Source: a virus
Lineage: Duplodnaviria; Heunggongvirae; Uroviricota; Caudoviricetes
IMG/VR virus record: IMGVR_UViG_2740892229_000013
Length of the DNA stretch: 38,746 nucleotides
Direction: 5' to 3' (one strand)
In this document: one piece after another, positions 1 through 38,746 of the stretch
How positions within the stretch are numbered: the first letter of the stretch is position 1
Layout of the letters: the number at the start of each line of letters is the position of its first letter
Notes under the pieces: generated by a model
Databases searched by the model: none
The model's input: the letters and a program-made list of their open reading frames with translations, nothing else
What the model was told of the DNA's origin: nothing
Program-made: the position numbers and the translations under genes

Positions 1-46
1 ATGTTATTACCCGATCTCGATGGAAGTTATTGAGTGATCTCCTTTC

Positions 47-513
47 ATGAAAATACGCAATTACCCAAACAGCGAAGAAACACCTGAACCACTGAAACCC
101 CAACGAAGCCTGTTACCGCAAGGATTCTCTCAATCCCAAAAGACACGAAACAGAACAATCACGGGAAACGCCATTACCCAATACACGAATAACTACAAAA
201 GCCCTTCACACTCCAGACAAACAACTCAAACACAATAACGAAAGGATTCGCCCACCTGCCATTACTCCATACACGGAGAAGAACAATCACCAAAACGACG
301 AGAACACCCCATAGAAGAACCACCGCAAAACTAACGAAACCACATACACCGACAGAGAAAACAACACACCCAATTCACCAACAGAAATAGTCGCCGTATA
401 GAACGTTCTGGAAGGAGTGAGCATTAACGCCTATAGAGAGGTTGAGACAGATAAAACACGAAGAAAACACAACATGTATAGCGAAGAAGCCAGGTATGTA
501 TAAGTGGAGAGGG
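47..513 (+). other. A/C-rich, G/T-poor non-coding tract (possible leader/3'UTR or long ncRNA; rut-like composition)
   Basis: Hand counts: 241-300 = 23A/19C/10G/8T; 301-360 = 30A/19C/8G/3T. The only track ORF (47..238) is low-complexity with no RBS. The tract runs into a strong intrinsic terminator. Confidence 0.55.
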
Positions 514-540
514 AAGGAGGGGTGTCGCCTCCTTTTTCGT
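514..540 (+). terminator. Rho-independent terminator
   Basis: Stem AAGGAGG (514-520) / CCTCCTT (528-534), 7-nt loop, T-run 533-537. Confidence 0.8.
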
Positions 541-600
541 ATTTATTCAACTCCTGATTTTATCCCCCGTAACACCCCTACGGTCAGCCTTCGGTCCATA

Positions 601-735
601 CAGGGAAAAGGCTGCATCCCGCTACAGAAACGGCTGGGTTGCCTTCGGGGAACGGCTGGAGGTTTTCAGGGAAACGGTCGAGTTGCCTGTGTGGATTTCG
701 GGAGAAGGCTCGATGCCGGTTCAGGAACGGTGGCG
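601..735 (+). repeat. Iteron-like direct repeat array, core (G)GGAAACGGCTG, six copies
   Basis: Cores end at 614, 636, 658 and 680 (exact 22-bp phasing), then 712 and ~733. Variants: AAAAGGCTG, AAACGGCTG, GAACGGCTG, AAACGGTCG, GAAGGCTCG, GAACGGTGG. Confidence 0.65.
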
Positions 736-913
736 TACCGGTATAGCGAGAGGGAGAGTTGCGGCTACCCACCTGTAATGTGCGGGAAGAAGAGAGGCGC
801 TCACGTAGGCGGACTTGCTTACCGCTGGATTCCCTCTGAATGCCCAGCTACAGCGTAATTGTGCCAGACAGCCAACGGGTCACAATCGATTTCAGTAGGT
901 TTTCGGGGAGAGG

Positions 914-958
914 ATTATTCTGCCCACCAGCCACTTTCGGCCACTAAATCAGAATAAT
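914..958. repeat. 9-bp inverted repeat ATTATTCTG / CAGAATAAT (stem-loop or protein site)
   Basis: Perfect arms at 914-922 and 950-958. The 27-nt loop contains CCACCAGC (Chi complement, 924-931) and a duplicated GCCACT. Confidence 0.5.
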
Positions 959-1067
959 GTAAAAAGTGTACTCGGTACTGAACCTGAAAACTCACTGCCA
1001 AAACCACATTCACCGGAATAAAATCCTTTTTCGCCTGTGCGTTATTGCGATAATAACACCATCAAGA

Positions 1068-1080
1068 AAACATGTTGTTT
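1068..1080. promoter_or_regulatory. Palindromic leader box AAACATGTTGTTT (variant of AAACAAnTTGTTT)
   Basis: 12/13 identical to the box at 1552-1564. Directly abuts the RBS AAGGA of the 1093 gene. A possible extended -10, TGCGATAAT, lies at 1046-1054. Confidence 0.5.
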
Positions 1081-1092
1081 AAGGATTGCTTT

Positions 1093-1422
1093 ATGTTTGC
1101 AAATATCGACATCAACCAAATCAAGAAATTAACTCAAAAAGAGTTTGATCAGTTTTATGAGTTAGAAGGTTGGTCTTCCACTCTGATCAATTCGCGGTGG
1201 GTGCTTGAGCTGATGACTCGTGATGACGCACCTGCTTTGATGATTTGCGACATGGGTGAAGATGCTGACTTTATGGATATGAGCGAATTTTGTGTGGACA
1301 CATACAACCGCAGCCAGAAGTACTACTTCACATGCGATAGCGAAAATGACGTGATTTCTAAGGTCTATCTTCACCTCGTCCAGCATTGGGACGTTCAGGA
1401 GTTTCTTGAGGTATTCGCGTAA
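1093..1422 (+). CDS. Small acidic hypothetical protein (109 aa)
   Basis: Track ORF 1072..1422 trimmed to ATG 1093 (AAGGA 8 nt upstream; the 1072 ATG lies inside the palindromic box). 21 D/E versus 8 K/R by hand count. Hairpin follows. Confidence 0.7.
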   Translation: MFANIDINQIKKLTQKEFDQFYELEGWSSTLINSRWVLELMTRDDAPALMICDMGEDADFMDMSEFCVDTYNRSQKYYFTCDSENDVISKVYLHLVQHWDVQEFLEVFA

Positions 1423-1431
1423 TCCCAACCA

Positions 1432-1458
1432 AAGCCAGCATTGCTGGCTTAATTTCTC
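1432..1458 (+). terminator. Hairpin terminator (weak U-tract)
   Basis: AAGCCAGCA (1432-1440) / TGCTGGCTT (1442-1450), followed by AATTTCTCT. Confidence 0.55.
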
Positions 1459-1528
1459 TATAGCCGCTGGGAGGAACCTGCATATCGATCATGCACCTGA
1501 TCATTATGCTTTGTAGCCGTTTTCTTAC

Positions 1529-1537
1529 TGGTATTAT
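1529..1537 (+). promoter_or_regulatory. Candidate extended -10 element TGGTATTAT
   Basis: TGnTATTAT match. It places a transcription start ~1544, 8 nt upstream of box 1552-1564. Confidence 0.4.
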
Positions 1538-1551
1538 TTACGCCATTTAGA

Positions 1552-1564
1552 AAACAAGTTGTTT
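1552..1564. promoter_or_regulatory. Palindromic leader box AAACAAGTTGTTT
   Basis: Perfect 6-1-6 palindrome, 4 nt before the GGAG RBS of the 1573 gene. Identical 13-mer at 12362-12374. Confidence 0.6.
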
Positions 1565-1572
1565 ACGGAGTT

Positions 1573-1887
1573 GTGATGAAAAAATCATTGGTTCTTGGTC
1601 TGGACAAAGACCAGAAGAGAAAAGAGAAGCCTGCACTGGTTGCTCAATTAACTTTGCTAGACATCGTTGCCAATGGAACCTCTATTCGTCTGTTCCGTGA
1701 AACAGCGGTGTCTTTCGATAAAAACACCTTTACTCGTTATGTAATGAATGTTCGTCGCCAGCGTGGAAAAGGCTGGATGGCATTTCAAAGAATGTGGCCG
1801 GAACATCAGCTCGAACTGGCTTTGATGGAAGTTAACCGCGTGGCCCAGCAAGAAATTCAGAGAGCATCAGTGATGGCAATAGCCTGA
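1573..1887 (+). CDS. Hypothetical basic protein (104 aa)
   Basis: ORF track. GGAG RBS upstream of GTG 1573 / ATG 1576. Strong terminator follows. Confidence 0.7.
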   Translation: MMKKSLVLGLDKDQKRKEKPALVAQLTLLDIVANGTSIRLFRETAVSFDKNTFTRYVMNVRRQRGKGWMAFQRMWPEHQLELALMEVNRVAQQEIQRASVMAIA

Positions 1888-1921
1888 TAATGTGCAAGTG
1901 GTAATTAGTCGACAGTACGAC

Positions 1922-1950
1922 AGCCCCGCCATCCTTACGGGGCTTTTTTG
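1922..1950 (+). terminator. Rho-independent terminator
   Basis: AGCCCCG (1922-1928) / CGGGGCT (1938-1944), T-run 1944-1949. Confidence 0.85.
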
Positions 1951-1952
1951 TA

Positions 1953-1981
1953 TTGTAAGTACATACTTACGATCATAGAAT
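1953..1981 (+). promoter_or_regulatory. Candidate sigma70 promoter TTGTAA-N17-TAGAAT overlapped by palindrome GTAAGTACATACTTAC (1955-1970)
   Basis: -35 at 1953-1958, -10 at 1976-1981. The 16-bp palindrome covers the -35 and spacer. 44 bp upstream of ATG 2014. Confidence 0.5.
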
Positions 1982-2013
1982 AGAAAAATAACCAAGACAC
2001 TACGGAGAGTGAA

Positions 2014-2409
2014 ATGACCGTTAAACGCGAAAAACTGACAGTTGATGTTTACTATGCCTCTGAAACCGCCGAAGGTAAGAATGTGGCAAAAATCACCGTT
2101 GTTACGTACAACACCGAAACTGGTGCCGAAGTCCAGGCCAGTACGATCGTGCGTAAAGGTGATGCCTCCGGCGGCGAGTACGCGACTCAATACCAGTCCA
2201 TTCTCGATGCAACTGACCCGCTGCTGCTGAAAATCGAGAACTACTTCCGCCAGGTTGATGAAGAGGTGTTTGAAACCATGATGAATATGGTTAACACCGT
2301 ATTCGCCTCCAGCCTGAACACCAGCACCACCTGGATTGGCCAGTACGGTCTGCGCATTACCTCTGGCATTCCTGCCGACACCTTAATCCCTGAAAGCGTA
2401 TTCGCTTAA
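2014..2409 (+). CDS. Hypothetical protein (131 aa)
   Basis: ORF track. GGAGAG RBS. Strong terminator follows. Confidence 0.75.
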   Translation: MTVKREKLTVDVYYASETAEGKNVAKITVVTYNTETGAEVQASTIVRKGDASGGEYATQYQSILDATDPLLLKIENYFRQVDEEVFETMMNMVNTVFASSLNTSTTWIGQYGLRITSGIPADTLIPESVFA

Positions 2410-2417
2410 TCCTCTTT

Positions 2418-2447
2418 AAATGGCGCGCAAACCGCGCCATTTTATTA
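2418..2447 (+). terminator. Rho-independent terminator
   Basis: ATGGCGCG (2420-2427) / CGCGCCAT (2433-2440), 5-nt loop, then TTTATT. Confidence 0.85.
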
Positions 2448-2454
2448 TGCCCGA

Positions 2455-2467
2455 TAACAATTTGTTT
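2455..2467. promoter_or_regulatory. Palindromic leader box TAACAATTTGTTT
   Basis: AACAA-T-TTGTT palindrome just downstream of a TATTAT hexamer (2443-2448). Confidence 0.5.
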
Positions 2468-2526
2468 TCTGCCTTATCTGATTTGTGAAAATGATTTCAC
2501 TGAAGCAACTTAATAAGGAAACCATC

Positions 2527-2901
2527 ATGGGACTTGATATCTATATCGAGACACAGCCTAAAAACGATCTGAATAACGAGGCATCCAGAAAGCAGGTTGC
2601 TTACTTCCGTAAGTTCAATGCGCTCGTTGGGTGGATGGAGCGCAACGTAGGTGAAGTCGAAAATTGTGAGCTTTTAGAATTAACGATGAATGACATTTGT
2701 CTTCTGAAAGCTCATTTGATGCACATAAACGAAAGCAATTGCGAAGAGTACTTGCCTACTCGGGAAGGTTTTTTCTTCGGCAGTCAGGAGTACGACGAAG
2801 GTTACTGGCATGACGTGGATAAGCTGAAAAAACTTGTGGAAGACCTGATCAGGAACCACGACTTTCACAATAACAGACTGACCTTCTGCGCCTGGTGGTA
2901 A
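2527..2901 (+). CDS. Hypothetical acidic protein (124 aa, starts MGLDIYIE)
   Basis: Track ORF 2485..2901 trimmed to ATG 2527 (AAGGA RBS 8 nt upstream). GTG 2485 has no RBS. Confidence 0.7.
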   Translation: MGLDIYIETQPKNDLNNEASRKQVAYFRKFNALVGWMERNVGEVENCELLELTMNDICLLKAHLMHINESNCEEYLPTREGFFFGSQEYDEGYWHDVDKLKKLVEDLIRNHDFHNNRLTFCAWW

Positions 2902-2903
2902 AT

Positions 2904-3047
2904 ATGGGCGATTTCAAGAAACGCCTGAAGGAAAGAGCCGAGATGGTCAGAAAGCAAAACGCCTCTTCTGTCATCAGATACGCAAGGCAGTTTAGTCGCA
3001 ACAACAAATCAGTTGAGGAAAAGATCCTTAGCGTAATCGGTCGATAA
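2904..3047 (+). CDS. Possible small basic protein (47 aa, MGDFKKRLKERAEMVRKQN...)
   Basis: Hand-translated ORF below the track cutoff. ATG lies 2 nt after the upstream stop. A hairpin (AAGGCCA / TGGCCTT) follows. No other support. Confidence 0.35.
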   Translation: MGDFKKRLKERAEMVRKQNASSVIRYARQFSRNNKSVEEKILSVIGR

Positions 3048-3177
3048 TTATTAAGGCCATCAGCATTGGTGGCCTTAAATGACCATCCTGTTTCCCGCAG
3101 GCTAAAAACACCAACCTCTTACCTCCAGGCAACCGACAAACCCACCTGTTCCCGTCCGGCTACCGCAACTTTCCACT

Positions 3178-3206
3178 TTGACGCCTTATTCGTACAACGA
3201 TAATTA
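3178..3206 (+). promoter_or_regulatory. Candidate sigma70 promoter TTGACG-N17-TAATTA
   Basis: -35 at 3178-3183, -10 at 3201-3206. Predicted start ~3213, just before box 3219-3231. Confidence 0.5.
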
Positions 3207-3218
3207 ACACAAACAAGA

Positions 3219-3231
3219 AAACAATTTGTTA
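3219..3231. promoter_or_regulatory. Palindromic leader box AAACAATTTGTTA
   Basis: Same 6-1-6 architecture, 8 nt upstream of the AAGGA RBS of the 3252 gene. Confidence 0.55.
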
Positions 3232-3251
3232 TTTACGATAAGGAATTAATC

Positions 3252-3734
3252 ATGAATTTTATCGCTACTGTAAACGCACCCGCACATGGCAATATCGCTG
3301 TAACGTTCTCTGACATTGAAAAACGAGTACTTGGTGCATGGCGCGACAATGAGACGGTAGAACTGTCAGCACAAGAAAAATGCATTATTGCACGCGACAT
3401 CATTGGCAATCGTCGTTACTCGCGGGTATTTGAGAAAGCGTATGTGGTAAATTCTGGATTCGGAACGTTCGTCTTTCCGGTGCGCTCCGGGCGATTCTGC
3501 CAGTCCAAGCTGATTGAGTTCGCTACGCAGATTTCTGTCTGGATTAAAACTCAATCGTCGTTCAAATTTTCCGACGATGAAGCAGTATCGCAGGGGATGC
3601 GGATCGCCAACAATGCAATTAAATGCAAAAACATTACGTATACCGCTGGCGTTGATACATGGAAACTGTTTTGCGCTAACTTTATGCTGAATGTATACGC
3701 AAGCAACCGCATCCACATCCTTGATGGCGTGTAA
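3252..3734 (+). CDS. Hypothetical protein (160 aa)
   Basis: ORF track. AAGGA RBS. Hairpin follows. Confidence 0.75.
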   Translation: MNFIATVNAPAHGNIAVTFSDIEKRVLGAWRDNETVELSAQEKCIIARDIIGNRRYSRVFEKAYVVNSGFGTFVFPVRSGRFCQSKLIEFATQISVWIKTQSSFKFSDDEAVSQGMRIANNAIKCKNITYTAGVDTWKLFCANFMLNVYASNRIHILDGV

Positions 3735-3737
3735 CTG

Positions 3738-3766
3738 AGAAGAGGGCCAGAAACGGCCCTTTCTCT
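3738..3766 (+). terminator. Hairpin terminator (T-rich 3' arm)
   Basis: AGGGCC (3743-3748) / GGCCCT (3755-3760), extended by GAGAA/TTCTC with one bulge. Confidence 0.5.
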
Positions 3767-3862
3767 ATAGCCACCAGCTGCCGCAGGGAAATTTTCAGAA
3801 ACGGCGAGGAACGTATTCGTGAGCCGACGGGGAACGGCCAGGATTTTTTCGGGAAACGGCTG
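3747..3862 (+). repeat. Second cluster of the GGGAAACGGCTG-type iteron motif (4-5 copies)
   Basis: AAACGGCCC at 3751-3759, AAACGGCGA at 3799-3807, GAACGGCCA at 3832-3840, AAACGGCTG at 3854-3862 (last two 22 bp apart). GGGAAACGGCTGCAT at 3851-3865 mirrors GGGAAAAGGCTGCAT at 603-617. Confidence 0.55.
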
Positions 3863-4152
3863 CATTCGCCTTTGTGTAGAAAAAACATCGGGAAGCTGGT
3901 GGAATCCAACCAGCGGTTGTCGGACAGGTGAGCGGGGAAAATCATGATGACTTTCGTCGCCTGAGACATCCAGATTTCTTTCGTAGCGTAATCACATATG
4001 TGATTAAGTGGTGTGATTATGTGAAAAATCACGCGCACATAATACGCGAGCGGATACGGAACAAAACAAAATGCCGATCCGCGCCGACAATTAAACGCGG
4101 ATCACATAGCAAGAATAAAAGCCAATGATTAACCATACACCATAACGCAATA

Positions 4153-4180
4153 TAACGCGATTTAAGCGCGTTAATGCGCT
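4153..4180. promoter_or_regulatory. Overlapping GCGC-type palindromes (operator-like)
   Basis: TAACGCG (4153-4159) / CGCGTTA (4167-4173), 7-bp arms with a 7-nt spacer. AGCGC (4165-4169) / GCGCT (4176-4180). Confidence 0.4.
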
Positions 4181-4274
4181 AAGTAATGGGTATGTACTGG
4201 TAAGGATATAGAAGCGCGTCTATGGCGTTATTTTGGCGCTTATTTTTATGTTGTTGGCTTGAGTCAAAGACAAT

Positions 4275-4297
4275 AAAAAAAGCGCCATCATTGGCGC
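4275..4297 (-). terminator. Rho-independent terminator (minus strand)
   Basis: GCGCCA (4282-4287) / TGGCGC (4292-4297). The A7 run at 4275-4281 gives a U-run on the minus strand. Confidence 0.75.
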
Positions 4298-4321
4298 GTT
4301 ATGGTGGAAGTATTGGAAACG

Positions 4322-4345
4322 AAAAAAGCGCCCATAGTGGGCGCT
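4322..4345 (-). terminator. Rho-independent terminator (minus strand, possibly bidirectional); 19-bp hairpin copy 1
   Basis: AGCGCCCA-TAG-TGGGCGCT at 4327-4345. An A6 run at 4322-4327 and ATTTTATTT flank it. Lies 6 nt after the stop of the 4351..4581 gene. Confidence 0.8.
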
Positions 4346-4350
4346 CGATT

Positions 4351-4581
4351 TTATTTATGTAGACTGATTTCAAATCCCATTTCTACAAACGCTTTTAACA
4401 TTAAAAATATATCAGCGTCGTTCACGTCTGCTTTTTTTCGCTCCTGGTCGCTCAATAAGTCAATTTTGCGCGTCGTTTCATCTATAAGCTCGACTGCGCG
4501 CCCAGCGTAACCAGCGATCCCAGCGATGCGATTAACATAATATTCGTTATGGACGTTAACGCCAGCGATAAGAACAAACAT
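4351..4581 (-). CDS. Hypothetical protein (76 aa)
   Basis: ORF track. AAGGAG RBS 7 nt upstream on the minus strand. Tandem terminators downstream. Confidence 0.7.
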   Translation of the reverse strand: MFVLIAGVNVHNEYYVNRIAGIAGYAGRAVELIDETTRKIDLLSDQERKKADVNDADIFLMLKAFVEMGFEISLHK

Positions 4582-4601
4582 GATTAAGCTCCTTAAAAAA
4601 A

Positions 4602-4805
4602 TTAAATAGAATTTTGAAGTTTTCCGATTAATGCGCTTAAACGTAAGTATTCACGTTTGCGCTTGCAATCTCGCTTGCTGTTAAGCAAATCAGAAAACGT
4701 AAAATTTAATTGGTCGCGTTGCGCGATTAAATCATCGATTAATTCCAGTTTATAAGCGCGATACTTTGCGCGATATTCCGCGCGGATCTTGTCATAGCTG
4801 ACCAT
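4602..4805 (-). CDS. Hypothetical coiled-coil-like basic protein (67 aa)
   Basis: Track ORF 4602..4850 trimmed to ATG 4805 (AAGGAG 8 nt upstream). The longer version would read through the conserved hairpin. Confidence 0.65.
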   Translation of the reverse strand: MVSYDKIRAEYRAKYRAYKLELIDDLIAQRDQLNFTFSDLLNSKRDCKRKREYLRLSALIGKLQNSI

Positions 4806-4822
4806 TTTCAAAGCTCCTTTAA

Positions 4823-4841
4823 AGCGCCCATAGTGGGCGCT
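4823..4841 (-). repeat. 19-bp hairpin copy 2 (AGCGCCCATAGTGGGCGCT), intercistronic
   Basis: Identical 19-mer to 4327-4345. Shared flanks: A before, yGATT after. Sits between the 216-aa and 67-aa genes. Confidence 0.8.
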
Positions 4842-4853
4842 TGATTCCATTAA

Positions 4854-5504
4854 TTACGCTTTGAAAGCATCAGCTAAATAATTGTAGAAATCATTTTTAA
4901 TGAAGCGATATTGCTGAGTACCAGCTTTCGCACTCCCAGCTCCTTTGACTTTTTCAACAAGTCCAAGACGTTCGCAAAGATTGATCAACTGGTTGGCTTG
5001 AGTATAGCCAGCGTCCAATTTAATTTCACACGCTTTTTTAGCTTCATTCATTAAATCGAAAACAGCGCCATTGGTGAACGTGTCGATCTCGTCGTTAATC
5101 ATATCGATTAAAGCGAATACACGAGATCCTGACATATCAGCGATGGAATAAACGCATTTACCAGATTTAATTGATTTAACCAGATAAACCAGTTTTTCCA
5201 GAGAATAACTATTAGTCATTGCATCACGGAAAAATACTTCTGGCGCTTGTTTGCTTGCTTTAATCGCATAGTAGAAAACAGAGCATAATTTTTCGTCTTC
5301 TACTGCGTTTACGACGTTGTTGATGAAGTAAGCAAGTTTAGTGGTCGCAGCTTGCATATTTGCTTTGTCTGCTTTAGTGTGCGTACCATTTTTATAATGT
5401 TCGTTATATGTTTGAGTTGCCAGATCTGCTTTATCGCGCAGCTCGTCGGATACAATAGATGCAGCTTCAATGATGGACTTTTTAGAAATGATAATGTTAG
5501 CCAT
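4854..5504 (-). CDS. Hypothetical protein (216 aa), AT-rich gene
   Basis: ORF track. AAGGA RBS and its own promoter. 17 G+C in 60 nt at 4861-4920. Confidence 0.8.
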   Translation of the reverse strand: MANIIISKKSIIEAASIVSDELRDKADLATQTYNEHYKNGTHTKADKANMQAATTKLAYFINNVVNAVEDEKLCSVFYYAIKASKQAPEVFFRDAMTNSYSLEKLVYLVKSIKSGKCVYSIADMSGSRVFALIDMINDEIDTFTNGAVFDLMNEAKKACEIKLDAGYTQANQLINLCERLGLVEKVKGAGSAKAGTQQYRFIKNDFYNYLADAFKA

Positions 5505-5569
5505 GATAATTTTTCCTTATGTAAATTTAAAATTTATTGTCGTTAGCGTCTTCGCTTTCGACGAGTTCA

Positions 5570-5597
5570 ATTATCGATACGCGAAAAAAGATTGCAA
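5570..5597 (-). promoter_or_regulatory. Candidate sigma70 promoter TTGCAA-N16-GATAAT with A/T-rich UP-like tract
   Basis: Minus-strand -35 at 5597..5592 and -10 at 5575..5570. A/T runs at 5600-5625 lie upstream. Confidence 0.55.
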
Positions 5598-5743
5598 GTG
5601 TTTTTTTTAAATTTTTTGCAGGGATGAAAGTCCTAGAAATAAAAGCGAGATCGTCGAAGGTGTTCCCTAAATAAATAATCGATTCCGGCTTTCGACCTTA
5701 TATATATTTAGGTTATTTGATTTGTAGATATAAAGAAGTGATG

Positions 5744-5775
5744 TGAAAAATAATAACCGGACTTAGCCGGTTATT
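5744..5775 (-). terminator. Rho-independent terminator (minus strand)
   Basis: AATAACCGG (5752-5760) / CCGGTTATT (5767-5775), 6-nt loop. The A-run at 5744-5750 gives a U-run on the minus strand. Confidence 0.85.
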
Positions 5776-5787
5776 AACCTTATAGAT

Positions 5788-6096
5788 TTATTGAACAGAC
5801 TCTACAGCCTTACGATTGGTGTCAAATAGCGCATCAACGAACTGTGCCGATGACTCGCTAGATTCGCAATCCAACATTGCCCGTTCTTCATTTGCCACTT
5901 TCTTACACAGTTCCACATTCTCACCTATCGCTTTTCCTGCTTTTACGGCTGCCGAAAATTGATACATGCAAACTGATACATTCTGAGACGTTGAGCACAC
6001 GTCATTCATCAGCGACTGAATGACAGGCTTATAGTCCATTGCATTTGCCGCAACTGAGCAAAGTAAAAATAATGGTGGTAACAATATCGATTTCAT
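5788..6096 (-). CDS. Secreted (periplasmic) Cys-containing small protein (102 aa)
   Basis: N-terminal signal peptide MKSILLPPLFLLCSVAANA with an A-x-A cleavage motif. Five Cys in the mature part. Confidence 0.75.
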   Translation of the reverse strand: MKSILLPPLFLLCSVAANAMDYKPVIQSLMNDVCSTSQNVSVCMYQFSAAVKAGKAIGENVELCKKVANEERAMLDCESSESSAQFVDALFDTNRKAVESVQ

Positions 6097-6099
6097 AAC

Positions 6100-6624
6100 T
6101 CAAAAAGGCAAAATTCGTTCAACCCAATCGAACAAAACAACTATTTTTCTACCGTTCTCGACACGTAGTGTAACCTGACAAGCATCTGCGCCTGCTGACA
6201 CCCCCTCAATTTCACGGCCATCCGCCATGTACACCCTTATAGATTTGTTTGCTTTGTAGGCTTGGTTGCAAATTGCAAAAAAATCGCGGCGTGATGGCCG
6301 ATTATCGACATAATCAGGGTGAACTGTTAGTCGACCTTTGAAATCGTGAGCGATACTGTCAACCACACCTGATTCAATTGTACTAATGCGTTCAAGTGGG
6401 AGCCTTATACGATTTTCTTTGTCAAAAGGGGCTGGGCAAAGGTCAACTTTGTTACGAGATGGCATGAGGCCATAAACGTACATGCAAAACGCCTGGCCAT
6501 CTTCGAGAGTGACCCTTACAGGAATTTGTTCTCTGCGCCAGAACATCAGTAGTTTTTCAACGTTAGTGTAATCTCGCGGCCAGAGTTCAGCTTGGATACC
6601 GTAGGTAATATCTTTGGTTGTCAT
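6100..6624 (-). CDS. Hypothetical cytoplasmic protein (174 aa); possible tandem Sm/SH3-like (Rof/Hfq-like) barrels
   Basis: Track ORF 6100..6702 trimmed to ATG 6624 (the rest overlaps the upstream gene). Two segments, IPVRVTLEDGQ...IRLPLERISTIE and IRVYMADGREIEG...VVLFDWVERI, fit the Rof/Hfq pattern from memory. Confidence 0.7.
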   Translation of the reverse strand: MTTKDITYGIQAELWPRDYTNVEKLLMFWRREQIPVRVTLEDGQAFCMYVYGLMPSRNKVDLCPAPFDKENRIRLPLERISTIESGVVDSIAHDFKGRLTVHPDYVDNRPSRRDFFAICNQAYKANKSIRVYMADGREIEGVSAGADACQVTLRVENGRKIVVLFDWVERILPF

Positions 6625-6628
6625 GTCA

Positions 6629-7093
6629 TCACAGAGTTGTTGGCAGAATGTCGATGTCACCAGAATTGCTGGTGAACACCCTGAACGCTTTTGTGTCTCC
6701 ATTCTTCAGAGTCGTTTCTCGCTCTTGACGAGCGGGGTTTAGAGCACATAAACCTGCACCTTCAAGAGATGCACCCACAATTAATTCTCCGGCATTTAAA
6801 TGGAAAGTCGCTTTTTCGCCTGTAGCCAGTTTTGCGACAGTTTCGCCATTGATGAAAATGGAAGCATCACATCCAGCTCCTACAAAACCTGTGTCTCTCA
6901 TTACCACCAACGTAGCTGGCGCTGCGCTTTGATACTTGAACACTTTGGCCTGCGGTGCTGGTTTGGCGTCATGGATTGATATTGGACGTGATTGGCACGC
7001 GGTAAGCATCAACACTGGTAACGTTAGTAGAGGGAGAAGCGAGTATTTCATGTTAGTTTTAGAACAGAAAGTGAACAGTATGGGAGACTTCAT
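6629..7093 (-). CDS. Outer-membrane-type lipoprotein (154 aa; alternative start 7051)
   Basis: Lipobox L-T-A-C with Gln at +2. GGGAG RBS before ATG 7093. Beta-rich mature domain. Confidence 0.8.
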   Translation of the reverse strand: MKSPILFTFCSKTNMKYSLLPLLTLPVLMLTACQSRPISIHDAKPAPQAKVFKYQSAAPATLVVMRDTGFVGAGCDASIFINGETVAKLATGEKATFHLNAGELIVGASLEGAGLCALNPARQERETTLKNGDTKAFRVFTSNSGDIDILPTTL

Positions 7094-7119
7094 CTTTGTC
7101 TCCCTAATTGATAGCGTGA

Positions 7120-7398
7120 TTATTTTAATCTGCTTAATAGCGTTTCGAGATCTTCCTTTGTCATATTAGAGTTCTCATAGATACGCATGATTTTCTCACG
7201 AGTCTTAGCGGAAGCCCCGACAGAAGATATAACCTTGTCAAAGTCGGCCATTGTCAATTGTTCCAGAATGGTATTAATGACTTCAGCCTTAGACATTTTG
7301 ATATTTTTTTCTTTTAGTTTCACTTGAAACTTTCCAAGTTTGTCATTGGCCTTATCAGACAATGCTACCTGACAGTAAGTTGTTTTCTTTTCACTCAT
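7120..7398 (-). CDS. Hypothetical protein (92 aa), N-terminal ribbon-helix-helix-like
   Basis: ORF track. The strand-helix-helix pattern TTYCQVALS / DKANDKLGKF / SKAEVINTILEQL is a pattern-level call only. Starts 2 nt after the helicase stop. Confidence 0.65.
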   Translation of the reverse strand: MSEKKTTYCQVALSDKANDKLGKFQVKLKEKNIKMSKAEVINTILEQLTMADFDKVISSVGASAKTREKIMRIYENSNMTKEDLETLLSRLK

Positions 7399-7400
7399 AA

Positions 7401-8960
7401 CTAATCTCGTTTCAGAACTCCAAAATCGAATGCTCCATCAATAGGCAATACACCTTCTGCAAAGCCAGGTGTGGTGTCGATGATGTGTTTTCGCTCATAA
7501 GAGTGAGACAACAGGTATTTGTTGCTAATGTCAATGAAATCAGTGATAAAACACACGTTTGCCTGATTTTTTTTGGCTCGTAAGCCACGACCGACACGCT
7601 GTCTCATTTCAACTTCTGCTTTCCCACCACCAGCAAGAATGACCGCACCAACGCTTGGCACATCAACACCAACATCCAGAATAGTCGAGCCTATTAAAAC
7701 ATCTATTTCACCAGACGCTAAACTGTTCAGCTTTGCTTGCCTTGTCGTCTGGTTAGATTCCCCATAGATGAAATCAACTCTAAGACCTGACTCCTTCATC
7801 ATCTCCATCAGGATTTGCCCGTGGCGTTTAAGACGAACCAGAGTCATGCAGTTGAGTGAATGTTGCTTATAAAGCAATGCCTCGCGCACTATGGCCTCGT
7901 TACGTCCCAAATTATACACGATCCCCAACTGATAAGCCTTTTGGTAGGCGGTGCTCATACCAACTCTAAAATTGAGATGTTTGTTGGCAAGTTCGGCCTT
8001 GATTCTGGCCTCGTCTGGCTTGTAGGCAACTTTATGATAAAGGAAGTACGGCTTTGCCAGAATGCCTCGATCAATCAGGTACTTTTCTGTGACTTTAATT
8101 TCAATTCGCCCGGCCACCGCCATCAGGCGCATGTTGGCTTCCGTCGAATCCTTCATGAACGGCGTGGCTGTAAGCGCCAGACGATAGTCTGCGTTCACAC
8201 ATAATCTGGCGATGTCATAGAAATTTGAGCCTGAAGACTCATGCGCCTCTTCCAGAATAAGAAGAGAGACACTTGAAAGGAAGCGTTTCACCAACTCCCG
8301 ACGTTTGAGGTGGTAGCTTTTCTTATCTGGTGTTGCATCGCGTGGTGGTTCTTCGAGGAAACTTGCAAGAGTTTGAACTGTAGCGACGTTGATATGTCGT
8401 GATACCTGGAACTCACCCGAGCCAATGACTCCAACCTTTTGGTCTTTTAACCACGGTTCGCCATTTTTGGCGCGGTAGTCGATGGATCTCTGGAAGTTTT
8501 CGGCCATTTGAAACATCAGAACAGAGCGGGTTGTTAAAAATAATGTCATTCGACCGATACGTGCAGCTGCTTTGCAGGCAACATTAGATTTCCCGCCACC
8601 AGTAGCGATCTGCGCAATCATCATTCCCTCTCGAACCAGTGTTTCCACAGTCTGATCCTGATACGCATAATCAGGATTGTATGGGAATGGGTTAACCGCC
8701 GGATTTGGTTTTCCAAGCGCCGGGGCTTTGTCTTTGCGGATATGAACACATTTGATGCCCGCCTTGTTCAAGTTCGCCGCTACAGGCTTGGCAAAGCCTG
8801 CAGGGAACGAGTTTTTACTCCAGTTGAACATTGTGCTTGTGCCCTTCCAGTCGCCAGTCTCGACTTCGTAGCTCAACATCTGTTGCACCAGTTGCTTTAC
8901 CTTGTCATCTGCGCCAGAAATAAGCGCATTAACTGCGTTAGATACAATCCGAACAGTCAT
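7401..8960 (-). CDS. SF2 (DEAD/DEAH-type) DNA helicase, 519 aa
   Basis: Motif I ATGGGKS, motif II LEEAH, motif III TATP, motif VI QRVGRGLR, all read in the translation. Confidence 0.9.
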   Translation of the reverse strand: MTVRIVSNAVNALISGADDKVKQLVQQMLSYEVETGDWKGTSTMFNWSKNSFPAGFAKPVAANLNKAGIKCVHIRKDKAPALGKPNPAVNPFPYNPDYAYQDQTVETLVREGMMIAQIATGGGKSNVACKAAARIGRMTLFLTTRSVLMFQMAENFQRSIDYRAKNGEPWLKDQKVGVIGSGEFQVSRHINVATVQTLASFLEEPPRDATPDKKSYHLKRRELVKRFLSSVSLLILEEAHESSGSNFYDIARLCVNADYRLALTATPFMKDSTEANMRLMAVAGRIEIKVTEKYLIDRGILAKPYFLYHKVAYKPDEARIKAELANKHLNFRVGMSTAYQKAYQLGIVYNLGRNEAIVREALLYKQHSLNCMTLVRLKRHGQILMEMMKESGLRVDFIYGESNQTTRQAKLNSLASGEIDVLIGSTILDVGVDVPSVGAVILAGGGKAEVEMRQRVGRGLRAKKNQANVCFITDFIDISNKYLLSHSYERKHIIDTTPGFAEGVLPIDGAFDFGVLKRD

Positions 8961-8999
8961 AAACCTCTTTCCTTAGTGCCTTTTGTATGTTATTTGGCT

Positions 9000-9025
9000 A
9001 TTATAATAAGTAAGTGATTACTTAG
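9000..9025. promoter_or_regulatory. Divergent promoter core: palindromic -10 ATTATAAT (9000-9007) plus degenerate GTAAGT-N4-ACTTAG palindrome (9010-9025)
   Basis: TATAAT reads on both strands. The 82-bp gap separates the divergent helicase and ParB-like operons. The -35 elements are weak. Confidence 0.45.
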
Positions 9026-9042
9026 TGGATTGTAGCAATAAA

Positions 9043-9726
9043 ATGGATGTAAAAATCACGATTTTGCAGGTTGATGTTGCCAACCTTCGCCCGAATACCT
9101 GGAACACCAATTCGGTTGGTGCGCAGAATTTTGAAAAACTGAAAGGTTCTATCGAAAAATTGGGCTTTTTTAAGCCAATTTTGGCTCGTGAACTTGAAGA
9201 TGGATTTTTTGAAATCCTCGGCGGCGAACATCGCTGGCGTGCCGCTATTGAGCAAGGAATTTCAACGGTTCCAGTGCTTTCTGTGGGCAAAATTAGCGAT
9301 GTCGTAGCTAAACAGATGTCACTGGTGGACAACGAGCGATACGGTGAAGACGACCAAATCGCATTGCAACGCTTCATTGAAGAAATTCAGTCAGAACTTG
9401 ACTATCAACTGTCTGAAATCGCCCCGTATGACGACGAAATCTCGATGGTTTTAGCAAAAGAGGCGGCAATCGACCTTGAAGCACTGGAGGCGTTGTCTCG
9501 TGGTAGTGATGAGCCTGTCGATACCGACAAACGAGAGAAAACCGAACGTGTGGGGGCGGAACATCAGACCATGCGCTTCAAAGTAACTTTCGATGCGTCA
9601 GATCGTGTTGCAGAAACCATAAAAAACATCATCAAAGAGCAGGCTATTAACACCGGTAATGAAATGGAGAACGCTGGTGAGGCTCTGGTGTGGCTGGTCG
9701 ACTACTACTACAAGGAGCGTATGTAA
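9043..9726 (+). CDS. ParB/Srx N-terminal-domain protein 1 (227 aa; alternative GTG start 9025)
   Basis: ParB arginine box ILGGEHRWRAA. Acidic central linker. The stop overlaps the next start (TAATG). Confidence 0.8.
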   Translation: MDVKITILQVDVANLRPNTWNTNSVGAQNFEKLKGSIEKLGFFKPILARELEDGFFEILGGEHRWRAAIEQGISTVPVLSVGKISDVVAKQMSLVDNERYGEDDQIALQRFIEEIQSELDYQLSEIAPYDDEISMVLAKEAAIDLEALEALSRGSDEPVDTDKREKTERVGAEHQTMRFKVTFDASDRVAETIKNIIKEQAINTGNEMENAGEALVWLVDYYYKERM

Positions 9727-10394
9727 TGACCAAAAAGTTTGAAATCGTATATCGCGACCCGGCAGATCTTATTCCCTATGAGATGAATGCCAAAAAGCAT
9801 GATGAACAGCAGATCCGAGATCTAGCCGCAGCCATTAAAAAGCGCGGATTTGACCAGCCAATTACGGTCGATAAGAACGACGTAATTATTACTGGCCACG
9901 GCCGCCGTGAGGCTGCAATTTTTGCTGGACTTGAGCGCGTACCGGTTATTGTTCGCGATGATCTCAGTGATGACGAGGTTCGTGCGAAGCGCCTTGAAGA
10001 TAACCGACTTGCCAGCATTGATTACGATGCAATTAAGCTACAGAAAGAGCTTGAGTCGCTTGTTCTGGACGATATCGAGGTTTTCGGCTTTGAAGAGCGT
10101 GAGTTGAATGTTCTCGTTGGCAGCATGACAGAAGAAATGGACACCGACTCGCTAGTTATCGATCTTGGCGAAGAAACTAAACGACAGAAGGATGAACACA
10201 CCGAGATCAGTCGTGAAGTTGCAGCGGAAGAAGTACGTGTTGTCGACGTATTGGGCTTTAAAACGCTTCCTGCTGGCTCTGCCATTGTTGTTGGTGATTT
10301 GCTTGCCCACATGGAAGAAATGACGGGAGAAAGCGGGGTAGACGCATTTGTGGCATATGCGGAGAAGATCTCTTCCGGGGAGATGGCTGTATGA
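9726..10394 (+). CDS. ParB/Srx N-terminal-domain protein 2 (222 aa)
   Basis: Track ORF 9690 trimmed to ATG 9726 (AAGGAG at 9712-9717). Motif ITGHGRREAA. Acidic linker. Confidence 0.8.
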   Translation: MTKKFEIVYRDPADLIPYEMNAKKHDEQQIRDLAAAIKKRGFDQPITVDKNDVIITGHGRREAAIFAGLERVPVIVRDDLSDDEVRAKRLEDNRLASIDYDAIKLQKELESLVLDDIEVFGFEERELNVLVGSMTEEMDTDSLVIDLGEETKRQKDEHTEISREVAAEEVRVVDVLGFKTLPAGSAIVVGDLLAHMEEMTGESGVDAFVAYAEKISSGEMAV

Positions 10395-11056
10395 GCAAAT
10401 ACATCATCAACGTATCGTTTCAGACACGCGTAAATAAAACCACGCGCACGTTGGAAATCGCTGAGTCGTTCGGGCTTGGCCTGGACGAAAAAGAGTGGAC
10501 GCTTTACGACAATCTGGAGCTGGAAGTGAAGCAGGGCGATGTGGTGTACATCACCGGCCAATCCGGTTCCGGCAAATCCGTTGTGCTGCGCGAGTTGCAA
10601 CGACAGATGAAGGATGAAGGGCTGTCTGTAGCCTCCATCGATGATTTTACCTTCGATAATGAGGTTAACGTCATCGATCAGTTGGGCAAAACGACCAGCG
10701 ATGCGCTTGGGTTGTTATCTATGGCTGGTCTGAACGATGCATATCTGTTTGTTCGCAAGCCTTCTGAAATGTCAGACGGTCAGAAATATCGTCTCAAGAT
10801 TGCCAAACTGATTGAGTCAGGCGCTAAAGTGTGGGCTGCTGACGAGTTCGGTGCTGTTCTAGACCGTGTAACCGCTCAGGTTGTGGCATCTAACCTCCAG
10901 CGTGCCGCTCGAAAGGTTGGTGCGACGGTAATGGTGGCGACGACTCACGAAGACCTGAAGAACGCGCTGCGCCCGGATATGCAGATCACCAAGCACTACA
11001 AAGAACGCGTGAAGGTGGAATATCACAATGGTAGTCATGATGAGGTTCATTTATGA
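10391..11056 (+). CDS. ABC-type / P-loop ATPase (221 aa)
   Basis: Walker A GQSGSGKS, signature-like SDGQKYR, Walker B VWAADEF, H-loop-like TTHED. ATGA overlaps at both ends. Confidence 0.85.
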   Translation: MSKYIINVSFQTRVNKTTRTLEIAESFGLGLDEKEWTLYDNLELEVKQGDVVYITGQSGSGKSVVLRELQRQMKDEGLSVASIDDFTFDNEVNVIDQLGKTTSDALGLLSMAGLNDAYLFVRKPSEMSDGQKYRLKIAKLIESGAKVWAADEFGAVLDRVTAQVVASNLQRAARKVGATVMVATTHEDLKNALRPDMQITKHYKERVKVEYHNGSHDEVHL

Positions 11057-11943
11057 CGGACATCATCATTAAACGCTACCGCCCTGAAGAGTTTCCGCGT
11101 CATCTGGACTTTCTGGAGCGAATGACTGTCACAAAGGGAACTGTAGAGGACTGGCACGCTCTTAAGTCGCTTCACTACAAAACAGACGGCAAACCTTTCG
11201 CGCCAACTTACTATCGCTGCGAACTTGATGACCGTCTGGTGGGCGTCGTGGTTATGGCTTACCCGAAACTACTGCTGGCACCTCGCCACCGCATGTTTCC
11301 TAAGTTGAAACCAACCACTAATACCACCGTGGCTAACCAGTACTGGGGTCGGTACGTGAATAACAACTTTGCGGTGATCAGTCGCTCAGTTGTGGATACT
11401 CAGTATCGTGGCGTAGGCGTCTCTTATCGAATGATTAACCTGGTTAGCAGGATGCATGACCGGCCAATCATTGAGATCCAGTCCTCGATGAGCAAATACA
11501 ATCCCTTCGCCATGAAAGCAGGGTTTAAGTTCATCCGCCCTGAGCGACCGAAGAGCTATGAAAGTGCACTGCGTGTATTCCAGCGCCATTTCCGTTCCGA
11601 CCCGGGTGATAACGAGGCGATCGTCAAAGAATTGTTCGCAATGAGCGAGTCTCGTCGTCGCCGTGCACTGCGTGATCTGGTGGCGGACTACCACAAGAAC
11701 AGTTCCCTGGCAAAAGCTGGGCGGAATCGTGGCACGACGATTCAGGACATTGCCGACAGTCTGGTGGACGAGGCCAGCATTGTGAAGCTGCTCAAGGACA
11801 TTCACAACCTGAGCTTTACGTCTCCGTTGTATGGTGTGTACCGAAACCCTGACTTTGGCCGTCGACTGCCTGACACGCTGCCACTGCTGGCATTCGACAA
11901 ACAACCTTTGGATAAACCGTTAGAAATTGCTTTACCGGCATAA
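11053..11943 (+). CDS. GNAT-like acyltransferase-domain protein with helical C-terminal extension (296 aa)
   Basis: Motif-A-like VVDTQYRGVGVS and motif-B-like NPFAMKAGFKF, from pattern recognition only. Confidence 0.6.
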   Translation: MTDIIIKRYRPEEFPRHLDFLERMTVTKGTVEDWHALKSLHYKTDGKPFAPTYYRCELDDRLVGVVVMAYPKLLLAPRHRMFPKLKPTTNTTVANQYWGRYVNNNFAVISRSVVDTQYRGVGVSYRMINLVSRMHDRPIIEIQSSMSKYNPFAMKAGFKFIRPERPKSYESALRVFQRHFRSDPGDNEAIVKELFAMSESRRRRALRDLVADYHKNSSLAKAGRNRGTTIQDIADSLVDEASIVKLLKDIHNLSFTSPLYGVYRNPDFGRRLPDTLPLLAFDKQPLDKPLEIALPA

Positions 11944-11952
11944 GGATTTGCC

Positions 11953-12219
11953 ATGACGTTAACCGATAAACAAAAGGACATCATCAAAACGCTCAATCTC
12001 GGTTATGAGCGAGGTCATCTACTTGACCTGGACGAATTGCTTGAAGTTTTGCCGTACAAGACAACCAAGCAAAGTATCCAGTTCTCAATTCGCGCTCTGA
12101 TAAAAAAGGGGCTGGTGGAGAAAGGGCATACGCGCCAACGCAGTGACAATCGCTATCACCGCCGAACTCTTGGGTTAACCACTTTAGGTCGAGCCAAAGC
12201 GAAGTTACTGGTGATGTAA
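11953..12219 (+). CDS. Small winged-helix DNA-binding protein (88 aa)
   Basis: wHTH-like segment TTKQSIQFSIRALIKKGLVEKG. TAAGGA RBS. Last gene before the packaging module. Confidence 0.6.
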   Translation: MTLTDKQKDIIKTLNLGYERGHLLDLDELLEVLPYKTTKQSIQFSIRALIKKGLVEKGHTRQRSDNRYHRRTLGLTTLGRAKAKLLVM

Positions 12220-12252
12220 TCGGTCTGGGAGCTTATTTAAAGACCTGCATCT

Positions 12253-12289
12253 GTATATATAAATAATAAGTAACTTATTAAATATATAC
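12253..12289. repeat. AT-rich imperfect palindrome centred on AATAAGT-A-ACTTATT (12265-12279)
   Basis: Perfect 15-bp palindrome with GTATATAT...ATATATAC outer arms. Shares the TAAGTA half-site with the GTAAGTA palindrome family. Confidence 0.5.
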
Positions 12290-12336
12290 GGAAGCAGGCT
12301 TCGTAAGACATGCCAGACCTAATTAAACACCCCAGA

Positions 12337-12349
12337 AAACAAGTTGGTT
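12337..12349. promoter_or_regulatory. Palindromic leader box AAACAAGTTGGTT
   Basis: 12/13 match to AAACAAGTTGTTT. First of two copies upstream of TerS. Confidence 0.5.
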
Positions 12350-12361
12350 AGCAGATGCAGT

Positions 12362-12374
12362 AAACAAGTTGTTT
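12362..12374. promoter_or_regulatory. Palindromic leader box AAACAAGTTGTTT
   Basis: Exact copy of 1552-1564. Abuts the hairpin at 12376. Confidence 0.6.
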
Positions 12375-12375
12375 T

Positions 12376-12405
12376 AGAGCGCATGGACGCGCTCTGTGTG
12401 TTTTA
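12376..12405 (+). terminator. Intrinsic terminator/attenuator in the TerS leader
   Basis: AGAGCGC (12376-12382) / GCGCTCT (12389-12395), 6-nt loop, then GTGTGTTTTA. Lies 10 nt before ATG 12415. TTTTAGAG is duplicated at 12372 and 12401. Confidence 0.55.
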
Positions 12406-12414
12406 GAGGGATCT

Positions 12415-13047
12415 ATGACGGTCGAAAAAGACGAGGTAAAAACTCGCCTGACACCAGCGGAGTGGGCCGAAGCTGAAGCCAAATGGACGTCAGGCGAATA
12501 TACACTCTCAAAGCTGGAGGAAGAGTACGGCATTCGTCGTGAAACACTCTCCAGACATTTCAAAAAGCGAGGATTAGAGAAAGGCGCGGACTCTGTTGGG
12601 AAGATGGTTCGTGAGTCTCTTAAATCTGACGCAGAGCTTCGCGCTAAAGTCCGTGCGGAAAAGATAGAAGAACGTCGTACACGTTATGACGGCTGGGCGT
12701 ATGCGTTGGGGCAGATGGTGATGGTCGAAGTCACTACGGCCAAACGTGAGGGTAAGCCTTTAGGGGCGATTGAGGATTCTCTCAAGAGCTTACAGAGAGC
12801 CAGTAATACCCTTGCAAAATGCTTTGAAGTTTCGTCCAAAGCATTGGGCATGGATCATGCGGAAAATGACGAGGAAGAAATTCCGAATCTGGTATTTGGT
12901 GAGCTTACGCCTTCCCAGGTGGCGAAATTACGTCAGGAAGACGACGAGCCTGAAATCATCGATGACGAATTGCTTGAGACGTTGGAAGAAGAAGCTCTAA
13001 GCGAATTTGATGCGACAGATGATGGAAGTGAAGGGGAGGACGAATAA
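12415..13047 (+). CDS. Terminase small subunit (210 aa)
   Basis: Immediately upstream of TerL and overlapping it (TAATG). N-terminal HTH-like region (YTLSKLEEEYGIRRETLSRHFKK). Very acidic C-terminus. Confidence 0.75.
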   Translation: MTVEKDEVKTRLTPAEWAEAEAKWTSGEYTLSKLEEEYGIRRETLSRHFKKRGLEKGADSVGKMVRESLKSDAELRAKVRAEKIEERRTRYDGWAYALGQMVMVEVTTAKREGKPLGAIEDSLKSLQRASNTLAKCFEVSSKALGMDHAENDEEEIPNLVFGELTPSQVAKLRQEDDEPEIIDDELLETLEEEALSEFDATDDGSEGEDE

Positions 13048-14303
13048 TGGCAATCCCGTCCTCGCTCAGTCTTGTGCAACTGCATTCTGGACAGATGAAA
13101 GTCTTCCAGTCTCCGCATCGATTTAAAGTTGTTTGTGCTGGTCGACGCTGGGGAAAATCCCGGTTGTCGATCTCCACTATTATTCGTGCGGCGGCAAAGG
13201 AAAAAAAGCAAAGGGTCTGGTATGTCGCTCCTACTTACCAGATGGCTCGCCAGATTTTGTGGGACGATCTACAGGAAGTTCTGCCTCGTAAGTGGGTTAG
13301 GAAAAAGAACGACACCACGATGACAATCGTGTTGAAGAACGGTTCGGAGATCGCCCTCAAAGGTGCTGATAAGCCTGACACTCTGCGCGGCGTAGCGTTG
13401 CATTTTGTAGTGCTTGATGAATTTCAGGATATGAAGGCTGACACTTGGTACAAGGTGTTACGACCTACTCTTTCATCGACACGCGGCGGTGCACTGATCA
13501 TTGGTACGCCAAAAGGCTTCTCGGAATTTCACAAACTGTGGACTATAGGCCAGAACGTAGAGCTGCAAAGAAAGGGACAGTGGAAGAGCTGGCAGTTTGT
13601 AACTGCCGATTCTCCGTTTGTACCTACGGCGGAAATTGAAGCTGCTAAGAACGATATGGACCCCAAATCGTTCGCTCAGGAGTACCTGGCCAGCTTTGAG
13701 AACATGTCCGGGCGCGTTTACTACCCGTTCGATCGTAACGTGCATGTAAAACCGCTTCAGTTCAACCCTCGGTTACCTATATGGGTAGGGCAGGACTTCA
13801 ACATTGACCCGATGTCTTCCGTAATTTTGCAACCTCAGCCAAATGGTGAGCTATGGGCAATTGATGAATTGGTGCTCTTTTCCTCTAACACGGCAGAGGT
13901 TTGTGATGAGCTTGAGAGACGCTTCTGGCGCTGGAAATCACAGATAACGATATTTCCAGATCCGGCAGGTGCTTATCGCCAACATGCTCGCGGGGAGTCT
14001 GACGTCGACATATTCAAAGAGAAGGGATTCTTACGTGTCGATTATTCGAAAAAGCACCCGCCAATTGCGGATCGTGTTAATGCTGTTAACCGAATGCTGA
14101 TGACCGCATCTGGAGATATCCGGCTGTATATCGATCCGAAGTGCAAGCATTTGATTGATTCACTGGAAAAAGTCATCTACAAGCCTGGAACACGAGATAT
14201 GGATAAGACAGGTGGCATTGAGCATAGTGCAGACGCATTGGGCTATCCAGTACATCGTAGGTATCCAGTCAAAAACCGTGTTATTCTTGGTGGTTCTCGA
14301 TAG
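13047..14303 (+). CDS. Terminase large subunit (418 aa)
   Basis: Walker A CAGRRWGKS, Walker B VVLDEFQD. Size and position upstream of the portal gene. Confidence 0.9.
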   Translation: MAIPSSLSLVQLHSGQMKVFQSPHRFKVVCAGRRWGKSRLSISTIIRAAAKEKKQRVWYVAPTYQMARQILWDDLQEVLPRKWVRKKNDTTMTIVLKNGSEIALKGADKPDTLRGVALHFVVLDEFQDMKADTWYKVLRPTLSSTRGGALIIGTPKGFSEFHKLWTIGQNVELQRKGQWKSWQFVTADSPFVPTAEIEAAKNDMDPKSFAQEYLASFENMSGRVYYPFDRNVHVKPLQFNPRLPIWVGQDFNIDPMSSVILQPQPNGELWAIDELVLFSSNTAEVCDELERRFWRWKSQITIFPDPAGAYRQHARGESDVDIFKEKGFLRVDYSKKHPPIADRVNAVNRMLMTASGDIRLYIDPKCKHLIDSLEKVIYKPGTRDMDKTGGIEHSADALGYPVHRRYPVKNRVILGGSR

Positions 14304-14329
14304 GTAAGTAATTATCTAAGGTTATTCAA

Positions 14330-15904
14330 ATGGAATTGAACGACAAACAAATTAAGGATCTGGTGGCGCGACGCCACCCGGAATACGAAAAGAAAAAAGA
14401 ACATTGGGACTTCCTCGCCAGCACTTACGCTGGCGGGCGTGGTTGGTTTACAGACAATATCTTTCGTTACTTTAAAGAGGGAGATCAGGAGTTTAAGGAG
14501 CGAGTTGAACGTGCTTATCGCTTCAACCACACTCGTGAGGTGGTAAACCTCATCAACAAATATCTCTTTAAAGAAGACATTCATAGAAATATCGAAGAGG
14601 CACCAGAGCAGATCCGCAATTTCTGGAAACGTGCGACTCGCCAGAATGCCTCTATTGACTCATTTATGGCCGCTATTGATTTGCAGTCGTCTATTTACGG
14701 TCGCATATGGGTTGTTGTCGATAGCACGATGAGTGGTGATGTTGAGTCAGTAGCTGACGAGAAAAAGAAAGATGCTCGCGCCTACGCCTACTGGATTTCA
14801 CCTCAGCAAATGCTGGATGTGGCATGGGACGACGACGGGAATATGTTGTGGGCGTTAATTGTGGAAGTCGCTCGTGATGACGCAGATCCTTTTACTTCTA
14901 CAGGTCAGGAATACCAACGTTATCGTCTGTGGACACAAAACGAGTGGTATCTGTTCCGTGAGGAAGTGAAGAAGGGCGCTGGTGGAGCAGGTCGCCGTCA
15001 GGCAAAAGTTATTTTAGAGGATAGCGGTGAGCATAATCTCGGCGTAGTTCCTGTGTTTCCTGTTGATTGTATTGGAGAAAGTGAATCACCGTATTTCAGC
15101 CCATCGTTGATCGATGATATCGCTTATCTTGATCGTGCGGTTGCAAACTATCTGTCAAACCTTGATGCCATTATTCAGGATCAGACATTTAGCCAGTTGG
15201 CTATACCGGTACAGTCGCTTTTACCTGGTGATGAAAACCACACTAAAGTGCTTGAAATGGGCACAAAGCGAGTCTTCACCTACGATTCTGAAGGTGGAAA
15301 CCAGCCGTTTTATCTGTCACCAGACCCGAAACAAGCTCAGATGATCATCACTACGATTAAGACGGTGATTAACGAAATCTACCATTCAGTTGGTGTAGCT
15401 GGTGAGCGAACGAAGCAGGACAACGCACAGGGAATCGATAACTCATCTGGGGCCGCAAAAATGTATGACTTCCAGCGTGTAAATAGCTTGCTTGTCACAA
15501 AAGCAGAGCGTCTGGAAAGGGCTGAACGCCAAATCATGCTACTGGTTGCGAAATGGATGGGGGTAGATCTGGACGAAGACCACTCTTTAATTGCGTATCC
15601 AGAAAGTTTCGATATTCGTGGCCTTACAGATGAATTTTCTGTTGCCGAGAAACTGTCATTACTTCAGGCACCGGACTCTGTACGTCGTCACCAGATGGAA
15701 ATGCTTATTGAGAAGATTTTCCCGAACATTACTGAGGCGATGAAAAAGGAATTTGATAAAGATCTCTTGAATTTTCCGCCAAAAAATGATCTAAATACCC
15801 TTGAAAATAAGTCAGTACTTACTTATGATCGTGGTGTGGCCCAAGAAAGCGGGCAAGATCAACCCCGAGGGAATGGGGACTCATCTACTCAAGAGAACGA
15901 GTGA
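14330..15904 (+). CDS. Portal protein (524 aa)
   Basis: Size and position directly after TerL. Acidic C-terminal tail. Confidence 0.85.
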   Translation: MELNDKQIKDLVARRHPEYEKKKEHWDFLASTYAGGRGWFTDNIFRYFKEGDQEFKERVERAYRFNHTREVVNLINKYLFKEDIHRNIEEAPEQIRNFWKRATRQNASIDSFMAAIDLQSSIYGRIWVVVDSTMSGDVESVADEKKKDARAYAYWISPQQMLDVAWDDDGNMLWALIVEVARDDADPFTSTGQEYQRYRLWTQNEWYLFREEVKKGAGGAGRRQAKVILEDSGEHNLGVVPVFPVDCIGESESPYFSPSLIDDIAYLDRAVANYLSNLDAIIQDQTFSQLAIPVQSLLPGDENHTKVLEMGTKRVFTYDSEGGNQPFYLSPDPKQAQMIITTIKTVINEIYHSVGVAGERTKQDNAQGIDNSSGAAKMYDFQRVNSLLVTKAERLERAERQIMLLVAKWMGVDLDEDHSLIAYPESFDIRGLTDEFSVAEKLSLLQAPDSVRRHQMEMLIEKIFPNITEAMKKEFDKDLLNFPPKNDLNTLENKSVLTYDRGVAQESGQDQPRGNGDSSTQENE

Positions 15905-15925
15905 TAAGTAACAAAGGGAATTTTT

Positions 15926-16813
15926 ATGAAACTGTGGCAAATGCTTTTGGCCCGTCGTGGTCTGATGGATGTTGCTGAAGCGCATGAGCGTGGGGGCGCT
16001 GGCGGTGTAGCTGCTGATAATGAGCAGAGTACACAAGATCCTGACAAGCAGGGTGAACAAAAAGAGCAGCCGAAGGGTGATGACGAATACGCTGGCATGA
16101 CTCATGAAGAGTTACTGGTCGAACTTCGCAAAACCAAGAAAGCTGGTGCTGAACTGCTGAAAGAGAACATGAAGCGCAAAGAGAAAGAGCGCACATTGGC
16201 CGATCAGCTTGCTCAGTACGGTGATATCGACCCGGCGCGTGCTCGCCAGCTTTTAGAAGCTGAACAGGCCGCAGAAAACGCACGTCGTGAGGCGGAGCAA
16301 GCTGAACTGGAGCGTCGTGGTGAGTTCGATGCTGTTAAAAAACAGATGATCGAAGCACACCAGGCAGAGCTGGCACAGCGTGACGAACGTTATGCAGCAC
16401 TGGAAAGTGAAAACGCATCACTGAAATCTCAATTAGTCGAGATGACCGTGGGCGCTTCCTTCAGTAACTCTCTCTTCCTACGTGACAAAGTTCTGATGAC
16501 TCCGGCAAAAGCCCGCGTGATCTACGGTTCTCATTTTGAAGTGGGTGAAGACGGTAGCGTAGTGGGTTATGACAAACCGGCAGGTCATAAAGAACGAGCT
16601 GTTCTGGTTGACGGTGAAGGTAAGCCGTTGCCGTTTGAATCCGCGATTGAACGCATTGTGCGGGCAGATCCGGAAGCTGACGCATTGATGCGTAGCGAAG
16701 CCAAGCAGGGTGTAGGCTCACATTCCAAATCGACCTACACAATATCCCAACCGAAGAACAAGTCGACTATGGATAAGTTGGCCTCCGGTCTGGGGAAAAT
16801 TGGACTTAAGTAA
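15926..16813 (+). CDS. Scaffolding protein (295 aa)
   Basis: Lies between the portal and capsid genes. Long charged coiled-coil segment (EAEQAAENARREAEQAELERR...). Confidence 0.7.
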   Translation: MKLWQMLLARRGLMDVAEAHERGGAGGVAADNEQSTQDPDKQGEQKEQPKGDDEYAGMTHEELLVELRKTKKAGAELLKENMKRKEKERTLADQLAQYGDIDPARARQLLEAEQAAENARREAEQAELERRGEFDAVKKQMIEAHQAELAQRDERYAALESENASLKSQLVEMTVGASFSNSLFLRDKVLMTPAKARVIYGSHFEVGEDGSVVGYDKPAGHKERAVLVDGEGKPLPFESAIERIVRADPEADALMRSEAKQGVGSHSKSTYTISQPKNKSTMDKLASGLGKIGLK

Positions 16814-16838
16814 CATCTAAATCAAAGGGAATTGATAG

Positions 16839-17714
16839 ATGCCATTACTGCGTGAAGAAGCTGAAAAGCTGTCTAACAACGAACTTGAACAGGGCGTGAT
16901 TGAAACCATCATCGATCGCGATGACCTGTTTGCCATCCTGCCTTTTATGAAAATTACTTCAAAGGCATATCTGTACAACCGTGAAAAAACGCTGAGTGAA
17001 GCTACCTTCATCGACGTTAACGACACCATCCCGGAAGGTGCAGCAACCTTCGAAGAATGCGTTGCGAAACTGCGTATTCTGGCTGGTGACGTAGACGTTG
17101 ATAAATTCCTGGCAACCACTATGGCCGACACCAATAACCAGTTGGCTATTCAGGTTCGTCAGAAAGTTAAAGGTCTGGCTCGTGCGTTCCGCCGCAACCT
17201 GATTTTGGGTGACTCCAGCTCCAACAACAAAGCGTTTGACGGCATTCCACGCCTGATGCACGCAGATCAGAAGATCGATATCGCCGGTGCATCTATGACT
17301 TTCTCTATGTTCGACGAACTGGTCGATGCGGTGAAAGATCTTGGTGCTGACTGCATCATGATGCGTTCAGAGCACCTGCGTGCTTATCGTGCGCTGCTGC
17401 GTACAGTAAACGTAGGTCCGTCTGAAATCATGATGGAGAACTTTGGTCGTCCGATGCTGTGTCATAACGGCGTTCCGTTCATCATCAACGACTTCATCCC
17501 GACCGATGCTGGCAAAGCAAGCATCTATTGCCTGCATCTGTCAGAAGAGAACGGCGTTACTGGTCTGTATGGCGGCGATAACGCAGGTATCGTTGTTGAA
17601 AACATTGGTACTGTACAGAACAAAGACGCAGTACGTACCCGTGTGAAGTGGTACTGCTCTCTGGCGAATAAGCACGATAAGGCTATCGCTGCACTGACCA
17701 ATGTAAAAATTTAA
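16839..17714 (+). CDS. Major capsid protein (291 aa)
   Basis: Position after the scaffold gene. Strong RBS AAAGGGA and a very strong terminator downstream. Confidence 0.85.
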   Translation: MPLLREEAEKLSNNELEQGVIETIIDRDDLFAILPFMKITSKAYLYNREKTLSEATFIDVNDTIPEGAATFEECVAKLRILAGDVDVDKFLATTMADTNNQLAIQVRQKVKGLARAFRRNLILGDSSSNNKAFDGIPRLMHADQKIDIAGASMTFSMFDELVDAVKDLGADCIMMRSEHLRAYRALLRTVNVGPSEIMMENFGRPMLCHNGVPFIINDFIPTDAGKASIYCLHLSEENGVTGLYGGDNAGIVVENIGTVQNKDAVRTRVKWYCSLANKHDKAIAALTNVKI

Positions 17715-17746
17715 TCAGTGTGGTAGATAAGCAATTATCTATGTTT

Positions 17747-17775
17747 AAGGGTGGGCTATACGCCCACCCTTTTTG
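17747..17775 (+). terminator. Rho-independent terminator
   Basis: AAGGGTGGGC (17747-17756) / GCCCACCCTT (17762-17771), T-run 17770-17774. Confidence 0.9.
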
Positions 17776-17787
17776 TAGGAGCAAGAA

Positions 17788-18708
17788 ATGCCAGAACAAA
17801 AGATGAAGATTACGGAAGAGGCATTTTCGGATTTTACGGGGCATATGTGCCGCGCCGGATTTACCAATTCTATCTCCGATGAACCTTTAACCGAGCGGCA
17901 ACAAAGTCAGCTATCTGCTTGTTTGCAGGCGGTTCCCCTCTCCCAATCCGTAAACATAACCCCGGCTTCACCGTCAGTTTTGGTTGGGAAAACTGTTCAA
18001 CTTAGTGCAGGTATTAGTATGGGTAAGAGTGCCAGTTCATTCACTTGGAAGTCAGCTAATGATCAAATTGCAGCCGTTAACGGCACTGGATTAGTAACTG
18101 GTGTAGCACCAGGCAAAGTAAAAATTACTGCAACTGATCAGGAAACCCAGCTTTCCGCGTCAGTGGAAGTCACCGTAAATCCGGTAGCCGTTCAATCCGT
18201 AACGGTAACGCCAGACTCAACCTCTGTTGAGAAAGGGAAATCAGTCAGTCTGAAAGCGAATGTTCAGCCGTCAAATGCGACGAATAAGGCTGTTACCTGG
18301 TCTTCAAAAAATGAAGATAAGGCAACGGTAGACCAGAGCGGGAACGTTACTGGTGTAGAAGTTGGCACTGCGACGATTGAGATCGTTTCCCAAGATGGCA
18401 GCAAAAAGGCAACTGCAACGGTGGAAGTAACTGCGCCTGTTGTGGCTGTTACCGGCGTCGAAATCGACCCAAATAGCACAACCGTTGAGGCAAACAAAAC
18501 TGTTCAGCTGACCGCAAATGTCGAGCCGGCAGGAGCAACAAATAAAACCGTTACTTGGGAATCCCAAAATACCGAGTTTGCAACGGTTGATAGCGAAACC
18601 GGTGTTGTAACTGGCGTTGCGGCTGGTACTGCCACAATCGAGGTTACTACCCAAGATGGTAGCCACAAAGCGACAGCGACCGTAGAAGTCACTGCTGCAC
18701 AGGAATAA
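17788..18708 (+). CDS. Ig-like (Big_2) repeat protein, probable capsid decoration/accessory protein (306 aa)
   Basis: Three tandem ~85-aa units of the type VTVTPDSTSVEKGKSVSLKANVQPSNATNKAVTWSS...ATVDQSGNVTGV..GTATI. Confidence 0.85.
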   Translation: MPEQKMKITEEAFSDFTGHMCRAGFTNSISDEPLTERQQSQLSACLQAVPLSQSVNITPASPSVLVGKTVQLSAGISMGKSASSFTWKSANDQIAAVNGTGLVTGVAPGKVKITATDQETQLSASVEVTVNPVAVQSVTVTPDSTSVEKGKSVSLKANVQPSNATNKAVTWSSKNEDKATVDQSGNVTGVEVGTATIEIVSQDGSKKATATVEVTAPVVAVTGVEIDPNSTTVEANKTVQLTANVEPAGATNKTVTWESQNTEFATVDSETGVVTGVAAGTATIEVTTQDGSHKATATVEVTAAQE

Positions 18709-18716
18709 TCAATATT

Positions 18717-18734
18717 GGGCGGCGAAAGCCGCCC
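18717..18734 (+). other. Stable GNRA hairpin without U-tract
   Basis: GGGCGGC-GAAA-GCCGCCC. Confidence 0.6.
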
Positions 18735-18752
18735 ATGTAGAGAGAAAGCGTT

Positions 18753-19187
18753 ATGAAACCAGCAAAAATTGTTTTATTAGAACCGCAATTTTCCGGTTAT
18801 TCGGGAATGCTGTGTGGCGTTCAGTTCGAGAACGGGGTATCCGTAGCGGAGTTGCCTTTTATCGATCAGCAGAGGATTTGTGCTTCAATGCGAGCGTCAA
18901 CAGTAGAGGGCAAAAATGTTTCTCCGTCTGCCGCATACAGTGATCGTGGTGAATTGACAGCAGACCTGATTACCGAGCCAGCAGCGCCTGACATTGTGCC
19001 AATGAAACGTGGGACACCAGATGAACCGGCCAAACAGATCCAGACTTTCACACGAGAAGAGCTGGAGTCAATTGCAGACAACGAAGGTATTGCCGGTCTA
19101 CGAGTTATTGGTAATCAGGTTGGTGTCAAAGCGAAAGGAATTGTCGAAATGATTGACGGCATCCTGAAAGCACAAGGTGGTGAGTAA
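18753..19187 (+). CDS. Hypothetical structural-module protein (144 aa)
   Basis: ORF track. Lies in the head module. The stop overlaps the next start (TAATG). Confidence 0.7.
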   Translation: MKPAKIVLLEPQFSGYSGMLCGVQFENGVSVAELPFIDQQRICASMRASTVEGKNVSPSAAYSDRGELTADLITEPAAPDIVPMKRGTPDEPAKQIQTFTREELESIADNEGIAGLRVIGNQVGVKAKGIVEMIDGILKAQGGE

Positions 19188-20020
19188 TGGCGCAGATCGA
19201 CTCGTATCGTAGCGGTGAAGCTGTTTCTCTTTCATTTGCCTTCAACGTGCTGGATATCGAATCTGCCACCTACACAGTAAAGGACAGCACCGGGGCTATT
19301 CTCGTTGATGGCGAGCCGCTAGAAATTACCAACGGTCAAATGTCGATTCCGGTTGTCGTGTCGGCTGAATATAACCAGCTCTCTGAGAAAGAGCGAGATC
19401 TGCGGTACGTCATTGTGAAGGCTGTTGCATCGGGCCTGACGCATGAAGAGCGTCAAATGTATGTTCTGCTGAATACTTTTGAACTGTCGATACCAGAACA
19501 GTCGTTTGCAACTGTCGCTGATGCTCAAATGCAGGCGATCGATATGCTGAATGGGGACACTTTGCTGTCGGATGGTGAAGGCTTAATGCGCAAGCGTCTC
19601 ATTGAGGCTACCAGACGAATTAAAACTTTACCGTTCTCAATCCGCAAAATTCTACGTATCGACTTTGACCGATACGATCGCCCTCAAAATATGCTGAATG
19701 TGTATGACATTCCGTGGGGAGCAGATGGAGCGTACCGGCATGATTTAGTCGATTGGGAAAAGATGACGCAGGAGAAGTTTGAAGAGTTCCCTGACTACTT
19801 CAAAGAAGCGTTGATGCTTGCCGTTGTCAACGAAGCGTGTGAGATCGCAAATGGCAATGATGTAGCCGCAGCACGAGAGGATGGCATTTTGTCAGAGTCC
19901 ATCGGTGAAACAACCAACATGTACCGTACCGGTAAAGCTGCAAACGTGCATGTGGCTCGTAGTACCTGGCGCTTGCTGGTCAGTTACATCAACAACCGTA
20001 TGATTGTTCGCCGTGCGTAA
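19187..20020 (+). CDS. Hypothetical head-completion/connector protein (277 aa)
   Basis: ORF track. Function assigned from position between the head and neck genes only. Confidence 0.65.
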   Translation: MAQIDSYRSGEAVSLSFAFNVLDIESATYTVKDSTGAILVDGEPLEITNGQMSIPVVVSAEYNQLSEKERDLRYVIVKAVASGLTHEERQMYVLLNTFELSIPEQSFATVADAQMQAIDMLNGDTLLSDGEGLMRKRLIEATRRIKTLPFSIRKILRIDFDRYDRPQNMLNVYDIPWGADGAYRHDLVDWEKMTQEKFEEFPDYFKEALMLAVVNEACEIANGNDVAAAREDGILSESIGETTNMYRTGKAANVHVARSTWRLLVSYINNRMIVRRA

Positions 20021-20099
20021 CGCCAGTCGCATTATTTACTTTTGGTCTAAAGGGTTTTTGGCCAGTAATGAGAGCGACCGACAACAACAGGGAGAGAGC

Positions 20100-20444
20100 A
20101 TGAATATTTCATGGCAAACAGAAATTGCGATCTACCGCTTTGGCGCAAAGAACGTTTACGGTGAGGCGCAATTACAATTCGTCAGGAAGACGAATGTCGG
20201 CGTGGTTAAGTTCGAACAGAGTAATGAGAAATCGTCAGTTCGTGCTGATAGCTCTGGTAGTCGTGGTAAGGCGAGTCTGGAGCTGTTTGATGCTGTGTTA
20301 GTTGTCCCTTTGGAAGCGGCTGTACAACTTGATGATGTACTGATCCTTGAAGGTCAAAAATTAAAGGTGTCCAGTGTTCATCGCCGCTGGGGGCTACGAG
20401 GAAGACCTGGGCATCTTGAAGTAGGGGCGAATATATGGGTCTGA
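20100..20444 (+). CDS. Head-tail connector/head-closure protein (114 aa)
   Basis: Track ORF 20004 trimmed to ATG 20100 (GGGAGAG RBS). Function by position only. Confidence 0.6.
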   Translation: MNISWQTEIAIYRFGAKNVYGEAQLQFVRKTNVGVVKFEQSNEKSSVRADSSGSRGKASLELFDAVLVVPLEAAVQLDDVLILEGQKLKVSSVHRRWGLRGRPGHLEVGANIWV

Positions 20445-20908
20445 AATACGATGCGCATCAGTTCAAACGTGCGGGGAATAGACTCAACAACAGCCAGAAA
20501 GCATTTAAGCGATATCTTATTCGGGACATGGAAAAGCTGGCGCGTTTGGTTGAGCGTCTCAGCCGTGCAATGGCCCCGCTGGAAACCGGATCTCTGGAGA
20601 CAGCCATCTTTGCCAGGGTGATTAAAGAAGGTTATTCAGGGCTGCGTATTGAGCTTTCTGTGTCTGGAGCAAAACCACGTCAGGGGCATCCGGGCGTAGA
20701 AGTAGGTGACTATGCTAAGTACATGGAGCTGGGTAAATACCGACTCGGTTATCTTTCTCGAATGAAGAACGTGACAAACCCACCAATTGCCGGTGTTAAA
20801 CCCCGTGTTGGGCCACACTTTCTGGAAAGAGCGGTGGAAATTAGCGAGAAGCAGTTCTCAGAAGCGATTCTTGAGGCTGCCAGAAAAGCCGGATTTACGA
20901 GAGGTTAA
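20435..20908 (+). CDS. HK97 gp10-like tail-completion/neck protein (157 aa)
   Basis: Motif APLETGSLETAI resembles the xxDTGxLxxSI signature of the HK97 gp10 family. Overlaps the upstream gene by 10 nt. Confidence 0.7.
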   Translation: MGLKYDAHQFKRAGNRLNNSQKAFKRYLIRDMEKLARLVERLSRAMAPLETGSLETAIFARVIKEGYSGLRIELSVSGAKPRQGHPGVEVGDYAKYMELGKYRLGYLSRMKNVTNPPIAGVKPRVGPHFLERAVEISEKQFSEAILEAARKAGFTRG

Positions 20909-20909
20909 T

Positions 20910-21293
20910 GTGTTTATTGAAGCGTTTGCAAGTTTGATGCAGAAGGCAAAGATTGGCACGGTCGGGACTGACATTTTCTGTCACTACTTGCCTGCCAATG
21001 TGAAATCTGGCGTCCTGCTTATTAACCCAAATACCGGTATCAGCATCGATCATGAGCTACAGGGCTTTTATCTCGAATCATTCACAATCATTGTGCGTGG
21101 TTCGTCAATTACTACGACGGTTGAGAAAGCCAATAAAATCATTGAGATGTTTCCAGTAGAGGAAACGGAATCTGGTGGTGTTTATTTTCGACTTGTACGA
21201 CCGATGGCGATGCCAATCATTTATCCCAAAAATGATGGGGCATTAATAGAAGCAGGCATTCCTGTTGAATTTGCTGGCTATTTATTGAATTAA
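20910..21293 (+). CDS. Tail terminator/tail-completion protein (127 aa, GTG start)
   Basis: Track ORF 20787 trimmed to GTG 20910 (GAGAGG RBS), 2 nt after the upstream stop. Last gene before the major tail protein. Confidence 0.6.
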   Translation: MFIEAFASLMQKAKIGTVGTDIFCHYLPANVKSGVLLINPNTGISIDHELQGFYLESFTIIVRGSSITTTVEKANKIIEMFPVEETESGGVYFRLVRPMAMPIIYPKNDGALIEAGIPVEFAGYLLN

Positions 21294-21299
21294 CTCAAT

Positions 21300-21319
21300 T
21301 AGTAAGTATATACTTACTA
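21300..21319. promoter_or_regulatory. Perfect 20-bp palindrome TAGTAAGTATATACTTACTA
   Basis: Self-complementary on hand check. ~50 bp upstream of ATG 21368. The core GTAAGTATATACTTAC is 15/16 identical to 1955-1970. Confidence 0.65.
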
Positions 21320-21367
21320 TTAGCGCAATGAATGCGTAGAATTAACGGAAAAAGGAGTTTTCCATCA

Positions 21368-22114
21368 ATGTCTAATACCCATGTAAAAAACATCAAACTT
21401 GGTGCCTGTAAGGTGTCGTTTGGTGGTGTGGATTTGGGTTACACCAAAGGTGGTGTTCAGGTTGAAGTAGCCACTGAAACGCTGAAAGTCACCGTCGATC
21501 AGTTGGGGCAGACCGTAATTTCCGAATTAGTTCAGGGGCGCAACATTACCATCACCGCGCCTCTGGCTGAGTCTGTACTCCAAAACATGGTTGACCTGAT
21601 GCCTGGTTCTACTCTGAGCGAAGATGACAACTCTGTCACGATCACATCTGCACAGGGCGTTAACCTGATTGATGTGGCGAAGGAGCTGGTTCTGACTCCG
21701 CAGGACACCACCGACTATGTGTTGACCATCCCGAAAGCGGCAACCGCGGGCAACTTCACTATGACCTACCAGTCTGATGATGTTCGTGTGTTCTCTGTTC
21801 AGTTCAGCGCATACCCTGATGACGAAGGCGTTCTGGGAAGAATGAGCGGCCCTAAACCGGTAAAAACTGTGTCGATCGCACCGGAATCTCCAACCGTAAA
21901 AGCTGGAGAAACTGTGCAACTGACAGCCGAAATCACTCCAGCTGATGCCGCAGACAAAACCGGTGTTTGGGAATCCGAAGACCAGGAAAAGGCCACGGTA
22001 GATCAAACGGGTCTGGTACGTGGTGTGGCGCAGGGTTCTACAAATATCTCCTTCACCAGCAATAGCGGTGGTAAGAAGGCAACTAAATCAGTAACGATTA
22101 ACCCCGCAGATTAA
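21368..22114 (+). CDS. Major tail (tube) protein with C-terminal Big_2 Ig-like domain (248 aa)
   Basis: Track ORF 21332 trimmed to ATG 21368 (AAGGAG RBS). C-terminal VSIAPESPTVKAGETVQLTAEITPADAADKTGVWES... resembles the Ig domain of lambda gpV. Strong terminator follows. Confidence 0.85.
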   Translation: MSNTHVKNIKLGACKVSFGGVDLGYTKGGVQVEVATETLKVTVDQLGQTVISELVQGRNITITAPLAESVLQNMVDLMPGSTLSEDDNSVTITSAQGVNLIDVAKELVLTPQDTTDYVLTIPKAATAGNFTMTYQSDDVRVFSVQFSAYPDDEGVLGRMSGPKPVKTVSIAPESPTVKAGETVQLTAEITPADAADKTGVWESEDQEKATVDQTGLVRGVAQGSTNISFTSNSGGKKATKSVTINPAD

Positions 22115-22127
22115 TCAGTAATTAAGC

Positions 22128-22154
22128 AGAGGCTCAGGATGGGCCTCTCTTTTA
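22128..22154 (+). terminator. Rho-independent terminator
   Basis: AGAGGC (22128-22133) / GCCTCT (22143-22148), then CTTTT. Confidence 0.75.
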
Positions 22155-22169
22155 AAAGGATTTTAACCA

Positions 22170-22487
22170 ATGACCAAATTACTCGATCTCGATTCCATTC
22201 TGCCTCCGAAGAAACGCATCAAATTTGGCGGTCAGGAATATCCCATCGTTGAAATGACGGTAGGTCTGTTCGTTTCCATCAAGCAGATGGAAGGTAAAGA
22301 TCTCATGAACATGTCTCCTGTTGAGCAAGTGACAGCTTATGCAGATCTGGTTCGTAAGGTTATCCCTTCAGTACCTGACGAAGTTCTTGAAAAACTGACT
22401 GTTCCGCAACTCCAGCAGATCTTCACCTTCGCTATGGAAGTGATTGATGAAGAAAACGAAAAAGCGGCTGGCGAAGGGGCAAAGTAA
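22170..22487 (+). CDS. Tail assembly chaperone (gpG-like, 105 aa)
   Basis: Position between the major tail protein and the tape measure. Acidic C-terminus. Confidence 0.75.
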   Translation: MTKLLDLDSILPPKKRIKFGGQEYPIVEMTVGLFVSIKQMEGKDLMNMSPVEQVTAYADLVRKVIPSVPDEVLEKLTVPQLQQIFTFAMEVIDEENEKAAGEGAK

Positions 22488-22837
22488 TTTCCCGCGATGA
22501 ATCCGGGACAAGGACCGTCTCAATAGATCTCGGATTCTATTTCAGTCGTGTAGTTGCTCACTACGCCGTGTCGCCATTAGAGCTACTGAACGTTCCTCTC
22601 ACGATGTTCTGGATGCTCAGTCGCAATATAGACCGTCTGCGTGCGGAAGAGGATGTCCGCAACTTACAAGTCGCTCGTGCGTCCCAGGCGGATGGCGAGG
22701 CTGTGAAGGCGTTCATGGAGGGTTTGCAACTCAGGATTGGAAGACCAGTCGTAACAGATAAAGTCTACGATCCAAGCCAGGATAAGGCAGACCCTGACGC
22801 CAAAGAGCAACTGATGCAAATATTTGGCAGAGGATGA
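22451..22837 (+). CDS. gpT-like extension reached by -1 frameshift from the gpG-like frame
   Basis: By hand translation the -1 frame is open from 22451 through 22837. Slippery candidates are GAAAAAG (22458-22464) and CAAAG-TAA (22480-22487). No RBS precedes the track start at 22568. Confidence 0.6.
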   Translation, partial: RKRKSGWRRGKVISRDESGTRTVSIDLGFYFSRVVAHYAVSPLELLNVPLTMFWMLSRNIDRLRAEEDVRNLQVARASQADGEAVKAFMEGLQLRIGRPVVTDKVYDPSQDKADPDAKEQLMQIFGRG

Positions 22838-25800
22838 CAAGGGAATGTCACAAAACGTAGAGTTTATCCTGTCGCTGGAAGACAAACAGTTTACAGCGTC
22901 AATCGATCGTGCGGGGAAACTGCTTACTCGATTTGGTGAGCAGGTAACAAAGCCTGCTCAAAAAATCCAAACCTTTGAACGCTCTTTGGGTTCGGTCGCC
23001 CGTATCATTGGCGTTCTGGAAAGCAAGCTCGATTCTACGGCAGATAAACTACAGGATGTAGCTGCCGGTTTTGAGCTTGCTTCAGATGCTACGCGTAAAA
23101 TGCGTGGCAACATCACCAGCCTCAATTCTGGTCTTAAAGCCCTGATTGAGCGCGTCGATACGACAACTTCTTCAGTAGATAAACTCACCGCGTCATTGCG
23201 TAAAGTGCAATCAGAGCTAAATGATTTCTCTGATTGGGCGACCTATGCAAGCAAAAGCGCAAGCCGCTTTGGTACGGAGGTCAAAGAAGCCTCTGTGTCC
23301 GTGAGTGGCATGAATACGCGCCTTAATACCACGACGAAGCGACTCAGTAATTGGGGTGTCACAACGAGTCAGGCTGCCGAGGGACTGAAAAAGGTTCGTG
23401 AGCAGATGGACGAAGTTATCGGACGTCAGCAACTGATTAGCAAGCCGGTACGCGTTCGTACATCTGGAAGTGGCGATGGTGGTAGCGGGCGGCGTAGCGG
23501 CGCTTCTGGCCATAGCGGTAAAAGTAACGAAGGAGGTATGTTCTCTGGCCTTCGTGGCAACATTTTCCTGCTTGGCGAGATCGGAGATGCAGCCAGAACG
23601 GTTACTGACATCATGTTTGGGTGGCAGAAGCCTATTGTTGAAGCTGCGGCCGAAATGGAACGTATGCGGGTGATGCTTCGAGGGTTGAATAAGGAGAAGT
23701 CCAACCCGGGCCAGGCTGCCGCTGATGATATGAAGTACATCGTAGACATGGCTCAAAATGCGCCGTTCGCGATGCAGGCGTTAACAGACTCCTTCGTGAA
23801 GTTTCGTTCTGCTGGCTTAGATCCAACCGATGGTTCTCTGAAGGCGCTGGTGGACTCCGTTGCTCGTTTTGGTGGTGATAGTGAGCTGTTGAAACGTGCG
23901 GCTGTGGCCGTTCAGCAGATGTCCGGTAAGGGCGTTGTGTCAATGGAAGAGCTACGTCAGCAATTAGGTGAAGCCGTTCCTAACGCGATGCAGGCAATGG
24001 CAGACGCCGCAGGCATCACTATGGGGGAACTGACTAAAGCCGTTGCCAGCGGTACGGTTGAGGCAAAACAGGCGTTGTCTCTGATGTTTGTTGGTCTGCG
24101 TGCGGAGAATGAGAACGCAGCGAAAGACATGATGCAAACCTACACAGGTGCGCTGGCGCAACTTCAGACGTCATTCACGTTATTTGCTGATCGGGTTGGT
24201 CAGGCCGGATATCTGGATTCTCTATCGAAGGGGATGAAAGAACTGGCTTCAATCATGAATAGCGCCGAAGGGATTTCGTTTGCCAATTCTTTAGGTTCGG
24301 GGTTAACAACGGCAATCGATGGGTTGCGTCAGCTTGCTCAATGGTTAGCAAAGAACCAAGAGCTGGTAATTAATCTCGGTAAGGTCGTGGCCGCGATGGT
24401 TGCGTTCAAACTGATGCGAGCAGGGATCATGGGGGTAGTTGGCGCAGGCAGCCAGATGGTTAGCACCTTTGCCACGATGGCGACAGCCATACAGACTCCA
24501 TTTAACCTCGGCGCTACAGCAGTAACCCGATTCAATCGTGCGGCACGTATGGGGCTGGCTCCGATCCCCTCTCTTATTTTCGCCATCCGTGGGGCGATTA
24601 CGGGGCTTAAAGGCGCTTTTGCTGGATTAACGGCGTTCATTGCAGCAAACCCTATAGGGGCAGCATTTACAGTTGCCACTGTAGCTGTTGCTGGCCTAAT
24701 CACGTACATGACCATGCTCCGCAGCGAAACTTCAAAGGTCGTTGACGAGATTAGGAAAATACCAGAGGCGATGACAGCGGCCAAACGAGCACAGATGGCC
24801 GATCGCGCAGAAAAGCTCGAAAAGCAGATTCTCGCTGATCAACGAGCATTAAAAAATGGTGAGGGCGTTAATTACGTATCTAACTCTGCCGGTGTTATTA
24901 CTCACAAAGAGTCGAAGGCTGACATCGAAGCACGCCTGAAAAAAAATCAGGAAGAGTATCAAAAGATAACCGGCACGATAGCTCTTGGTGACGGCGCTGT
25001 AGCAAAGCGTTTGGCTAAAGAGGCTGCCGAATCTCAGATTGAGAAAATTCGAGCGGAAAACCAGATTTTCGCGGCAACATTCGTGAAAGCCCGGCAGGAG
25101 GCTCTGGATAAGATCCAGAAAATCAATGATGACGGTTCACTTTCAGATGACGAAAAGAACAAGCTATTGGCACCGTTACGTGAAACGGTAAACAAAAGCT
25201 ATCTGGAGCCTGCGCAAAAACTGGTTGATTCACTTTCTTCTCGTAAGAATGCGACCGAGAAGCAAATCGCGACTCTTAATGATCAGCTTGAAAAAGCCAA
25301 AAAGGATGGAAATACCGAGCAGATCCAGAAACTGCAAGGCAGTATTCGTGGTTATCAGGAGCATTTGGAAGCCGTTGCTCAGGAGCTGACTCAGGCAGAG
25401 TTCGAGAGAGATAACGCGGCCAAAACTGGTAAGGGCGTAATGTCAAACCAGGGGACTGTTCTTGGGTTAGGTACAACTGATAAAGCTGCTCAGAAGGCGC
25501 TGGCGCAATATATGCGAAACCAGATGGATTCTGCGACTTATCAACGTACTTTGCCTGACGGCACTCCGATGATGGACTTCGAAGGTAAGCCGATTATTGG
25601 GCCTAAACAACTCAAGACGCAGCTTAATTTGCAGAAAGCATCCAGCGCCAGCTCTCTGGAGAAAATGAGCGATGAAGAGCGTGCCGCAGCCATTGCTGCA
25701 CTGACTAAAGCTCGTGAACAGGATGCAGCAGCTGCCGAGAAAGCAGCCCAACGATCAGCTAACGCCTCGCAGCGTGCGGCCAAGAAGGAACAGGCAGCGC

Positions 25801-27398
25801 AACAGAAACTGGCAGCCGGATACCAGAAGGCTCTGGACAAAGCCGATCAGCTTATGGGGCAAATGGGTGAAAGCTCTAAGGCTACGGTATCGTTTGATCA
25901 GTCTCTTCGCGATACAACGAAATCGCTGACAGATTTGGCTAATGCGGTTCCTAACGAGTTCATCACTCAAGAGATGATCGACAAGGCGAAAAAACGTCTT
26001 GAAGACCTCAAAAATGCGACACCTGAATATCGCGAGATGTTTAATCGCCGCAATGTTGAGCAGATGATCTCCACTTGGGCACCGGAGGCGGATTCCATTA
26101 TTAGTGCTGGCTATACGCCGTCTCGCGAAGATAAAGTTGCTGATTTCGAAGACACCTACAACCGCAATCTCAAAGCGTTGATAGAACTTCGTGATAAGGC
26201 GTCTGATCCTAAAGTTGTGGCGCTTTATACAAAGAAAATCAATCAACTGATTGCTGCTGGCAATACCGCGCTTATTAAAGAGACGGGGACTGCGACGCAG
26301 AAGTTGGCACTGGAATACGAAAACTTGGCAGAGCAGATCGAAAGCACCTGGACTGATTTGTTTAGTGGCTTAACTGATGTCCTGACTGATTTCGTTATTA
26401 ACGGGAAGATGAGCTTCTCCAGCCTATCTCAGTCCATTTTGAAAGATATCACCAATATGGTCGTGAAGTCGCAAATCACGCTGCCTCTAATGAACATGTT
26501 GGGGATGGGAACCACCGCAGCTGGTAGTTCACAGAGTGGCAATTTGCTCACTGGAGTTGCTTCTGCCGTTGCCAATCAAGGTGTACGAATGGGCAACACT
26601 GTTAATGGCGACAAGTCGGTAGGAGAAGCCACGAAGGAGACGTCCAGTTCGGTAACTGGATTGGGGCAAACAACACAGCAGACCACCAGCGCAATTGGCA
26701 CAGCAACAAATGCGATTGGTAGCTGGGTATCGGGGCTATTTGATAGCACCGAAGCCAAAGATGCCGAGACAAAAGCCGTGAAGGACTCCATCTTCTCGAT
26801 GCAGAACCTCAGCTCTGTTACCGGCGCGCTGTCTGCCGCGTTTGCAATGCTTGGAGCTAATGCTTCCGGCTCTGGTAATAAGTGGTTGAGTTTTGGAGCA
26901 ACGGTTGCATCTGGTCTTGTTTCAGCTTGGGCTGGCGGTGGTTTCGACAGCTTGACATCAAGCTCTGCTAAAACCGCAACCAGCAGTGTGGCTGACGGAA
27001 CTAAAGGCATTCCTGCAATCCCGAAGTTTGCAAATGGAGGAATATTCGGAAAAGACGGCGTGATCCCGCTCCGGGCATACCAGAAAGGCGGTATTGCTAA
27101 CTCGCCTCAATTAGCGTTGTTTGGGGAAGGTTCTATGAATGAGGCGTATGTTCCATTGCCTGATGGCCGAACAATCCCTGTAACGCTCAGTACCGATGGT
27201 ATGAGTGGAGGCGGAAATGTTCTTTCTCCTGTATCAATTGAGATCAACGTCCATAGTGACGGTAGCACAACTGAATCCGGCGATACAGAAAGCATATGGA
27301 ACAATGCCGCTCAACGGATGAAAGCAATCGCGCTTGAGACTATCGCTCAAGAGAAACGCCCTGGCGGATCACTCAACCCAAACACTCAACGTAACTAA
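22824..27398 (+). CDS. Tail tape measure protein (1524 aa; alternative start 22845)
   Basis: Size, position, long helical regions, a hydrophobic central segment, and a lambda gpH-like C-terminal motif ALFGEGSMNEAYVPLPDGR. Confidence 0.95.
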   Translation: MAEDDKGMSQNVEFILSLEDKQFTASIDRAGKLLTRFGEQVTKPAQKIQTFERSLGSVARIIGVLESKLDSTADKLQDVAAGFELASDATRKMRGNITSLNSGLKALIERVDTTTSSVDKLTASLRKVQSELNDFSDWATYASKSASRFGTEVKEASVSVSGMNTRLNTTTKRLSNWGVTTSQAAEGLKKVREQMDEVIGRQQLISKPVRVRTSGSGDGGSGRRSGASGHSGKSNEGGMFSGLRGNIFLLGEIGDAARTVTDIMFGWQKPIVEAAAEMERMRVMLRGLNKEKSNPGQAAADDMKYIVDMAQNAPFAMQALTDSFVKFRSAGLDPTDGSLKALVDSVARFGGDSELLKRAAVAVQQMSGKGVVSMEELRQQLGEAVPNAMQAMADAAGITMGELTKAVASGTVEAKQALSLMFVGLRAENENAAKDMMQTYTGALAQLQTSFTLFADRVGQAGYLDSLSKGMKELASIMNSAEGISFANSLGSGLTTAIDGLRQLAQWLAKNQELVINLGKVVAAMVAFKLMRAGIMGVVGAGSQMVSTFATMATAIQTPFNLGATAVTRFNRAARMGLAPIPSLIFAIRGAITGLKGAFAGLTAFIAANPIGAAFTVATVAVAGLITYMTMLRSETSKVVDEIRKIPEAMTAAKRAQMADRAEKLEKQILADQRALKNGEGVNYVSNSAGVITHKESKADIEARLKKNQEEYQKITGTIALGDGAVAKRLAKEAAESQIEKIRAENQIFAATFVKARQEALDKIQKINDDGSLSDDEKNKLLAPLRETVNKSYLEPAQKLVDSLSSRKNATEKQIATLNDQLEKAKKDGNTEQIQKLQGSIRGYQEHLEAVAQELTQAEFERDNAAKTGKGVMSNQGTVLGLGTTDKAAQKALAQYMRNQMDSATYQRTLPDGTPMMDFEGKPIIGPKQLKTQLNLQKASSASSLEKMSDEERAAAIAALTKAREQDAAAAEKAAQRSANASQRAAKKEQAAQQKLAAGYQKALDKADQLMGQMGESSKATVSFDQSLRDTTKSLTDLANAVPNEFITQEMIDKAKKRLEDLKNATPEYREMFNRRNVEQMISTWAPEADSIISAGYTPSREDKVADFEDTYNRNLKALIELRDKASDPKVVALYTKKINQLIAAGNTALIKETGTATQKLALEYENLAEQIESTWTDLFSGLTDVLTDFVINGKMSFSSLSQSILKDITNMVVKSQITLPLMNMLGMGTTAAGSSQSGNLLTGVASAVANQGVRMGNTVNGDKSVGEATKETSSSVTGLGQTTQQTTSAIGTATNAIGSWVSGLFDSTEAKDAETKAVKDSIFSMQNLSSVTGALSAAFAMLGANASGSGNKWLSFGATVASGLVSAWAGGGFDSLTSSSAKTATSSVADGTKGIPAIPKFANGGIFGKDGVIPLRAYQKGGIANSPQLALFGEGSMNEAYVPLPDGRTIPVTLSTDGMSGGGNVLSPVSIEINVHSDGSTTESGDTESIWNNAAQRMKAIALETIAQEKRPGGSLNPNTQRN

Positions 27399-27404
27399 CT
27401 ATCG

Positions 27405-27424
27405 ACTGCCCCGACCGGGGCAGT
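27405..27424 (+). other. Stable 9-bp hairpin without U-tract
   Basis: ACTGCCCCG (27405-27413) / CGGGGCAGT (27416-27424). Confidence 0.6.
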
Positions 27425-27440
27425 CTCACAAGGATGTGAG

Positions 27441-27776
27441 ATGGAAAGACAAACGTTTAATTGGTATCCAGATTACGAATCTGAAAAAAGCGTAAAACCG
27501 AATGTAACTGTACTTAATTTTGGTGATGACTACGAGCAGCGACAGGCTCAAGGTCTTAATCGTATTAAAGAAGAATGGTCGTTAACCTTTACCAGATCAT
27601 ACAACGAAATTAATGCAATCGATGACTTCCTGACTGAGCGATCAGGCGTTGAATCGTTCTATTGGGTTAATCCAAGAGGCAAGCAGATTGTAGTTGTATG
27701 TGACAGTCATACGGTCAAGCGATATCAGGGGTACTGTGTCTTAACTGCTACATTCAGACAAGTATTTGAGGCTTAA
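27441..27776 (+). CDS. Minor tail protein, lambda gpM-like (111 aa)
   Basis: Recalled similarity to lambda M (FGDDYEQR, SFYWVNP motifs). First gene after the tape measure. Confidence 0.9.
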   Translation: MERQTFNWYPDYESEKSVKPNVTVLNFGDDYEQRQAQGLNRIKEEWSLTFTRSYNEINAIDDFLTERSGVESFYWVNPRGKQIVVVCDSHTVKRYQGYCVLTATFRQVFEA

Positions 27777-27783
27777 GTATCTG

Positions 27784-27808
27784 GATAAGTAAGTACTAAT
27801 TTACTATC
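27784..27808. promoter_or_regulatory. Imperfect palindrome GATAAGTAAGTACTAATTTACTATC (GTAAGTA family)
   Basis: Arms GATAAGTAA / TTACTATC with one indel. Intergenic between the M-like and L-like genes. Confidence 0.4.
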
Positions 27809-27858
27809 ATTGTGGCGCTGACAGGATGTTAGCGCTTACTTATTTTAAGGATGAAACA

Positions 27859-28557
27859 ATGGGAATTAAAGCTGATATTCAGAGCTTATCTCCCTCTGCA
27901 CTCATTGAGTTGTTCGTATTGGATATGTCGAACACAACTTCAGGGGGGAAGCTATTCTTCCACGCCGGAACAAACGAACTGATGCAACCGGTCGTCTGGC
28001 AAGGAGTGACATACGAGCCGTGGCCAATCAAAGCATCAGGCTTTGACAAAACTGGCCAGGGAACGTTGCCACGTCCAAAAATTCAGGTATCGAACTTTGC
28101 CGGAACCGTCTCTGCGGAAGTTCAGGCGAACGACGATCTTGTTGGCTGCCGCATTATTCGCAAGATGACGCTGGCTCGCTTCCTCGATGCCGTTAATTTT
28201 AAAGACGGCAACCCAACAGCAGATCCAAACCAACATTTCCCGGATGAAATGTGGTTTATCGAACAGAAAACTCTCGAAACTCATCAGGTTGTCGAGTTTG
28301 AATTGTCCAGTGTGTTCGATTTGATGGGGGTGCAACTGCCGTATCGTCAGATCATTAAAAACACCTGCCCGTGGAAATACCGAGGGCCAGAATGCGGCTA
28401 TACCGGTCCATATTTCGACAAAAATAACCAGCAGACGTCTATGTCTGGTGCTGATTACTGCACAAAACGTTATGACGCCTGTAATGCGCGTCGGAATTAT
28501 TTTGCCGACGGTGTGATCCATTTTGGCGGATTTATTGGAGCTACGCGGTATGGGTAA
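27859..28557 (+). CDS. Minor tail protein, lambda gpL-like (232 aa)
   Basis: Track ORF 27826 trimmed to ATG 27859 (AAGGA RBS). Cys cluster CPWKYRGPECGY...C...C as in lambda L. Confidence 0.9.
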   Translation: MGIKADIQSLSPSALIELFVLDMSNTTSGGKLFFHAGTNELMQPVVWQGVTYEPWPIKASGFDKTGQGTLPRPKIQVSNFAGTVSAEVQANDDLVGCRIIRKMTLARFLDAVNFKDGNPTADPNQHFPDEMWFIEQKTLETHQVVEFELSSVFDLMGVQLPYRQIIKNTCPWKYRGPECGYTGPYFDKNNQQTSMSGADYCTKRYDACNARRNYFADGVIHFGGFIGATRYG

Positions 28558-29347
28558 TAAAGCAATCCCTGAGCTTGGCTCTGACGTTATGCAGCAAATC
28601 TATCTCTGCGCCATAAATCGCTACCCTAATGAAGCGTGTGGCTTTCTGGTTAGAACTAATGGCGACAAATATCGCTTTATGGAAGCGCGGAATGTTTCGG
28701 AGAACCCGCAGAACACTTTTGTAATGCACGTTGACGACATTATGGCGGCAGAGGATGCGGGTGATGTTATCGCAATCTGGCATTCACATACTGATGAATC
28801 AGCAGAAGCATCTGATGCCGATCGTGCAGGCTGCGAAGCGACGGAAGTTCCGTGGATGATTCTGGCTATTCGCAAGAATGTTGAGGGAGATGCCCCTTTC
28901 CATTTTAGCGAGATGAATGTGATCACTCCTGATGGTTTCGAAATGCCATACCTGGGCAGACCGTATGTATTTGGCGTATTTGATTGCTGGATGTTGTGTC
29001 GGGACTATTTGAAGCGTGAGTTTAACGTCGAACTAAACCCGAACGCACACCTGCATATTCCATCGTGGTACACCGGCGATAACGACATTCTCGATCAGAA
29101 CTACCGAAACGAAGGATTGGTACGGCTTGCGCCCGGAACAGAACCTCAACGTGGGGACGTCTTCTTTATCCAATACGGGAAAATGCCTGACCACTGCGCG
29201 GTTTATATCGGCGATGGAATGATTCTTCATCACCAGATCGACCGCCTAAGTTGTCGTGCTTATTACGGCGGAATGTATCAGAAACATACGACGCATCACT
29301 TGCGTCACAGAGACTTGCTCAAGGGAGATGAGACGTGTCTGAGTTAG
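28550..29347 (+). CDS. Tail tip protein, lambda gpK-like (MPN/JAMM + NlpC/P60; 265 aa)
   Basis: Track ORF 28523 trimmed to ATG 28550 (GGAG RBS). JAMM motif HSHTDESAEASDAD. C-terminal Cys...His pattern typical of NlpC/P60. Confidence 0.9.
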   Translation: MGNKAIPELGSDVMQQIYLCAINRYPNEACGFLVRTNGDKYRFMEARNVSENPQNTFVMHVDDIMAAEDAGDVIAIWHSHTDESAEASDADRAGCEATEVPWMILAIRKNVEGDAPFHFSEMNVITPDGFEMPYLGRPYVFGVFDCWMLCRDYLKREFNVELNPNAHLHIPSWYTGDNDILDQNYRNEGLVRLAPGTEPQRGDVFFIQYGKMPDHCAVYIGDGMILHHQIDRLSCRAYYGGMYQKHTTHHLRHRDLLKGDETCLS

Positions 29348-29925
29348 TTCATGTGCAGCTTGGCGGCCCTATGGCCAAACATTTTGGCCGCCACTGGCAT
29401 CTAAAGGTGCGTAATACAAAACAGGCTCTGGATTTAATTGAGGCCAACAAGCCTGGGTTTAAAGCATGGATGAAGCGCAATATCAAAACCTATGACAGAT
29501 ACCACATCCAGATCACCAATAAACAGGGCCACAAGTGGTCTGTGGACGAGAGTGAATATCAGATGATGGGGCAGTCTGACAATATTGCAAAAATCCGCAT
29601 TACCCCTGTTCCGCGAGGAAGTGGTGGATCTGCTTTTGGATGGTTTCAGACGGTTGTTGGAGCAGTATTAATGGTTGCCTCGATATGGGTGCCCGCTCTT
29701 GCGCCTCTCGGTTTGTCACTGATGATGGGCGGTATAGCGCAAATCATATCTCCGCAAGCCACTAACGAAAGTGTGAGGCAGGCGGATAACTCGAACTCTT
29801 ATTACTTTGATGGACCTCAAAACACAACAAACCAGGGGAACCCTGTACAGCTTATCTATGGCGAGGAAATTTTAGTTGGCTCACAGGTCGTGAGTTCTTC
29901 TATCACCATCGACCAGCTTATGTAA
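29335..29925 (+). CDS. Tail assembly protein, lambda gpI-like (196 aa, GTG start)
   Basis: Position between the K-like and J-like genes. Central hydrophobic segment and conserved C-terminal NPVQLIYGE. Confidence 0.85.
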   Translation: MSELVHVQLGGPMAKHFGRHWHLKVRNTKQALDLIEANKPGFKAWMKRNIKTYDRYHIQITNKQGHKWSVDESEYQMMGQSDNIAKIRITPVPRGSGGSAFGWFQTVVGAVLMVASIWVPALAPLGLSLMMGGIAQIISPQATNESVRQADNSNSYYFDGPQNTTNQGNPVQLIYGEEILVGSQVVSSSITIDQLM

Positions 29926-29942
29926 TCAAGGATTTTTTGGAC

Positions 29943-32900
29943 ATGGAACAGTTCAAGAAGAAAAAATTACCGCTTCTTATTGCCGGTGCTGGTGGCAAGA
30001 AAAGTAAAAGCTCCAGCCGTACCCCGGTTGAAGCTGATGATACTGTCAATTCTCGTGCTATGGCAGCCATCCTCGACCTTCTTGGCGAGGGGGTTATCGG
30101 TGGCCTGGTAAATGGCGCAAAGTCGATCTTCATCGACGATTTACCGATCTTGAATGAAGATGGCTCTTCCAACTTCAGCGGTATTACATGGGATTTTCGT
30201 GACGGCTCACAAGATCAGACGCCAATGGCTGGTTTTGATTTTGTCGAAACGCCTAAGTCCGTAAATATTCAGCTTAAAAAAACACACGACGTTACGGTTT
30301 CAATCGATAACGATGAAGCTGATCGCGTTCGTGTCATCATGAAATTCCCCTCTTTACGTAGCGTTGATAAAAGCTCTGGCGATACAAATGGCACTACGGT
30401 GAAGTACAAATTCCAGATCGCCAACGCAGACGCAACATTTTCTGATGTAGTGGCAGAAGGTGAGAAAAGCGTTGATATCACGCTAACGGCAAAGAAAACC
30501 GGCGTGTATTACCGTAGCTATGAGCTGAAACTGCCTAAGCCTGGTCGTGCATACAAGGTTAGGGTGATTCGTCTTACAGATGATAATAGTAGCCAGTACC
30601 TCTACAACGACACATGGGTTGATTCCATCGGTGAGATTGTCGACACGCCAATGAACTACCCTAACTCTGCTCTTGTTGGCTTGAAGGTCAATTCAGAGCA
30701 GTTTGGTAGCACAATGCCTTCCCGTTCGTATTTGGTGCGCGGTATCAAAATCCGAGTACCGTCAAACTACAACGAATACACCAATACTTATGTCGGCGTA
30801 TGGGACGGTACTTTTAAGCTGTTGTCTTCTTCAAACCCTGCGTGGATTCTCTACGATTTGCTTACCAATACTCGGTATGGTCTTGGGCAATTTGTGTCGG
30901 AATCCATGATTGACCTCGGCCAGCTCTACCAGATTGGTCGATATTGTGACGAAGAGGTCGATGATGGCTTTGGGGGTAAAGAGAAACGCTTTGCAATCAA
31001 TACGCAGATCACCAGTCGACAAGACGCATACCGATTAATTCAGGATATTGCCGGTGCATTCCGCGGCATGGTGTTTTGGGCTGGTGGCATGGTTAACATC
31101 ATGCAGGATAGCCCATCAGATCCGGTAATGATGTTTACCAACTCCAACGTCAAAGATGGACTGTTTACCTATAAAGGTTCTGCGCGTAAAGATCGCCCAT
31201 CCGTTGCGCTCGTAACCTACAACAACAAGGAGGACGGTTATAAGCAAAACATCGAGTACGTTGAAGATCAGGACGCAATGCGCCGTTATGGTGAGCTTAA
31301 AACAGAAGTCGTAGCATTTGGGTGTACAAGCCGAGGCCAGGCTCACCGAGTAGGTTTGTGGCTTTTGTATACCGCCAGAATGGAGTCGGATGTAATTACA
31401 TTTACTGCCGGCTTAGACGCCTCATTTCTGATGCCTGGTGAAACCGTTCTGATTCAGAACAAATATCGTGCAGGTAAACGTAACTCCGGTCGAATTGTGG
31501 AGTTTGCCAAAAACAGCATCACTCTCGATGCGCCTGTGTCGTTAGCTAAAAGCGGCAGCTTTATTCGGATATTGAATCAGGAAGGCAAAATCGTTGAACG
31601 CGATGTTCTTGAAACTGGCGAAAACATAACAAAGGTTACGTTTTCAAAAGCCCTGTCGTCAGCGGAAACGCCTGTTTTGAACGGTGTCTGGACAATTACA
31701 GAACCAGATCTCGAACCTATGCGCGTTCGCATCGTTAACATCGCGCAGGGGGAAACGCCGGGTAGCTTTGACATCACCGCTGTTGAGAACAATCCGTCTA
31801 AATATGAGGCAATCGACAATGGTGCAACGCTGATCCCGCAGAATACGACGGTATTGGACCCGACTTACTCCAAGCCATCTAATTTGCAAATCACTGAAGG
31901 GACTTATCTCTCAAGCCCGGGCAACCTGTCAGTAAAACTGACTGCAACATGGGAAGGGAAATCTCCAGAGTATTGGATCAGTTGGCGACGTTCTGATGAA
32001 AACAATGTATCGAACTGGCAATCGGCGCGTGTAACCGAAGAGCAATACGAAATCGTTAATGTCGCGGAGAATGGACGCTACGACTTCCAACTGTATGCGG
32101 TTTCATTCAACGGTAAAAAAACAGAGATTATCAGTACCGTTTATCAGGTGTTGGGCACAATGACACCGCCGGATGCCCCAACGTCATTAACGGCCGTTGG
32201 AGACTATCGTAATGTGATACTGAATTGGGTTAATCCAGATTCGGTAGACCTTGATCACATTAATGTTTACGCATCCCAGACCAACAATCTGGATACGGCG
32301 AAACTGATCGCAGAGTCTGCAAGCACCACCTTTACACATGCTGGTCTTGGGGATAGCGAAACGTGGTATTACTGGGTTCGAGCATCGAACAAGCGAGGTA
32401 TGTTAAGCCCTCCGAACTCAAACTTGGGTACAGAGGCGACAACTCGCGATGTACTGTCGTTCCTGGCTGGCAAAATTACATCTTCCGAGCTTGGTCAGGC
32501 TCTGCTTGAGGACATCAACAGCAAAGCCTCTCAAGAAGCAGTTGACGAGTTAAATGAGCATATCAACCAGAGCGTCGAATCTTTGGAGGGGGCGGTAAAC
32601 GACGTTAAGGAAGATATAGCTGAATTAGATAAGCAGTTCAGCGATAACCTCGCGGATTTTGAAATAAAATTCAACGAGCGTAGCGATGCTTTGGAGAACG
32701 CACAAACCGAGCTTAAAGGTGAGGTTTCGGCAACGATCGACAAGGTCAATGAAGCGTTTGAAAAAATTGATGCTACTGATGCTGCAATTGTTGAAATCGA
32801 AAACACCGTATCTGAACACGATAAAGCTCTCGCTAATACAGTCGAGGCAATAAAGGCTGCAAGAGATGAAGCGGCGGCTCTTATTGCTAAGGAAAGCGAG

Positions 32901-34568
32901 GCTCGTGTTGAAGGCGATGCTGCAAACGCTAAACAACTGGAAGTGTTGCAGTCAACGGTAGAGGAAAGCTCCGCTGCCGTTGAAGAAATGAAAAAGACGG
33001 TTGCAGAGGTCGATCGTGCCAGTGCAGAACTGACTACGAACATTGAGGCGTTAGCCAAAACAAATATTGACCTGGCTCTTCGTCAAGATGAAGACCAGCA
33101 CAAGCAGATGGTCAATAACGCGAAGATCGCAACAACACAGAAAACCTTTGCTGATGATATGTCTGCAATGGCCACGAAGGTTGAGGAAATTCGCGTAGAA
33201 ATTGGCGAAGACATTAAGGCCAGTATTCTGGAAGAGTCCACCGCTCGTGCCGATGGCGATGAAGCGTTGGCAAAGCGTGTCACTCAGCTGCAATCTAAGT
33301 TTGAAGGAGATATCAGCTCGGCGATTAGTACAGAGCAGGAGGCTCGTACATCTGCCGATGAAGCTCTGACGACACAGATCACTCAGCTTGAGTCGAAAGT
33401 AAGCAACGATATCGTCGCAGCTATTAAGGAAGAGCAAGAAGCCCGAGCAACGGAAGATTCGGCTCTGGCAAGCCAGATCACCCAACTTCAGGCAAAGGTT
33501 GACGGTGATATATCCGCTGCCATCACTCAGGAGCAGGAGGCCAGAGCAAGTGCTGACCAGGCGCTCTCACGAGAAATTAACAGCCTGCGAGCACAAACCG
33601 GAACTGATATTGCCGCAGCGGTTGCTGTAGAGACAAAGGCAAGGACTGATGCCGATAGTGCATTGTCCACTCAGATTACGTCTCTTACAGCAAAAGCTAA
33701 TGATCTCGAGGCATCTCTTGCCAGAGAAACAACGGCTCGTGCTGATGGTGATACCGCTTTAACAAAAGAGGTTTCAAGTTTAAAAGCACAGACAGCGAAA
33801 GATATTAGTGCGGCCGTTGCAGTTGAAACGCAGGCTCGAACTGATGCTGACTCGGCGTTGTCGTCTCAGATCACCAAGCTGACCTCTCAATACAAAGAGG
33901 ATATTAAAGCGGCTGTAGCAACCGAAACGAAAACGCGTACAGAGCAAGATGCTGCATTGGCGACTCAAATCACAAACTTAGAGTCTCAAACGGCAGCCAA
34001 CATTTCCGCGGCGGTAACAACTGAAACGACAGCGAGAACGCAGGCAGATAATGCTCTGAGTGGGCGAATCGATACTCTGAAAGCAGAGGTGGATGGAAAT
34101 ACCGCGACAATTCAACAGCAGGCAACAGCTATTGCTGATACCAACAAAAAAGTGTCAACCGCGTGGACGTTGAAAATGGAAACTTCAACGAGCGGAGGGC
34201 AGAAGTATGTTGCTGGTATTGCGCTTGGTATCGACACCACTGGCCTTTCTCAGTTTTTGGTGCAGGCTGACAGGTTTGGTTTGGTCAACTCTGTTAACGG
34301 GAAGATCACCACGCCATTTGTTATCGAAAACAGTATCGCCTATATGAATGGTGCGTATATCAAGGATGGCACAATCACCAATGCAAAAGTAGGCGATCTG
34401 CAATCTACCAATTTTGTTAGCGGTAGATCTGGATGGCGGTTCGGCAAAAATGGAACGCTTGAGATCAACGGTAATAGCGGGGGTAATGGGCGACTGGTCA
34501 TAAATGGTCAGCGGATTGACGTTTATGACGATAACAACGTCCTACGAGTAAGAATTGGCCTTCTGTAA
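29943..34568 (+). CDS. Tail tip / host-specificity protein, lambda gpJ-like (1541 aa)
   Basis: Track ORF begins at TTG 29937; ATG 29943 is preferred. N-terminal ~830 aa are J-like, including an FN3-like region. A long coiled-coil repeat follows, then a C-terminal globular domain. Confidence 0.95.
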   Translation: MEQFKKKKLPLLIAGAGGKKSKSSSRTPVEADDTVNSRAMAAILDLLGEGVIGGLVNGAKSIFIDDLPILNEDGSSNFSGITWDFRDGSQDQTPMAGFDFVETPKSVNIQLKKTHDVTVSIDNDEADRVRVIMKFPSLRSVDKSSGDTNGTTVKYKFQIANADATFSDVVAEGEKSVDITLTAKKTGVYYRSYELKLPKPGRAYKVRVIRLTDDNSSQYLYNDTWVDSIGEIVDTPMNYPNSALVGLKVNSEQFGSTMPSRSYLVRGIKIRVPSNYNEYTNTYVGVWDGTFKLLSSSNPAWILYDLLTNTRYGLGQFVSESMIDLGQLYQIGRYCDEEVDDGFGGKEKRFAINTQITSRQDAYRLIQDIAGAFRGMVFWAGGMVNIMQDSPSDPVMMFTNSNVKDGLFTYKGSARKDRPSVALVTYNNKEDGYKQNIEYVEDQDAMRRYGELKTEVVAFGCTSRGQAHRVGLWLLYTARMESDVITFTAGLDASFLMPGETVLIQNKYRAGKRNSGRIVEFAKNSITLDAPVSLAKSGSFIRILNQEGKIVERDVLETGENITKVTFSKALSSAETPVLNGVWTITEPDLEPMRVRIVNIAQGETPGSFDITAVENNPSKYEAIDNGATLIPQNTTVLDPTYSKPSNLQITEGTYLSSPGNLSVKLTATWEGKSPEYWISWRRSDENNVSNWQSARVTEEQYEIVNVAENGRYDFQLYAVSFNGKKTEIISTVYQVLGTMTPPDAPTSLTAVGDYRNVILNWVNPDSVDLDHINVYASQTNNLDTAKLIAESASTTFTHAGLGDSETWYYWVRASNKRGMLSPPNSNLGTEATTRDVLSFLAGKITSSELGQALLEDINSKASQEAVDELNEHINQSVESLEGAVNDVKEDIAELDKQFSDNLADFEIKFNERSDALENAQTELKGEVSATIDKVNEAFEKIDATDAAIVEIENTVSEHDKALANTVEAIKAARDEAAALIAKESEARVEGDAANAKQLEVLQSTVEESSAAVEEMKKTVAEVDRASAELTTNIEALAKTNIDLALRQDEDQHKQMVNNAKIATTQKTFADDMSAMATKVEEIRVEIGEDIKASILEESTARADGDEALAKRVTQLQSKFEGDISSAISTEQEARTSADEALTTQITQLESKVSNDIVAAIKEEQEARATEDSALASQITQLQAKVDGDISAAITQEQEARASADQALSREINSLRAQTGTDIAAAVAVETKARTDADSALSTQITSLTAKANDLEASLARETTARADGDTALTKEVSSLKAQTAKDISAAVAVETQARTDADSALSSQITKLTSQYKEDIKAAVATETKTRTEQDAALATQITNLESQTAANISAAVTTETTARTQADNALSGRIDTLKAEVDGNTATIQQQATAIADTNKKVSTAWTLKMETSTSGGQKYVAGIALGIDTTGLSQFLVQADRFGLVNSVNGKITTPFVIENSIAYMNGAYIKDGTITNAKVGDLQSTNFVSGRSGWRFGKNGTLEINGNSGGNGRLVINGQRIDVYDDNNVLRVRIGLL
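33210..34100 (+). repeat. Nine tandem 33-aa (99-nt) degenerate repeats inside the J-like gene
   Basis: Units of the form DIxAA-IxxEQEARxxADxALxxQITxLxxKxxx. One unit is 32 aa. Confidence 0.8.
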
Positions 34569-34601
34569 TGTAGAAAAAAATATTTATATCGGTAAAAATA
34601 A

Positions 34602-34617
34602 GTAGGTACATACTTAA
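34602..34617. promoter_or_regulatory. Palindrome-family copy GTAGGTACATACTTAA
   Basis: 14/16 identical to 1955-1970. 44 bp upstream of ATG 34661, followed by hairpin GGTGGGC/GCCCACC. Confidence 0.55.
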
Positions 34618-34660
34618 TGGTGGGCAAGGATAGCCCACCAAATCAAGGAGCATATTCAAC

Positions 34661-35623
34661 ATGTGGTACAGGGAAGGTACTATCACATTTACACAGGGCA
34701 GCAATACTCTGGTTGGGGCAGGGACAGCCTGGAACGTAACAGCTAATGGTGTGTTGCCGGGGATGATCGTCATTGGCCCCGACAATAAGCTGTATGAGAT
34801 CAAGCGCGTAACCAGTGATACGAACATTGTTCTCTCAGAACCTTATACCGGCGAAACTCAGTCTGAAGTTCCGTGCCGAATCATTACGACCTATGAAGGC
34901 GACTTAACACAGTTTAGCGCGCGCTTTACAGCACTAATGTCGCGTATGTCGGCTGATTCCAAGTCCATGCGCAGTTGGTTGACTGCTCTGGATGAGGTGA
35001 CAATCGAGCGTGAAGACGGTACAGAAGTGACCGTTAAGCCGCTAATGCAGATCGTCAACGAGCACAACGAAAACGTTGAGTGGTATAAAAATAACACTGA
35101 CGCGATTGATGCTGCTGGCGACAAAGCTCGTGAGGCGGCGGCCAGTGCTGCCGCAGCAGCAGAAAGCGCCAATATCGCTGGAGAAAAAGCCTCTCAAGCG
35201 TCTCAAAGTGCATCCGCTGCAGAGTCCTCAAAAAGCGCGGCGGCCACCAGTGCCGGTGCCGCGAAAACGTCTGAAACGAATGCTGCAGCGTCACAAAAAT
35301 CTGCAGCCACTTCTGCATCCACCGCGACCACGAAAGCGTCAGAAGCTGCCACCTCAGCCCGGGATGCGGCGGCCTCAAAAGAGGCAGCGAAATCATCAGA
35401 AACGAGCGCAGCCTCGAGCGCCAGTAATGCCGCTTCCTCGGCAACGGCGGCAGGAAATTCCGCGAAGGCGGCAAAAACGTCCGAGACGAACGCCAGGTCT
35501 TCTGAAACGGCAGCGGGACAGAGCGCCTCGGCTGCGGCAGGCTCAAAAACAGCGGCTGCGTCGTCTGCCAGTGCAGCGTCAACAAGTGCCGGGCAGGCCT
35601 CAGCCAGTGCCACCGCCGCCGGA
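34661..35623 (+). CDS. Tail fibre protein, 5' part (truncated by scaffold gap)
   Basis: AAGGAG RBS. N-terminus MWYREGTITFTQGSNTLVGAGTAW is typical of phage fibre N-termini. From ~35212 it carries the Stf-type Ala/Ser-rich repeat. The ORF runs into the N-run. Confidence 0.85.
35212..35623 (+). repeat. Stf-type Ala/Ser-rich repeat block (copy in the phage fibre gene)
   Basis: Near-identical at nucleotide level to 36331-36372, 36455-36815 and 36827-37165 (AAESSKSAAATSAGAAKTSETNAAASQKSAATSAS...). Confidence 0.85.
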
Positions 35624-35633
35624 NNNNNNNNNN
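35624..35633. other. Scaffold gap (10 N)
   Basis: Run of n characters. The flanking sequences belong to different genes (fibre repeat versus lom 3' end). Confidence 1.
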
Positions 35634-35708
35634 GTCGCTTATGAAGGCTCCGGCAGTGGTGACTGGCGCACTGACGGGTTCATCGTGGGTGTTGGTTATA
35701 AATTCTGA
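35634..35708 (+). pseudogene. lom: 3' terminal fragment of a lom (Ail/Lom outer-membrane protein) gene, 24 codons
   Basis: Translation VAYEGSGSGDWRTDGFIVGVGYKF* matches my memory of the lambda Lom C-terminus. The 5' part is lost in the gap. Confidence 0.85.
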
Positions 35709-35734
35709 TTAGCCAGGTAACACAGTGTTATGAC

Positions 35735-35761
35735 AGCCCGCCGGTTCAGGCGGGCTTTTTT
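35735..35761 (+). terminator. Rho-independent terminator
   Basis: AGCCCGCC (35735-35742) / GGCGGGCT (35749-35756), T-run 35756-35761. Confidence 0.9.
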
Positions 35762-35772
35762 GTGGGGTGAAT

Positions 35773-38746
35773 ATGGCAGTAAAAATTTCAGGTGTACTGA
35801 AAGACGGCACAGGAAAACCGGTACAGAACTGCACAATCCAGCTGAAAGCAAAACGTAACAGTACCACGGTGGTGGTGAACACGCTGGCATCTGAAAATCC
35901 GGATGAAGCCGGGCGTTACAGTATGGACGTTGAGTACGGTCAGTACAGCGTTATTCTGTTGGTGGAAGGATTCCCGCCGTCACATGCCGGGACCATCACA
36001 GTGTATGAAGATTCCCGACCCGGTACGCTGAATGATTTTCTCGGTGCCATGACGGAGGATGATGCCCGTCCGGAGGCACTGCGCCGTTTTGAACTGATGG
36101 TGGAAGAGGTGGCGCGTAACGCGTCCGCGGTGGCACAGAACACGGCAGCCGCGAAGAAGTCAGCCAGCGATGCCGGCACATCAGCCCGTGAGGCGGCAAC
36201 CCATGCGACTGATGCTGCAGGCTCAGCACGTGCAGCCAGCACATCAGCCGGGCAGGCCGCGACGTCGGCTCAGTCAGCGTCTTCCAGCGCAGGAACGGCA
36301 TCAACAAAGGCTACTGAAGCATCAAAAAGTGCTGCCGCTGCAGAGTCCTCAAAAAGCGCGGCGGCCACCAGTNNNNNNNNNNCGCAGCCAGCACGTCAGC
36401 CGGACAGGCCGCGTCGTCGGCTCAGTCAGCGACTTCCAGCGCAGGAACGGCATCAACAAAGGCCACTGAAGCATCAAAAAGTGCTGCCGCTGCAGAGTCC
36501 TCAAAAAGCGCGGCAGCTACCAGTGCCAGTGCCGCGAAAACGTCAGAAACGAATGCGGCAGCGTCACAACAATCAGCAGCCACTTCTGCATCCACCGCGA
36601 CTACGAAAGCGTCAGAAGCTGCCACCTCAGCCCGGGATGCGGCGGCTTCAAAAGAGGCGGCAAAATCATCAGAAACGAACGCATCCTCGAGCGCCAGTAG
36701 CGCAGCTTCCTCGGCAACAGCGGCAGGAAATTCCGCGAAGGCGGCAAAAACGTCAGAGACGAACGCCAGGTCTTCTGAAACGGCAGCGGGACAGAGCGCC
36801 TCGGCTGCGGCAGGCNNNNNNNNNNGGCAGCGTCACAAAAATCTGCAGCCACTTCTGCATCCACCGCGACCACAAAGGCGTCAGAAGCTGCCATCTCAGC
36901 CCGGGATGCGGCGGCCTCAAAAGAGGCAGCGAAATCATCAGAAACGAACGCATCATCAAGTGCCAGTAGTGCAGCTTCCTCGGCAACGGCGGCAGCAAAT
37001 TCTGCGAAGGCGGCAAAAACGTCCGAGACGAACGCCAAGGCTTCTGAAACGGCAGCGGGACAGAGCGCCTCAGCTGCGGCAGGCTCAAAAACAGCGGCTG
37101 CATTATCTGCCAGTGCCGCGTCAACAAGTGCCGGGCAGGCCTCAGCCAGTGCCACCGCCGCCGGAAAATCGGCAGAAAGTGCTGCATCGTCTGCTTCAAC
37201 AGCCACAACGAATGCTGGCGAAGCCGCTGTACAGGCCAGCGCAGCAGCGAGGTCAGCTTCCGCAGCGAAGACATCCGAGACGAACGCGAAAGCGTCGGAA
37301 ACCAGCGCAGAATCCTCAAAAACGGCAGCGGCATCGTCCGCCAGTTCGGCGGCGTCATCGGCATCATCGGCGTCTGCTTCAAAAGATGAGGCGACCAGAC
37401 AGGCGTCAGCAGCGAAGAGCAGCGCCACGACGGCATCCACGAAAGCAACAGAGGCGGCAGGCAGTGCGACGGCGGCAGCACAGAGCAAAAGTACGGCGGA
37501 ATCCGCGGCAACGCGCGCCGAGACAGCGGCAAAACGGGCAGAGGATATTGCATCCGTCGTGGCGCTTGAGGATGCGAGCACGACGAAAAAGGGGGTAGTA
37601 CAGCTCAGCAGTGCGACCAACAGTACGTCTGAAACGCTGGCGGCAACGCCAAAGGCAGTAAAATCAGCCTATGACAATGCAGAGAAACGTCTGCAGAAAG
37701 ACCAGAACGGCGCTGATATACCCGACAAGGACCGCTTCCTGAGTAACATTAATGTTTACAGCAAAGGTGAAGTGGATCAGAAAAAGGGGATGCGATACGT
37801 TGTGGTAAATGCCCCGGCGGGTGTCCAGGAAGGTAAATATTATCCGTTAGTGATAAAAAGGAATGACAGCCATCGGGCATCCCGCGTTGTCATTTCAACG
37901 CCAAGTCGCTCAGCTAATCACAGAATGAATAATTGTGAGTTTAATGGTTTTGTTTGCGCAGGCGGCTGGACGGACCGGGGTAGCTATGCCTGTGGTATGT
38001 TCTGGGCTTATTCAACATCGGAACGCGCTATTCATTCCATTCTGATGAGTAATAAAGGCGATACCGTAGACAGCGTATTCTATATAGAAGGTGGGGCATT
38101 TCCCGTAGAGGTCTTTTTAGAAGAAGGTCTCTCCGTTACTGCACCTGCTTCTGATTATATTGTTGCTGAAACGACTTATAAATTTGGCGCAACTGATCCT
38201 TATTCTGAATCAGTTGCGGTAAATTTAATTTTAGATTTTAAACAAGGTAATGGATTTTATAGTTCATATCCTGTTTTGAGTAAGTCAGACATTAGCGGGA
38301 ATAAGATTTACGCTAATGATGAAGTTATTGTCCGTAGTCAGAACGCGTTAAGGATGATTGCAGGTGATTACGGTGTCATATGGCGAAATGATGGAGCAAA
38401 TACTTACTTGCTCATGACTGATAAAGGCGACCAGTACGGTGGCTGGAACGGTCTTCGACCATTTGCAGTAAATAACGCAACAGGTGAAGTGACGATCAAT
38501 ACACCACTTAATTCTCCTAAGGGGATTAAGGGAAATTCTGATACAGCTACGAAACTTCAGACAGCAATAAAAATATCTGGTGTTTCGTTTGATGGTTCTA
38601 CTGATATCACTTTAACCGCTGCGCATGTTGCTGCTTTTGCCAGAAGAGCAACGGATACGTATGCCGATGCGGATGGGGGCGTTCCATGGAATGCCGAATC
38701 AGGCGCTTACAATGTCACCCGCTCTGGCGACAGCTATATTCTGGTT
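35773..38746 (+). CDS. stf: Lambda Stf-like side tail fibre, broken by two scaffold gaps and open at the window end
   Basis: N-terminus MAVKISGVLKDGTGKPVQNCTIQLKA... matches the recalled lambda Stf. True frames by hand: frame 1 for 35773-36372, frame 3 for 36384-36815, frame 2 for 36827-38746. The distal part carries the fibre repeat GNSDTATKLQTAIKISGVSFDGSTDITLT. Confidence 0.85.
36373..36382. other. Scaffold gap (10 N)
   Basis: Run of n characters. The frame changes across it. Confidence 1.
36816..36825. other. Scaffold gap (10 N)
   Basis: Run of n characters. The frame changes across it. Confidence 1.

Follow-up and report, generated by a model that had tools for sequence, protein, structure and literature searches.

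Why should a phage-like element keep several hundred nucleotides of gene-free DNA in which one strand is built mostly from A and C? The question was raised by an earlier note on the 38,746-nt stretch analysed here as a whole (the window; IMG/VR record IMGVR_UViG_2740892229_000013). It described positions 47–540 as an A/C-skewed non-coding tract ending in a strong terminator, probably transcribed from left to right and unusual for a compact phage genome. Three roles were offered: an unusually long rut-type Rho loading or decoy region, an unstructured sponge RNA, or a palindrome-free DNA segment acting in entry or replication. Comparison with related elements indicates that window 60–400 corresponds to the right-hand 40% of a ~0.8-kb non-coding module conserved among SSU5/pHCM2-type phage-plasmids of gut bacteria.

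The first 1.1 kb of the window matched such phage-plasmids in a sequence search, with 99.9% identity to E. coli plasmid CP027358, 97% identity to Escherichia phage Cyrano (pLF82), and weaker matches to Salmonella phage SSU5, S. Typhi pHCM2, and Klebsiella, Citrobacter and Enterobacter plasmids. The premise of a compact phage genome was wrong, as the element is a phage-plasmid of ~108 kb. The remainder of the window is collinear with the small-gene block, terminase, head and tail genes of Cyrano, and the module is located between an accessory region that varies and a block of small genes, each a unit by itself. Scanning of genome contigs with a neighbouring 131-aa protein recovered no relatives.

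Homology to Cyrano and CP027358 begins at window 55–60. Positions 1–59 are identical (100%) to the end of an istA/istB element found in phage PhiR12_2_star and in many unrelated plasmids and phages. The junction, ...ACGCA/ATTACCC..., sits within a GCCATTACCC repeat that is uncut in Cyrano (L001 6003–6012). Judging by this alignment, the contig starts inside an insertion sequence (IS) that entered the A/C tract and removed the 5′ 60% of it, promoter-like blocks included. The copy in the window is thus an IS-disrupted remnant that cannot work as proposed below for the intact unit. Both the truncation and the conserved sequence islands had been overlooked in the earlier reading. The features referred to below are as follows (window coordinates).

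1–59, no strand assigned: last 59 nt of an IS21-family element, outside the tract.
60–400, + strand: A/C-skewed non-coding tract (A+C 0.754), the 3′ ~340 nt of a tract of ~800–860 nt.
60–66, + strand: ATTACCC, remnant of the IS-cut GCCATTACCC repeat.
163–194, + strand: GGGAAACGCC followed by a repeat copy, GCCATTACCCAATACACGAATAA; ‘GG.AACGCCATTAC’ is invariant in 8 lineages.
243–410, + strand: most conserved island, ~170 nt, near-invariant (85–100% column conservation in 8 lineages).
From 258, + strand: last GCCATTACTCCATACACGGAGAAGAACAATCACC copy, inside island 243–410.
About 277–307 and 313–343, + strand: two ~31-nt direct repeats, ~36 nt apart, inside island 243–410.
Within 243–410, + strand: end block AATAGTCGCCGTATAGAACGTT of the most conserved island.
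400–498, + strand: purine-rich, unskewed linker (A+C 0.50), variable between lineages, with alignment gaps (~40 nt missing in other lineages).
499–540, + strand: conserved TATAAG (499–504), hairpin AAGGAGG (514–520)/CCTCCTT (528–534) and T5 run (533–537); probable intrinsic terminator in this lineage.
603–735, + strand: six iteron-like repeats GGRAAA(A/C)GGC, ~19–33 bp apart, directly 3′ of the tract unit (context).
1043–1092, + strand: promoter of the next gene, with TGCGATAAT (1046–1054), AAGAAAACA (1064–1072) and AACATGTTGTT (1069–1079), in the architecture found before ParA, helicase, RNR-beta and the small genes.

Base counts for 60–400 (A 148, C 109, G 44, T 40) place the tract ~7 SD above the other 340-nt stretches of the window, whose A+C has a mean of 0.501 (SD 0.036, maximum 0.618). 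The hand count given earlier for 301–360 (30A/19C/8G/3T) was exact. The skew itself holds over 60–400 but is absent over 400–540, which is purine-rich with A+C 0.50. The tract proposed at 47–540 is real, but it starts at 60, since 1–59 (including the ATG at 47) are the IS end, and its skew ends at ~400. When the 102 kb of Cyrano were scanned, the tract was the top 600-nt stretch (A+C 0.738; runner-up 0.593), and in base composition no other 0.8 kb of the element is as extreme.

A single 4-bp palindrome was found in the tract where ~19 were expected, a trivial consequence of base composition. ‘Palindrome-free’ DNA stands as a description, but there is nothing to link the position of the tract to either a genome end or any known origin. 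On the Cyrano map the tract occupies 94.3–95.2 kb, with repA at 60.6 kb and ParA at 29.3 kb; the distances around the circle are ~33 kb to repA, ~43 kb to ParA and ~13.5 kb to terS. Cumulative GC skew rises steadily to a maximum at the left edge of the tract, giving no origin signal beyond the tract's own composition.

The skewed tract was found in nine annotated relatives belonging to five genera, with a length of 795–857 nt (quoted here as about 800–860 nt) and A+C of 0.67–0.71. In all seven relatives annotated by PGAP, it is surrounded by a 1.4–2-kb stretch with either no CDS or one small minus-strand ORF. Some 60 further IMG/VR loci carry a 600-nt stretch with A+C of 0.68–0.75 at the same place, 3.3–4.3 kb upstream of the gene for a conserved 160-aa protein; four of the ~60 relatives have lost all or most of the tract. 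Several hundred plasmids in PLSDB match the 1.1-kb query (IS end excluded), and at least 198 of them cover at least 80% of it. A full-text literature search did not find a description of the tract. It belongs to an undescribed non-coding module that a widespread family of phage-plasmids conserves.

We aligned 44 distinct copies and condensed them to 8 lineages sharing 62–93% identity. Conserved islands alternate with variable A/C-rich linkers in this alignment, the order from left to right being a palindromic block A, blocks B and C (which hold promoter-type elements), three ~31-nt tandem repeats in the 5′ part of intact copies, 22-nt units, and the 3′ island. The substitution spectrum is close to that predicted from the skewed base composition alone. 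Lineages diverge at ~29% of tract positions, yet A+C stays at 0.67–0.71 in each of them; thus, the skew is being maintained and is not decaying.

The tract is non-coding. No ATG, GTG or TTG occurs on the + strand of window 60–399, against ~18 expected per 340 nt, which bears out the earlier claim that no ORF with an RBS is present; the tract holds no translatable ORF. Substitutions lack 3-nt codon periodicity, indels are mostly of 1–2 nt, and in a six-frame check open frames shifted between lineages, even close relatives; long open frames exist in the tract because T-poor sequence has few stop codons. Pfam and PHROGs searches of the tract returned zero protein family matches. The ORF called at 47–238 (63 codons) is an artefact spanning the IS junction, with its start inside the IS. 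As for known RNAs, Rfam searches (gathering and E-value thresholds) of the window, Cyrano and pHCM2 copies gave nothing at the gathering threshold and only chance-level matches otherwise (E ≥ 0.68). The 530 nt next to the tract are also non-coding. We rejected a type III toxin–antitoxin RNA array, as the repeats are degenerate and dispersed and these adjacent 530 nt contain no toxin ORF. The iteron region, considered as a structured RNA over 541–790, had no covariation support (the covariation term was positive, a penalty).

The + strand RNA of window 60–399 has a minimum free energy of –23.9 kcal/mol, compared with –95.7 ± 12.7 for background 340-mers (z = +5.6). It is less stable than all 214 control stretches of the window, making it the least foldable 340 nt. 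The – strand RNA is far less unusual (–72.7, z = +1.8). Strand asymmetry that persists through variable linkers suggests that selection acts on a molecule in single-stranded form, with the + strand RNA as the simplest candidate.

Superimposed on the skew are repeated words, and those noted earlier proved real: GCCATTA occurs at 72 times expectation, and AACGAA/ACGAAA at ~4 times, across 8 lineages. The iteron core GGGAAACGCC was likewise correctly placed at 163–172; it is fused to GCCATTAC, and the fusion is invariant across lineages. With one mismatch at most, GCCATTAC is present in 4–6 copies per core tract (elsewhere quoted as 4–5), where 0.2 would be expected (P < 0.004), and every copy lies on the + strand. 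It extends to a ~22-nt consensus, ACGCCATTACYCAATACACGGAGAA, with 4–5 irregularly spaced copies. Intervals between GCCATTAC copies are 135/113/90 bp or 142/135/41/52 bp, 41–144 bp overall, and are neither regular nor helically phased. The underlying repeated motif is GCCAUUAC, and the sites we propose are GCCAUUAC(Y)(Y), 4–5 per tract.

Several identities for these repeats were tried and rejected. An array of AAGAAAACA half-operators was discarded since AAGAAAACA is not enriched in the tract, and P1-type ParB boxes (TTTCAC / TCGCCA) since they have too few copies. An antisense partner, GTAATGG(C), at start codons was dismissed with only two of nine copies at gene junctions. Derivation of GCCATTAC units from decayed promoters was not upheld either, as local alignment scores were at null level. 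The 31-nt repeats are the exception: the three in the tract share homology with a set of three that immediately precedes a promoter at window 3085–3170 (score 53, null maximum 33).

The last result bears on two readings of the tract. The first is that GCCATTAC units, 31-nt repeats and blocks A–C form a protein-binding array which, together with the GGRAAACGGC iteron-like cluster, serves as a lytic origin, a regulator sink or a packaging/recognition region, the skew being a by-product. The alternation of conserved islands with variable linkers is what such an array would look like, and recurrence of the 31-nt repeats upstream of a working-type promoter makes at least this sub-element look like a DNA site. 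Iteron-like clusters are found at 603–735 and at 3745–3860, recalling the paired ori/crr repeats of P4. A comparable G-poor, A/C-rich repeat region also exists at the T7 left end (A+C 0.66 over 216 nt). However, double-stranded sites leave unexplained a strand asymmetry that extends through the variable linkers as well and is kept at 0.67–0.71 despite the divergence. The irregular, unphased spacing of GCCATTAC, the distances to repA, ParA and terS, and the GC skew profile given above also argue against it. We consider this reading improbable.

According to the second, the tract is evolutionary debris: promoter-proximal fragments were duplicated in tandem and, once their T/G-containing hexamers had gone, remained as a neutral spacer devoid of promoters. 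Pieces of the tract do resemble promoter-upstream sequence, and the tract is lost from four of ~60 relatives and disrupted by an IS in the window. Yet neutral spacer accounts poorly for a near-invariant island of ~170 nt and for a composition kept across five genera, and GCCATTAC units and half-operators resemble real promoters no more than expected by chance. Debris is, in our view, a highly doubtful explanation.

The left part of intact copies suggests that the tract may be a transcription unit. A promoter-proximal element, (TGn)GATAAT-N9-12-AAGAAAACAA-n-TTGTTT, recurs in Cyrano, whose genome contains 18 occurrences of the palindrome AACAAnTTGTT against 2.3 expected. The ‘AAGAAAACAA / AACAAnTTGTT’ element precedes ParA, helicase, RNR-beta and terS, and is likewise found before every one of the small genes that follow the tract on its right. 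The intact tract opens with two units of this type, and block C of pHCM2 reads TATATT-N10-AAACAAGTTGTTTT, the layout of the promoter at window 1530–1565. Scanning the module with the sigma-70 consensus did not reveal a strong promoter. Since each small gene to the right forms a unit of its own, with a promoter and a hairpin terminator, the module looks like a neighbouring unit whose ORF has been replaced by an A/C-rich RNA.

At the other end, the ‘strong terminator’ reduces to a hairpin and T5 run that are indeed present but of moderate stability (window 500–550 folds at –15.9 kcal/mol, z = –1.9). The T-run form is specific to the E. coli lineage; other lineages have a weaker, G.U-rich hairpin with no T-run. 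Left-to-right transcription of the tract gains indirect support from the promoter-type blocks at the 5′ side of intact relatives and from the near-unfoldable RNA that only the + strand would give, but the IS has deleted these blocks from the window.

Published RNA-seq of Cyrano lysogens (S1 table) covers the 5′ third of the tract, in lysogens only (PMC9928086). CYRAN_102, to the left of the tract, averages 57 normalized units in LB overnight culture, while CYRAN_103, which corresponds to this 5′ third, is at the floor in the same condition (log2(FPKM+5) = 2.32, FPKM 0) and reaches at most 4.3 on the log2(FPKM+5) scale in the other four conditions (PMC9928086). Thus, the 5′ third of the tract is silent in the plasmid state, and transcription originating on the left stops at or before the tract.

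What would happen to a transcript made when the element is derepressed? Rho loads on RNA of at least ~70–80 nt that is C-rich, G-poor, unstructured and untranslated. The tract RNA is C-rich and G-poor over a far greater length (C/G = 2.48 in window 60–400, and 1.9–2.4 over 820–860 nt in relatives), has little secondary structure, and, with no start codons, codon periodicity or protein family, would be free of translating ribosomes. Given these established loading preferences, any transcript running rightwards through the tract should make an excellent substrate for Rho. YC dimers reach 128–163 per kb in the tract, compared with 97 per kb elsewhere, but they show no 11–13-nt periodicity and are no denser than composition predicts. 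Both the Rho and the unstructured-RNA ideas of the earlier note are compatible with these features. Of the former, the rut-type loading part is consistent with the C/G ratio of 2–2.5 and the unfolded, start-free sequence, while the ‘decoy’ part has no specific support.

The reading we rank first, with a probability of roughly 0.35, is that the module gives rise, on derepression, to an untranslated transcript that Rho loads on and that works in cis as an attenuator or insulator. Rightward transcription of the module would take place only upon derepression of the element. The transcript, nearly devoid of G and U, would be unfoldable, lack start codons and Shine-Dalgarno sites, and have C/G of ~2–2.5; it would thereby present an unusually long rut-like substrate for Rho loading, bearing 4–5 GCCAUUAC(Y)(Y) sites. 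Its most likely action would be in cis, with Rho halting ribosome-free RNA polymerase that arrives from the left, either from the module's own promoters or from accessory genes expressed in the lysogen. The terminal hairpin may act as a back-up to Rho. As an outcome, transcription would not reach the iteron-like cluster or the genes lying to its right.

Several observations do not sit easily with a Rho-dependent insulator. A pure barrier would need no promoters of its own, and a pure rut site needs neither 800 nt, nor a preference for A over U, nor invariant islands, nor GCCATTAC repeats. The unphased YC dimers of merely expected density, the sigma-70 scan with no strong promoter, and the lineage-specific T-run terminator also count against it, as does the loss of the tract from four of ~60 relatives.

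An alternative is a different role for the same RNA. In it, an abundant, unstructured lytic RNA of ~0.6–0.8 kb would act in trans as a decoy or sponge, titrating an RNA-binding factor of host or phage, such as Rho, an RNase or a translational regulator, through GCCAUUAC(Y)(Y) or through C-rich single-stranded RNA. RNAs that sequester proteins or other RNAs have precedents in CsrB/RsmZ and CrcZ, and in the prophage anti-sRNAs AgvB and AsxR. The layout as a discrete unit, promoter-like blocks at one end and a hairpin at the other, would suit such an RNA, as would the same-strand GCCATTAC copies and their extension into ACGCCATTACYCAATACACGGAGAA, and in a chain that is single-stranded throughout each site would be exposed. 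On the other side, the motifs (ARN)n, AANAANAA, GGA and YC are un-enriched beyond composition, so Hfq, Crc and CsrA signatures were rejected. GcvB, which targets C/A-rich sequence, was likewise rejected: its R1 duplex reaches –24.0, compared with –25.5 for background and –27.8 for shuffled sequence, so that pairing with the tract has no advantage over either, and the best site is unconserved. Complementary GTAATGG is not systematically placed at start sites, and there is no Rfam family. The sponge RNA of the earlier note thus has a true repeated motif, GCCAUUAC, to its credit, but the signatures of known ligands (Hfq ARN/AANAANAA, CsrA GGA, GcvB seed) do not exceed composition, and the 5′ third has FPKM 0 in LB and is low in four other conditions. 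Going by this 5′ third, the RNA is not expressed in lysogens, and a free RNA would let Rho translocate off and not trap it. Overall, we regard a trans-acting decoy as rather unlikely. Its more specific form, an early lncRNA of ~0.6–0.8 kb selected as a bare A/C chain with 4–5 GCCAUUAC sites, which acts in trans on a host machine for single-stranded RNA, either titrating Rho or another factor and so reprogramming transcription of host or phage, or serving as a decoy for RNA-sensing defence, appears unlikely; if true, it would do with RNA what Rho inhibitors such as P4 Psu do as proteins.

A transcript could also stay on its template. Untranslated, unstructured nascent RNA is prone to R-loop formation, and the tract RNA may prime a T4-like origin, with the displaced unfoldable A/C strand as a helicase-loading platform beside the iterons. 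The element encodes UvsW, UvsX/RecA, UvsY, a gp32-like SSB, RNase H, helicase and primase, and the iteron-like cluster sets in ~60 nt past the hairpin. Against this, the nearest-neighbour hybrid-minus-duplex energy is unremarkable for rightward RNA (–0.06 kcal per step, z = –1.1) and unfavourable for leftward RNA, and a hairpin terminator lies between the tract and the iterons. We find a primer role very improbable.

Clinical E. coli, Klebsiella and Salmonella commonly harbour phage-plasmids of the SSU5/pHCM2 type, which carry resistance genes and whose regulation is, to our knowledge, almost unstudied. If the tract is a Rho-dependent insulator or an early lncRNA, it would mark the boundary between plasmid-mode and lytic-mode transcription and provide a handle on the switch between them; deletion of the tract or bicyclomycin should then alter read-through. 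It would further offer an unusually clean example from nature of selection keeping an RNA unfolded. For users of the window itself the message is practical, namely that this copy is IS-disrupted and that ORF 47–238 should be treated as artefactual.

How does the tract compare with systems already described? Under the Rho-loading reading, its closest counterparts would be rut sites, such as rutA/rutB of lambda tR1 and the C>G ‘bubbles’ in untranslated leaders. It shares with them C-rich, G-poor (C/G 2–2.5), unstructured, ribosome-free RNA, and A/C-rich words of the tract such as AAACCACAC resemble lambda rutB. The tract differs in being 10 times longer than the ~70–80 nt that Rho needs, in being A-rich and not U-rich, and in having conserved islands, a specific repeated motif, apparent promoters of its own and a terminal hairpin; its link to Rho is putative.

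Sponge RNAs (CsrB/RsmZ, CrcZ, AgvB/AsxR) are similar as non-coding units with several copies of a short motif, carried on a mobile element. Unlike them, the tract has a motif, GCCAUUAC, that matches no known ligand, with GcvB, Hfq and CsrA signatures absent, and its 5′ third is silent in lysogens. Moreover, sponge RNAs are usually 100–400 nt long and show their motifs in hairpin loops, whereas the tract would produce an unfolded chain of ~0.8 kb.

Iteron and centromere arrays (P1 incA/parS, F sopC, P4 ori/crr) also consist of direct repeats in a gene-free plasmid region, and an iteron-like cluster adjoins the tract. In contrast to these arrays, the tract lacks helical phasing and an adjacent rep or par gene, and possesses a strong strand asymmetry for which they have no need. 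The nearest look-alike at the DNA level is the T7 left end (about 175–390, CCTAAAG repeats), where the top strand is likewise G-poor and A/C-rich (A+C 0.66, G 0.10–0.14), ORF-free and built around a short direct repeat, although sequence similarity to the tract is zero. The T7 region spans ~215 nt and lies beside the terminal repeat and concatemer junction, whereas the tract is ~800 nt long, more skewed, and apparently internal, ~13.5 kb from terS.

Among the sequence elements found around the A/C-skewed tract is a short palindrome, AACAAnTTGTT, associated with promoters. It is listed here with the other features discussed, in coordinates of the window unless a relative is named.

1-59: end of an IS21-family insertion sequence (IS; istA/istB type), 59 nt
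603-735 and 3745-3860: two clusters of iteron-like repeats, GGRAAA(A/C)GGC
913-959: conserved inverted repeat GATTATTCTG/CAGAATAATG
1069-1079, 1553-1563, 2456-2466 and 3220-3230: palindrome AACAAnTTGTT, also found genome-wide in the close relative Escherichia phage Cyrano
3085-3170: three tandem ~31-nt repeats, ACC.ACCT.TT.C..CAGGCTACCGA
3771-3778 and 3895-3902: two further Chi sites, adjoining the second iteron cluster
35624-35633, 36373-36382 and 36816-36825: three 10-N runs in the tail-fibre region
L001 5500-5560 / L009 2255-2315 (loci in relatives with an intact tract): block A, a highly conserved imperfect palindrome, GGCGGTCAC-N27-GTTGATCGCC

Mostly, the palindrome has the form AAGAAAACAAnTTGTTT and lies 9-12 nt past a TGnGATAAT-type -10 element and 25-45 nt ahead of a start codon. 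In 102 kb of Cyrano 18 copies were observed versus 2.3 expected, and they precede genes of several functional classes. We consider AACAAnTTGTT a candidate for either an operator or a 5′-leader element of the phage-plasmid. At the promoter of the 160-aa gene, the three ~31-nt repeats directly adjoin the -35 element; the intact tract carries three homologous repeats in its 5′ part (5878-5946 in L002, another related locus).

The small-gene block is flanked by both iteron-like clusters, which are ~3.2 kb apart. RNA structure in the region 541-790 received no covariation support from RNAalifold. The loop of the inverted repeat contains the Chi complement CCACCAGC (924-931), invariant in 6/6 aligned relatives (Escherichia, Citrobacter, Klebsiella), as counted among those retaining the inverted-repeat region.

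The first base of the window falls within the IS, the contig thus starting inside the element. The insertion point lies inside a GCCATTACCC repeat, and the ‘ORF’ at 47-238 straddles the IS/tract junction. Block A is missing from the window; in relatives its inner stem varies among lineages while partial pairing is kept. Block A might act as a terminator for the upstream gene, or else as an operator.

Natural variants wholly or mostly devoid of the tract were found among IMG/VR relatives (loci L062, L080, L085 and L087). L062 and L080 also lack the iteron-like region; homology to siblings restarts at the first downstream promoter in L062 and further downstream in L080.

The 10-N runs are either scaffold gaps or masking; blocks beside them match overlapping portions of one Cyrano tail-fibre interval.

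The most G/T-rich stretch of the Cyrano + strand (61.6-62.0 kb, about 11660-11960 of locus L012; A+C 0.36 over 300 nt) lies immediately upstream of the minus-strand repA. It is a mirror image of the tract skew, in milder form, at the plasmid replicon.

Follow-up and report, generated by a model that had tools for sequence, protein, structure and literature searches.

Phased direct repeats sheltered by terminators in a non-coding gap of SSU5-type phage-plasmids: a conserved putative protein-binding site with a possible role in phage-mode replication

The 616-bp gap at positions 3735-4350 of the analysed window (the whole stretch of viral DNA, 38,746 nucleotides) is very likely a non-coding cis-acting site, in which terminators on both sides shelter phased protein-binding repeats and which forms one of a paralogous pair within the element. 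Judging from its sequence, the repeat array is probably a docking site for a DNA-binding protein of the phage-plasmid. That the site is an origin, or an origin-control site, for phage-mode (lytic) replication is a tentative, weakly favoured reading. The pair of repeat arrays, its family-wide invariance and its Chi flanks are undescribed in the searchable literature, while phased direct-repeat arrays as such are already known.

The window was assigned by BLAST to a phage-plasmid of the SSU5/pHCM2/pMT1 type, with about 97% identity to the Escherichia phages CMS-2020a, PhiR41_1 and Cyrano, and the gap is 100% identical in the E. coli plasmid NZ_CP027358.1 (110 kb). The annotations of PhiR41_1 and Cyrano contain nothing in the equivalent region. 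The gap is bordered by a plus-strand gene for a 160-aa protein on the left and, on the right, by a minus-strand block of small variable genes, the conserved gene of a 216-aa protein (phrog_1513), a FljA-like gene and a UvsW-like helicase gene. A gap between the 160-aa gene and the minus-strand block was found in all of the about 100 relatives examined, and the homologous gap was detected in 784 records of plasmids and in 239 complete genomes of E. coli, its location being a plasmid every time. Its length was 590-665 bp in each of about 25 relatives with checked gene coordinates, from Escherichia, Klebsiella, Enterobacter, Citrobacter, Salmonella, Cronobacter, Kluyvera, Buttiauxella and Yersinia pestis. 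In the alignments of the gap, built from 10 (genera-spanning) and 15 diverse homologues, conservation is strongest in the box CCGCAGGGAAA, in all three repeats and in both minus-strand terminators, with a peak of column conservation of 0.85-0.90 at 3772-3871 and 0.84-0.85 over the terminators, against about 0.76 for the 160-aa coding sequence. By this measure, the repeat array is conserved at least as well as the flanking genes, in agreement with the view of the initial annotation that the gap is more than a simple transcription stop zone; the comparison among related phages proposed there found the gap and its repeats kept family-wide.

The features of the gap and its surroundings are listed below in window coordinates; the z-scores of the terminators compare the folding energy with that of shuffled sequence.

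604-735, plus strand: paralogous array of 5-7 copies lying upstream, with a spacing of exactly 22 bp among the first four
3252-3734, plus strand: gene of the 160-aa protein (phrog_1641; PHROG E 7e-97), always directly upstream of the gap
3737-3767, plus strand: intrinsic terminator (-17.7 kcal/mol, z -4.5) belonging to the 160-aa gene and including the "copy" at 3750
3771-3778, minus strand: left Chi octamer (CCACCAGC as read on the plus strand), in 52 of about 62 distinct versions of the downstream array
3781-3791, plus strand: conserved box CCGCAGGGAAA, in 14 of 15 diverse homologues (two with 1-2 mismatches), diverged in L024
3796-3809, plus strand: repeat R1 (cAGAAACGGCgagg), preceding R2 by 33/34 bp in 61 family segments
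3828-3842, plus strand: repeat R2 (CGGGGAACGGCCAGG)
3846-3863, plus strand: repeat R3 (TTTTCGGGAAACGGCTGC), the most conserved copy, following R2 by 22 bp in 67 of 72 segments
3889-3899, plus strand: possible degenerate fourth copy (CGGGAAGCTGG; CGGGAGAAGCC in relatives), weak; the same element follows the upstream array
3895-3902, plus strand: right Chi octamer (GCTGGTGG), facing the left one across the repeats; 56 of about 62 versions have a Chi on the right
3903-4140, no strand: spacer with the moderately conserved blocks CCATCCAGAT, GTGATTATGTGAA, ATACGCGAGCG and GCGGATCAC, without a conserved ORF or RNA structure
4020-4028, minus strand: single perfect DnaA-box consensus (TTTTTCACA), conserved in the E. 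coli clade only
4065-4104, minus strand: hairpin with a U-run and GATC in both arms (-18.3 kcal/mol, z -3.5), E. coli clade only
4143-4180, no strand: short TAACGC/TAAGCGC repeats about 10-11 nt apart, including both palindromes
4183-4197, no strand: conserved block GTAATGGGTATGTAC, about 10 of 15 columns invariant and the others almost so in 10 genera-spanning homologues, diverged in L024, L027 and L029
4275-4297, minus strand: distal terminator T1 (-10.7 kcal/mol, z -3.0), hairpin in 15 of 15 homologues with loop and stem variants
4322-4346, minus strand: proximal terminator T2 (-15.5 kcal/mol, z -4.8), invariant, terminator-like on the plus strand too
4854-5504, minus strand: gene of the 216-aa protein (phrog_1513), candidate repeat-binding protein

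The cores, Chi octamers, palindromes and terminators all lie where the initial annotation had placed them, with the repeat cores reading GAAACGGC at 3750, 3798 and 3853 and GGAACGGC at 3831. Its series of iteron-core copies between 3751 and 3862 holds for the sites at 3798, 3831 and 3853, which are invariant or almost so across genera, the last two being 22 bp apart. However, the copy at 3750 was rejected as a repeat, being part of the terminator hairpin of the 160-aa gene (its loop and 3' arm) and reading GAAACGCC in most relatives. The three genuine repeats share the consensus cGGGAAACGGCyrG on the same strand, and their spacing is 33/34 and then 22 bp; among 72 distinct family segments, these spacings recur in 61 (33/34 bp) and 67 (22 bp) cases. 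Since they correspond to three and two helical turns, the repeats would lie on one helix face; the possible fourth copy, 39 bp past R3, falls out of this phase. The R3 core TTTxGGGAAACGGC is unchanged in all 15 diverse homologues save for the base x (C in 13, A in 2), and its invariance extends to relatives whose neighbouring proteins are only 51-53% identical and whose flanking DNA has diverged. In the window, GRAACGGC was counted 12 times, with 2.5 copies expected. The repeat motif reads GGGAAACGGC.

The gap array has a paralogue about 3.1 kb upstream, as was implied when the gap was described as holding a second cluster of repeats. A 50-nt core common to both arrays gave an alignment score of 39 against 20 +/- 2.2 for shuffles (maximum 28), no similarity of the two being found outside the repeats, and in the 110-kb relative NZ_CP027358.1 the motif clusters at the two array sites only. 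In nearly all relatives with sufficient flanking sequence, the two arrays, lying on the same strand, enclose a block of small plus-strand genes that varies in both gene number and content. The upstream array stands about 340-380 nt before the first start codon and is followed by no spacer comparable to that of the gap, and the small genes of the block each carry a palindromic motif of their own beside the start. A -10-like hexamer (TATAGC, TATAGA, TATATA or TATGTA) is found 10-12 nt past the last repeat of both arrays, without a -35 element and in all cases without the critical final T. The upstream array is missing from pMT1, which has an IS1541 copy in that region, and the viral contig L173 has neither the 160-aa gene nor the downstream array, whereas its upstream array is retained, as is the right half of the gap, the endpoint of the rearrangement lying inside the gap. 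Since pMT1 and L173 each lack one array, at least one is always present, and neither alone is indispensable.

The array is enclosed by intrinsic terminators. A GC-rich hairpin followed by a U-run at a gene 3' end was found at 3737-3767 (plus) and at 4275-4297 and 4322-4346 (minus), and altogether 9 terminator-like sites occur at 3500-4700 versus 1.6 expected, including a weak plus-strand one at 4224-4250. In most relatives, the left terminator has the stem GGGGC/GCCCC instead of GGGCC/GGCCC, and in L024 and L027 it has GGGAGA/TCTCCC. The two tandem terminators initially proposed on the minus strand hold up well, with hairpins kept in the homologues and strong folding z-scores. They resemble known Rho-independent terminators in their GC-rich hairpins and U-runs, present at both gene ends with strong z-scores, and differ only in the tandem arrangement and in the reuse of a hairpin, that of T2 recurring at 4821-4847.

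Between the array and the terminators, there are many indels and replacement of the spacer by clade. The overlapping palindromes reported earlier, TAACGCG-N7-CGCGTTA at 4153-4173 and AGCGC-N6-GCGCT at 4165-4180, are both present at these positions but are not conserved as palindromes in relatives, which have direct repeats of the TAACGC or AAAACGC type at the site; they fall within the maximum of GCGC/CGCG density in the window (18 occurrences versus 2.55 +/- 2.5). The homologous spacer of L024 carries an 11-nt tandem array here, together with three GATC sites and a stretch of about 110 nt that is AT-rich by eye. In the window itself, the A+T content at 4100-4270 is a modest 58-68%, the GATC sites of the gap (2 versus 1.3 expected) are not enriched, and the perfect DnaA-box consensus occurs twice versus 3.8 expected.

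The facing Chi octamers of the initial annotation were found as exact copies of 5'-GCTGGTGG-3' at 3771-3778 (minus) and 3895-3902 (plus), and both are present in 49 of about 62 versions of the downstream array (72 distinct segments minus about 10 upstream arrays), the left one being missing from the three most divergent relatives. Since the whole element is rich in Chi (10 copies in the window, against about 1.2 expected, and 22 in the 110-kb relative, against about 3.4), its presence alone means little, and on the sequence comparison it is the conservation that makes the pair notable. The position of the right-hand Chi is +44 in the E. coli clade, +65 in a Klebsiella clade and +88 in most other clades; a 27-nt deletion may have turned the +88 site into the +65 one. 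The +44 site originated by substitution, at a position not homologous to the others, in a clade that lost the +88 site. Such repositioning looks like turnover under selection and, if selection is real, would be a rare case of a specific Chi arrangement being selected in non-coding DNA. RecBCD recognises Chi only on approach from its 3' side, and therefore both sites would stop an enzyme moving toward the array. The same left/right polarity is seen flanking a bidirectional origin such as oriC, and protection of a rolling-circle tail, or of a fork broken at the array, would need the opposite polarity. Compared with the Chi recombination hotspots of E. coli, the octamers are likewise exact and are over-represented in the element as in the host chromosome, with a polarity switch across the array as across oriC; what differs is a specific inward-facing pair, of putative activity, conserved around a non-coding array of 120-170 bp, one Chi of the pair shifting its position. 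A further Chi site, at 924, lies near the upstream array.

Both neighbouring proteins are family-restricted, as judged by a search for remoter homologues. The 160-aa protein has no Pfam match, and its AF2 model (pLDDT 89) gave no fold match in the PDB. The 216-aa protein has a winged helix with an invariant recognition helix and resembles regulators of the ArsR/MarR type, with TubR among the matches, and a Serratia contig encodes a homologue at 62% identity about 530 nt from two copies of GAAAAGGC, 21 nt apart, which is a weak link. From its adjacency, distribution and fold, the 216-aa protein is the best candidate for the repeat binder. The element also encodes a replisome of its own (a DnaB-like helicase, primase, DnaE and ligase) and, about 5 kb from the gap, two ParB_N proteins and an ABC-type ATPase.

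Transcription entering from the left is predicted to be stopped by the terminator of the 160-aa gene, and that from the right by the two tandem terminators. Under the tentative reading of the site as a phage-mode origin, transcription would be excluded from it in this way. Several copies of a family-specific DNA-binding protein, with the neighbouring winged-helix protein as the best candidate, would assemble side by side on the repeats into a nucleoprotein complex, and the two arrays could pair together. Opening would take place in the spacer and the AT-richer right half, replication would be performed by the helicase, primase and DnaE of the element, and the inward-facing Chi sites would halt RecBCD short of the array. 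We infer all these functional steps, the binder from adjacency and fold only. This origin is weakly favoured because the element has its own replisome genes, with no mapped lytic origin in the searched literature; because the layout runs from repeats through a spacer to an AT-richer half with 10-11-nt repeats, most clearly in L024; because transcription is insulated on both sides; and because the Chi polarity fits an origin. Counted in its favour were also the family-wide conservation of the gap and repeats, the phased spacing, the paralogous pair, the absence of a conserved ORF or RNA, the location of oriR elsewhere (see below), the terminators, the winged-helix neighbour, the kept Chi pair, the DnaA box and the spacer of L024. 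Counted against it were the lack of an identifiable initiator, the lack of GATC enrichment, the clade-specific DnaA box, the modest AT-richness, the lack of a GC-skew signal (the skew being monotonic and tracking gene orientation), the absence of a comparable spacer at the upstream array, the individual dispensability of each array and the enrichment of Chi throughout.

Phage lytic origins with iteron arrays include the lambda ori, with its O-protein sites, and oriL and oriR of SPP1, with the G38P boxes. The phased direct-repeat array typical of them is present in the gap as three conserved copies, 33/34 and 22 bp apart, and, as in these origins, repeats of the same orientation stand in helical phase beside a less GC-rich stretch in an element with its own replisome genes; two separated repeat clusters in one genome are also found in SPP1. 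In contrast to them, the repeats neither lie in nor adjoin an initiator gene, the AT-rich element is weak, and the site is known from its sequence alone. No initiator gene for a phage-mode origin was identified, and the 160-aa neighbour has no recognisable fold. A wider claim, that the two GGGAAACGGC arrays and the 216-aa protein (possibly with the 160-aa protein of a novel fold) form a second, hitherto unrecognised replicon, or a system of origin control, used by phage-plasmids of the SSU5/pHCM2/pMT1 group for replicating in the phage mode, with a selectively maintained inward-facing Chi pair guarding the origin from RecBCD, is speculative and taken as a whole rather unlikely. Of the initial proposal of a replication origin or regulatory hub, the reality and conservation of the repeat array were confirmed, a plasmid origin was not, and the phage-mode origin is favoured only weakly.

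Transcriptional control is nearly as likely as a phage-mode origin or replication control, and is a possible but doubtful reading by itself. The arrays would then be control or architectural elements, their protein-bound repeats serving as operators or activator sites where the gene block begins and ends, without a role in replication, and may be looped together, switching the block between plasmid and lytic states. The arrays indeed flank a co-oriented variable block on the same strand as its genes, either of them is absent in some natural variants, the winged-helix neighbour is like regulators of the ArsR/MarR type, and a hexamer of the -10 kind without a -35 element after both arrays resembles activator-dependent promoters. 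However, these hexamers lack their critical final T, the scan of 3500-4700 revealed no canonical sigma-70 promoter, the distance from the upstream array to the first start codon is long and the small genes have palindromic motifs of their own, and a promoter at the gap array would fire into about 400 nt of non-coding DNA. It is unlikely that the gap is mainly a bidirectional termination zone, whose repeats and Chi sites are a conserved linker that provides homology and a recombination hotspot, by which related phage-plasmids swap the variable block. The three strong terminators, the varying gene content between the arrays, the Chi sites adjoining both of them (924, 3771, 3895), the L173 rearrangement ending within the gap and the duplication of a terminator hairpin around inserted small genes agree with such a linker, which nevertheless leaves three points unexplained: the invariance of the 10-nt cores amid varying intervening bases, their fixed spacing at helical multiples, and their survival where the flanking homology is lost. 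Less likely still is a centromere-like or DNA-organisation site, the arrays loading a segregation or condensation system. The repeat arrays of plasmid centromeres, such as parC of R1, parC1/parC2 of pB171 and the tubC bound by TubR, are also made up of short, phased direct repeats that form two clusters, the winged helix of the neighbouring protein is TubR-like, and the two ParB_N proteins and the ABC-type ATPase are encoded nearby. The differences are that the bracketed genes are those of small uncharacterised proteins, with no partition NTPase operon bracketed or adjacent; no ParA, ParM or TubZ-type NTPase gene stands beside either array (none at 1-8960), relatives have a separate operon of a small ParA-like ATPase (84.2-85.3 kb of the record), and ParB_N proteins normally bind palindromic parS sites.

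A small protein gene was rejected: ORFs of 35-118 aa exist in the gap, and a 50-aa one on the minus strand is occasionally called by RefSeq, but none is maintained in frame or length among the 15 homologues, where the indels are not multiples of three; the conserved small ORF named in the initial annotation as an argument against it was thus not found. An ncRNA gene in the spacer, on either strand, also suggested there, is very improbable. About 350 nt without a conserved ORF, the weak plus-strand terminator-like site at 4224-4250 and the clade-specific minus-strand hairpin with a U-run at 4065-4104 speak for it; however, searches of Rfam 15 gave no match at the gathering score and only chance-level sub-threshold matches on the terminators, the covariation term of RNAalifold was unfavourable (+3.4, positive) with conserved helices at the terminators alone, no promoter was detected, and the many indels and the replacement of the spacer by clade speak against it as well. 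A known or structured RNA was, therefore, rejected on the Rfam searches (gathering score and E-value) and RNAalifold, which returned only the terminators, and no tRNA or tmRNA genes were found. That the gap belongs to the plasmid-prophage replicon, as an origin or an incA-like copy-control locus of a RepB-family/IncFIB Rep, is barely conceivable. In the P1 layout incC-repA-incA, repeat clusters flank genes, which was counted for it, and this family does possess a true P1-like oriR. The RepB-family rep gene of NZ_CP027358.1 lies at 52.3-53.5 kb, some 38 kb away from the gap. Two DnaA boxes and eight GATC sites are found in the 80 nt upstream of it, and the Rep iteron TATGCTGTCAGCGG occurs in five copies upstream and at least nine downstream (at least 14 in total), the region being, by its sequence, a P1-type oriR. 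However, the GGGAAACGGC motif is missing at this oriR and the TATGCTGTCAGCGG iteron was not seen in the gap, whose repeats are not Rep iterons and which has no GATC cluster and a single clade-specific DnaA box. No rep gene stands between or beside the arrays, the neighbouring proteins of 160 and of 76-216 aa being devoid of Rep domains. The plasmid origin or incA-like locus was, therefore, rejected, since the oriR and its iterons lie elsewhere and differ in sequence.

The SSU5-type phage-plasmids are very frequent in clinical Enterobacteriaceae, include pMT1 of Y. pestis and pHCM2 of S. Typhi, and are carriers of resistance genes. In the searchable literature, their switch from plasmid to phage replication is not mapped and the gap region is undescribed. 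The pair of invariant arrays offers a concrete, testable cis-site together with a candidate binding protein, and may be used for dissecting phage-mode replication or the way in which the accessory gene block is controlled. When viral contigs were searched with the motif, about 55 family members were recovered, along with about 15 unrelated matches without any of the family genes.

The family plasmid origin, which is P1-like and lies outside the window, was located in L016, a segment of the 110-kb E. coli plasmid NZ_CP027358.1, and a natural variant of the gap (non-coding 3735-4350) was found in the related segment L173:

L016 2140-4020 (NZ_CP027358.1 52.1-54.0 kb), P1-like plasmid origin of the family
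L173 (IMGVR_UViG_2869154154_000004), reverse complement of 3640-4900, natural variant

The origin in L016 contains DnaA boxes and eight GATC sites within 80 nt, and the RepB-family gene there is preceded by five TATGCTGTCAGCGG iterons on its 5' side and followed by at least nine on its 3' side. L173 lacks both the 160-aa gene and the downstream repeat array of the gap, and in it one small gene separates the upstream array from the gap's right half.

The hairpin of T2, the proximal minus-strand terminator of the gap, occurs twice, 496 bp apart:

4321-4358, T2 terminator hairpin AAAGCGCCCATAGTGGGCGCT, first copy
4821-4854, the same hairpin, second copy

The copies stand on either side of the small genes at 4351-4805, and some relatives, namely Cronobacter and the segments L024 and L026, are devoid of these genes, all of which points to their insertion between the terminator copies. 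The GCGC/CGCG density of the window reaches its maximum at 4030-4350 (18 in 321 nt vs 2.55 +/- 2.5), extending to about 4900, and the excess at 4030-4350 is accounted for only in part by the terminator stems.

The most strand-asymmetric stretch of the window is a 340-nt non-coding tract at 60-400, just 5' of the first repeat array, with an A+C content of 75% (G 13%, T 12%), which exceeds the window mean by about 6 SD; in relatives, this tract falls within a non-coding region of about 1.5 kb. The first 54-59 bases (window 1-59) match the 3' end of lambdoid tail-fibre-assembly genes at 100% identity, their junction with base 55 onward was found in no plasmid record, and the window end (35186-38746) matches lambdoid side-tail-fibre genes. 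Probably, the window starts and stops at repeats that it has in common with resident prophages, which would be contig boundaries, or else its source is a rearranged element.

The small plus-strand genes are preceded by imperfect palindromes of the AGAAAACAAnTTGTTTTCT type, which recur 20-35 nt 5' of their start codons:

1051-1085, imperfect palindrome
1535-1569, imperfect palindrome
2450-2470, imperfect palindrome
3202-3236, imperfect palindrome

The same type, also found before small genes in L173 and in another relative's segment, L028, could represent a common operator, promoter element or RNA hairpin.

Of three further loci, the first two are kept across the family:

6100-6702, minus strand, 200-aa protein, Pfam Flag1_repress (E 2.5e-84)
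9025-11056, two consecutive ParB_N-domain proteins and an ABC-type ATPase
12111-12118, plus strand, Chi octamer

Flag1_repress corresponds to FljA, the repressor of phase-1 flagellin, of an RNA-binding repressor family, and across the family the gene adjoins that of the UvsW-like helicase. It also lies near the small plus-strand genes bearing the AGAAAACAAnTTGTTTTCT-type palindromes. The ParB_N pair and the ATPase, located directly upstream of the terminase region, are candidates for roles in partition, packaging or other processes. The genome records of SSU5 and Cyrano begin at window 12281, and the Chi octamer lies about 170 bp inside that point; if this position were a true virion DNA end, the octamer would be suitably located to protect it.

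Follow-up and report, generated by a model that had tools for sequence, protein, structure and literature searches.

Why does an AT-rich three-gene operon carry two identical hairpins, and is it an imported cassette or a fixed part of the element in which it lies? A sequence-only reading of a 38,746-nt virus record (IMGVR_UViG_2740892229_000013; this whole stretch is called the window here) had proposed that the locus is a horizontally acquired, strongly expressed accessory cassette, perhaps for host takeover, anti-defence or superinfection control, in which the hairpins set the ratio of transcripts. We examined the locus and its relatives in other phage-plasmids.

A self-contained operon in an SSU5-type phage-plasmid

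The window belongs to an E. coli phage-plasmid of the SSU5/pHCM2/pMT1 type, and at the nucleotide level it is 94-97% identical to CMS-2020a and PhiR41_1, two SSU5-like phage-plasmids of E. coli, and 83% identical to SSU5. The element encodes a replisome (DnaE, DnaB-like helicase, primase and ligase). The one initiator annotated in it is a RepB-family protein of the plasmid type, about 40 kb from the operon; the operon's own neighbours are a helicase, a lipoprotein, an FljA-like regulator and small ORFs. The AT-rich island described earlier is real: G+C at positions 4275-5775 is 0.380, versus a mean of 0.479 (sd 0.036) for 1.5-kb windows, only 0.4% of which are lower (minimum 0.376, starting at 4301), and hand counts of 17 and 26 G+C per 60 nt proved exact on recount. 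Genes 1, 2 and 3 have a G+C of 0.381, 0.387 and 0.411, respectively, with a GC3 of 0.35 for gene 1. In NZ_CP027358, a complete and closely related plasmid, the operon is not the region poorest in G+C: a P-loop NTPase gene at about 82-84 kb has 0.30.

All three minus-strand ORFs lie at the positions originally given, each behind an AAGGA(G) ribosome-binding site, and promoter and terminator scans upheld the view of a self-contained operon with its own predicted promoter and with terminators on both sides. In the direction of transcription, the features are as follows.

5751..5776, minus strand: predicted intrinsic terminator of the upstream gene, a 10-bp stem then UUUUU (-12.6 kcal/mol, z-score -4.1)
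5625..5639, minus strand: upstream motif TTTCTAGGACTTTCA, core TTTCTARGACTTT, 27 nt upstream of the -35 hexamer
5570..5620, minus strand: predicted sigma-70-type promoter (consensus scan), with a UP-like A/T tract at 5598-5620
5539..5562, minus strand: stem-loop GUCGAAAGCGAAGACGCUAACGAC at the predicted mRNA 5' end (predicted fold, -9.8 kcal/mol)
4854..5504, minus strand: gene 1, a 216-aa core protein, phrog_1513 (PHROG match E 6.7e-139)
4823..4841, minus strand: internal copy of the 19-bp hairpin, then UUUAAAGGAG, with no U-tract
4602..4805, minus strand: gene 2, an optional 67-aa basic helical protein, phrog_6145
4351..4581, minus strand: gene 3, an optional 76-aa acidic protein, phrog_1585, with two allelic subtypes
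4316..4345, minus strand: terminal 19-bp hairpin with U-tract UUUUUUCGUUUC, a predicted canonical intrinsic terminator (scan, fold)
4275..4297, minus strand: predicted back-up terminator GCGCCAAUGAUGGCGC then UUUUUUU, with a 6-bp stem (scan, fold)

The terminator at 5751..5776 (TAATAACCGGCTAAGTCCGGTTATTATTTT), which is kept in nearly all relatives, belongs to the upstream gene (5788..6096) and is predicted to insulate the operon from read-through. A consensus scan sited the promoter and its A/T UP-like tract where they had first been proposed, with a -35 hexamer TTGCAA (5597-5592), a 16-nt spacer, a -10 hexamer GATAAT (5575-5570) and the A/T tract just upstream; the elements CTTGC(A/T) and TCGATAAT are kept across relatives. 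The upstream motif at 5625..5639 is conserved where gene 1 is 49-100% identical, and also in the distant locus L124, and occurs once in the window and once in a 110-kb related plasmid. We rejected an IHF site at this motif, as the consensus fits in 32 of 65 relatives and the conserved core lies outside the ATCAA part. The outer stem of the 5539..5562 stem-loop changes from GTCG/CGAC to ATCG/CGAT in relatives, a compensatory change, and we infer that this structure may act as an mRNA stabiliser. A regulon search in the related plasmid found neither the hairpin nor the promoter type, the 5'-UTR motif or the upstream motif at any other place, and an Rfam scan of 3000-7500 at E <= 1 returned only chance-level matches.

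Gene 1 is a core gene for a predicted DNA-binding protein

Gene 1 was found in 815 plasmid records. Among SSU5-type plasmids with the helicase or terminase, it was present in 346 of 346 from Klebsiella, 62 of 62 from Yersinia, 49 of 49 from Salmonella and 91 of 92 from Enterobacter; within the Enterobacterales part of the group, the helicase and terminase themselves are no more universal than gene 1. Its synteny with helicase and ParB-like genes persists in distant homologues. So does its composition: in four of five distant or divergent relatives gene 1 is below the G+C of the surrounding locus, and in the fifth, L125, the locus itself is AT-rich. Examples are a G+C of 0.414 in a 0.551 contig and 0.395 versus 0.476 in pMT1. 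Because the deviation is ancestral to the gene 1 family, it is no sign of recent import; the gene has long been low in G+C. Of the two marks expected of a recent island or moron, gene 1 thus has a deviating composition (0.38 versus 0.479) but not a patchy distribution, and horizontal acquisition, as first proposed, fails for a gene that is near-universal, syntenic and AT-rich in distant relatives too. The sequence-only reading had named as grounds against itself universal conservation at the same composition together with a known replication function; gene 1 shows the former, and no known replication function was found for it.

Direct homology gave no function for any of the three proteins, and Pfam, NCBIfam and PADLOC scans of all three yielded nothing above threshold. 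Gene 1 belongs to no Pfam, NCBIfam (E <= 0.1) or PADLOC family, matched nothing in PDB sequence searches with the protein alone or with its profile, and has no sequence match to the Rep, RepL or lambda O families. The family is rare, with only 24 representatives at 50% identity among 1.84 billion proteins. An AlphaFold2 model (mean pLDDT 80.7) comprises an N-terminal helical hairpin domain of about 115 residues, for which the only matches were generic helical ones, followed by a winged helix at the C-terminus. The C-terminal ~90 residues run in the order helix, strand, helix, helix, beta-hairpin wing, and superpose at 3-4 A over 85-95 columns on winged-helix DNA-binding proteins that have a helical oligomerisation domain (ArsR/MarR, TubR, Orc1/Cdc6). 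These fold matches, to ArsR, MarR, PerR, TubR, HlyU, MukE/F and the Orc1 WH, are weak and generic (Foldseek E at least 0.016), and gene 1 differs from such proteins in that it falls into no curated HTH family by sequence. Residues Y167, T168, Q169, N171, Q172 and L173 of the recognition helix are invariant. The model and the weak fold matches agree with the earlier guess of a C-terminal wHTH, and gene 1 is predicted to be a DNA-binding protein.

The hairpin as a predicted terminator stem of gene 1

The 19-mer AGCGCCCATAGTGGGCGCT occurs exactly twice in the window, at 4327-4345 and 4823-4841 (none expected from shuffles), within a 34-nt direct repeat (4325-4358 and 4821-4854, 88% identical). 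The twin hairpins with shared flanks were therefore placed exactly by the first reading, and the related GCGCCA-TCAT-TGGCGC is indeed present at 4282-4297. In the RNA sense, each 19-mer is predicted to fold into a stem of 8-9 bp with a triloop and six G-C pairs. A minus-strand scan called terminator-like sites at 4346-4326, 4297-4282 and 5776-5751, which puts the flanking terminators where they had been drawn. It did not call the internal copy at 4823-4841, which continues into UUUAAAGGAGC; the ribosome-binding site of gene 2 begins 5 nt past this stem.

Both 19-mer copies and the back-up hairpin have the GC-rich stem and loop of an intrinsic terminator. The terminal copy and the back-up hairpin are also followed by 6-7 U (UUUUUUUAUU after the back-up at 4282-4297), and the internal copy has no U-tract, which is why we did not file it as a full terminator. 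With GC-rich 8-9-bp stems, 3-4-nt loops and 6-7 U, the terminal copy and back-up resemble Rho-independent, tandem terminators, whereas the internal copy runs into UUUAAAGGAG (UAUUCAAAAG in pMT1) with its stem still identical. The two-terminator segment has a z-score of -4.5. The tail TTTTTCGTTTC of the terminal hairpin is invariant across layouts, and the back-up terminator is found in 62 of 77 relatives, its stem kept and its loop variable.

In relatives without small genes, the stem stands directly before the U-tract, followed by the second terminator; in L038, which has no cassette, it immediately precedes TTTTTCGTTTC. More distant homologues have other GC-rich stems with a T-run at the same position; in all homologues this lies directly past the stop codon. 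These arrangements point to the 19-bp hairpin as gene 1's own intrinsic terminator stem; the structure and position of this predicted terminator are conserved as its sequence turns over. The internal copies, having no U-tract, are probably leaky, which makes a partial-termination or ratio-setting role for the internal hairpin plausible.

Small genes vary at copies of the stem

We surveyed 77 distinct loci chosen by gene 1 homology. The hairpin was present in all 77, in nine layouts of genes and hairpins. Relatives that are not empty carry one or two small ORFs between a stem copy and the U-tract, with the stem duplicated on both sides. Because the ORFs sit between stem and U-tract, internal copies lack the U-tract and the last copy keeps it. 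L038 and SSU5 differ by exactly one unit, consisting of a ribosome-binding site, the 67-aa ORF and a stem, with identical flanks; in Cyrano, which is missing gene 2, and SSU5, which is missing gene 3, the junctions fall at the stem or the ribosome-binding site. L072 has tandem 'empty' hairpin units 44 nt apart. Genes 2 and 3 are not separated by a hairpin in the window-type layout, and a stem for every cassette is therefore no strict rule. The length of identity at the stems, 19-25 nt, is short for RecA-type recombination.

Only two ORF families, in five subtypes, occupied the slot in the 77 loci. Genes 2 and 3 occurred in 517 and 373 plasmid records, versus 815 for gene 1; 'accessory' is therefore apt for the two small genes and not for gene 1, which is core. 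Four different small-gene contents were found among relatives with gene 1 at least 96% identical. Sequence identity tracks that of gene 1 poorly for gene 3 (r 0.52), the two allelic subtypes of which are about 45-50% identical to each other, and well for gene 2 (r 0.95). The small ORFs are promoterless, each with its own ribosome-binding site. An 82-aa version of gene 2 that reads through the hairpin was rejected, as the extension is not conserved in relatives.

This geometry has a known counterpart in the PeSLs of T4-type phages, repeats with a terminator stem-loop that flank small uncharacterised ORFs (Arbiol et al. 2010, PMC2839356; PMC4122927). In both systems the repeats are short, the indel and replacement junctions of close relatives lie in them, and recombination between them is the proposed cause. 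PeSLs differ in carrying a strong sigma-70 early promoter, whereas here there is a bare 19-bp stem with no promoter-like site at either copy; they are scattered over several hyperplastic regions, whereas here there are two copies at one locus (in the window and in the 110-kb plasmid), and only two ORF families are involved.

The operon is apparently off in the plasmid state

In Cyrano, the orthologues of the 216-aa and 76-aa genes, CYRAN_113 and CYRAN_112, were at the detection floor of LB RNA-seq, with log2(5+FPKM) of 2.32-2.78, and their neighbours were expressed (PMC9928086 S1 Table). The operon was modestly higher in the MB6 columns of the same table, which we take as bacteria in macrophages at 6 h. 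Since the orthologues had almost no LB reads, the description 'strongly expressed' does not apply there, and codon usage, which gave no sign of translational selection or of highly-expressed-type bias, also speaks against it for the plasmid state. The operon thus appears to be switched off in the plasmid state, on the evidence of a single dataset from one relative. A search of the literature yielded no usable lytic-cycle transcriptome or time course of an SSU5-like element.

A repeat array adjoins the operon

Direct repeats of GCCGTTTC lie at 3748-3860, with four GCCGTT[TC]C copies. In the 110-kb related plasmid, GCCGTT[TC]C[CT][CG] occurs only six times and is confined to this region, with four copies clustered about 500 nt beyond the operon; the cluster next to gene 1 is conserved in distant relatives. 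A second pair of repeats lies 3 kb away. The adjacent direct repeats are of the kind expected of an iteron origin, but gene 1 belongs to no Rep family by sequence or fold. Adjacency suggests that gene 1 may be linked to the array.

Proposed explanation

We consider it probable, though far from certain, that this is a conserved phage-plasmid operon in which the terminator stem is gene 1's, optional small genes are gained and lost at copies of that stem, and expression is off in the plasmid state. The repeated stems, with about 19-25 nt of identity, would provide short homology for unequal recombination or template switching, by which small genes could be swapped, duplicated or deleted. Internal copies might then serve as leaky attenuators or 3' stabilisers that govern the amount of gene 1 mRNA relative to small-gene mRNA. 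The operon would fire on induction or infection. Our best guess is that gene 1 acts early in the lytic cycle as a DNA-binding regulator, or else binds the origin, with the neighbouring GCCGTTTC array as a possible target, and genes 2 and 3 could be optional modulators of it. The fuller version, in which gene 1 is the switch or origin protein that launches the lytic programme by acting on the array, and genes 2 and 3 are interchangeable modulators swapped at the stem, is unlikely as it stands; if true, cassette exchange at a hairpin would change the behaviour of a lytic switch.

Phage-plasmids of the SSU5 type occur commonly in clinical Klebsiella, E. coli, Enterobacter and Salmonella; both pHCM2 of S. 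Typhi and pMT1 of Y. pestis belong to the group. Our literature search found no study on the control of the plasmid/phage switch or of the start of lytic replication in these elements. Because a universal, apparently plasmid-silent small operon here encodes a predicted DNA-binding protein and adjoins a genome-unique repeat array, it is a concrete candidate for functional work. Hairpin-marked gain and loss of tiny genes is tidy, yet for the most part ordinary phage genome biology, and the locus offers a clean natural example of a duplicated terminator stem as the docking point.

Alternative explanations

One alternative is a lytic replication module, with gene 1 as the origin-binding initiator, the GCCGTTTC repeats at 3748-3860 as iterons, the AT-rich operon as the unwinding region, and transcription from a repressible promoter activating the origin. 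The C1-repressed kilA-repL lytic replicon of P1 and lambda O with its ori would be analogues. Silence in the plasmid state fits a lytic initiator, the array is genome-unique and kept beside gene 1 in distant relatives, the only annotated initiator of an element with a full replisome is the RepB-family protein ~40 kb away, and among the fold matches are the replication terminator protein RTP, the winged-helix domain of Orc1/Cdc6 in complex with origin DNA, and models of phage 'replication protein'. These matches are generic winged helices, however, without sequence similarity to Rep, RepL or O families; the repeats, ~500 nt from gene 1 with a second pair 3 kb further, could equally be operators for another protein; and cumulative GC skew across the window tracks gene orientation, with no separate origin signal seen. 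We regard this module as unlikely. The acquired, moron-like cassette of the sequence-only reading draws on the lowest G+C in the window, a predicted promoter and terminators of its own, proteins without known family, small genes that come and go among close relatives, and the PHROGs category of gene 2. Morons of lambdoid phages (Hendrix and colleagues) reportedly bring a promoter with them and are, as a rule, expressed from the prophage. The small genes here are moron-like in being optional, AT-rich, variable between collinear relatives and backed by a terminator, but they are promoterless, and the gene 3 homologue is silent in Cyrano in LB. For gene 1 the cassette reading is already largely refuted: its per-genus counts equal those of helicase and terminase, its synteny and AT-richness are old, and it is silent in Cyrano in LB, where true morons are highly expressed. 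With no highly-expressed codon bias, no PADLOC defence-model match and no other pointer to anti-defence, we judge this explanation decidedly unlikely.

The palindrome might instead be mainly a protein-binding site, such as an operator for a dimeric DNA-binder like gene 1, and a terminator only incidentally. Stem sequence, not pairing alone, is identical where gene 1 is 49-62% identical, and indeed across 49-100%, including internal copies that lost the U-tract, although it was by the stem pattern itself that the set with stem identity at 49% had been chosen. Variation and flipping are confined to the 3-nt loop, as expected of a symmetric site whose centre is not contacted. The stem identity goes beyond pure terminator need and might point to a sequence-specific binder, or to elements that often exchange DNA. 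On the other hand, still more distant homologues have unrelated stems, the copies lie at 3' ends and not at the promoter, and an unrelated tail-module prophage has the exact 19-mer at the end of one of its genes; about 40 unrelated viral contigs share the stem with other loops, so that it behaves as a generic terminator sequence. A primary binding site is very unlikely. Gene 1 as a plasmid-borne nucleoid-associated or 'stealth' protein, or the operon as an H-NS-silenced AT-rich locus without a lytic role, is highly improbable. AT-rich DNA with A-tracts is a typical H-NS target, the operon is silent in LB, with modestly higher values in MB6, and an N-terminal helical hairpin that could oligomerise, joined to a C-terminal DNA-binding domain, is loosely H-NS-like in layout; but a nucleoid-associated protein is expected to be expressed in the plasmid state, as the Cyrano orthologue of gene 1 is not, and nothing in gene 1 resembles H-NS, Sfh or another nucleoid-protein family. 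Promoterless ORFs, each with a 3' palindrome, arrayed behind one promoter, with the palindrome duplicated around inserted ORFs, also recall an integron-like, site-specific system with the hairpin as an attC-like site, and the related plasmid does encode a tyrosine recombinase. That gene, its sole integrase, is ~57 kb away, there is no adjacent integrase or attI, the hairpin is found nowhere else in the 110-kb plasmid, and two ORF families are no diverse, open-ended repertoire. A perfect palindrome of only 8-3-8 seems to leave too little room for a pair of recombinase-binding sites, and attC sites are typically bulged and imperfect, a form that the 19-bp hairpin does not have. We rejected this system as extremely improbable. 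A REP/MITE-like mobile hairpin was also rejected, since the hairpin is confined to a single locus.

Small-protein annotation and loop inversion

The 'MIT/CorA transporter' label of gene 2 in SSU5 is spurious, and its PHROGs category, 'moron/host takeover', rests on that name; annotators should no longer pass on 'MIT family metal ion transporter' as a name of the 67-aa protein. Gene 2 matched DUF6899 below threshold in 7 of 12 family members (best E 0.0095). The AlphaFold2 model of gene 3 was unusable (pLDDT 52) and too poor to search.

In about 12% of copies the hairpin loop reads TAG instead of CTA, with the stems untouched; such flips occur in several lineages and at both hairpin positions. 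In plastid genomes, spacers between short inverted repeats undergo flip-flop. Here too the 3-nt loop is either CTA or its reverse complement between intact stems, in this case in a predicted phage-plasmid terminator.

The operon lies in an SSU5-type phage-plasmid

Across 4200-5800, identity is 94-97% with the E. coli phage-plasmids CMS-2020a and PhiR41_1, 91% with Cyrano (pLF82), and about 83% with Salmonella phage SSU5. Proteins encoded in the window are 100% identical to their counterparts in NZ_CP027358.1, a closely related complete 110-kb plasmid, and other genes in the window encode terminase, tape-measure, and tail proteins, two ParB-like proteins, and a DEAD-box helicase. Given these relatives and this gene content, we conclude that the window is part of a phage-plasmid of the SSU5/pHCM2/pMT1 type.

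The minus-strand operon within it is a real and well-delimited feature, and the sequence-only reading had described it accurately, including its three ORFs, their ribosome-binding sites, its promoter, and its terminators:

5776-5751, minus strand: terminator-like site
5625-5639, minus strand: 13-nt motif TTTCTARGACTTT
5570-5640, minus strand: promoter region, which includes the motif TTTCTAGGACTTT
5597-5592 and 5575-5570, minus strand: -35 hexamer TTGCAA and -10 hexamer GATAAT, with a 16-nt spacer and an A/T tract upstream
4854..5504, minus strand: gene 1, 216 aa
4823-4841: internal copy of the 19-mer hairpin
4602..4805, minus strand: gene 2, 67 aa
4351..4581, minus strand: gene 3, 76 aa
4327-4345: terminal copy of the 19-mer hairpin
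4346-4326 and 4297-4282, minus strand: terminator-like sites

All three terminator-like sites have stable predicted folds. At 4275-5775, G+C is 0.380 against a window mean of 0.479 (1.5-kb windows, sd 0.036), the lowest such stretch, and the hand counts of G+C made earlier were exact. Within the window, the 19-mer is confined to its two reported sites, where chance would give none, and both copies sit inside a 34-nt direct repeat.

The gene 1 promoter is well formed and conserved in relatives. The 13-nt motif lies 27 nt upstream of the -35 hexamer, occurs once per genome, including the related plasmid, and is kept from E. coli elements to the distant locus L124, on a contig of 55% G+C. We considered an IHF site at this motif unconvincing, as the consensus fits in only half of the relatives. 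A stem-loop is located at the mRNA's predicted 5' end; in relatives, ATCG/CGAT replaces GTCG/CGAC as its outer pairs, a compensatory change.

Gene 1 is a core gene with low G+C of its own

The operon had been interpreted as a horizontally acquired, strongly expressed accessory cassette. By tblastn, gene 1 is found in 815 PLSDB plasmids, in numbers per genus approximately equal to those of the helicase and the large terminase.

Plasmids per genus carrying gene 1, helicase, and large terminase, in that order
Klebsiella: 346, 346, 344
Escherichia: 217, 229, 207
Enterobacter: 91, 92, 92
Yersinia: 62, 62, 62
Salmonella: 49, 49, 50
Citrobacter: 25, 25, 25
Cronobacter: 10, 10, 10

The family is tiny, with 24 representatives at 50% identity among 1.84 billion proteins. 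All matches in the phage collection (12 of 12 records) are to SSU5-like phages, and long contigs carrying homologs are mostly about 100-112 kb. Distant homologs (E 1e-35 to 1e-28) keep the same neighborhood, with two ParB_N genes and an ATPase gene on one side, then the DEAD-box helicase gene followed by the gene 1 homolog. Low G+C also persists: gene 1 is at 0.414 in the L124 contig of 0.551, 0.395 versus 0.476 in pMT1, 0.408 versus 0.462 in a Klebsiella relative, and 0.317 versus 0.364 in a Pectobacterium plasmid. The exception is L125, a distant homolog locus that is AT-rich throughout (0.327 versus 0.331). Low G+C thus belongs to gene 1 itself.

These matching counts, the synteny, and the persistent composition contradict horizontal acquisition of gene 1. 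Universal conservation with the same composition, which the sequence-only reading had named as half of what would speak against its proposal, is what we found, since gene 1 is universal and low in G+C across relatives. We conclude that the locus is not an acquired accessory island but a core operon whose terminator stem is a docking point for two optional small genes, a structural and evolutionary account in which we have high confidence.

The hairpins correspond to the terminator stem of gene 1

After placing relatives in the orientation of gene 1, we compared what lies past its stop codon. In L038, a relative with no small genes, gene 1 is followed by AGCGCCCACTATGGGCGCT, TTTTTCGTTTC, about 28 nt, and then GCGCCAnnnnTGGCGC with a T-run, an arrangement that reads as a terminator with a back-up terminator behind it. 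The flanks in SSU5 are exactly the same, with one unit added between the first stem and the U-tract; this unit comprises a ribosome-binding site, a 67-aa ORF, 8 nt, and another stem copy, giving a stem spacing of 247 nt. In Cyrano, a 76-aa ORF occupies the slot of the SSU5 unit, and in pMT1 a 75-aa allele of that ORF is found there. Comparison of these four layouts indicates that the 19-mer is the terminator stem of gene 1 itself, doubled on both sides of any inserted ORF. The internal copy is followed by UUUAAAGGAG in the window, UAUUUUUAAGG in SSU5, and UAUUCAAAAG in pMT1; at the last copy, UUUUUCGUUUC is always kept. More distant homologs (L124, L125, and L130) have unrelated GC-rich stems and T-runs directly past gene 1, so a terminator at this 3' end is the ancestral state.

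In the 110-kb related plasmid, the stem is found at the operon locus only. The exact 19-mer, loop included, also marks the end of a small gene in a baseplate and tail prophage module that is unrelated (L005, 12915-12933 of IMG/VR contig 3300031925_000025), and about 40 unrelated viral contigs contain this stem around different loops. From these occurrences, the stem behaves as a generic enterobacterial terminator sequence, not one unique to SSU5-like elements. Stems are nonetheless identical in internal copies without a U-tract and in lineages whose gene 1 is at 49-62% identity, a mild puzzle for which possible explanations are recent exchange between elements, selection for a hairpin at the RNA 3' end, or, with low probability, a sequence-specific binder of the stem.

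Two families of small genes occupy the slot

We compared 77 distinct loci, picked by gene 1 homology and not by the hairpin. The hairpin is present at all 77, and in 66 the exact stem lies within 40 nt of the stop codon.

Layouts following gene 1 (H, 19-bp hairpin; g2 and g3, gene 2 and gene 3 families; a and b, subtypes)
H-g2a-H: 24 loci
H-g3a-H: 16 loci
H-g2a-g3a-H (window type): 14 loci
H only: 9 loci
H-g2b-H, with or without an extra empty H: 5 loci
H-g3b-H: 3 loci
H-g2a-g3b-H: 3 loci
H-g3b-H-g3a-H: 2 loci
First H lost: 1 locus

Only two ORF families fill the slot across these loci, and both are found only in SSU5-type plasmids. The g2 proteins (64-67 aa, three subtypes) are basic and helical; the g3 proteins (73-76 aa) are acidic and fall into two subtypes that share about 45-50% identity. 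Four kinds of small-gene content occur among relatives whose gene 1 is at least 96% identical. Identity of g2 correlates well with that of gene 1 (r 0.95), and that of g3 poorly (r 0.52). In the window-type layout, g2 and g3 are not separated by a hairpin, and the junction lies in a shared ribosome-binding-site sequence, TTTAAGGAGCTTAATCATG. Two loci from a hairpin-selected set (L072 and L035) carry tandem "empty" hairpin units 44 nt apart. The 3-nt loop is CTA or its reverse complement TAG (RNA sense), flipped in about 12% of copies, at either position and with unchanged stems (for example L001, L016, and L077), amounting to small inversions of the hairpin loop. Unequal exchange or template switching at this short perfect palindrome would produce these patterns and is the putative mechanism behind them.

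The closest described phenomenon is the PeSL "mobile regulatory cassette" of T4-type phages, in which repeated promoter and stem-loop units bound indels between close relatives (PMC2839356). The slot resembles PeSL in having stem-loop repeats with junctions in them, but its repeat lacks a promoter, is confined to one locus, and involves just two gene families. The slot is not an integron: it lacks a nearby integrase and an attC-like architecture, and its cassettes do not form an open repertoire. Nor are the small genes classical morons, because they lack their own promoter and the gene 3 homolog is silent in Cyrano.

The gene 2 homolog of SSU5 (SSU5_119, phrog_6145) is labeled "MIT family metal ion transporter (CorA)," which a 67-aa soluble helical protein cannot be; the label, also present in PHROGs, is an annotation error being propagated. 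Separately, at 6655-6800 of L125, directly past the gene 1 homolog, two terminator hairpins enclose a short hydrophobic ORF (MKSLFTKVFQFILIGVLVVPLVWWWMLAF), possibly a tiny gene that came to sit behind a terminator independently.

Gene 1 encodes a predicted winged-helix protein and appears silent in the plasmid state

The gene 1 protein has no sequence match in Pfam, NCBIfam, PADLOC, or PDB; its sole label is phrog_1513, whose function is listed as not known in PHROGs. In an AlphaFold2 model (22 homologs, mean pLDDT 80.7), the N terminus folds as a long helical hairpin (residues 8-68); more helices follow, and the C terminus forms a helix-strand-helix-helix-beta-wing unit. With Foldseek, the last ~90 residues match TubR, HlyU, CzrA, MukE/F, RTP, and the Orc1/Cdc6 winged helix at 3-4 Å, with weak E-values (at least 0.016), and a viral structure library gave nothing more specific. 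Residues Y167, T168, Q169, N171, Q172, and L173 of the predicted recognition helix are invariant. We therefore accept the C-terminal winged helix suggested earlier as a fold assignment, not as family membership.

Strong expression was not borne out in Cyrano. The RNA-seq passage on Cyrano does not name CYRAN_113 (gene 1) or CYRAN_112 (gene 3) (PMC9928086). In LB, log2(5+FPKM) is 2.78/2.32 for CYRAN_113 and 2.32/2.32 for CYRAN_112, meaning zero or near-zero reads, and the adjacent CYRAN_114 and CYRAN_115 are clearly expressed; CYRAN_113 and CYRAN_112 climb only to about 5.5 in the MB6 columns (PMC9928086 S1 Table), which we took as bacteria in macrophages at 6 h. Gene 1 also lacks a codon bias like that of the capsid gene. 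From the near-zero reads, we conclude that the gene 1 promoter is off in the plasmid state of this close relative. Such silence speaks against a role as maintenance repressor, nucleoid protein, or moron, and would favor use of gene 1 after induction or infection.

Direct repeats of GCCGTT[TC]C[CT][CG] (minus sense) lie beyond the operon at 3860-3851, 3838-3829, 3805-3796, and 3757-3748, spaced 22, 33, and 48 nt, with a second pair at 646-677 spaced 22 nt. These six are the only occurrences in the 110-kb related plasmid (1.4 expected by chance), and distant relatives (L124, L131, and pMT1) likewise have a cluster about 380-550 nt past the gene 1 operon. The cluster could be an iteron or operator array. 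The universal winged-helix protein, the good but silent promoter with its conserved upstream motif, the putative mRNA-stabilizing features at both ends, and the unique repeat array together suggest that gene 1 most likely acts early, in the induction phase, encoding a DNA-binding regulator or an origin-binding protein for which the products of genes 2 and 3 would be optional partners. We offer this functional account of the operon tentatively and with considerable doubt.

Neighboring genes and other compositional outliers

Between the operon terminators and the convergent gene 3252..3734 is a 540-nt non-coding stretch (3735-4275) with conserved blocks, such as GTACATACCCATTAC (minus sense, 4183-4197), short repeats rich in GCGC, and additional terminator-like hairpins (4104-4075 and 4048-4032). 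It has no Rfam match and possibly encodes a small RNA or serves in regulation.

Just upstream of the operon, 6100..6702 (minus strand) encodes a 200-aa protein matching the Pfam family "Repressor of phase-1 flagellin" (FljA-like, PF03614; E 2.5e-84), which might modulate host flagella. Its Cyrano homolog, CYRAN_114, is annotated "Transcriptional regulator" and is expressed in LB. The intervening 5788..6096 (minus strand) encodes a 102-aa protein that matches phrog_9536 and, by eye, has an N-terminal signal-peptide-like sequence, MKSILLPPLFLLCSVAANA; this gene is missing in several close relatives, where the FljA-like gene adjoins the terminator.

Two other stretches of the window are compositional outliers in the direction opposite to the operon: 35000-37500, probably the tail-fiber region (G+C 0.57-0.62, strong AT skew), and 1-500 (AT skew 0.46). 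Outside the window, the lowest G+C of the element (0.30) is at ~82.3-84.2 kb of NZ_CP027358.1, over a gene for a 564-aa P-loop NTPase, and this region looks like a better candidate than the operon for a recently acquired, defense-like island.

Follow-up and report, generated by a model that had tools for sequence, protein, structure and literature searches.

The question raised by this locus is what is bound, and what is regulated, by a phage-encoded protein of 174 amino acids for which an earlier note on the same DNA, working by eye, had proposed tandem Sm-like barrels of the kind found in Rof (YaeO) and Hfq, together with a role as a Rho- or RNA-binding modulator. The window – the whole 38,746-nucleotide stretch of viral DNA that was analysed – shares in this region 98.7% identity with Escherichia phage CMS-2020a (107.6 kb), across 4 kb, and ~79% with Salmonella phage SSU5, and it is thus assigned to the SSU5/pHCM2 type of phage-plasmid.

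A fixed gene within a phage-plasmid helicase operon

The open reading frame pointed out in the earlier note is real, and both of the segments quoted there are found in its 174-aa translation (MTTKDITYG...DWVERILPF); its strand, which that note left unstated, is the minus strand, with the ATG at 6624 and the TGA stop at 6100-6102 as given by ORF calling and translation. A 200-aa reading from an ATG at 6702 was rejected, as it overlaps the upstream lipoprotein ORF (6629-7093) and carries an extension absent from all homologues, whose N-termini line up in the alignment at M-T-x-x-D-I-T-Y-G; we therefore regard the 174-aa product as the correct one. With 79 homologous clusters (at 90% identity) and pN values well under pS, the gene is not a chance ORF.

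The gene, which we refer to as FljA-like for reasons given below, occupies the fourth position of a tightly packed operon (Table 1): 4 nt separate its ATG from the preceding lipoprotein stop, and 3 nt its own stop from the following ATG. The operon is closed by an intrinsic terminator that is kept in all relatives, and two ParB-like genes lie divergently upstream of it. The order of helicase, 92-aa gene, cargo, FljA-like gene and a gene of phrog_1513 is found in all eight relatives compared, from E. coli, Salmonella, Klebsiella and Y. pestis, and the same synteny is seen in a Klebsiella plasmid group whose FljA-like protein is just 33-36% identical. What separates the 92-aa gene from the FljA-like gene differs among the relatives, and with variable cargo on both sides the FljA-like gene looks like the constant centre of a hot-spot for moron insertion. 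We note that other relatives have one to three different small genes upstream of the FljA-like gene, and that SSU5 is without the 102-aa gene.

Membership in a defence system was considered and set aside, since PADLOC returned no match for the FljA-like protein and the operon helicase matches generic helicase cores only; its match to the PADLOC PbeA models (E 6e-23 over the helicase core) probably reflects generic helicase similarity and not a defence system.

Table 1. Features of the helicase operon and of the FljA-like protein, in window coordinates.
Feature	Coordinates	Strand	Evidence and remarks
Gene 1, DEAD/DEAH-box (ResIII-type) helicase, 519 aa	7401..8960	-	Pfam ResIII, DEAD, Helicase_C; phrog_16
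Gene 2, conserved 92-aa protein	7120..7398	-	phrog_1466; no Pfam family above threshold
Gene 3, putative lipoprotein, 154 aa	6629..7093	-	phrog_890
Gene 4, FljA-like CDS	6100..6624	-	Operon position four; ORF and translation; PF03614 full length; phrog_1444 E 1.9e-100; purifying selection
N-terminal motif, aa 5-19 (DITYGIQAELWPRDY)	6568..6612	-	Alignments, identity by region, pLDDT
Predicted N-terminal Hfq-like Sm domain, aa 20-85 (helix 20-31 and five strands)	6370..6567	-	
Inter-domain linker, aa 86-112	6289..6369	-	Model and alignment
Predicted C-terminal Hfq-like Sm domain, aa 113-174 (helix 113-124 and five strands)	6103..6288	-	
Gene 5, 102-aa protein with signal-peptide-like N-terminus	5788..6096	-	phrog_9536; absent in SSU5
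Intrinsic terminator, TAATAACCGG-CTAAGT-CCGGTTATTA then T-run	5751..5776	-	Terminator scan, alignment, consensus fold

Membership in the FljA family

The protein matches Pfam PF03614 (Flag1_repress) with an E-value of 1.5e-84 and 282.4 bits against a cut-off of 24, residues 5-171 covering positions 1-170 of the 170-position profile, and the same model is matched by all 27 of the aligned relatives. It belongs, over its whole length, to the FljA family, something the earlier note had overlooked. PF03614 is the family of the repressor of phase-1 flagellin (FljA), which silences flagellin mRNA in Salmonella; FljA has been known genetically for decades, and FljA proteins prevent the synthesis of phase-1 flagellin. 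The family identity is not new, as the SSU5 orthologue (83% protein identity) is already annotated as "putative repressor of phase 1 flagellin" in GenBank and as "transcriptional repressor" in RefSeq; in NCBIfam, no model matches either the FljA-like protein or Salmonella FljA.

Among 1.84 billion cluster representatives, scanned exhaustively with HMMER, only 26 related clusters were found, and the FljA family is thus very small. The chromosomal FljA of Salmonella (P0085, 179 aa, so named by NCBI) was missed by a word-indexed protein search, even with a profile, and was found by exhaustive HMMER at E 1.2e-25 and 36% identity in an end-to-end alignment (query 1-172 on target 4-173).

The closest known systems are FljA of Salmonella enterica, FljA(z66) on the linear plasmid pBSSB1, and E. 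coli fliC repressors such as FlkB. With Salmonella FljA the protein has in common an N-terminal motif, (I/V)(T/S)YGxxAExWPRDY, a PSRRD(F/Y)F helix, an FDWVxRI C-terminus and a similar size (174 versus 179 aa). The degree of likeness varies along the chain. The N-terminal motif (aa 5-19), a segment of low model confidence, is invariant or nearly so across the phage-plasmid clade and is 73% identical to Salmonella FljA; the second predicted barrel, at 47.7%, is the best-conserved part of the family, with D114, F116, G141, G145, D166, W167 and V168 invariant even when Salmonella FljA is included. The first predicted barrel is merely 23.5% identical to its Salmonella counterpart, and target specificity may therefore differ between the two proteins.

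Three further observations concern the family at large. A second and deeply divergent phage-plasmid clade (33-46% identity) occupies the same slot after the helicase, with members in two Klebsiella pneumoniae plasmids of rep_cluster_2469 (L005 3995-4543 and L008 2570-3118) and in a third record (L011 3378-3917); its proteins are without WPRDY and have ESERNL or EKERDL instead, a difference that may signify another target specificity. In SSU5 (NC_018843.1, L001) the RefSeq CDS (5957-6403, 148 aa) begins at an internal methionine, and the annotated product consequently lacks the invariant ITYG..WPRDY motif; the full ORF (5876-6403, 175 aa) has its ATG at 5876 and matches the start of the homologues. 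Finally, a 171-aa protein labelled Gemella morbillorum (P0079) shows complete identity with the enterobacterial family up to about residue 85 and no relation to it beyond that point, and is probably the product of a chimeric or contaminated assembly.

A predicted tandem of Hfq-like Sm barrels

An AlphaFold2 monomer model made from 46 homologues (pLDDT 82.9, pTM 0.79) consists of two units with the Sm topology of one helix and five strands, the first with a helix at residues 20-31 and strands running to residue 85, and the second with a helix at residues 113-124 and strands running to residue 173. Residues 1-14 have pLDDT below 50, and the linker between the barrels is poorly predicted, with a dip at about residues 100-110; the linker is variable in sequence and terminates in a conserved P-S-R-R-D-F-F. 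The first of the segments singled out by eye corresponds to predicted strands 36-40, 45-54, 59-63, 72-76 and 80-85, and the second to the helix at 113-124 with strands 128-133, 138-147, 150-154, 160-164 and 168-173.

Among Foldseek hits to the model, the best 50 are all Hfq, with TM-scores normalised to the target of 0.66-0.85. For several targets the full model gives a higher score than its N-terminal half does, namely 7uwy_A (10.3 vs 7.2), the DriD WYL domain (9.2 vs 6.4), MJ1435 (7.9 vs 6.2) and YaeO (7.6 vs 6.2), and these must consequently align to the C-terminal half, which on such score differences would itself be Sm-like in the model. The whole chain is predicted to form two Hfq-like Sm barrels in tandem. 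The barrels proposed by eye are thus supported by the model, by its Foldseek matches, by the gains in score from the C-terminal half and by a sub-threshold match to PF17209; the best structural analogue, however, is Hfq and not Rof.

Sequence ties the protein to Hfq repeatedly but weakly, and below every curated threshold. Residues 120-162 match Pfam Hfq (PF17209) at E 6.8e-4 and 19.6 bits, under the gathering score of 27; sub-threshold matches occur to Hfq in six of the 27 relatives and to LSM in two; and the family profile, when compared with PDB sequences, retrieves Hfq-like chains only, at E 0.1-0.8. An hhalign comparison of each domain with a three-sequence Hfq alignment was not significant, and one between the N- and C-terminal halves aligned 14 columns (IPVRVTLEDGQAF with KSIRVYMADGREI) at a probability of 8%; an internal duplication at the sequence level was rejected on this result, and the repeat is structural only. 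A sequence search of the PDB gave no chain matching the FljA-like protein, from which we conclude that there is no solved FljA structure. We found no paper in a literature search that links FljA to Hfq or to the Sm fold, and the tandem Hfq-like architecture of the family appears to be undescribed in the searchable literature.

The likeness to Hfq extends to the N-terminal helix and five bent strands predicted for each half, to the beta1-loop-beta2 pattern (VSIYLVNGIKLQG versus IRVYMADGREIEG), and to an action on RNA, in the case of FljA according to the literature. There are also clear differences. Hfq has one barrel per subunit of a hexamer, whereas the FljA-like protein has two in a single chain; the Sm2 motif YKHAI, with which Hfq builds its proximal uridine pocket, gives way to FDWVERI, the C-domain having F-D-W-V-E in a low-confidence global alignment and the N-domain R-L-P-L-E-R-I; and Hfq is a general chaperone, whereas the FljA-like protein would be a specific repressor.

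The Rof-like, Rho-binding side of the proposal in the earlier note is not supported. Rof (YaeO) is an inhibitor of Rho and consists of a single domain of ~84 aa, compared with the two-barrel chain of 174 aa considered here. A Pfam search at E<=10 gave no match of the FljA-like protein to PF07073 (ROF), a null that excludes only the stronger matches since the HMMER speed filters drop most matches above ~E 0.1. YaeO is a mid-ranking structural hit, weaker than Hfq, WYL and many LSm proteins, with more than 20 structures, Hfq leading, giving a better match. Membership in Rof was rejected on these two grounds. The earlier note had set beside this proposal an A/C-rich, G/T-poor tract at 47-513, which is visibly real and in which a search, with the tract taken as 47-410 on the plus strand, detected no tandem repeats; this tract is 5.6 kb distant, in a separate transcription unit beyond the terminator (5751-5776) that closes the operon, and nothing connects the two. 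As the protein's own family moreover has a known activity of another kind, we find it scarcely credible that it is a Rof-like Rho binder which modulates Rho-dependent termination in connection with this tract. Of the suggested Rho- or RNA-binding modulator, it is the RNA-binding part that survives, for this fits the FljA family.

WYL domains offer another comparison. Those of DriD, BrxR, PafBC and CapW are sensor modules fused to a DNA-binding helix-turn-helix (HTH), whereas the FljA-like protein has no HTH. A sensory role could be envisaged in which a small ligand, nucleotide or nucleic acid, is bound by the Sm-like barrels and a signal passes to some partner, perhaps the helicase, whose core resembles that of defence proteins such as PbeA and whose gene lies in the same operon, with no repression of mRNA. 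Such a sensor is very unlikely, however: no match to the WYL profile PF13280 was found, there is no fused HTH or effector domain and no PADLOC family, and the structural rmsd is tighter for Hfq (1.2-1.7 A over the full core) than for the WYL hits (2.1-5.2 A).

Distribution and selection

A tblastn search finds the FljA-like protein in 831 plasmid records, 822 of which have at least 80% of the protein in one uninterrupted piece. The genera represented are Klebsiella (341), Escherichia (229), Enterobacter (92), Yersinia (62), Salmonella (60) and others; 793 of the 831 carrier plasmids are non-mobilizable and, among the records listed, they are mostly ~105-113 kb in length. The conserved neighbour of phrog_1513 is present in 815 plasmid records with the same genus spectrum, and this agreement in count and spectrum identifies the FljA-like gene as a core gene of the group.

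The gene is unlinked to a second flagellin gene or an invertase, unlike known FljA loci, and sits instead in a phage-plasmid helicase operon. No flagellin gene lies within 4-6 kb of it in the window or in the eight relatives, and in a FliC tblastn search of 50,697 phage records no SSU5-like genome was matched. To our knowledge, every characterised FljA locus has a partner flagellin; the FljA-like gene is an orphan without one. It further differs from Salmonella FljA in that its function is predicted and in that it is kept in hosts without flagella. Klebsiella and Yersinia together account for 403 of the 831 carriers, and the three Yersinia examples listed are Y. pestis. As far as we know, Klebsiella pneumoniae is without flagella and Y. 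pestis is non-motile, so that for about half of the carriers the usual target would be missing or silent. With 403 of 831 carriers in hosts making no flagella, fliC cannot be the sole selected target.

Nei-Gojobori comparisons of nine alleles, Klebsiella-Klebsiella pairs included, give pN of 0.10-0.26 against a saturated pS of 0.55-0.79; among the Klebsiella alleles, Kp79/Kp65 has a pN of 0.177 against a pS of 0.788, and Kp65/Kp61 a dN/dS of 0.26. These values indicate strong purifying selection on the FljA-like gene. Orphan core genes of phage-plasmids, strongly conserved and present also in elements of non-flagellated hosts, make up the bulk of the FljA family, a circumstance that seems to be undescribed in the searchable literature. 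We note that the Y. pestis pFra/pMT1 plasmid (NZ_CP151612.1, L006 4001-4528) has an intact homologue with 80.6% identity and a dN/dS of 0.20 relative to SSU5, within an unchanged synteny of helicase, 92-aa gene, FljA-like gene and phrog_1513.

Proposed function and target

Primary work behind the FljA mechanism is reportedly that of Bonifield & Hughes (2003), Yamamoto & Kutsukake (2006) and Aldridge et al. (2006). The papers that we consulted disagree as to whether FljA binds DNA or RNA (PMC2652032, bioRxiv 10.1101/2025.10.27.684867, PMC10399903, PMC9368917). With FljA(z66), fliC mRNA accumulates without FliC protein, and the same source describes FljA-like regulators as preventing translation of this mRNA (PMC2652032); the mechanism is also treated in bioRxiv 10.1101/2025.10.27.684867. 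In other recent papers FljA is portrayed as a DNA-binding transcriptional repressor (PMC10399903), one that binds the fliC promoter (PMC9368917).

From the family membership, operon context, distribution and selection found here, together with the predicted fold, we infer RNA binding, translational repression and the likely identity of a target. We give about an even chance to the reading that the protein is a tandem Sm-fold, mRNA-binding translational repressor of the FljA family, with fliC mRNA as its likeliest target in E. coli and at least one further target. Expressed from the helicase operon of a phage-plasmid of the SSU5/pHCM2/pMT1 type, the protein would bind the single-stranded leader of an mRNA near the ribosome-binding site, as for FljA and Sm-fold proteins, so that translation would be blocked and the message secondarily destabilised; it was the tandem Hfq-like fold, in the absence of a detectable DNA-binding domain, that led us to propose a block at the leader. 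In an E. coli host, with fliC mRNA as the likeliest target, carrier cells would be flagellin-poor. The existence of at least one further target is suggested by the lack of a partner flagellin, the diverged first barrel and the intactness of the gene in aflagellate hosts; the element's own mRNA would be the prime suspect, and a conserved host mRNA the other candidate.

The same observations may be taken further. The protein could be an Sm-fold mRNA repressor whose primary or ancestral target is either a phage-plasmid mRNA, for example one from its early or maintenance region, or a conserved host mRNA unrelated to flagella. In that case the chromosomal, fljB-linked copies would have come to specialise in flagellin repression secondarily, and the phage-plasmid protein would not act on fliC. 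We hold this as a tentative alternative, of clearly lower probability than an even chance. Consistent with it are the location of about half of the carrier plasmids in aflagellate hosts with their ORFs intact, the purifying selection between Klebsiella-borne alleles, the constancy of gene position even where the protein is merely 33-36% identical, the missing partner flagellin, the concentration of most of the family's diversity on phage-plasmids of ~105-113 kb, and an N-domain strongly diverged from that of Salmonella FljA. On the other hand, no candidate target was found, Rfam was null and the downstream region has a terminator as its only structure; the match to Salmonella FljA in the N-terminal motif (73%) and the C-domain (48%) suggests a common type of ligand; and phage-plasmids may shuttle between motile and non-motile hosts, which would sustain selection linked to fliC. 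A related view of origins, possible but again less likely than not, is that the FljA family arose as a core post-transcriptional regulator of SSU5/pHCM2/pMT1-type phage-plasmids with a primary target other than flagellin, be it a conserved host mRNA or a message of the element through which its maintenance, its replication or its lytic switch is controlled, and that the phase-variation repressor of Salmonella is a domesticated copy recruited with a phage-type invertase. Such an origin would explain the intact gene in the plasmids of Klebsiella and Y. pestis.

For the translational repressor that we favour, the predicted tandem Hfq-like architecture provides a structural rationale for an RNA-binding, translational model of FljA, and it singles out the residues D114/F116, G141/G145 and D166-W167-V168 and the N-terminal WPRDY motif. 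Copies on phage-plasmids abound, with 831 plasmids carrying one, among them S. Typhi pHCM2 and Y. pestis pMT1/pFra, and if they do silence flagellin, then carriage would alter motility, H-antigen expression, recognition by TLR5 and sensitivity to flagellotropic phages. Their persistence in hosts without flagella suggests an unrecognised target, and the element is a tractable system for finding it.

Candidate target sequences and conserved intergenic DNA

A blastn-short comparison of the E. coli K-12 fliC leader and first codons with the window gave a single exact match of 15 nt (AAGTCATTAATACCA, E 0.003), at 7269-7283 on the minus strand, which is the operon sense strand; it lies inside the 92-aa gene and corresponds to fliC codons 3-7. 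This match is conserved in none of the eight relatives; it was treated as a chance occurrence, most likely a coincidence, and rejected as a fliC-like target. A search of Rfam at E<=1 near the FljA-like gene gave just three noise-level hits.

The DNA that follows the operon is better conserved, at 5504-5750, than the surrounding genes, and for this reason probably contains operator or promoter elements for some regulator. It shows only the terminator and a promoter-like site, and the terminator is the only structure supported in this conserved downstream region by RNAalifold. Such conservation just downstream of the gene lends some colour to a reading in which the FljA-like protein is a DNA-binding transcriptional regulator, acting on an operator at the fliC promoter or on the element's own conserved regulatory region, as do the database names "transcriptional regulator" and "transcriptional repressor" and the statement that FljA binds the fliC promoter (PMC9368917). 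We regard this as unlikely, since a Pfam search found no helix-turn-helix, ribbon-helix-helix or other DNA-binding domain (PF03614 and the weak Hfq match being all that it returned), the entire predicted fold is taken up by two Sm barrels, and FljA(z66) leaves fliC mRNA present and FliC protein absent (PMC2652032).

The intergenic region, of ~300 nt from the terminator to the phrog_1513 gene (5504-5750, minus strand), contains blocks that are invariant in an alignment with seven relatives (L001-L007): AATATATAAGG; ATTTATTTAGG(G/C)AACACCTTC; TTTCTA(A/G)GA(C/G)TTT; and a promoter-like CTTG..N..TCGATAAT. The blocks persist in comparison with a Klebsiella plasmid whose flanking proteins are ~35% identical. 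The N-terminal half of the 92-aa protein looked ribbon-helix-helix-like by eye, an assignment that we set aside as Pfam gave no supporting match; the protein could be a regulator that reads the conserved intergenic blocks.

Follow-up and report, generated by a model that had tools for sequence, protein, structure and literature searches.

The four-gene cassette analysed here is the SSU5-lineage form of a module that is widespread among tailed viruses of both bacteria and archaea. It lies in a 38,746-nucleotide stretch of viral DNA (IMG/VR record IMGVR_UViG_2740892229_000013; hereafter, the window, meaning this whole stretch), which is an SSU5/Cyrano-like phage-plasmid. Judged from sequence comparison, the core of the module is one ABC~GNAT enzyme, which forms a single polypeptide in most other viruses and appears here as two separate genes. 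In most cases one or two ParB/Srx NTP-switch proteins accompany this core.

Gene cassette and its junctions

Four plus-strand ORFs are chained between positions 9043 and 11943 (Table 1), and a re-check confirmed that the chain is real. The overlapping stop and start codons described in the original prediction were all found, namely TAATG at 9724-9728 between ParB1 and ParB2, ATGA at 10391-10394 between ParB2 and ORF3, and ATGA at 11053-11056 between ORF3 and ORF4. Likewise, every motif named for the four products was present at its place, and the four domain assignments hold, with Pfam ParB_N matching twice, ABC_tran matching ORF3, and ORF4 displaying a GNAT fold with motifs A and B. The expectation that the four genes would co-occur in relatives was also borne out, both in 25 of 25 GTDB loci and in 101 related loci with all four genes. 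By contrast, the use of translational coupling as an argument for a complex did not survive. Overlapping same-strand junctions account for 9 of 22 in this late operon, just 20 of the 101 related four-gene loci retain three tight junctions, and extra ORFs separate the ABC and GNAT genes in 66 of them. Because overlaps are common in the operon and the full chain is not conserved, the overlaps are weak evidence for a complex; it is the natural gene fusions described below that provide strong evidence.

Table 1 Features of the cassette and of the adjoining terminase region (window coordinates)
Feature	Coordinates	Strand	Description
ParB1	9043..9726	+	ParB/Srx N-domain protein, 227 aa
ParB2	9726..10394	+	ParB/Srx N-domain protein, 222 aa
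ORF3	10391..11056	+	Soluble ABC-type ATPase, 221 aa, single nucleotide-binding domain
ORF4	11053..11943	+	Basic GNAT-fold protein, putative acyl-CoA transferase, 296 aa
Winged-HTH-like protein	11953..12219	+	Small, basic; 88 aa, pI 10.2
AT-rich palindrome	12244..12298	.	In the 195-nt gap before the TerS-like gene; inverted repeats I1, I4
TerS-like DNA-binding protein	12415..13047	+	210 aa, phrog_867 E 7e-100
TerL	13047..14303	+	418 aa, Pfam Terminase_6N E 3e-9

An ABC~GNAT enzyme encoded by two genes

ORF3 carries, in the order typical of the ABC ATPase superfamily, Walker A (GQSGSGKS, aa 56-63), a signature motif (SDGQKYR, 128-134), Walker B (VWAADEF, 147-153) with the catalytic glutamate, a D-loop LD (LDR) and an H-loop (TTHED, 184-188), together with a candidate Q-loop, and it matches Pfam ABC_tran with an E value of 6e-13. 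The ABC catalytic motifs are invariant across 25 fusion homologues. The protein had originally been described as ABC/SMC-like and not ParA; the ABC part of this description stands on the Pfam match, but the SMC-like part does not. ORF3 is not SMC-like because the whole protein comprises 221 aa without a coiled coil; its best NCBIfam and PDB matches are transporter-type nucleotide-binding domains (NBDs) such as CcmA, FtsE, LolD and MetN, and SMC_N reaches an E value of 0.004, short of the cutoff. The SMC/Rad50/RecN type was likewise rejected, as about 65 aa separate Walker A from the signature, with no long coiled-coil insertion.

The names under which PHROGs and GenBank list these products ('ABC transporter', 'ABC transporter ATP-binding subunit') would make ORF3 a true ABC transporter component, in keeping with the transporter NBDs that head its sequence matches. 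We find this scarcely credible, since neither the cassette nor its conserved neighbours include a permease or substrate-binding gene, and since in the proteins examined the ATPase is fused to GNAT, ParB or DNA polymerase and never to membrane domains. Moreover, the 'ABC transporter ATP-binding subunit' label extends to ORF4, where it is contradicted by a GNAT fold and a missing P-loop.

ORF4 is a basic protein (pI 9.8) with the GNAT alpha/beta fold, whose motif A reads YRGVGVS and motif B NPFAMKAGFKF. Within motif A (Q/R-x-x-G-x-G/A), R119 and G122 are invariant; the last position is Ser in the SSU5 lineage, and relatives have the canonical YRGIGIA or YQGIGIG and score above cutoffs with Pfam GNAT models. 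The GNAT motifs had thus been recognised correctly, but the '~130-aa helical tail' proposed for this protein looks more like a basic helical region (approximately residues 165-255) followed by conserved C-terminal beta-strands (LYGVYRNPD), both of which are present throughout the family. A GNAT toxin-antitoxin of the TacT/AtaT type was considered and rejected, given the length of 296 aa and the fusion or coupling to an ABC ATPase; no antitoxin-like partner (RHH or HTH) was found to be conserved across virus groups.

Profile comparisons identify the pair as a split ABC~GNAT enzyme of the COG2401 type, a fusion family of at least 2200 proteins, with ORF3 corresponding to the N-terminal half and ORF4 to the C-terminal half. 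A search with the ORF4 profile among 1.84 billion representatives returned 943 proteins (E <= 1e-3), and the distant full-length matches were mostly 440-500 aa long with ABC_tran at the N-terminus. In about 60 fusion proteins, an HMM built from ORF3 orthologues matched the N-terminal half (E 1e-20 to 1e-82) and an ORF4-orthologue HMM the C-terminal half of the same polypeptide (about 1e-19 to 1e-32). Both halves are therefore homologous to members of the family, and the gene order, ORF3 then ORF4, mirrors the ABC-then-GNAT domain order. Four proteins of 666-699 aa are longer still, with a ParB-like domain at the N-terminus (E 2e-5 to 5e-10) and a Zn-ribbon in addition. Other fusions involve a family-B DNA polymerase or, from reading of the sequences, a P-loop with a PD-(D/E)xK-like region. 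The presence of a ParB domain on some ABC~GNAT members suggests that the ParB, ABC and GNAT parts form one functional unit, and a connection with DNA is indicated by the fusions to ParB and to the polymerase. The view that the four products form a single unit ahead of TerS-TerL is accordingly upheld by the ABC~GNAT and ParB~ABC~GNAT fusions and by synteny kept in unrelated viruses.

The original prediction treated the system as unnamed, yet the source databases already list the homologues of ORF4 as 'ABC-type ATPase with predicted acetyltransferase domain' (COG2401/MK0520 type). In line with the prediction, our literature searches found no characterised system of this composition, nor any paper on the ParB-ABC-GNAT module. 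The cassette shares with the COG2401 (MK0520-like) family both halves in the same order, but differs in that the SSU5-lineage enzyme is divided between two genes and preceded by two ParB-like genes.

ParB-like partners

Both ParB1 and ParB2 belong to the ParB/Srx superfamily (PF02195), with an N-terminal ParB/Srx fold and the Box II arginine motif GxxRxxA, and both are acidic (pI about 4.5). ParB1, whose Box II is GGEHRWRAA (aa 60-68) and whose C-terminal half is acidic (pI 4.3), matches Pfam ParB_N (E 3e-13), phrog_723 (E 9e-78) and PDB chains of Spo0J, ParB and Noc (E 3e-9 to 1e-5). In hhalign it aligns with the N-domain of a 461-aa, HTH_ParB-bearing ParB from a related locus, L110 (probability 97%); because this alignment ends at residue 113, no HTH was detected in ParB1 by that comparison. 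ParB2 matches ParB_N with an E value of 1e-8, contains the motifs NAKKH, DQPITV, GHGRREAA (aa 57-64) and EDNR, and has an acidic, helical C-terminal half; its structure model contains no recognisable HTH. Outside its own family, the ParB2 N-domain strongly matches ParB-methyltransferase fusions. Acidic and showing no HTH, the two proteins may never touch DNA and could act solely on the enzyme.

We also considered a partition or segregation system of the phage-plasmid, in which the ABC ATPase would serve as an unconventional motor for a pair of centromere-binding ParB proteins. The window does come from a phage-plasmid, the proteins are annotated as 'ParB-like partition protein', many of the contigs on which relatives occur measure about 100-118 kb, and several carriers are plasmid prophages, including SSU5 and the Leptospira LE-type phages. 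Nevertheless, we judge this explanation very improbable, in agreement with the earlier conclusion that the locus is not a classical ParABS. No ParA-like ORF was found in or beside the cassette, and the ParA-like gene of SSU5 sits about 30 kb into its record, which suggests that partition is handled separately in that phage. Neither protein shows the canonical ParB central HTH and C-terminal dimerisation domain, and reading both sequences revealed no LG(K/R)GL-type ParA-binding motif. In addition, the module is found in an integrated streptococcal prophage, a Gordonia phage and integrated archaeal proviruses, and a GNAT has no role in partition. Recruitment of an ABC-type ATPase (SMC) to DNA by ParB is a known pairing, and the N-terminal CTPase-type domain of ParB1 and ParB2 is shared with ParABS and ParB-SMC systems; the cassette differs from these in that it lacks a ParA, its ParB2 model shows no HTH, and its ATPase does not have the coiled-coil architecture of SMC.

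Precedents come from ParB-like proteins lacking a DNA-binding domain that activate phage DNA thymine dioxygenases (PMC13229309), and ParB-fold fusions to methyltransferases, acetyltransferases and ASCH domains have been catalogued (bioRxiv 10.1101/2025.10.10.680097). In both 5mYOX (ParB-dependent thymine dioxygenases) and phrog_498 (ParB-N6/N4-methyltransferase fusions), a ParB/Srx domain that binds NTPs, with no obvious DNA-binding domain attached, is the neighbour or fusion partner of an enzyme encoded in the late or modification regions of phages. Here, however, the partner is a GNAT with an ABC ATPase instead of a dioxygenase or methyltransferase, and there are two ParB paralogues.

Terminase linkage and proposed function

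In all 25 GTDB loci, which range from Enterobacterales to Alphaproteobacteria, the order is ParB-ParB-ABC-GNAT-(wHTH)-TerS-TerL-portal. Approximately 20 metagenomic viral loci contain ParB-ABC, with TerL detected downstream in about 15; one that we read in detail (L126) has a small GNAT and a TerS-like gene in addition, and in another a ParB~ABC~GNAT fusion is followed by TerS-TerL-portal. The third group is mainly archaeal; of its 80 loci, 49 carry TerL upstream of ABC~GNAT, mostly with the two genes in direct contact, and in the archaeal loci checked (e.g. L231) the ABC~GNAT frame abuts or overlaps the end of TerL. Cultured phages share this arrangement, namely Streptococcus pyogenes prophage 315.4, Leptospira phage LE4 and Gordonia phage BiggityBass, where the cassette is at the left genome end. 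Across virus groups, TerL is the gene most consistently linked to ABC~GNAT. The ParB partner is absent from the large archaeal group and is therefore not essential to the core activity. The winged-HTH-like gene (phrog_900 E 2e-45, with weak Sta1/Lrs14 HTH matches) comes after ORF4 in the majority of SSU5-like loci, though not in every one, and none was detected in the remaining virus groups; it is a possible member of the module.

We tentatively propose that the module may be an NTP-gated, ParB-assisted acyl-CoA transferase acting at packaging time on replicated phage DNA or DNA-bound proteins. In an NTP-dependent step late in infection, the ParB-like proteins would contact either replicated phage DNA or the enzyme and recruit or activate ABC~GNAT, much as ParB-like proteins activate phage thymine dioxygenases and as the ParB domain may act on the enzyme in ParB-methyltransferase fusions. 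ATP-driven head-to-tail dimerisation of the ABC domains could then close two basic GNAT domains on the substrate, and the GNAT would use acyl-CoA to acylate an amine on DNA about to be packaged. The acceptor might be a base, following the logic of Mom or TmcA, or a DNA-bound protein such as a nucleoid protein or terminase. We infer the target, DNA or DNA-bound protein, together with the order of events, timing and chemistry, and count as pointers to a DNA context the fusions to ParB and PolB, the pI of ORF4 and the ParB2 match to ParB-methyltransferase fusions. To our knowledge, transporter-type ABC domains are not known as DNA clamps, which counts against a DNA-directed reading, and the searchable literature holds no report of a modified base in SSU5-like phages.

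TmcA/NAT10, in which an ATPase is coupled to a GNAT, acetylates cytosine in RNA to N4-acetylcytidine. The analogy is one of architecture, with a GNAT coupled to an NTPase module and ATP hydrolysis plus acetyl-CoA used on a nucleic-acid base; TmcA, however, has a RecD-like helicase module and tRNA-binding domains where the cassette has an ABC domain. Mom of phage Mu, a DNA adenine carbamoylmethyl-transferase, is a GNAT-fold DNA-modifying enzyme (PDB 8bv8), but it has no ABC or ParB partner, and ORF4 resembles it no more than it resembles ordinary GNATs.

A place beside the terminase might mean no more than that accessory genes gather where the late operon begins or ends. On this account, the module would be an anti-defence or host-takeover enzyme unrelated to packaging, acylating a host protein, a small molecule (polyamine, nucleotide signal or antibiotic-like compound) or aminoacyl-tRNA. 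Proteins and small molecules are the most frequent GNAT substrates, the ParB partner is dispensable in the mainly archaeal group, and the ABC protein weakly matches the MADS components mad3 and mad8 in PADLOC. An insertion hot spot with variable small ORFs lies inside the cassette, and in archaeal proviruses the ABC~GNAT gene lies at the edge, in or close to the final viral position, with host genes beyond it; both features are typical of accessory regions and speak against action at packaging time. A DUF2829 domain protein is annotated at the hot spot in Rhizobium phage records; DUF2829 is the family of the anti-Thoeris protein Tad2. We nonetheless consider this account somewhat unlikely, because the gene is stable and syntenic in very different virus lineages rather than sporadic (all 25 GTDB loci and at least 2200 fusion proteins), its frame abuts or overlaps TerL in the archaeal loci, its ParB and DNA polymerase fusions point to DNA, and no PADLOC family covers ORF4.

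Should the proposed transferase indeed modify DNA or the proteins on it, bacterial and archaeal viruses would share a further means of protecting their genomes or preparing them for packaging, one based on acyl transfer behind an unusual ABC-ATPase gate. It would also explain what is done by thousands of genes that now carry the labels 'ABC transporter' or 'partition protein' in error, including those on SSU5/pHCM2/pMT1-type phage-plasmids, which are clinically common in Salmonella, E. coli, Klebsiella and Yersinia. Furthermore, the module provides a second, testable case of ParB-fold proteins as enzyme activators instead of partition proteins, and corrects phage-plasmid screens that score these ParB genes as partition markers. 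A bolder version, which we regard as decidedly unlikely, is a new class of DNA-modifying enzyme, ATP-gated and often ParB-activated, that would acylate exocyclic amines (e.g. to N4-acetyl-deoxycytidine) on genomes before packaging, or, as a variant, a DNA-tracking acetyltransferase that would strip nucleoid proteins (HU, H-NS, Alba) ahead of the motor. Base acylation of this kind would constitute a previously unknown epigenetic or anti-restriction mark in bacterial and archaeal tailed viruses.

TerS/TerL are the sole genes consistently co-located with the module in all three virus groups and in two gene orders, which favours a strict packaging cofactor: the ParB-like proteins would mark or nick pac/cos, and ABC~GNAT would regulate terminase through TerS/TerL acetylation or ATP-dependent loading, being needed for genome cleavage or motor assembly and not for DNA modification. 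Nicking activity has been reported for ParB/Srx domains of several families (review PMC5512222). We hold this explanation to be unlikely. These phages already encode a TerS-like protein, annotated as 'Terminase small subunit' in phage Cyrano and kept in 25 of 25 genome loci, and a TerL that matches Terminase_6N above the cutoff and Terminase_6C just below it (E 1.7e-4); no known terminase requires an acyltransferase or ABC ATPase; and the adjoining TerLs are very divergent, so that co-evolution with a single type of motor is hard to argue. Under this explanation ParB1 and ParB2 would play a part comparable to that of gp74, the HNH terminase accessory of HK97, which as a small nuclease-superfamily protein just before TerS/TerL, across the packaging site, offers a positional analogy; ParB1 and ParB2 have a different fold, and their likeness to gp74 is one of position. 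Also in favour of a packaging role, a conserved AT-rich palindrome lies 25 nt past the last gene of the cassette and may be the packaging (cos/pac) site. Both the Cyrano and the SSU5 GenBank record start and stop within this palindrome, with the Cyrano record ending at window position 12281 and starting at 12282, and the SSU5 break falling one base earlier.

Composition of the cassette

The cassette in the window shares 99.4% identity with that of Escherichia phage Cyrano and 85% with that of Salmonella phage SSU5, which is the type member for a large supergroup of phage-plasmids (PMC7969092). In both records the first three genes are labelled ParB, ParB-like nuclease and ABC transporter, and ORF4, the last gene of the cassette, is labelled either 'MK0520 protein, ABC-type ATPase fused to a predicted acetyltransferase domain' or 'ABC transporter ATP-binding subunit'. 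The TAATG, ATGA and ATGA overlaps linking the four ORFs were found exactly where the original prediction had placed them, and all the motifs that it quoted from the four proteins were located. The overlaps had also been taken as a sign of a stoichiometric complex, for which they proved to be weak evidence, because overlapping junctions are common in the window's late operon (9 of 22) and the chain is not conserved, with three tight junctions in only 20 of the 101 loci having all four genes. At least one additional ORF separates the ABC gene from ORF4 in 66 of these 101 loci; in SSU5 it is an 84-aa ORF. This ABC/ORF4 junction (11053-11056 in the window, which is itself insert-free) is an insertion hot spot, occupied in relatives by an 84-aa ORF (SSU5_128 type), a 182-189-aa ORF with a HEALH motif, a HAD-like ORF or a DUF2829-like ORF; the anti-Thoeris protein Tad2 belongs to DUF2829. 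Scanning the cassette for promoters and terminators returned nothing beyond chance.

Features of the window and loci with inserts in its relatives
Feature	Position	Strand	Remark
ParB1	9043-9726	+	ORF
ParB2	9726-10394	+	ORF
ABC ATPase (ORF3)	10391-11056	+	ORF
ORF4	11053-11943	+	ORF
AT-rich near-perfect palindrome	12244-12298		within the 195 nt separating the wHTH and TerS-like genes
Two 17-nt direct repeats	12333-12349 and 12358-12374		after the palindrome
GC hairpin	12375-12396		after the direct repeats
Inserts at the ABC/ORF4 junction in related loci	L002 10977-11231; L083, L086, L088, L094, L099, L104

The sequences of ParB1 and ParB2 both exceed the Pfam ParB_N threshold and match PDB chains of Spo0J and other ParB proteins (Noc for ParB1 only), and their predicted membership of the ParB/Srx superfamily was borne out. 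They are paralogues with 33% identity across the first ~115 residues, and the alignment of ParB1 with HTH-bearing ParB ends at residue 113. Both are acidic (pI 4.5), their C-terminal halves most so. Beyond its own family, the ParB2 N-domain matched several other ParB families, with a strong match to the ParB domain of ParB-methyltransferase fusions (phrog_498, E 2e-31; PADLOC MTase_II, E 3e-17). The phage-plasmid papers name ParB solely as a partition marker. The cassette failed the tests for ParABS, in agreement with the earlier view that it is not a classical ParABS locus, and a partition-system reading was rejected. A ParA-like gene with small ORFs after it is located separately in SSU5, ~30 kb into the record, suggesting that plasmid partition is independent of the cassette.

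In ORF3 the full set of ABC ATPase elements (Walker A, signature, Walker B-Glu, D-loop and H-loop) is present in a single domain, which is closest by similarity to transporter-type nucleotide-binding domains. Of its predicted 'ABC/SMC-like' nature, assignment to the ABC ATPase superfamily stood, and the SMC-like part was rejected because this protein of only 221 aa has no coiled coil. An ABC-transporter reading of the cassette was likewise discarded, as the transporter test failed and no permease partner was found.

ORF4 gave no match in Pfam, NCBIfam or PADLOC scans, and phmmer against the PDB returned only chance matches to AlkD (E ~1). Its predicted assignment to the GNAT superfamily stood, supported by structure matches, the best in a viral structure library again being GNATs, including a Mom homologue and a Leptospira phage LE4 protein, and by conserved acyl-CoA motifs (R119 and G122 in motif A, as well as motif B). 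Distant relatives display a textbook YRGIGIA and match Pfam GNAT models directly. The protein is strongly basic (pI 9.8). Its supposed helical tail is in part helical (~165-255) and then continues into conserved C-terminal strands, both being largely common to the more distant fusion relatives. A GNAT toxin-antitoxin reading was rejected upon failure of the GNAT toxin module test.

The ABC~GNAT fusion family

Searching 1.84 billion representative proteins with an ORF4 profile yielded 943 relatives. The distant full-length relatives are mostly 440-500 aa long and combine a Pfam ABC_tran N-terminal half with an ORF4-like C-terminal half. In ~60 fusion proteins these halves were matched by HMMs of ORF3 and ORF4 orthologues (E 1e-20 to 1e-82 and ~1e-19 to 1e-32, respectively), which identifies ORF3 and ORF4, on sequence grounds, as the split form of a predicted ABC~GNAT enzyme with its order unchanged; both were also assigned to the COG2401-type fusion family. 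A profile of the fusions matched at least 2200 proteins at E <= 1e-10, those with names coming mostly from Bathyarchaeia, Nitrososphaerota and other Thermoproteota assemblies, several of them under the name 'ABC-type ATPase with predicted acetyltransferase domain'. An extra N-terminal ParB-like domain (E 2e-5 to 5e-10 with the ParB1 and ParB2 HMMs) and a zinc ribbon are present in four proteins of 666-699 aa. Further ABC~GNAT proteins are fused to a family-B DNA polymerase or, judging by their sequences, to a P-loop plus PD-(D/E)xK-like region. One homologue (P0164) contains a LAGLIDADG intein within its ABC domain.

Association with packaging genes

In tailed viruses of both bacteria and archaea, the module is linked in the genome to the packaging genes. 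A first scan of viral contigs with the ORF4 profile recovered close relatives only (at least 80% identity) and was unsuitable as an independent census. Co-occurrence of the four genes, which the original prediction required of related phages, was observed in SSU5-like loci drawn from one-genome-per-species GTDB contigs: 25 of 25 keep ParB1, ParB2, ABC and GNAT in this order, preceded by a helicase gene on the opposite strand and followed by (wHTH), TerS, TerL and portal genes. Hosts extend from Yersinia, Kluyvera, Xenorhabdus and Morganella to Sphingomonas, Paracoccus, Magnetospirillum, Methylocystis and Halomonas, ORF4 identity falls to ~40%, and many of the loci are on contigs of ~96-118 kb. 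This synteny largely represents vertical inheritance inside one virus lineage. The helicase is of UvsW/ResIII-DEAD type (window 7401-8960, - strand, divergent from the cassette); its position is kept in 24 of the 24 loci with sufficient upstream flank, and the gene is broken by frameshifts in one relative (L107). Alphaproteobacterial contigs of ~96-118 kb (L091-L105, from Paracoccus, Magnetospirillum, Phyllobacterium, Roseospira, Ancylobacter and Faunimonas) carry the full synteny, suggesting that SSU5-like phage-plasmids occur far beyond Enterobacterales. TerL ORFs of about twice the normal length in the Xenorhabdus hominickii (L087, 9941-12190) and Novosphingobium (L092, 10021-12537) relatives are possibly caused by inteins.

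In a second set, from metagenomic viral contigs, ParB is followed by ABC in ~20 loci, with a downstream TerL detected in ~15. One locus read in detail (L126) additionally has a TerS-like gene and a small GNAT with YQGIGIG (Pfam Acetyltransf_7, E 6e-8). In another (L110), TerS-like, TerL and portal genes come after a ParB~ABC~GNAT fusion, and upstream of the fusion lies a second ParB, which bears an HTH and is of the ParB1 type (GEHRWRAA). Cultured phages and prophages display comparable arrangements. Streptococcus pyogenes prophage 315.4 has the order ParB (ParB2 HMM, E 2e-37), ABC, short GNAT (Acetyltransf_1, E 4e-9), ASCH, DUF5681 protein, TerL and portal; Gordonia phage BiggityBass encodes ParB (gp1), ABC~GNAT (gp2), a formyl-transferase-like protein (gp3) and terminase (gp4); and in Leptospira phage LE4, ParB and ABC~GNAT precede three small genes, the last for a DUF5681 protein, then TerL and portal. 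Further carriers are 106-120 kb phages of Pseudomonas (nickie), Rhizobium (RHph), Stenotrophomonas and Xanthomonas.

The TerLs adjoining the module are very divergent, and some were missed by an iterative search seeded with the window TerL. Upon clustering of neighbouring ORFs, in which the biggest cluster was spoiled by spurious overlapping ORFs, TerS-like and TerL genes were the only ones to recur beside the enzyme across groups, and no recurrent partner was found besides these and lineage-specific structural genes. A strict role of the cassette as a terminase cofactor is a serious alternative to action on viral DNA or on a target bound to it.

The third group is mainly archaeal: of its 80 best loci, 49 have TerL upstream of ABC~GNAT, in most cases abutting or overlapping it, and no ParB was found nearby. 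ABC~GNAT is the last or nearly the last provirus gene before host genes in genomes of Nitrososphaerota and other archaea (L229, L231 and many of L145-L224, of Nitrososphaerota/Bathyarchaeia type). Many IMG/VR contigs stop precisely at the ABC~GNAT stop codon; these ends were rejected as genome termini and probably reflect provirus trimming at gene borders, since host genes come within a few small ORFs in the archaeal genomes. A pure accessory or anti-defence role is the other serious alternative, and is favoured by this provirus-edge position, by the dispensability of ParB in the archaeal group and by the insertion hot spot inside the cassette.

Predicted substrate and candidate packaging site

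Collectively, these comparisons show a conserved unit with the predicted functions of an NTP-switch (ParB), an ATPase (ABC) and an acyl-transferase (GNAT), its catalytic motifs being intact. We infer that its substrate would be replicated viral DNA, or a target bound to viral DNA, at packaging time, on three grounds: ABC~GNAT is found fused to DNA enzymes, the GNAT protein is basic, and there are analogies with other ParB partners. ParB-methyltransferase fusions provide one analogy for a ParB beside a modifying enzyme. ParB-like activators of phage thymine dioxygenases (PMC13229309) are without a DNA-binding domain, as the cassette ParBs appear to be, and ParB-fold fusions have been surveyed (bioRxiv 10.1101/2025.10.10.680097). 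The target of the acidic, HTH-less ParB1 and ParB2 may be the enzyme and not DNA. GNAT chemistry on nucleic acid is feasible, as shown by TmcA/NAT10, an ATPase plus GNAT that acetylates a nucleic-acid base, and by Mom, a GNAT-fold DNA modifier.

Amine- or base-related genes lie between module and terminase in BiggityBass (gp3, a Formyl_trans_N protein annotated as tRNA methyltransferase; L226 1823-2473) and in prophage 315.4 (ASCH; L225 6113-6490). The ASCH gene did not recur among the clustered loci, which included 315.4 as the sole cultured streptococcal phage. The Escherichia coli ASCH protein YqfB hydrolyses N4-acetylcytidine.

Each component belongs to a known superfamily, and a COG-type name already exists for the ABC~GNAT fusion. 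Literature searches for COG2401, for 'ABC-type ATPase fused' and for ParB, terminase, ABC and acetyltransferase in combination retrieved no publication on the module, its terminase link or its function, and, like the original prediction, identified no characterised system of this composition. We rate the cassette as a previously undescribed form of putative ParB-partnered DNA-modifying enzyme. It is unlikely to represent something categorically new, such as an enzyme that acylates virion DNA or that removes nucleoid proteins in front of the packaging motor.

The palindrome between the wHTH and TerS-like genes is a candidate cos/pac site, because the Cyrano and SSU5 records both break at the start of its right arm: in window coordinates, the last base of the Cyrano GenBank record is 12281 and its first is 12282, with the SSU5 break one base earlier. 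If the record ends are true termini, the cassette would lie at the extreme right end of virion DNA and TerS/TerL at the left.

Repeat arrays noted at 601-735 and 3747-3862 had been suggested for binding tests with the ParB-like proteins. These arrays come down to a modestly enriched motif, GAAACGGY, with nine copies in the window against ~3 expected (at least nine in 1 of 100 shuffles) and five + strand copies clustered at 627-678 and 3750-3860; no link to ParB1 or ParB2 was found, as no copy lies near the cassette. In the tail-fibre region, a 269-nt unit is duplicated in tandem at 36555-37084 (2.0 copies, 88% identical), and the duplication has Ala/Ser-rich coding potential.

What the first reader, a model, noticed from the sequence alone, without database searches (positions are those of the whole stretch)
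12337..12374. Second palindromic box family, AAACAAnTTGTTT, in the leaders of small early genes and doubled before TerS
Copies are at:
- 1068-1080 (AAACATGTTGTTT);
- 1552-1564 (AAACAAGTTGTTT);
- 2455-2467 (TAACAATTTGTTT);
- 3219-3231 (AAACAATTTGTTA);
- 12337-12349 (AAACAAGTTGGTT);
- 12362-12374 (AAACAAGTTGTTT, identical to 1552-1564).

All lie between a candidate -10 element and the RBS of the downstream gene. That is roughly +1 to +20 relative to the starts implied by TGCGATAAT 1046-1054, TGGTATTAT 1529-1537, TATTAT 2443-2448 and TAATTA 3201-3206. I saw none inside coding sequence while reading.

The 6-1-6 dyad suits a dimeric HTH repressor acting as a roadblock. As RNA it would form only a very weak AU hairpin.

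Inference: a single regulator may control four early accessory genes and the entry to the packaging/late operon.
Basis: partly seen in the sequence, partly recalled or inferred. Interest (0 to 1): 0.55.

Follow-up and report, generated by a model that had tools for sequence, protein, structure and literature searches.

The report
Genome-wide operator box of SSU5-like phage-plasmids
The 13-bp palindrome AAACAAnTTGTTT is real and sits at a fixed distance from the promoters of about 18 transcription units in this family of phage-plasmids. It is most likely the DNA operator of one still unidentified repressor, an ordinary kind of device that has not been described for this widespread plasmid-phage group.

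Summary
All six copies are at the stated coordinates (6 found, 0.2 expected).

- **Source.** The window comes from an SSU5-like phage-plasmid, 98% identical to Escherichia phage CMS-2020a.
- **Genome-wide family.** Complete relatives carry 17-21 boxes each (<1 expected). Almost all are intergenic.
- **Geometry.** Type A boxes start 13-14 nt after an extended -10 (TGnGATAAT), at about +8..+20. Type B boxes end 19 nt before such a -10, at about -44..-32. Paired boxes are always 51 bp apart.
- **DNA or RNA.** All 12 half-site positions are near-invariant and the central base is free. Variants are never compensated, and the RNA does not fold. This indicates a DNA site for a two-fold symmetric protein.
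- **Expression.** In published RNA-seq of the Cyrano lysogen, genes behind boxes sit at background. The parA operon is the exception.
Right about the dyad, the promoter-proximal position and the weak hairpin. The regulon was underestimated: it also includes parA, the replicative helicase, nrdB and the cobT-dnaE operon. Box 3 was placed wrongly; it lies upstream of its promoter.
- **Reader protein.** Not identified. None of the candidates I tested co-varies convincingly with the box.

It is a new member of a known kind, and I found no description of it in the literature.

The parts
1068..1080 (+). Box 1 (type A), AAACATGTTGTTT, 1 mismatch
   Evidence: It is preceded by AGA, and GATAAT ends 13 nt upstream.
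1046..1054 (+). Extended -10 TGCGATAAT of the box 1 promoter. The RBS is AAGGA 1081-1085 and the gene is 1093-1422.
   Evidence: Sequence. The fixed 13-14 nt offset holds across 62 contexts.
1552..1564 (+). Box 2 (type A), AAACAAGTTGTTT, perfect
   Evidence: The module is conserved in SSU5, pJN2-26, PhiR41_1 and Cyrano.
1529..1537 (+). Extended -10 TGGTATTAT of the box 2 promoter. The RBS is GGAG 1567-1570 and the gene is 1576-1887.
   Evidence: The gap to the box is 14 nt.
2455..2467 (-). Box 3 (type B, the 19-mer in reverse orientation), TAACAATTTGTTT followed by TCT. It sits 16 nt after the terminator hairpin 2422-2438.
   Evidence: It has the same context as PhiR41_1 33844 and Cyrano 97190.
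2484..2492 (+). Extended -10 TGTGAAAAT, whose hexamer starts 19 nt after box 3. It drives gene 2527-2901. No intact downstream partner box remains (>=4 mismatches).
   Evidence: Sequence. In 20 of 35 type B/other contexts a -10 starts exactly 19 nt after the box, 16 of them with TG.
3219..3231 (+). Box 4 (type A), AAACAATTTGTTA, 1 mismatch
   Evidence: It is preceded by AGA.
3199..3204 (+). -10 GATAAT of the box 4 promoter, 14 nt before the box. The RBS is AGGA 3241-3244 and the gene is 3252-3734.
12337..12349 (+). Box 5 (type A), AAACAAGTTGGTT. It is the first of the pair in the terS leader and promoter region. The module TAATTAAACACCCCAGA is homologous to the other promoters, but its -10 is degenerate.
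12362..12374 (+). Box 6, AAACAAGTTGTTT, perfect, 25 bp after box 5
   Evidence: The pair is doubled in Cyrano, PhiR41_1, SSU5 and pMT1 and single in Klebsiella plasmids.
12375..12396 (+). GC hairpin directly after box 6, followed by TGTGTTTT, then the RBS AGAGGG 12405-12410 and the terS ATG at 12415.
   Evidence: The stem is kept by different sequences in Klebsiella (GGCGTC/GATGCC), but the T-run is not.
11953..12219 (+). 88-aa winged-helix-like protein. It is a candidate reader, not shown to bind.
   Evidence: There are weak LexA_DNA_bind and Sta1/Lrs14 hits. Its putative recognition helix is conserved in the box-less Drgb1. It is silent in the lysogen.
6100..6624 (-). FljA-family protein. 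It is a candidate reader for the RNA-level rival explanation.
   Evidence: Pfam PF03614 at E=2.5e-84, with a weak Hfq-like C-terminal half. Identity is 32-43% between box-bearing plasmids.
9025..9726 (+). ParB_N protein with a C-terminal region whose sequence pattern looks ribbon-helix-helix-like (my reading of the alignment, no model built). It is a candidate reader, not shown to bind.
   Evidence: It is silent in the lysogen, and the strand HQTMRFKV is conserved in the box-less Drgb1.

Best explanation
The box is a DNA operator. One two-fold symmetric, phage-plasmid-encoded DNA-binding protein recognises AAACAA-n-TTGTTT at about 18 sigma-70 promoters of the extended -10 type, spread over the whole SSU5-like genome.

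Most sites lie at about +8..+20, centred near +14, much like lac O1. Bound protein there would block RNA polymerase binding or escape. A third of the sites lie at about -44..-32, centred near -38. Several promoters carry both, 51 bp (about 5 helical turns) apart, which would allow cooperative binding across the core promoter.

In the window this covers four small-gene cassettes of unknown function, each built as terminator, promoter, box, RBS and gene, plus the entry to terS.

- **Shown:** the motif, its enrichment, its geometry, its conservation and its lack of RNA structure.
For: - **Enrichment.** The window has 6 copies against 0.2 expected. Complete relatives have 17-21 each against <1 expected.
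- **Location.** In Cyrano 15 of 18 boxes lie in the 13% of the genome that is intergenic (P=3e-11). The other 3 sit at a mis-called start, a probably mis-called start and a doubtful ORF.
- **Geometry.** 30 of 62 distinct type A contexts have a -10 ending 13-14 nt before the box, 18 of them with TG, and no more than 4 at any other offset. 20 of 35 type B/other contexts have a -10 starting exactly 19 nt after the box.
- **Anchoring.** Paired boxes are 51 bp apart in five genomes. The distance from box to ATG varies from 11 to 40 nt in Cyrano, so the box is anchored to the promoter and not to the RBS.
- **Site signature.** All 12 half-site positions are near-invariant, the central base is free and the flanks are much less conserved. 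The box persists in Klebsiella plasmids whose proteins are only 32-91% identical.
- **Not RNA.** There is no stable RNA fold, and single mismatches are never compensated.
- **Expression.** In the Cyrano lysogen the first genes behind boxes are at 5-13 normalised reads against a background median of 9.8, despite near-consensus extended -10 elements (PMC9928086, S1 Table).
Against: - **No reader.** No binding protein was identified, and every candidate I tested has a problem:
  - The reading elements of the 88-aa wHTH, the ParB_N protein and the ParG-like partition protein are conserved in Pectobacterium plasmid Drgb1, which has only 1 box in 108 kb.
  - The FljA-like protein and the 92-aa RHH-like protein vary strongly between plasmids with identical boxes.
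- **Partial repression.** The parA operon has a perfect box yet is expressed in the lysogen at 50-89, so any repression is not all-or-none.
- **Other causes of silence.** Silence in the lysogen could come from H-NS or from a missing activator.
- **Non-independent counts.** Many sites are orthologous or paralogous modules.
- **Left half alone.** The left half with its prefix (AAGAAAACAA) also occurs in box-less relatives. Part of the conservation may therefore belong to the promoter and leader itself.
Confidence: 0.62

Rival explanations
1. The box is an RNA-level leader element. In the 5' untranslated region it would be bound by the conserved FljA-family protein (two Sm-like halves) or by Hfq. 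That would block translation and destabilise the mRNA, as reported for FljA on the fliC leader.
For: - An FljA-family gene (PF03614, E=2.5e-84) is a core gene of all these plasmids, including those of non-flagellated Klebsiella.
- FljA-type repressors act post-transcriptionally on fliC mRNA (PMC2652032, citing Bonifield & Hughes 2003 and Yamamoto & Kutsukake 2006).
- Type A boxes lie in the predicted leader, up to about 40 nt before the start codon and often directly before the RBS.
- The A-rich and U-rich halves resemble Hfq-type preferences. This last point is from my own knowledge.
Against: - An exact inverted complement, including the C/G positions, is expected for duplex DNA and not for single-stranded RNA recognition.
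- There is no stable hairpin and there are no compensatory changes.
- A third of the boxes lie upstream of the promoter.
- The box is anchored to the -10 and not to the RBS.
- The FljA-like protein is only 32-43% identical between plasmids with identical boxes.
- The E. coli fliC leader contains no box.
Confidence: 0.12
2. The boxes are centromere or operator sites of a partition-type protein. The reader would be the ParG-like ribbon-helix-helix protein encoded after parA, or the ParB_N protein upstream of terS. It would both mark the plasmid and silence phage promoters, as KorB does in IncP plasmids, omega in pSM19035 and SopB at the dispersed sites of N15. This is a special case of the best explanation with a named reader.
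For: - A perfect box sits at the parA promoter in every box-bearing genome, and the par operon is on in the lysogen.
- The partition protein's sequence reads as a ribbon-helix-helix. This is my reading, with no family hit or model. Its strand IKSRTMS and helix FTRSDVIRAAI are invariant even where overall identity falls to 51%.
- Seven lineages with that strand have boxes, and five with IKSRTVSM have none.
- 13-bp 6-1-6 palindromes are what KorB and MatP read. This last point is from my own knowledge.
Against: - The clade split is confounded by phylogeny.
- The residues I predict to face DNA are the same in the box-less clade.
- The parA promoter also holds tandem TAGGC(A/T)AT repeats conserved in both clades, an alternative operator for that protein.
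- The ParB_N genes are silent in the lysogen.
- The par genes lie outside the window, so I could not model them.
Confidence: 0.18
3. There is no trans-acting reader. The box would be part of a promoter-leader cassette that spread by duplication, kept because the A/U-rich unstructured leader gives good initiation or translation.
For: - The modules are clearly paralogous: terminator, T-rich stretch, TGnGATAAT, AACACCAACAAGA, box, RBS.
- The left half with its prefix survives in box-less relatives.
Against: - The box is far better conserved than the rest of the cassette, and its central base is free.
- It occurs in both orientations and upstream of promoters, where it is not in the leader.
- It is retained across orthologous sites whose flanks have diverged.
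Confidence: 0.05
4. The box is the site of a host protein of Enterobacteriaceae, or the site of an activator or temporal switch used in lytic growth rather than a lysogenic repressor.
For: - The box is invariant across plasmids from Escherichia, Salmonella, Klebsiella, Kluyvera, Buttiauxella and Yersinia. It is absent from relatives in Pectobacterium, Morganella, Photorhabdus and Xenorhabdus.
- It matches 7 of 9 specified positions of the IHF consensus WATCAANNNNTTR. This comparison is my own.
- The -38 position suits class II or Mor-type activators.
Against: - I know of no host regulator with this consensus, and IHF is present in all these hosts.
- The majority position, +8..+20, does not suit activation.
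- The strict two-fold symmetry is not IHF-like.
Confidence: 0.06

Closest known systems
P1 C1 repressor and its dispersed operators
   Same: A phage-plasmid in which one repressor site is repeated at many promoters spread over about 100 kb. The sites overlap or lie just downstream of sigma-70 promoters, and the set includes replication and late-control functions.
   Different: C1 operators are asymmetric 17-bp sites with an unrelated sequence. Here the site is a symmetric 13-bp dyad, and I found no C1 homologue. This comparison rests on my own knowledge and was not tested.
KorB operator OB (TTTAGCSGCTAAA) and KorA operator of IncP-1 plasmids
   Same: A 13-bp 6-1-6 palindrome repeated about 12 times on a plasmid. 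Class I sites sit at -39/-40, comparable to the type B boxes at -38.
   Different: The sequence is different. Most boxes here are at about +14, which is not a KorB class. The ParB_N proteins of this element are short (about 230 aa), align to Spo0J mainly over the N-terminal domain and are silent in the lysogen.
lac O1-type operator
   Same: The dyad is centred about 11-14 bp downstream of the start. An auxiliary upstream site lies on the same face of the helix.
   Different: The site is much shorter (13 against 21 bp), and the auxiliary site is only 51 bp away and overlaps the -35 region.
FljA and the fliC mRNA leader
   Same: An FljA-family protein is encoded 5.3 kb upstream of the terS boxes and in all relatives. 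Its known target is a leader just upstream of an RBS.
   Different: The target here behaves as a DNA dyad: both orientations, positions upstream of promoters, no RNA structure. The E. coli fliC leader has no box.
Dispersed sopC-like centromeres of phage-plasmid N15, and omega of pSM19035
   Same: Inverted-repeat or heptad sites of a partition protein lie at promoters of phage or plasmid functions, coupling partition with transcription control.
   Different: N15 has 4 such sites, against about 18 here. The link to the partition protein is unproven here. This comparison rests on my own knowledge.

Membership tests
Protein-binding DNA operator (repressor site at a promoter) | Dyad symmetry with conserved half-sites and a free centre | tested here: met
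   All 12 half-site positions have high information content and the central base has about zero, over 62+35 distinct contexts.
Protein-binding DNA operator (repressor site at a promoter) | Over-representation and restriction to non-coding, promoter-proximal DNA at a fixed distance from the promoter | tested here: met
Protein-binding DNA operator (repressor site at a promoter) | A cognate binding protein | tested here: inconclusive
   I compared six candidates across box-bearing and box-less relatives, and none fits cleanly.
Protein-binding DNA operator (repressor site at a promoter) | Occupancy changes expression | not testable with these tools
   The only evidence is indirect: genes behind boxes are at background in the Cyrano lysogen RNA-seq.
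KorB OB / ParB-type site | The sequence TTTAGCSGCTAAA or a parS-like sequence, read by a ParB-family HTH protein | tested here: not met
   The sequence is different. The ParB_N proteins match Spo0J mainly over the N-terminal domain, and the alignment over the HTH region is poor.
FljA-type translational operator (RNA) | The target lies in the transcribed leader of the regulated gene | tested here: not met
   This holds for type A boxes. About a third of the boxes lie 19 nt upstream of the -10.
FljA-type translational operator (RNA) | Resemblance to the known fliC leader target | tested here: not met
   The E. coli K-12 fliC leader has no box. I could not retrieve the Salmonella leader.
RNA hairpin, intrinsic terminator or known RNA family | A stable fold, compensatory changes or an Rfam match | tested here: not met
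   The MFE is 0 for the box, leaders fold no better than shuffles, and there is no Rfam hit.
IHF site | WATCAANNNNTTR with an asymmetric A/T-rich flank | not tested
   The box matches 7 of 9 positions by eye, and its strict two-fold symmetry is not IHF-like.

The most novel reading that the evidence does not exclude
The box is the shared target through which a plasmid-partition-type protein keeps about 18 phage promoters quiet while the element lives as a plasmid. The same sites would then serve plasmid maintenance and the lysis-lysogeny decision, a KorB/omega-like global circuit in a phage. Losing or titrating that protein would switch on the replication, nucleotide-metabolism, accessory and packaging promoters together.
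Probability: 0.15. Interest if true: 0.75.

Novelty: new member of a known kind. Interest (0 to 1): 0.5.

Why it matters
SSU5-like phage-plasmids are common in clinical Enterobacteriaceae. About 800 PLSDB plasmids carry the neighbouring core genes, including pMT1 of Yersinia pestis and the LF82 phage-plasmid Cyrano. I found no published description of their gene regulation in the searchable literature.

A single 13-bp site that marks nearly every plus-strand promoter gives three things:
- a ready-made promoter map;
- a bait for isolating the master regulator;
- a handle for testing how plasmid life and lytic growth are separated.

The mechanism itself, an operator regulon, is conventional.

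Tried and rejected
- **RNA hairpin.** Rejected: MFE 0 and no covariation.
- **Known RNA family.** None found.
- **FljA link through the fliC leader.** The E. coli leader has no box. The primary FljA papers were not available.
- **The boxed gene 1576-1887 as an autoregulator.** Its model is a four-strand sheet plus a helix (pLDDT 81) with no match to a DNA-binding fold.
- **The 92-aa RHH-like protein 7120-7398.** Its strand residues vary within the box-bearing clade.
- **The HTH 'putative repressor' CYRAN_45.** It lies outside the window and is absent from SSU5, which keeps 20 boxes. Its own upstream region holds a different palindrome, GTAAGTGCTTAC.
- **pMT1 as a natural deletion test.** It has lost the type Ib par genes but keeps 4 boxes. 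The loss is probably too recent (my inference) to be informative.
- **A replacement dyad in the box-less plasmid Drgb1.** I found no consistent motif.
- **Literature searches.** Searches for the motif and for SSU5 regulation returned nothing relevant. One 2026 preprint on phage-plasmid heteroresistance could not be opened.

Full report
**Observation.** Dinucleotide-preserving shuffles give 0.20 on average and never reach 6. Allowing two mismatches adds one coding-region hit at 6135, against 3.2 expected, so the family is sharply bounded. None of the six lies in a credible coding sequence.

**Source.** The window is 98% identical over its first 12.5 kb to Escherichia phage CMS-2020a. It is 96-97% identical to PhiR41_1 and Cyrano, and about 82% to Salmonella phage SSU5. 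It is therefore part of an SSU5-like phage-plasmid. It covers a block of small unknown genes, a minus-strand cluster (helicase, FljA-family protein), a ParB_N-ParB_N-ABC-ATPase-88-aa operon, terS/terL and the structural genes.

**The family is genome-wide.** I assembled complete relatives and counted boxes with up to one mismatch.

| Genome | Boxes | Markov expectation |
|---|---|---|
| PhiR41_1 | 18 | 0.70 |
| Cyrano | 18 | 0.90 |
| SSU5 | 20 | 0.37 |
| Klebsiella pJN2-26 | 17 | 0.57 |
| Klebsiella plasmid NZ_CP103584 (divergent) | 21 | not computed |

In Cyrano, 15 of 18 boxes lie in the 13.2% of the genome annotated as intergenic (binomial P=3e-11). The other three sit at an annotated start that falls inside the box, at another start that is probably mis-called, and in a doubtful ORF.

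Besides the window's six sites, boxes precede parA, the DnaB-like helicase, nrdB, the cobT-cobS-dnaE operon, TerB-like genes, a DUF4942 methylase-like gene and others.

**Anatomy.** Aligning all distinct contexts shows two classes.
- **Type A** is a T-rich stretch, TGnGATAAT, 13-14 nt, AGA, the box, then A and often the RBS.
- **Type B** is a GC hairpin ending in CTT, the box, then TCT(A/G)CCTTTTCTTATCTG and TGnGA(A/T)AAT.
- Type B is the reverse orientation of the same 19-mer, AGA-box-AAG.

The offsets are sharp.
- 30 of 62 type A contexts have a TAnnnT hexamer ending 13-14 nt before the box, 18 of them with the TG of an extended -10. No other offset has more than 4.
- 20 of 35 type B/other contexts have a -10 starting exactly 19 nt after the box, 16 of them with TG.

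If transcription starts 7 nt after the -10, the box occupies +8..+20 (type A) or -44..-32 (type B). Where both are present they are always 51 bp apart start to start, in PhiR41_1, SSU5, Cyrano and two Klebsiella plasmids. The distance from box to start codon ranges from 11 to 40 nt in Cyrano. The box is therefore tied to the promoter, not to the RBS.

**The six window sites.**
- Boxes 1, 2 and 4 are type A. Their -10 elements are TGCGATAAT 1046-1054, TGGTATTAT 1529-1537 and GATAAT 3199-3204.
- Boxes 5 and 6 precede terS. The module there is homologous to the others, but its -10 is degenerate.

**DNA or RNA.** Four results point to DNA.
- The isolated box has an RNA minimum free energy of 0 kcal/mol, and the leaders fold no better than shuffles.
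- Every variant copy carries a single uncompensated change.
- Information content is near maximal at all 12 half-site positions, about zero at the centre and much lower in the flanks.
- The box occurs in both orientations, including upstream of promoters.

This is the signature of a duplex-DNA site read by a two-fold symmetric protein. No Rfam family matches anywhere in the window.

**Does binding repress?** There is no direct evidence. Published RNA-seq of the LF82 lysogen carrying Cyrano gives a background median of 9.8 normalised reads (PMC9928086, S1 Table). The first genes behind boxes read as follows.

| Gene behind a box | Reads |
|---|---|
| terS | 7.1 |
| CYRAN_47 | 7.8 |
| CYRAN_58 | 5.7 |
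| nrdB | 12.9 |
| CYRAN_85 | 7.0 |
| CYRAN_87 | 7.1 |
| CYRAN_101 | 7.5 |
| CYRAN_105 | 12.8 |
| CYRAN_106 | 12.2 |
| CYRAN_108 | 5.7 |
| CYRAN_110 | 6.7 |
| CYRAN_111 | 25.5 |
| helicase | 21 |
| parA operon | 50-89 |

Promoters with near-consensus extended -10 elements that are nonetheless silent fit repression. The parA exception shows that any repression is graded. Cyrano is induced by ciprofloxacin.

**Who reads the box?** This is not resolved.
- **FljA-family protein (6100-6624).** It is a strong Pfam hit with a weak Hfq-like half and no HTH. Its family acts on the fliC mRNA leader. But it is only 32-43% identical between plasmids with identical boxes, and the E. coli fliC leader has no box.
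- **88-aa winged-helix-like protein (11953-12219).** It sits just upstream of the doubled boxes. It is at background in the lysogen, and its putative recognition helix is unchanged in Pectobacterium plasmid Drgb1. Drgb1 keeps the same gene order but has one box in 108 kb.
- **First ParB_N protein.** The same argument applies. Its C-terminal region has a ribbon-helix-helix-like sequence pattern (my reading), and its strand HQTMRFKV is invariant, including in Drgb1.
- **ParG-like partition protein after parA (outside the window).**
  - For: its sequence reads as a ribbon-helix-helix (my reading; no family hit). It is expressed in the lysogen, has a perfect box at its own promoter, and keeps its strand and second helix even at 51% overall identity. 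A search of representative genomes found seven lineages with the strand IKSRTMS, all with boxes at the parA and helicase promoters. It found five with IKSRTVSM (Pectobacterium, Morganella, Photorhabdus, two Xenorhabdus), none with boxes.
  - Against: the split follows phylogeny. The residues I predict to face DNA do not differ between the clades. The parA promoter also carries tandem TAGGC(A/T)AT repeats conserved in both clades.
- **92-aa RHH-like protein (7120-7398).** It varies at its strand positions within the box-bearing clade.
- **Boxed gene 1576-1887.** It models as a sheet plus a helix with no match to a DNA-binding fold.
- **HTH protein CYRAN_45.** It is absent from SSU5, and a different palindrome sits in front of its gene.
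- **pMT1.** It has lost the type Ib par genes but keeps four boxes. The loss is probably too recent (my inference) to be informative.

**Comparison with known systems.**
- Functionally the nearest analogue is the dispersed operator set of a phage-plasmid or plasmid master regulator. Examples are P1 C1, KorB/KorA of IncP-1, omega of pSM19035 and the dispersed SopB sites of N15. These comparisons rest on my own knowledge.
- The 13-bp 6-1-6 format and the -38 class resemble KorB's OB. The sequence, the dominant position near +14 and the available proteins do not match, so I do not file the box as a member of that family.
- It is not an FljA-type RNA operator by the tests I could run.
- No paper in the searchable library contains any of the four box sequences.
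- I rate it a new member of a known kind.

**Verdict.**
- The mechanism is an operator for a symmetric repressor at about 18 extended -10 promoters (confidence about 0.6).
- The reader protein remains unknown.

Noticed in passing
window 603-680 (also 3851-3862 and nearby): Four copies of GGGAAACGGCTG-like 12-mers start at 603, 625, 647 and 669, exactly 22 bp apart, which looks iteron-like. A further perfect copy at 3851 lies on the other side of the small-gene block. There are 15 matches with <=2 mismatches against 2.9 expected.
   Followed up: partly
window 1955-1970 and 21302-21317: A second palindrome family, GTAAGTA(CA/TA)TACTTAC, replaces the -35 region of other promoters (gene 2014-2409 and a tail gene). 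The 12-bp form GTAAGT(G/A)CTTAC sits in front of the HTH repressor gene and several late genes in Cyrano, SSU5 and pJN2-26. It probably belongs to a different regulator.
   Followed up: partly
window 12236-12296: A long AT-rich imperfect palindrome (CCTGCATCTGTATATAT...ATATATACGGAAGCAGG) lies just upstream of the terS promoter module. A similar one lies downstream of the par operon in Cyrano (L011, about 31150-31210).
   Followed up: no
window 12375-12396: The hairpin after box 6 looks like an intrinsic terminator in E. coli and Salmonella. In Klebsiella plasmids the stem is kept by different bases (GGCGTC/GATGCC) but the T-run is lost, so it may have a function other than termination.
   Followed up: partly
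window 1-59 and 60-430: The first 59 bases match the end of a tail-fibre assembly gene of unrelated E. coli phages, so the window starts at a rearrangement junction. They are followed by a strongly A+C-rich, T-poor stretch. In relatives that stretch is preceded by a type B-like box, which is missing here.
   Followed up: no
window 6100-6624 (-): The FljA-family protein appears, by sequence pattern, to consist of two Sm-like halves, with a weak Hfq hit in the second. It is a core gene of all SSU5-like plasmids, including those of non-flagellated Klebsiella and Y. pestis. Its target there cannot be only flagellin mRNA.
   Followed up: partly
L011 42729-42748 (Cyrano, outside the window): In the intergenic region between the HTH repressor gene and the divergent small gene, AAGAAAATCAACTTGCATAT resembles the E. 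coli fliC leader AATCAACGACTTGCAATAT. This is a possible target of the FljA-like protein.
   Followed up: no
window 9025-9726: The first ParB_N protein keeps the GGEHRWRAA motif. Its C-terminal region (HQTMRFKVTFDASDRV...AGEALVWL) has a ribbon-helix-helix-like sequence pattern instead of a clear ParB HTH.
   Followed up: partly
L018 10310-10531 (Pectobacterium plasmid Drgb1): The box-less relative encodes its own Hfq, and its parA is split into two ORFs.
   Followed up: no
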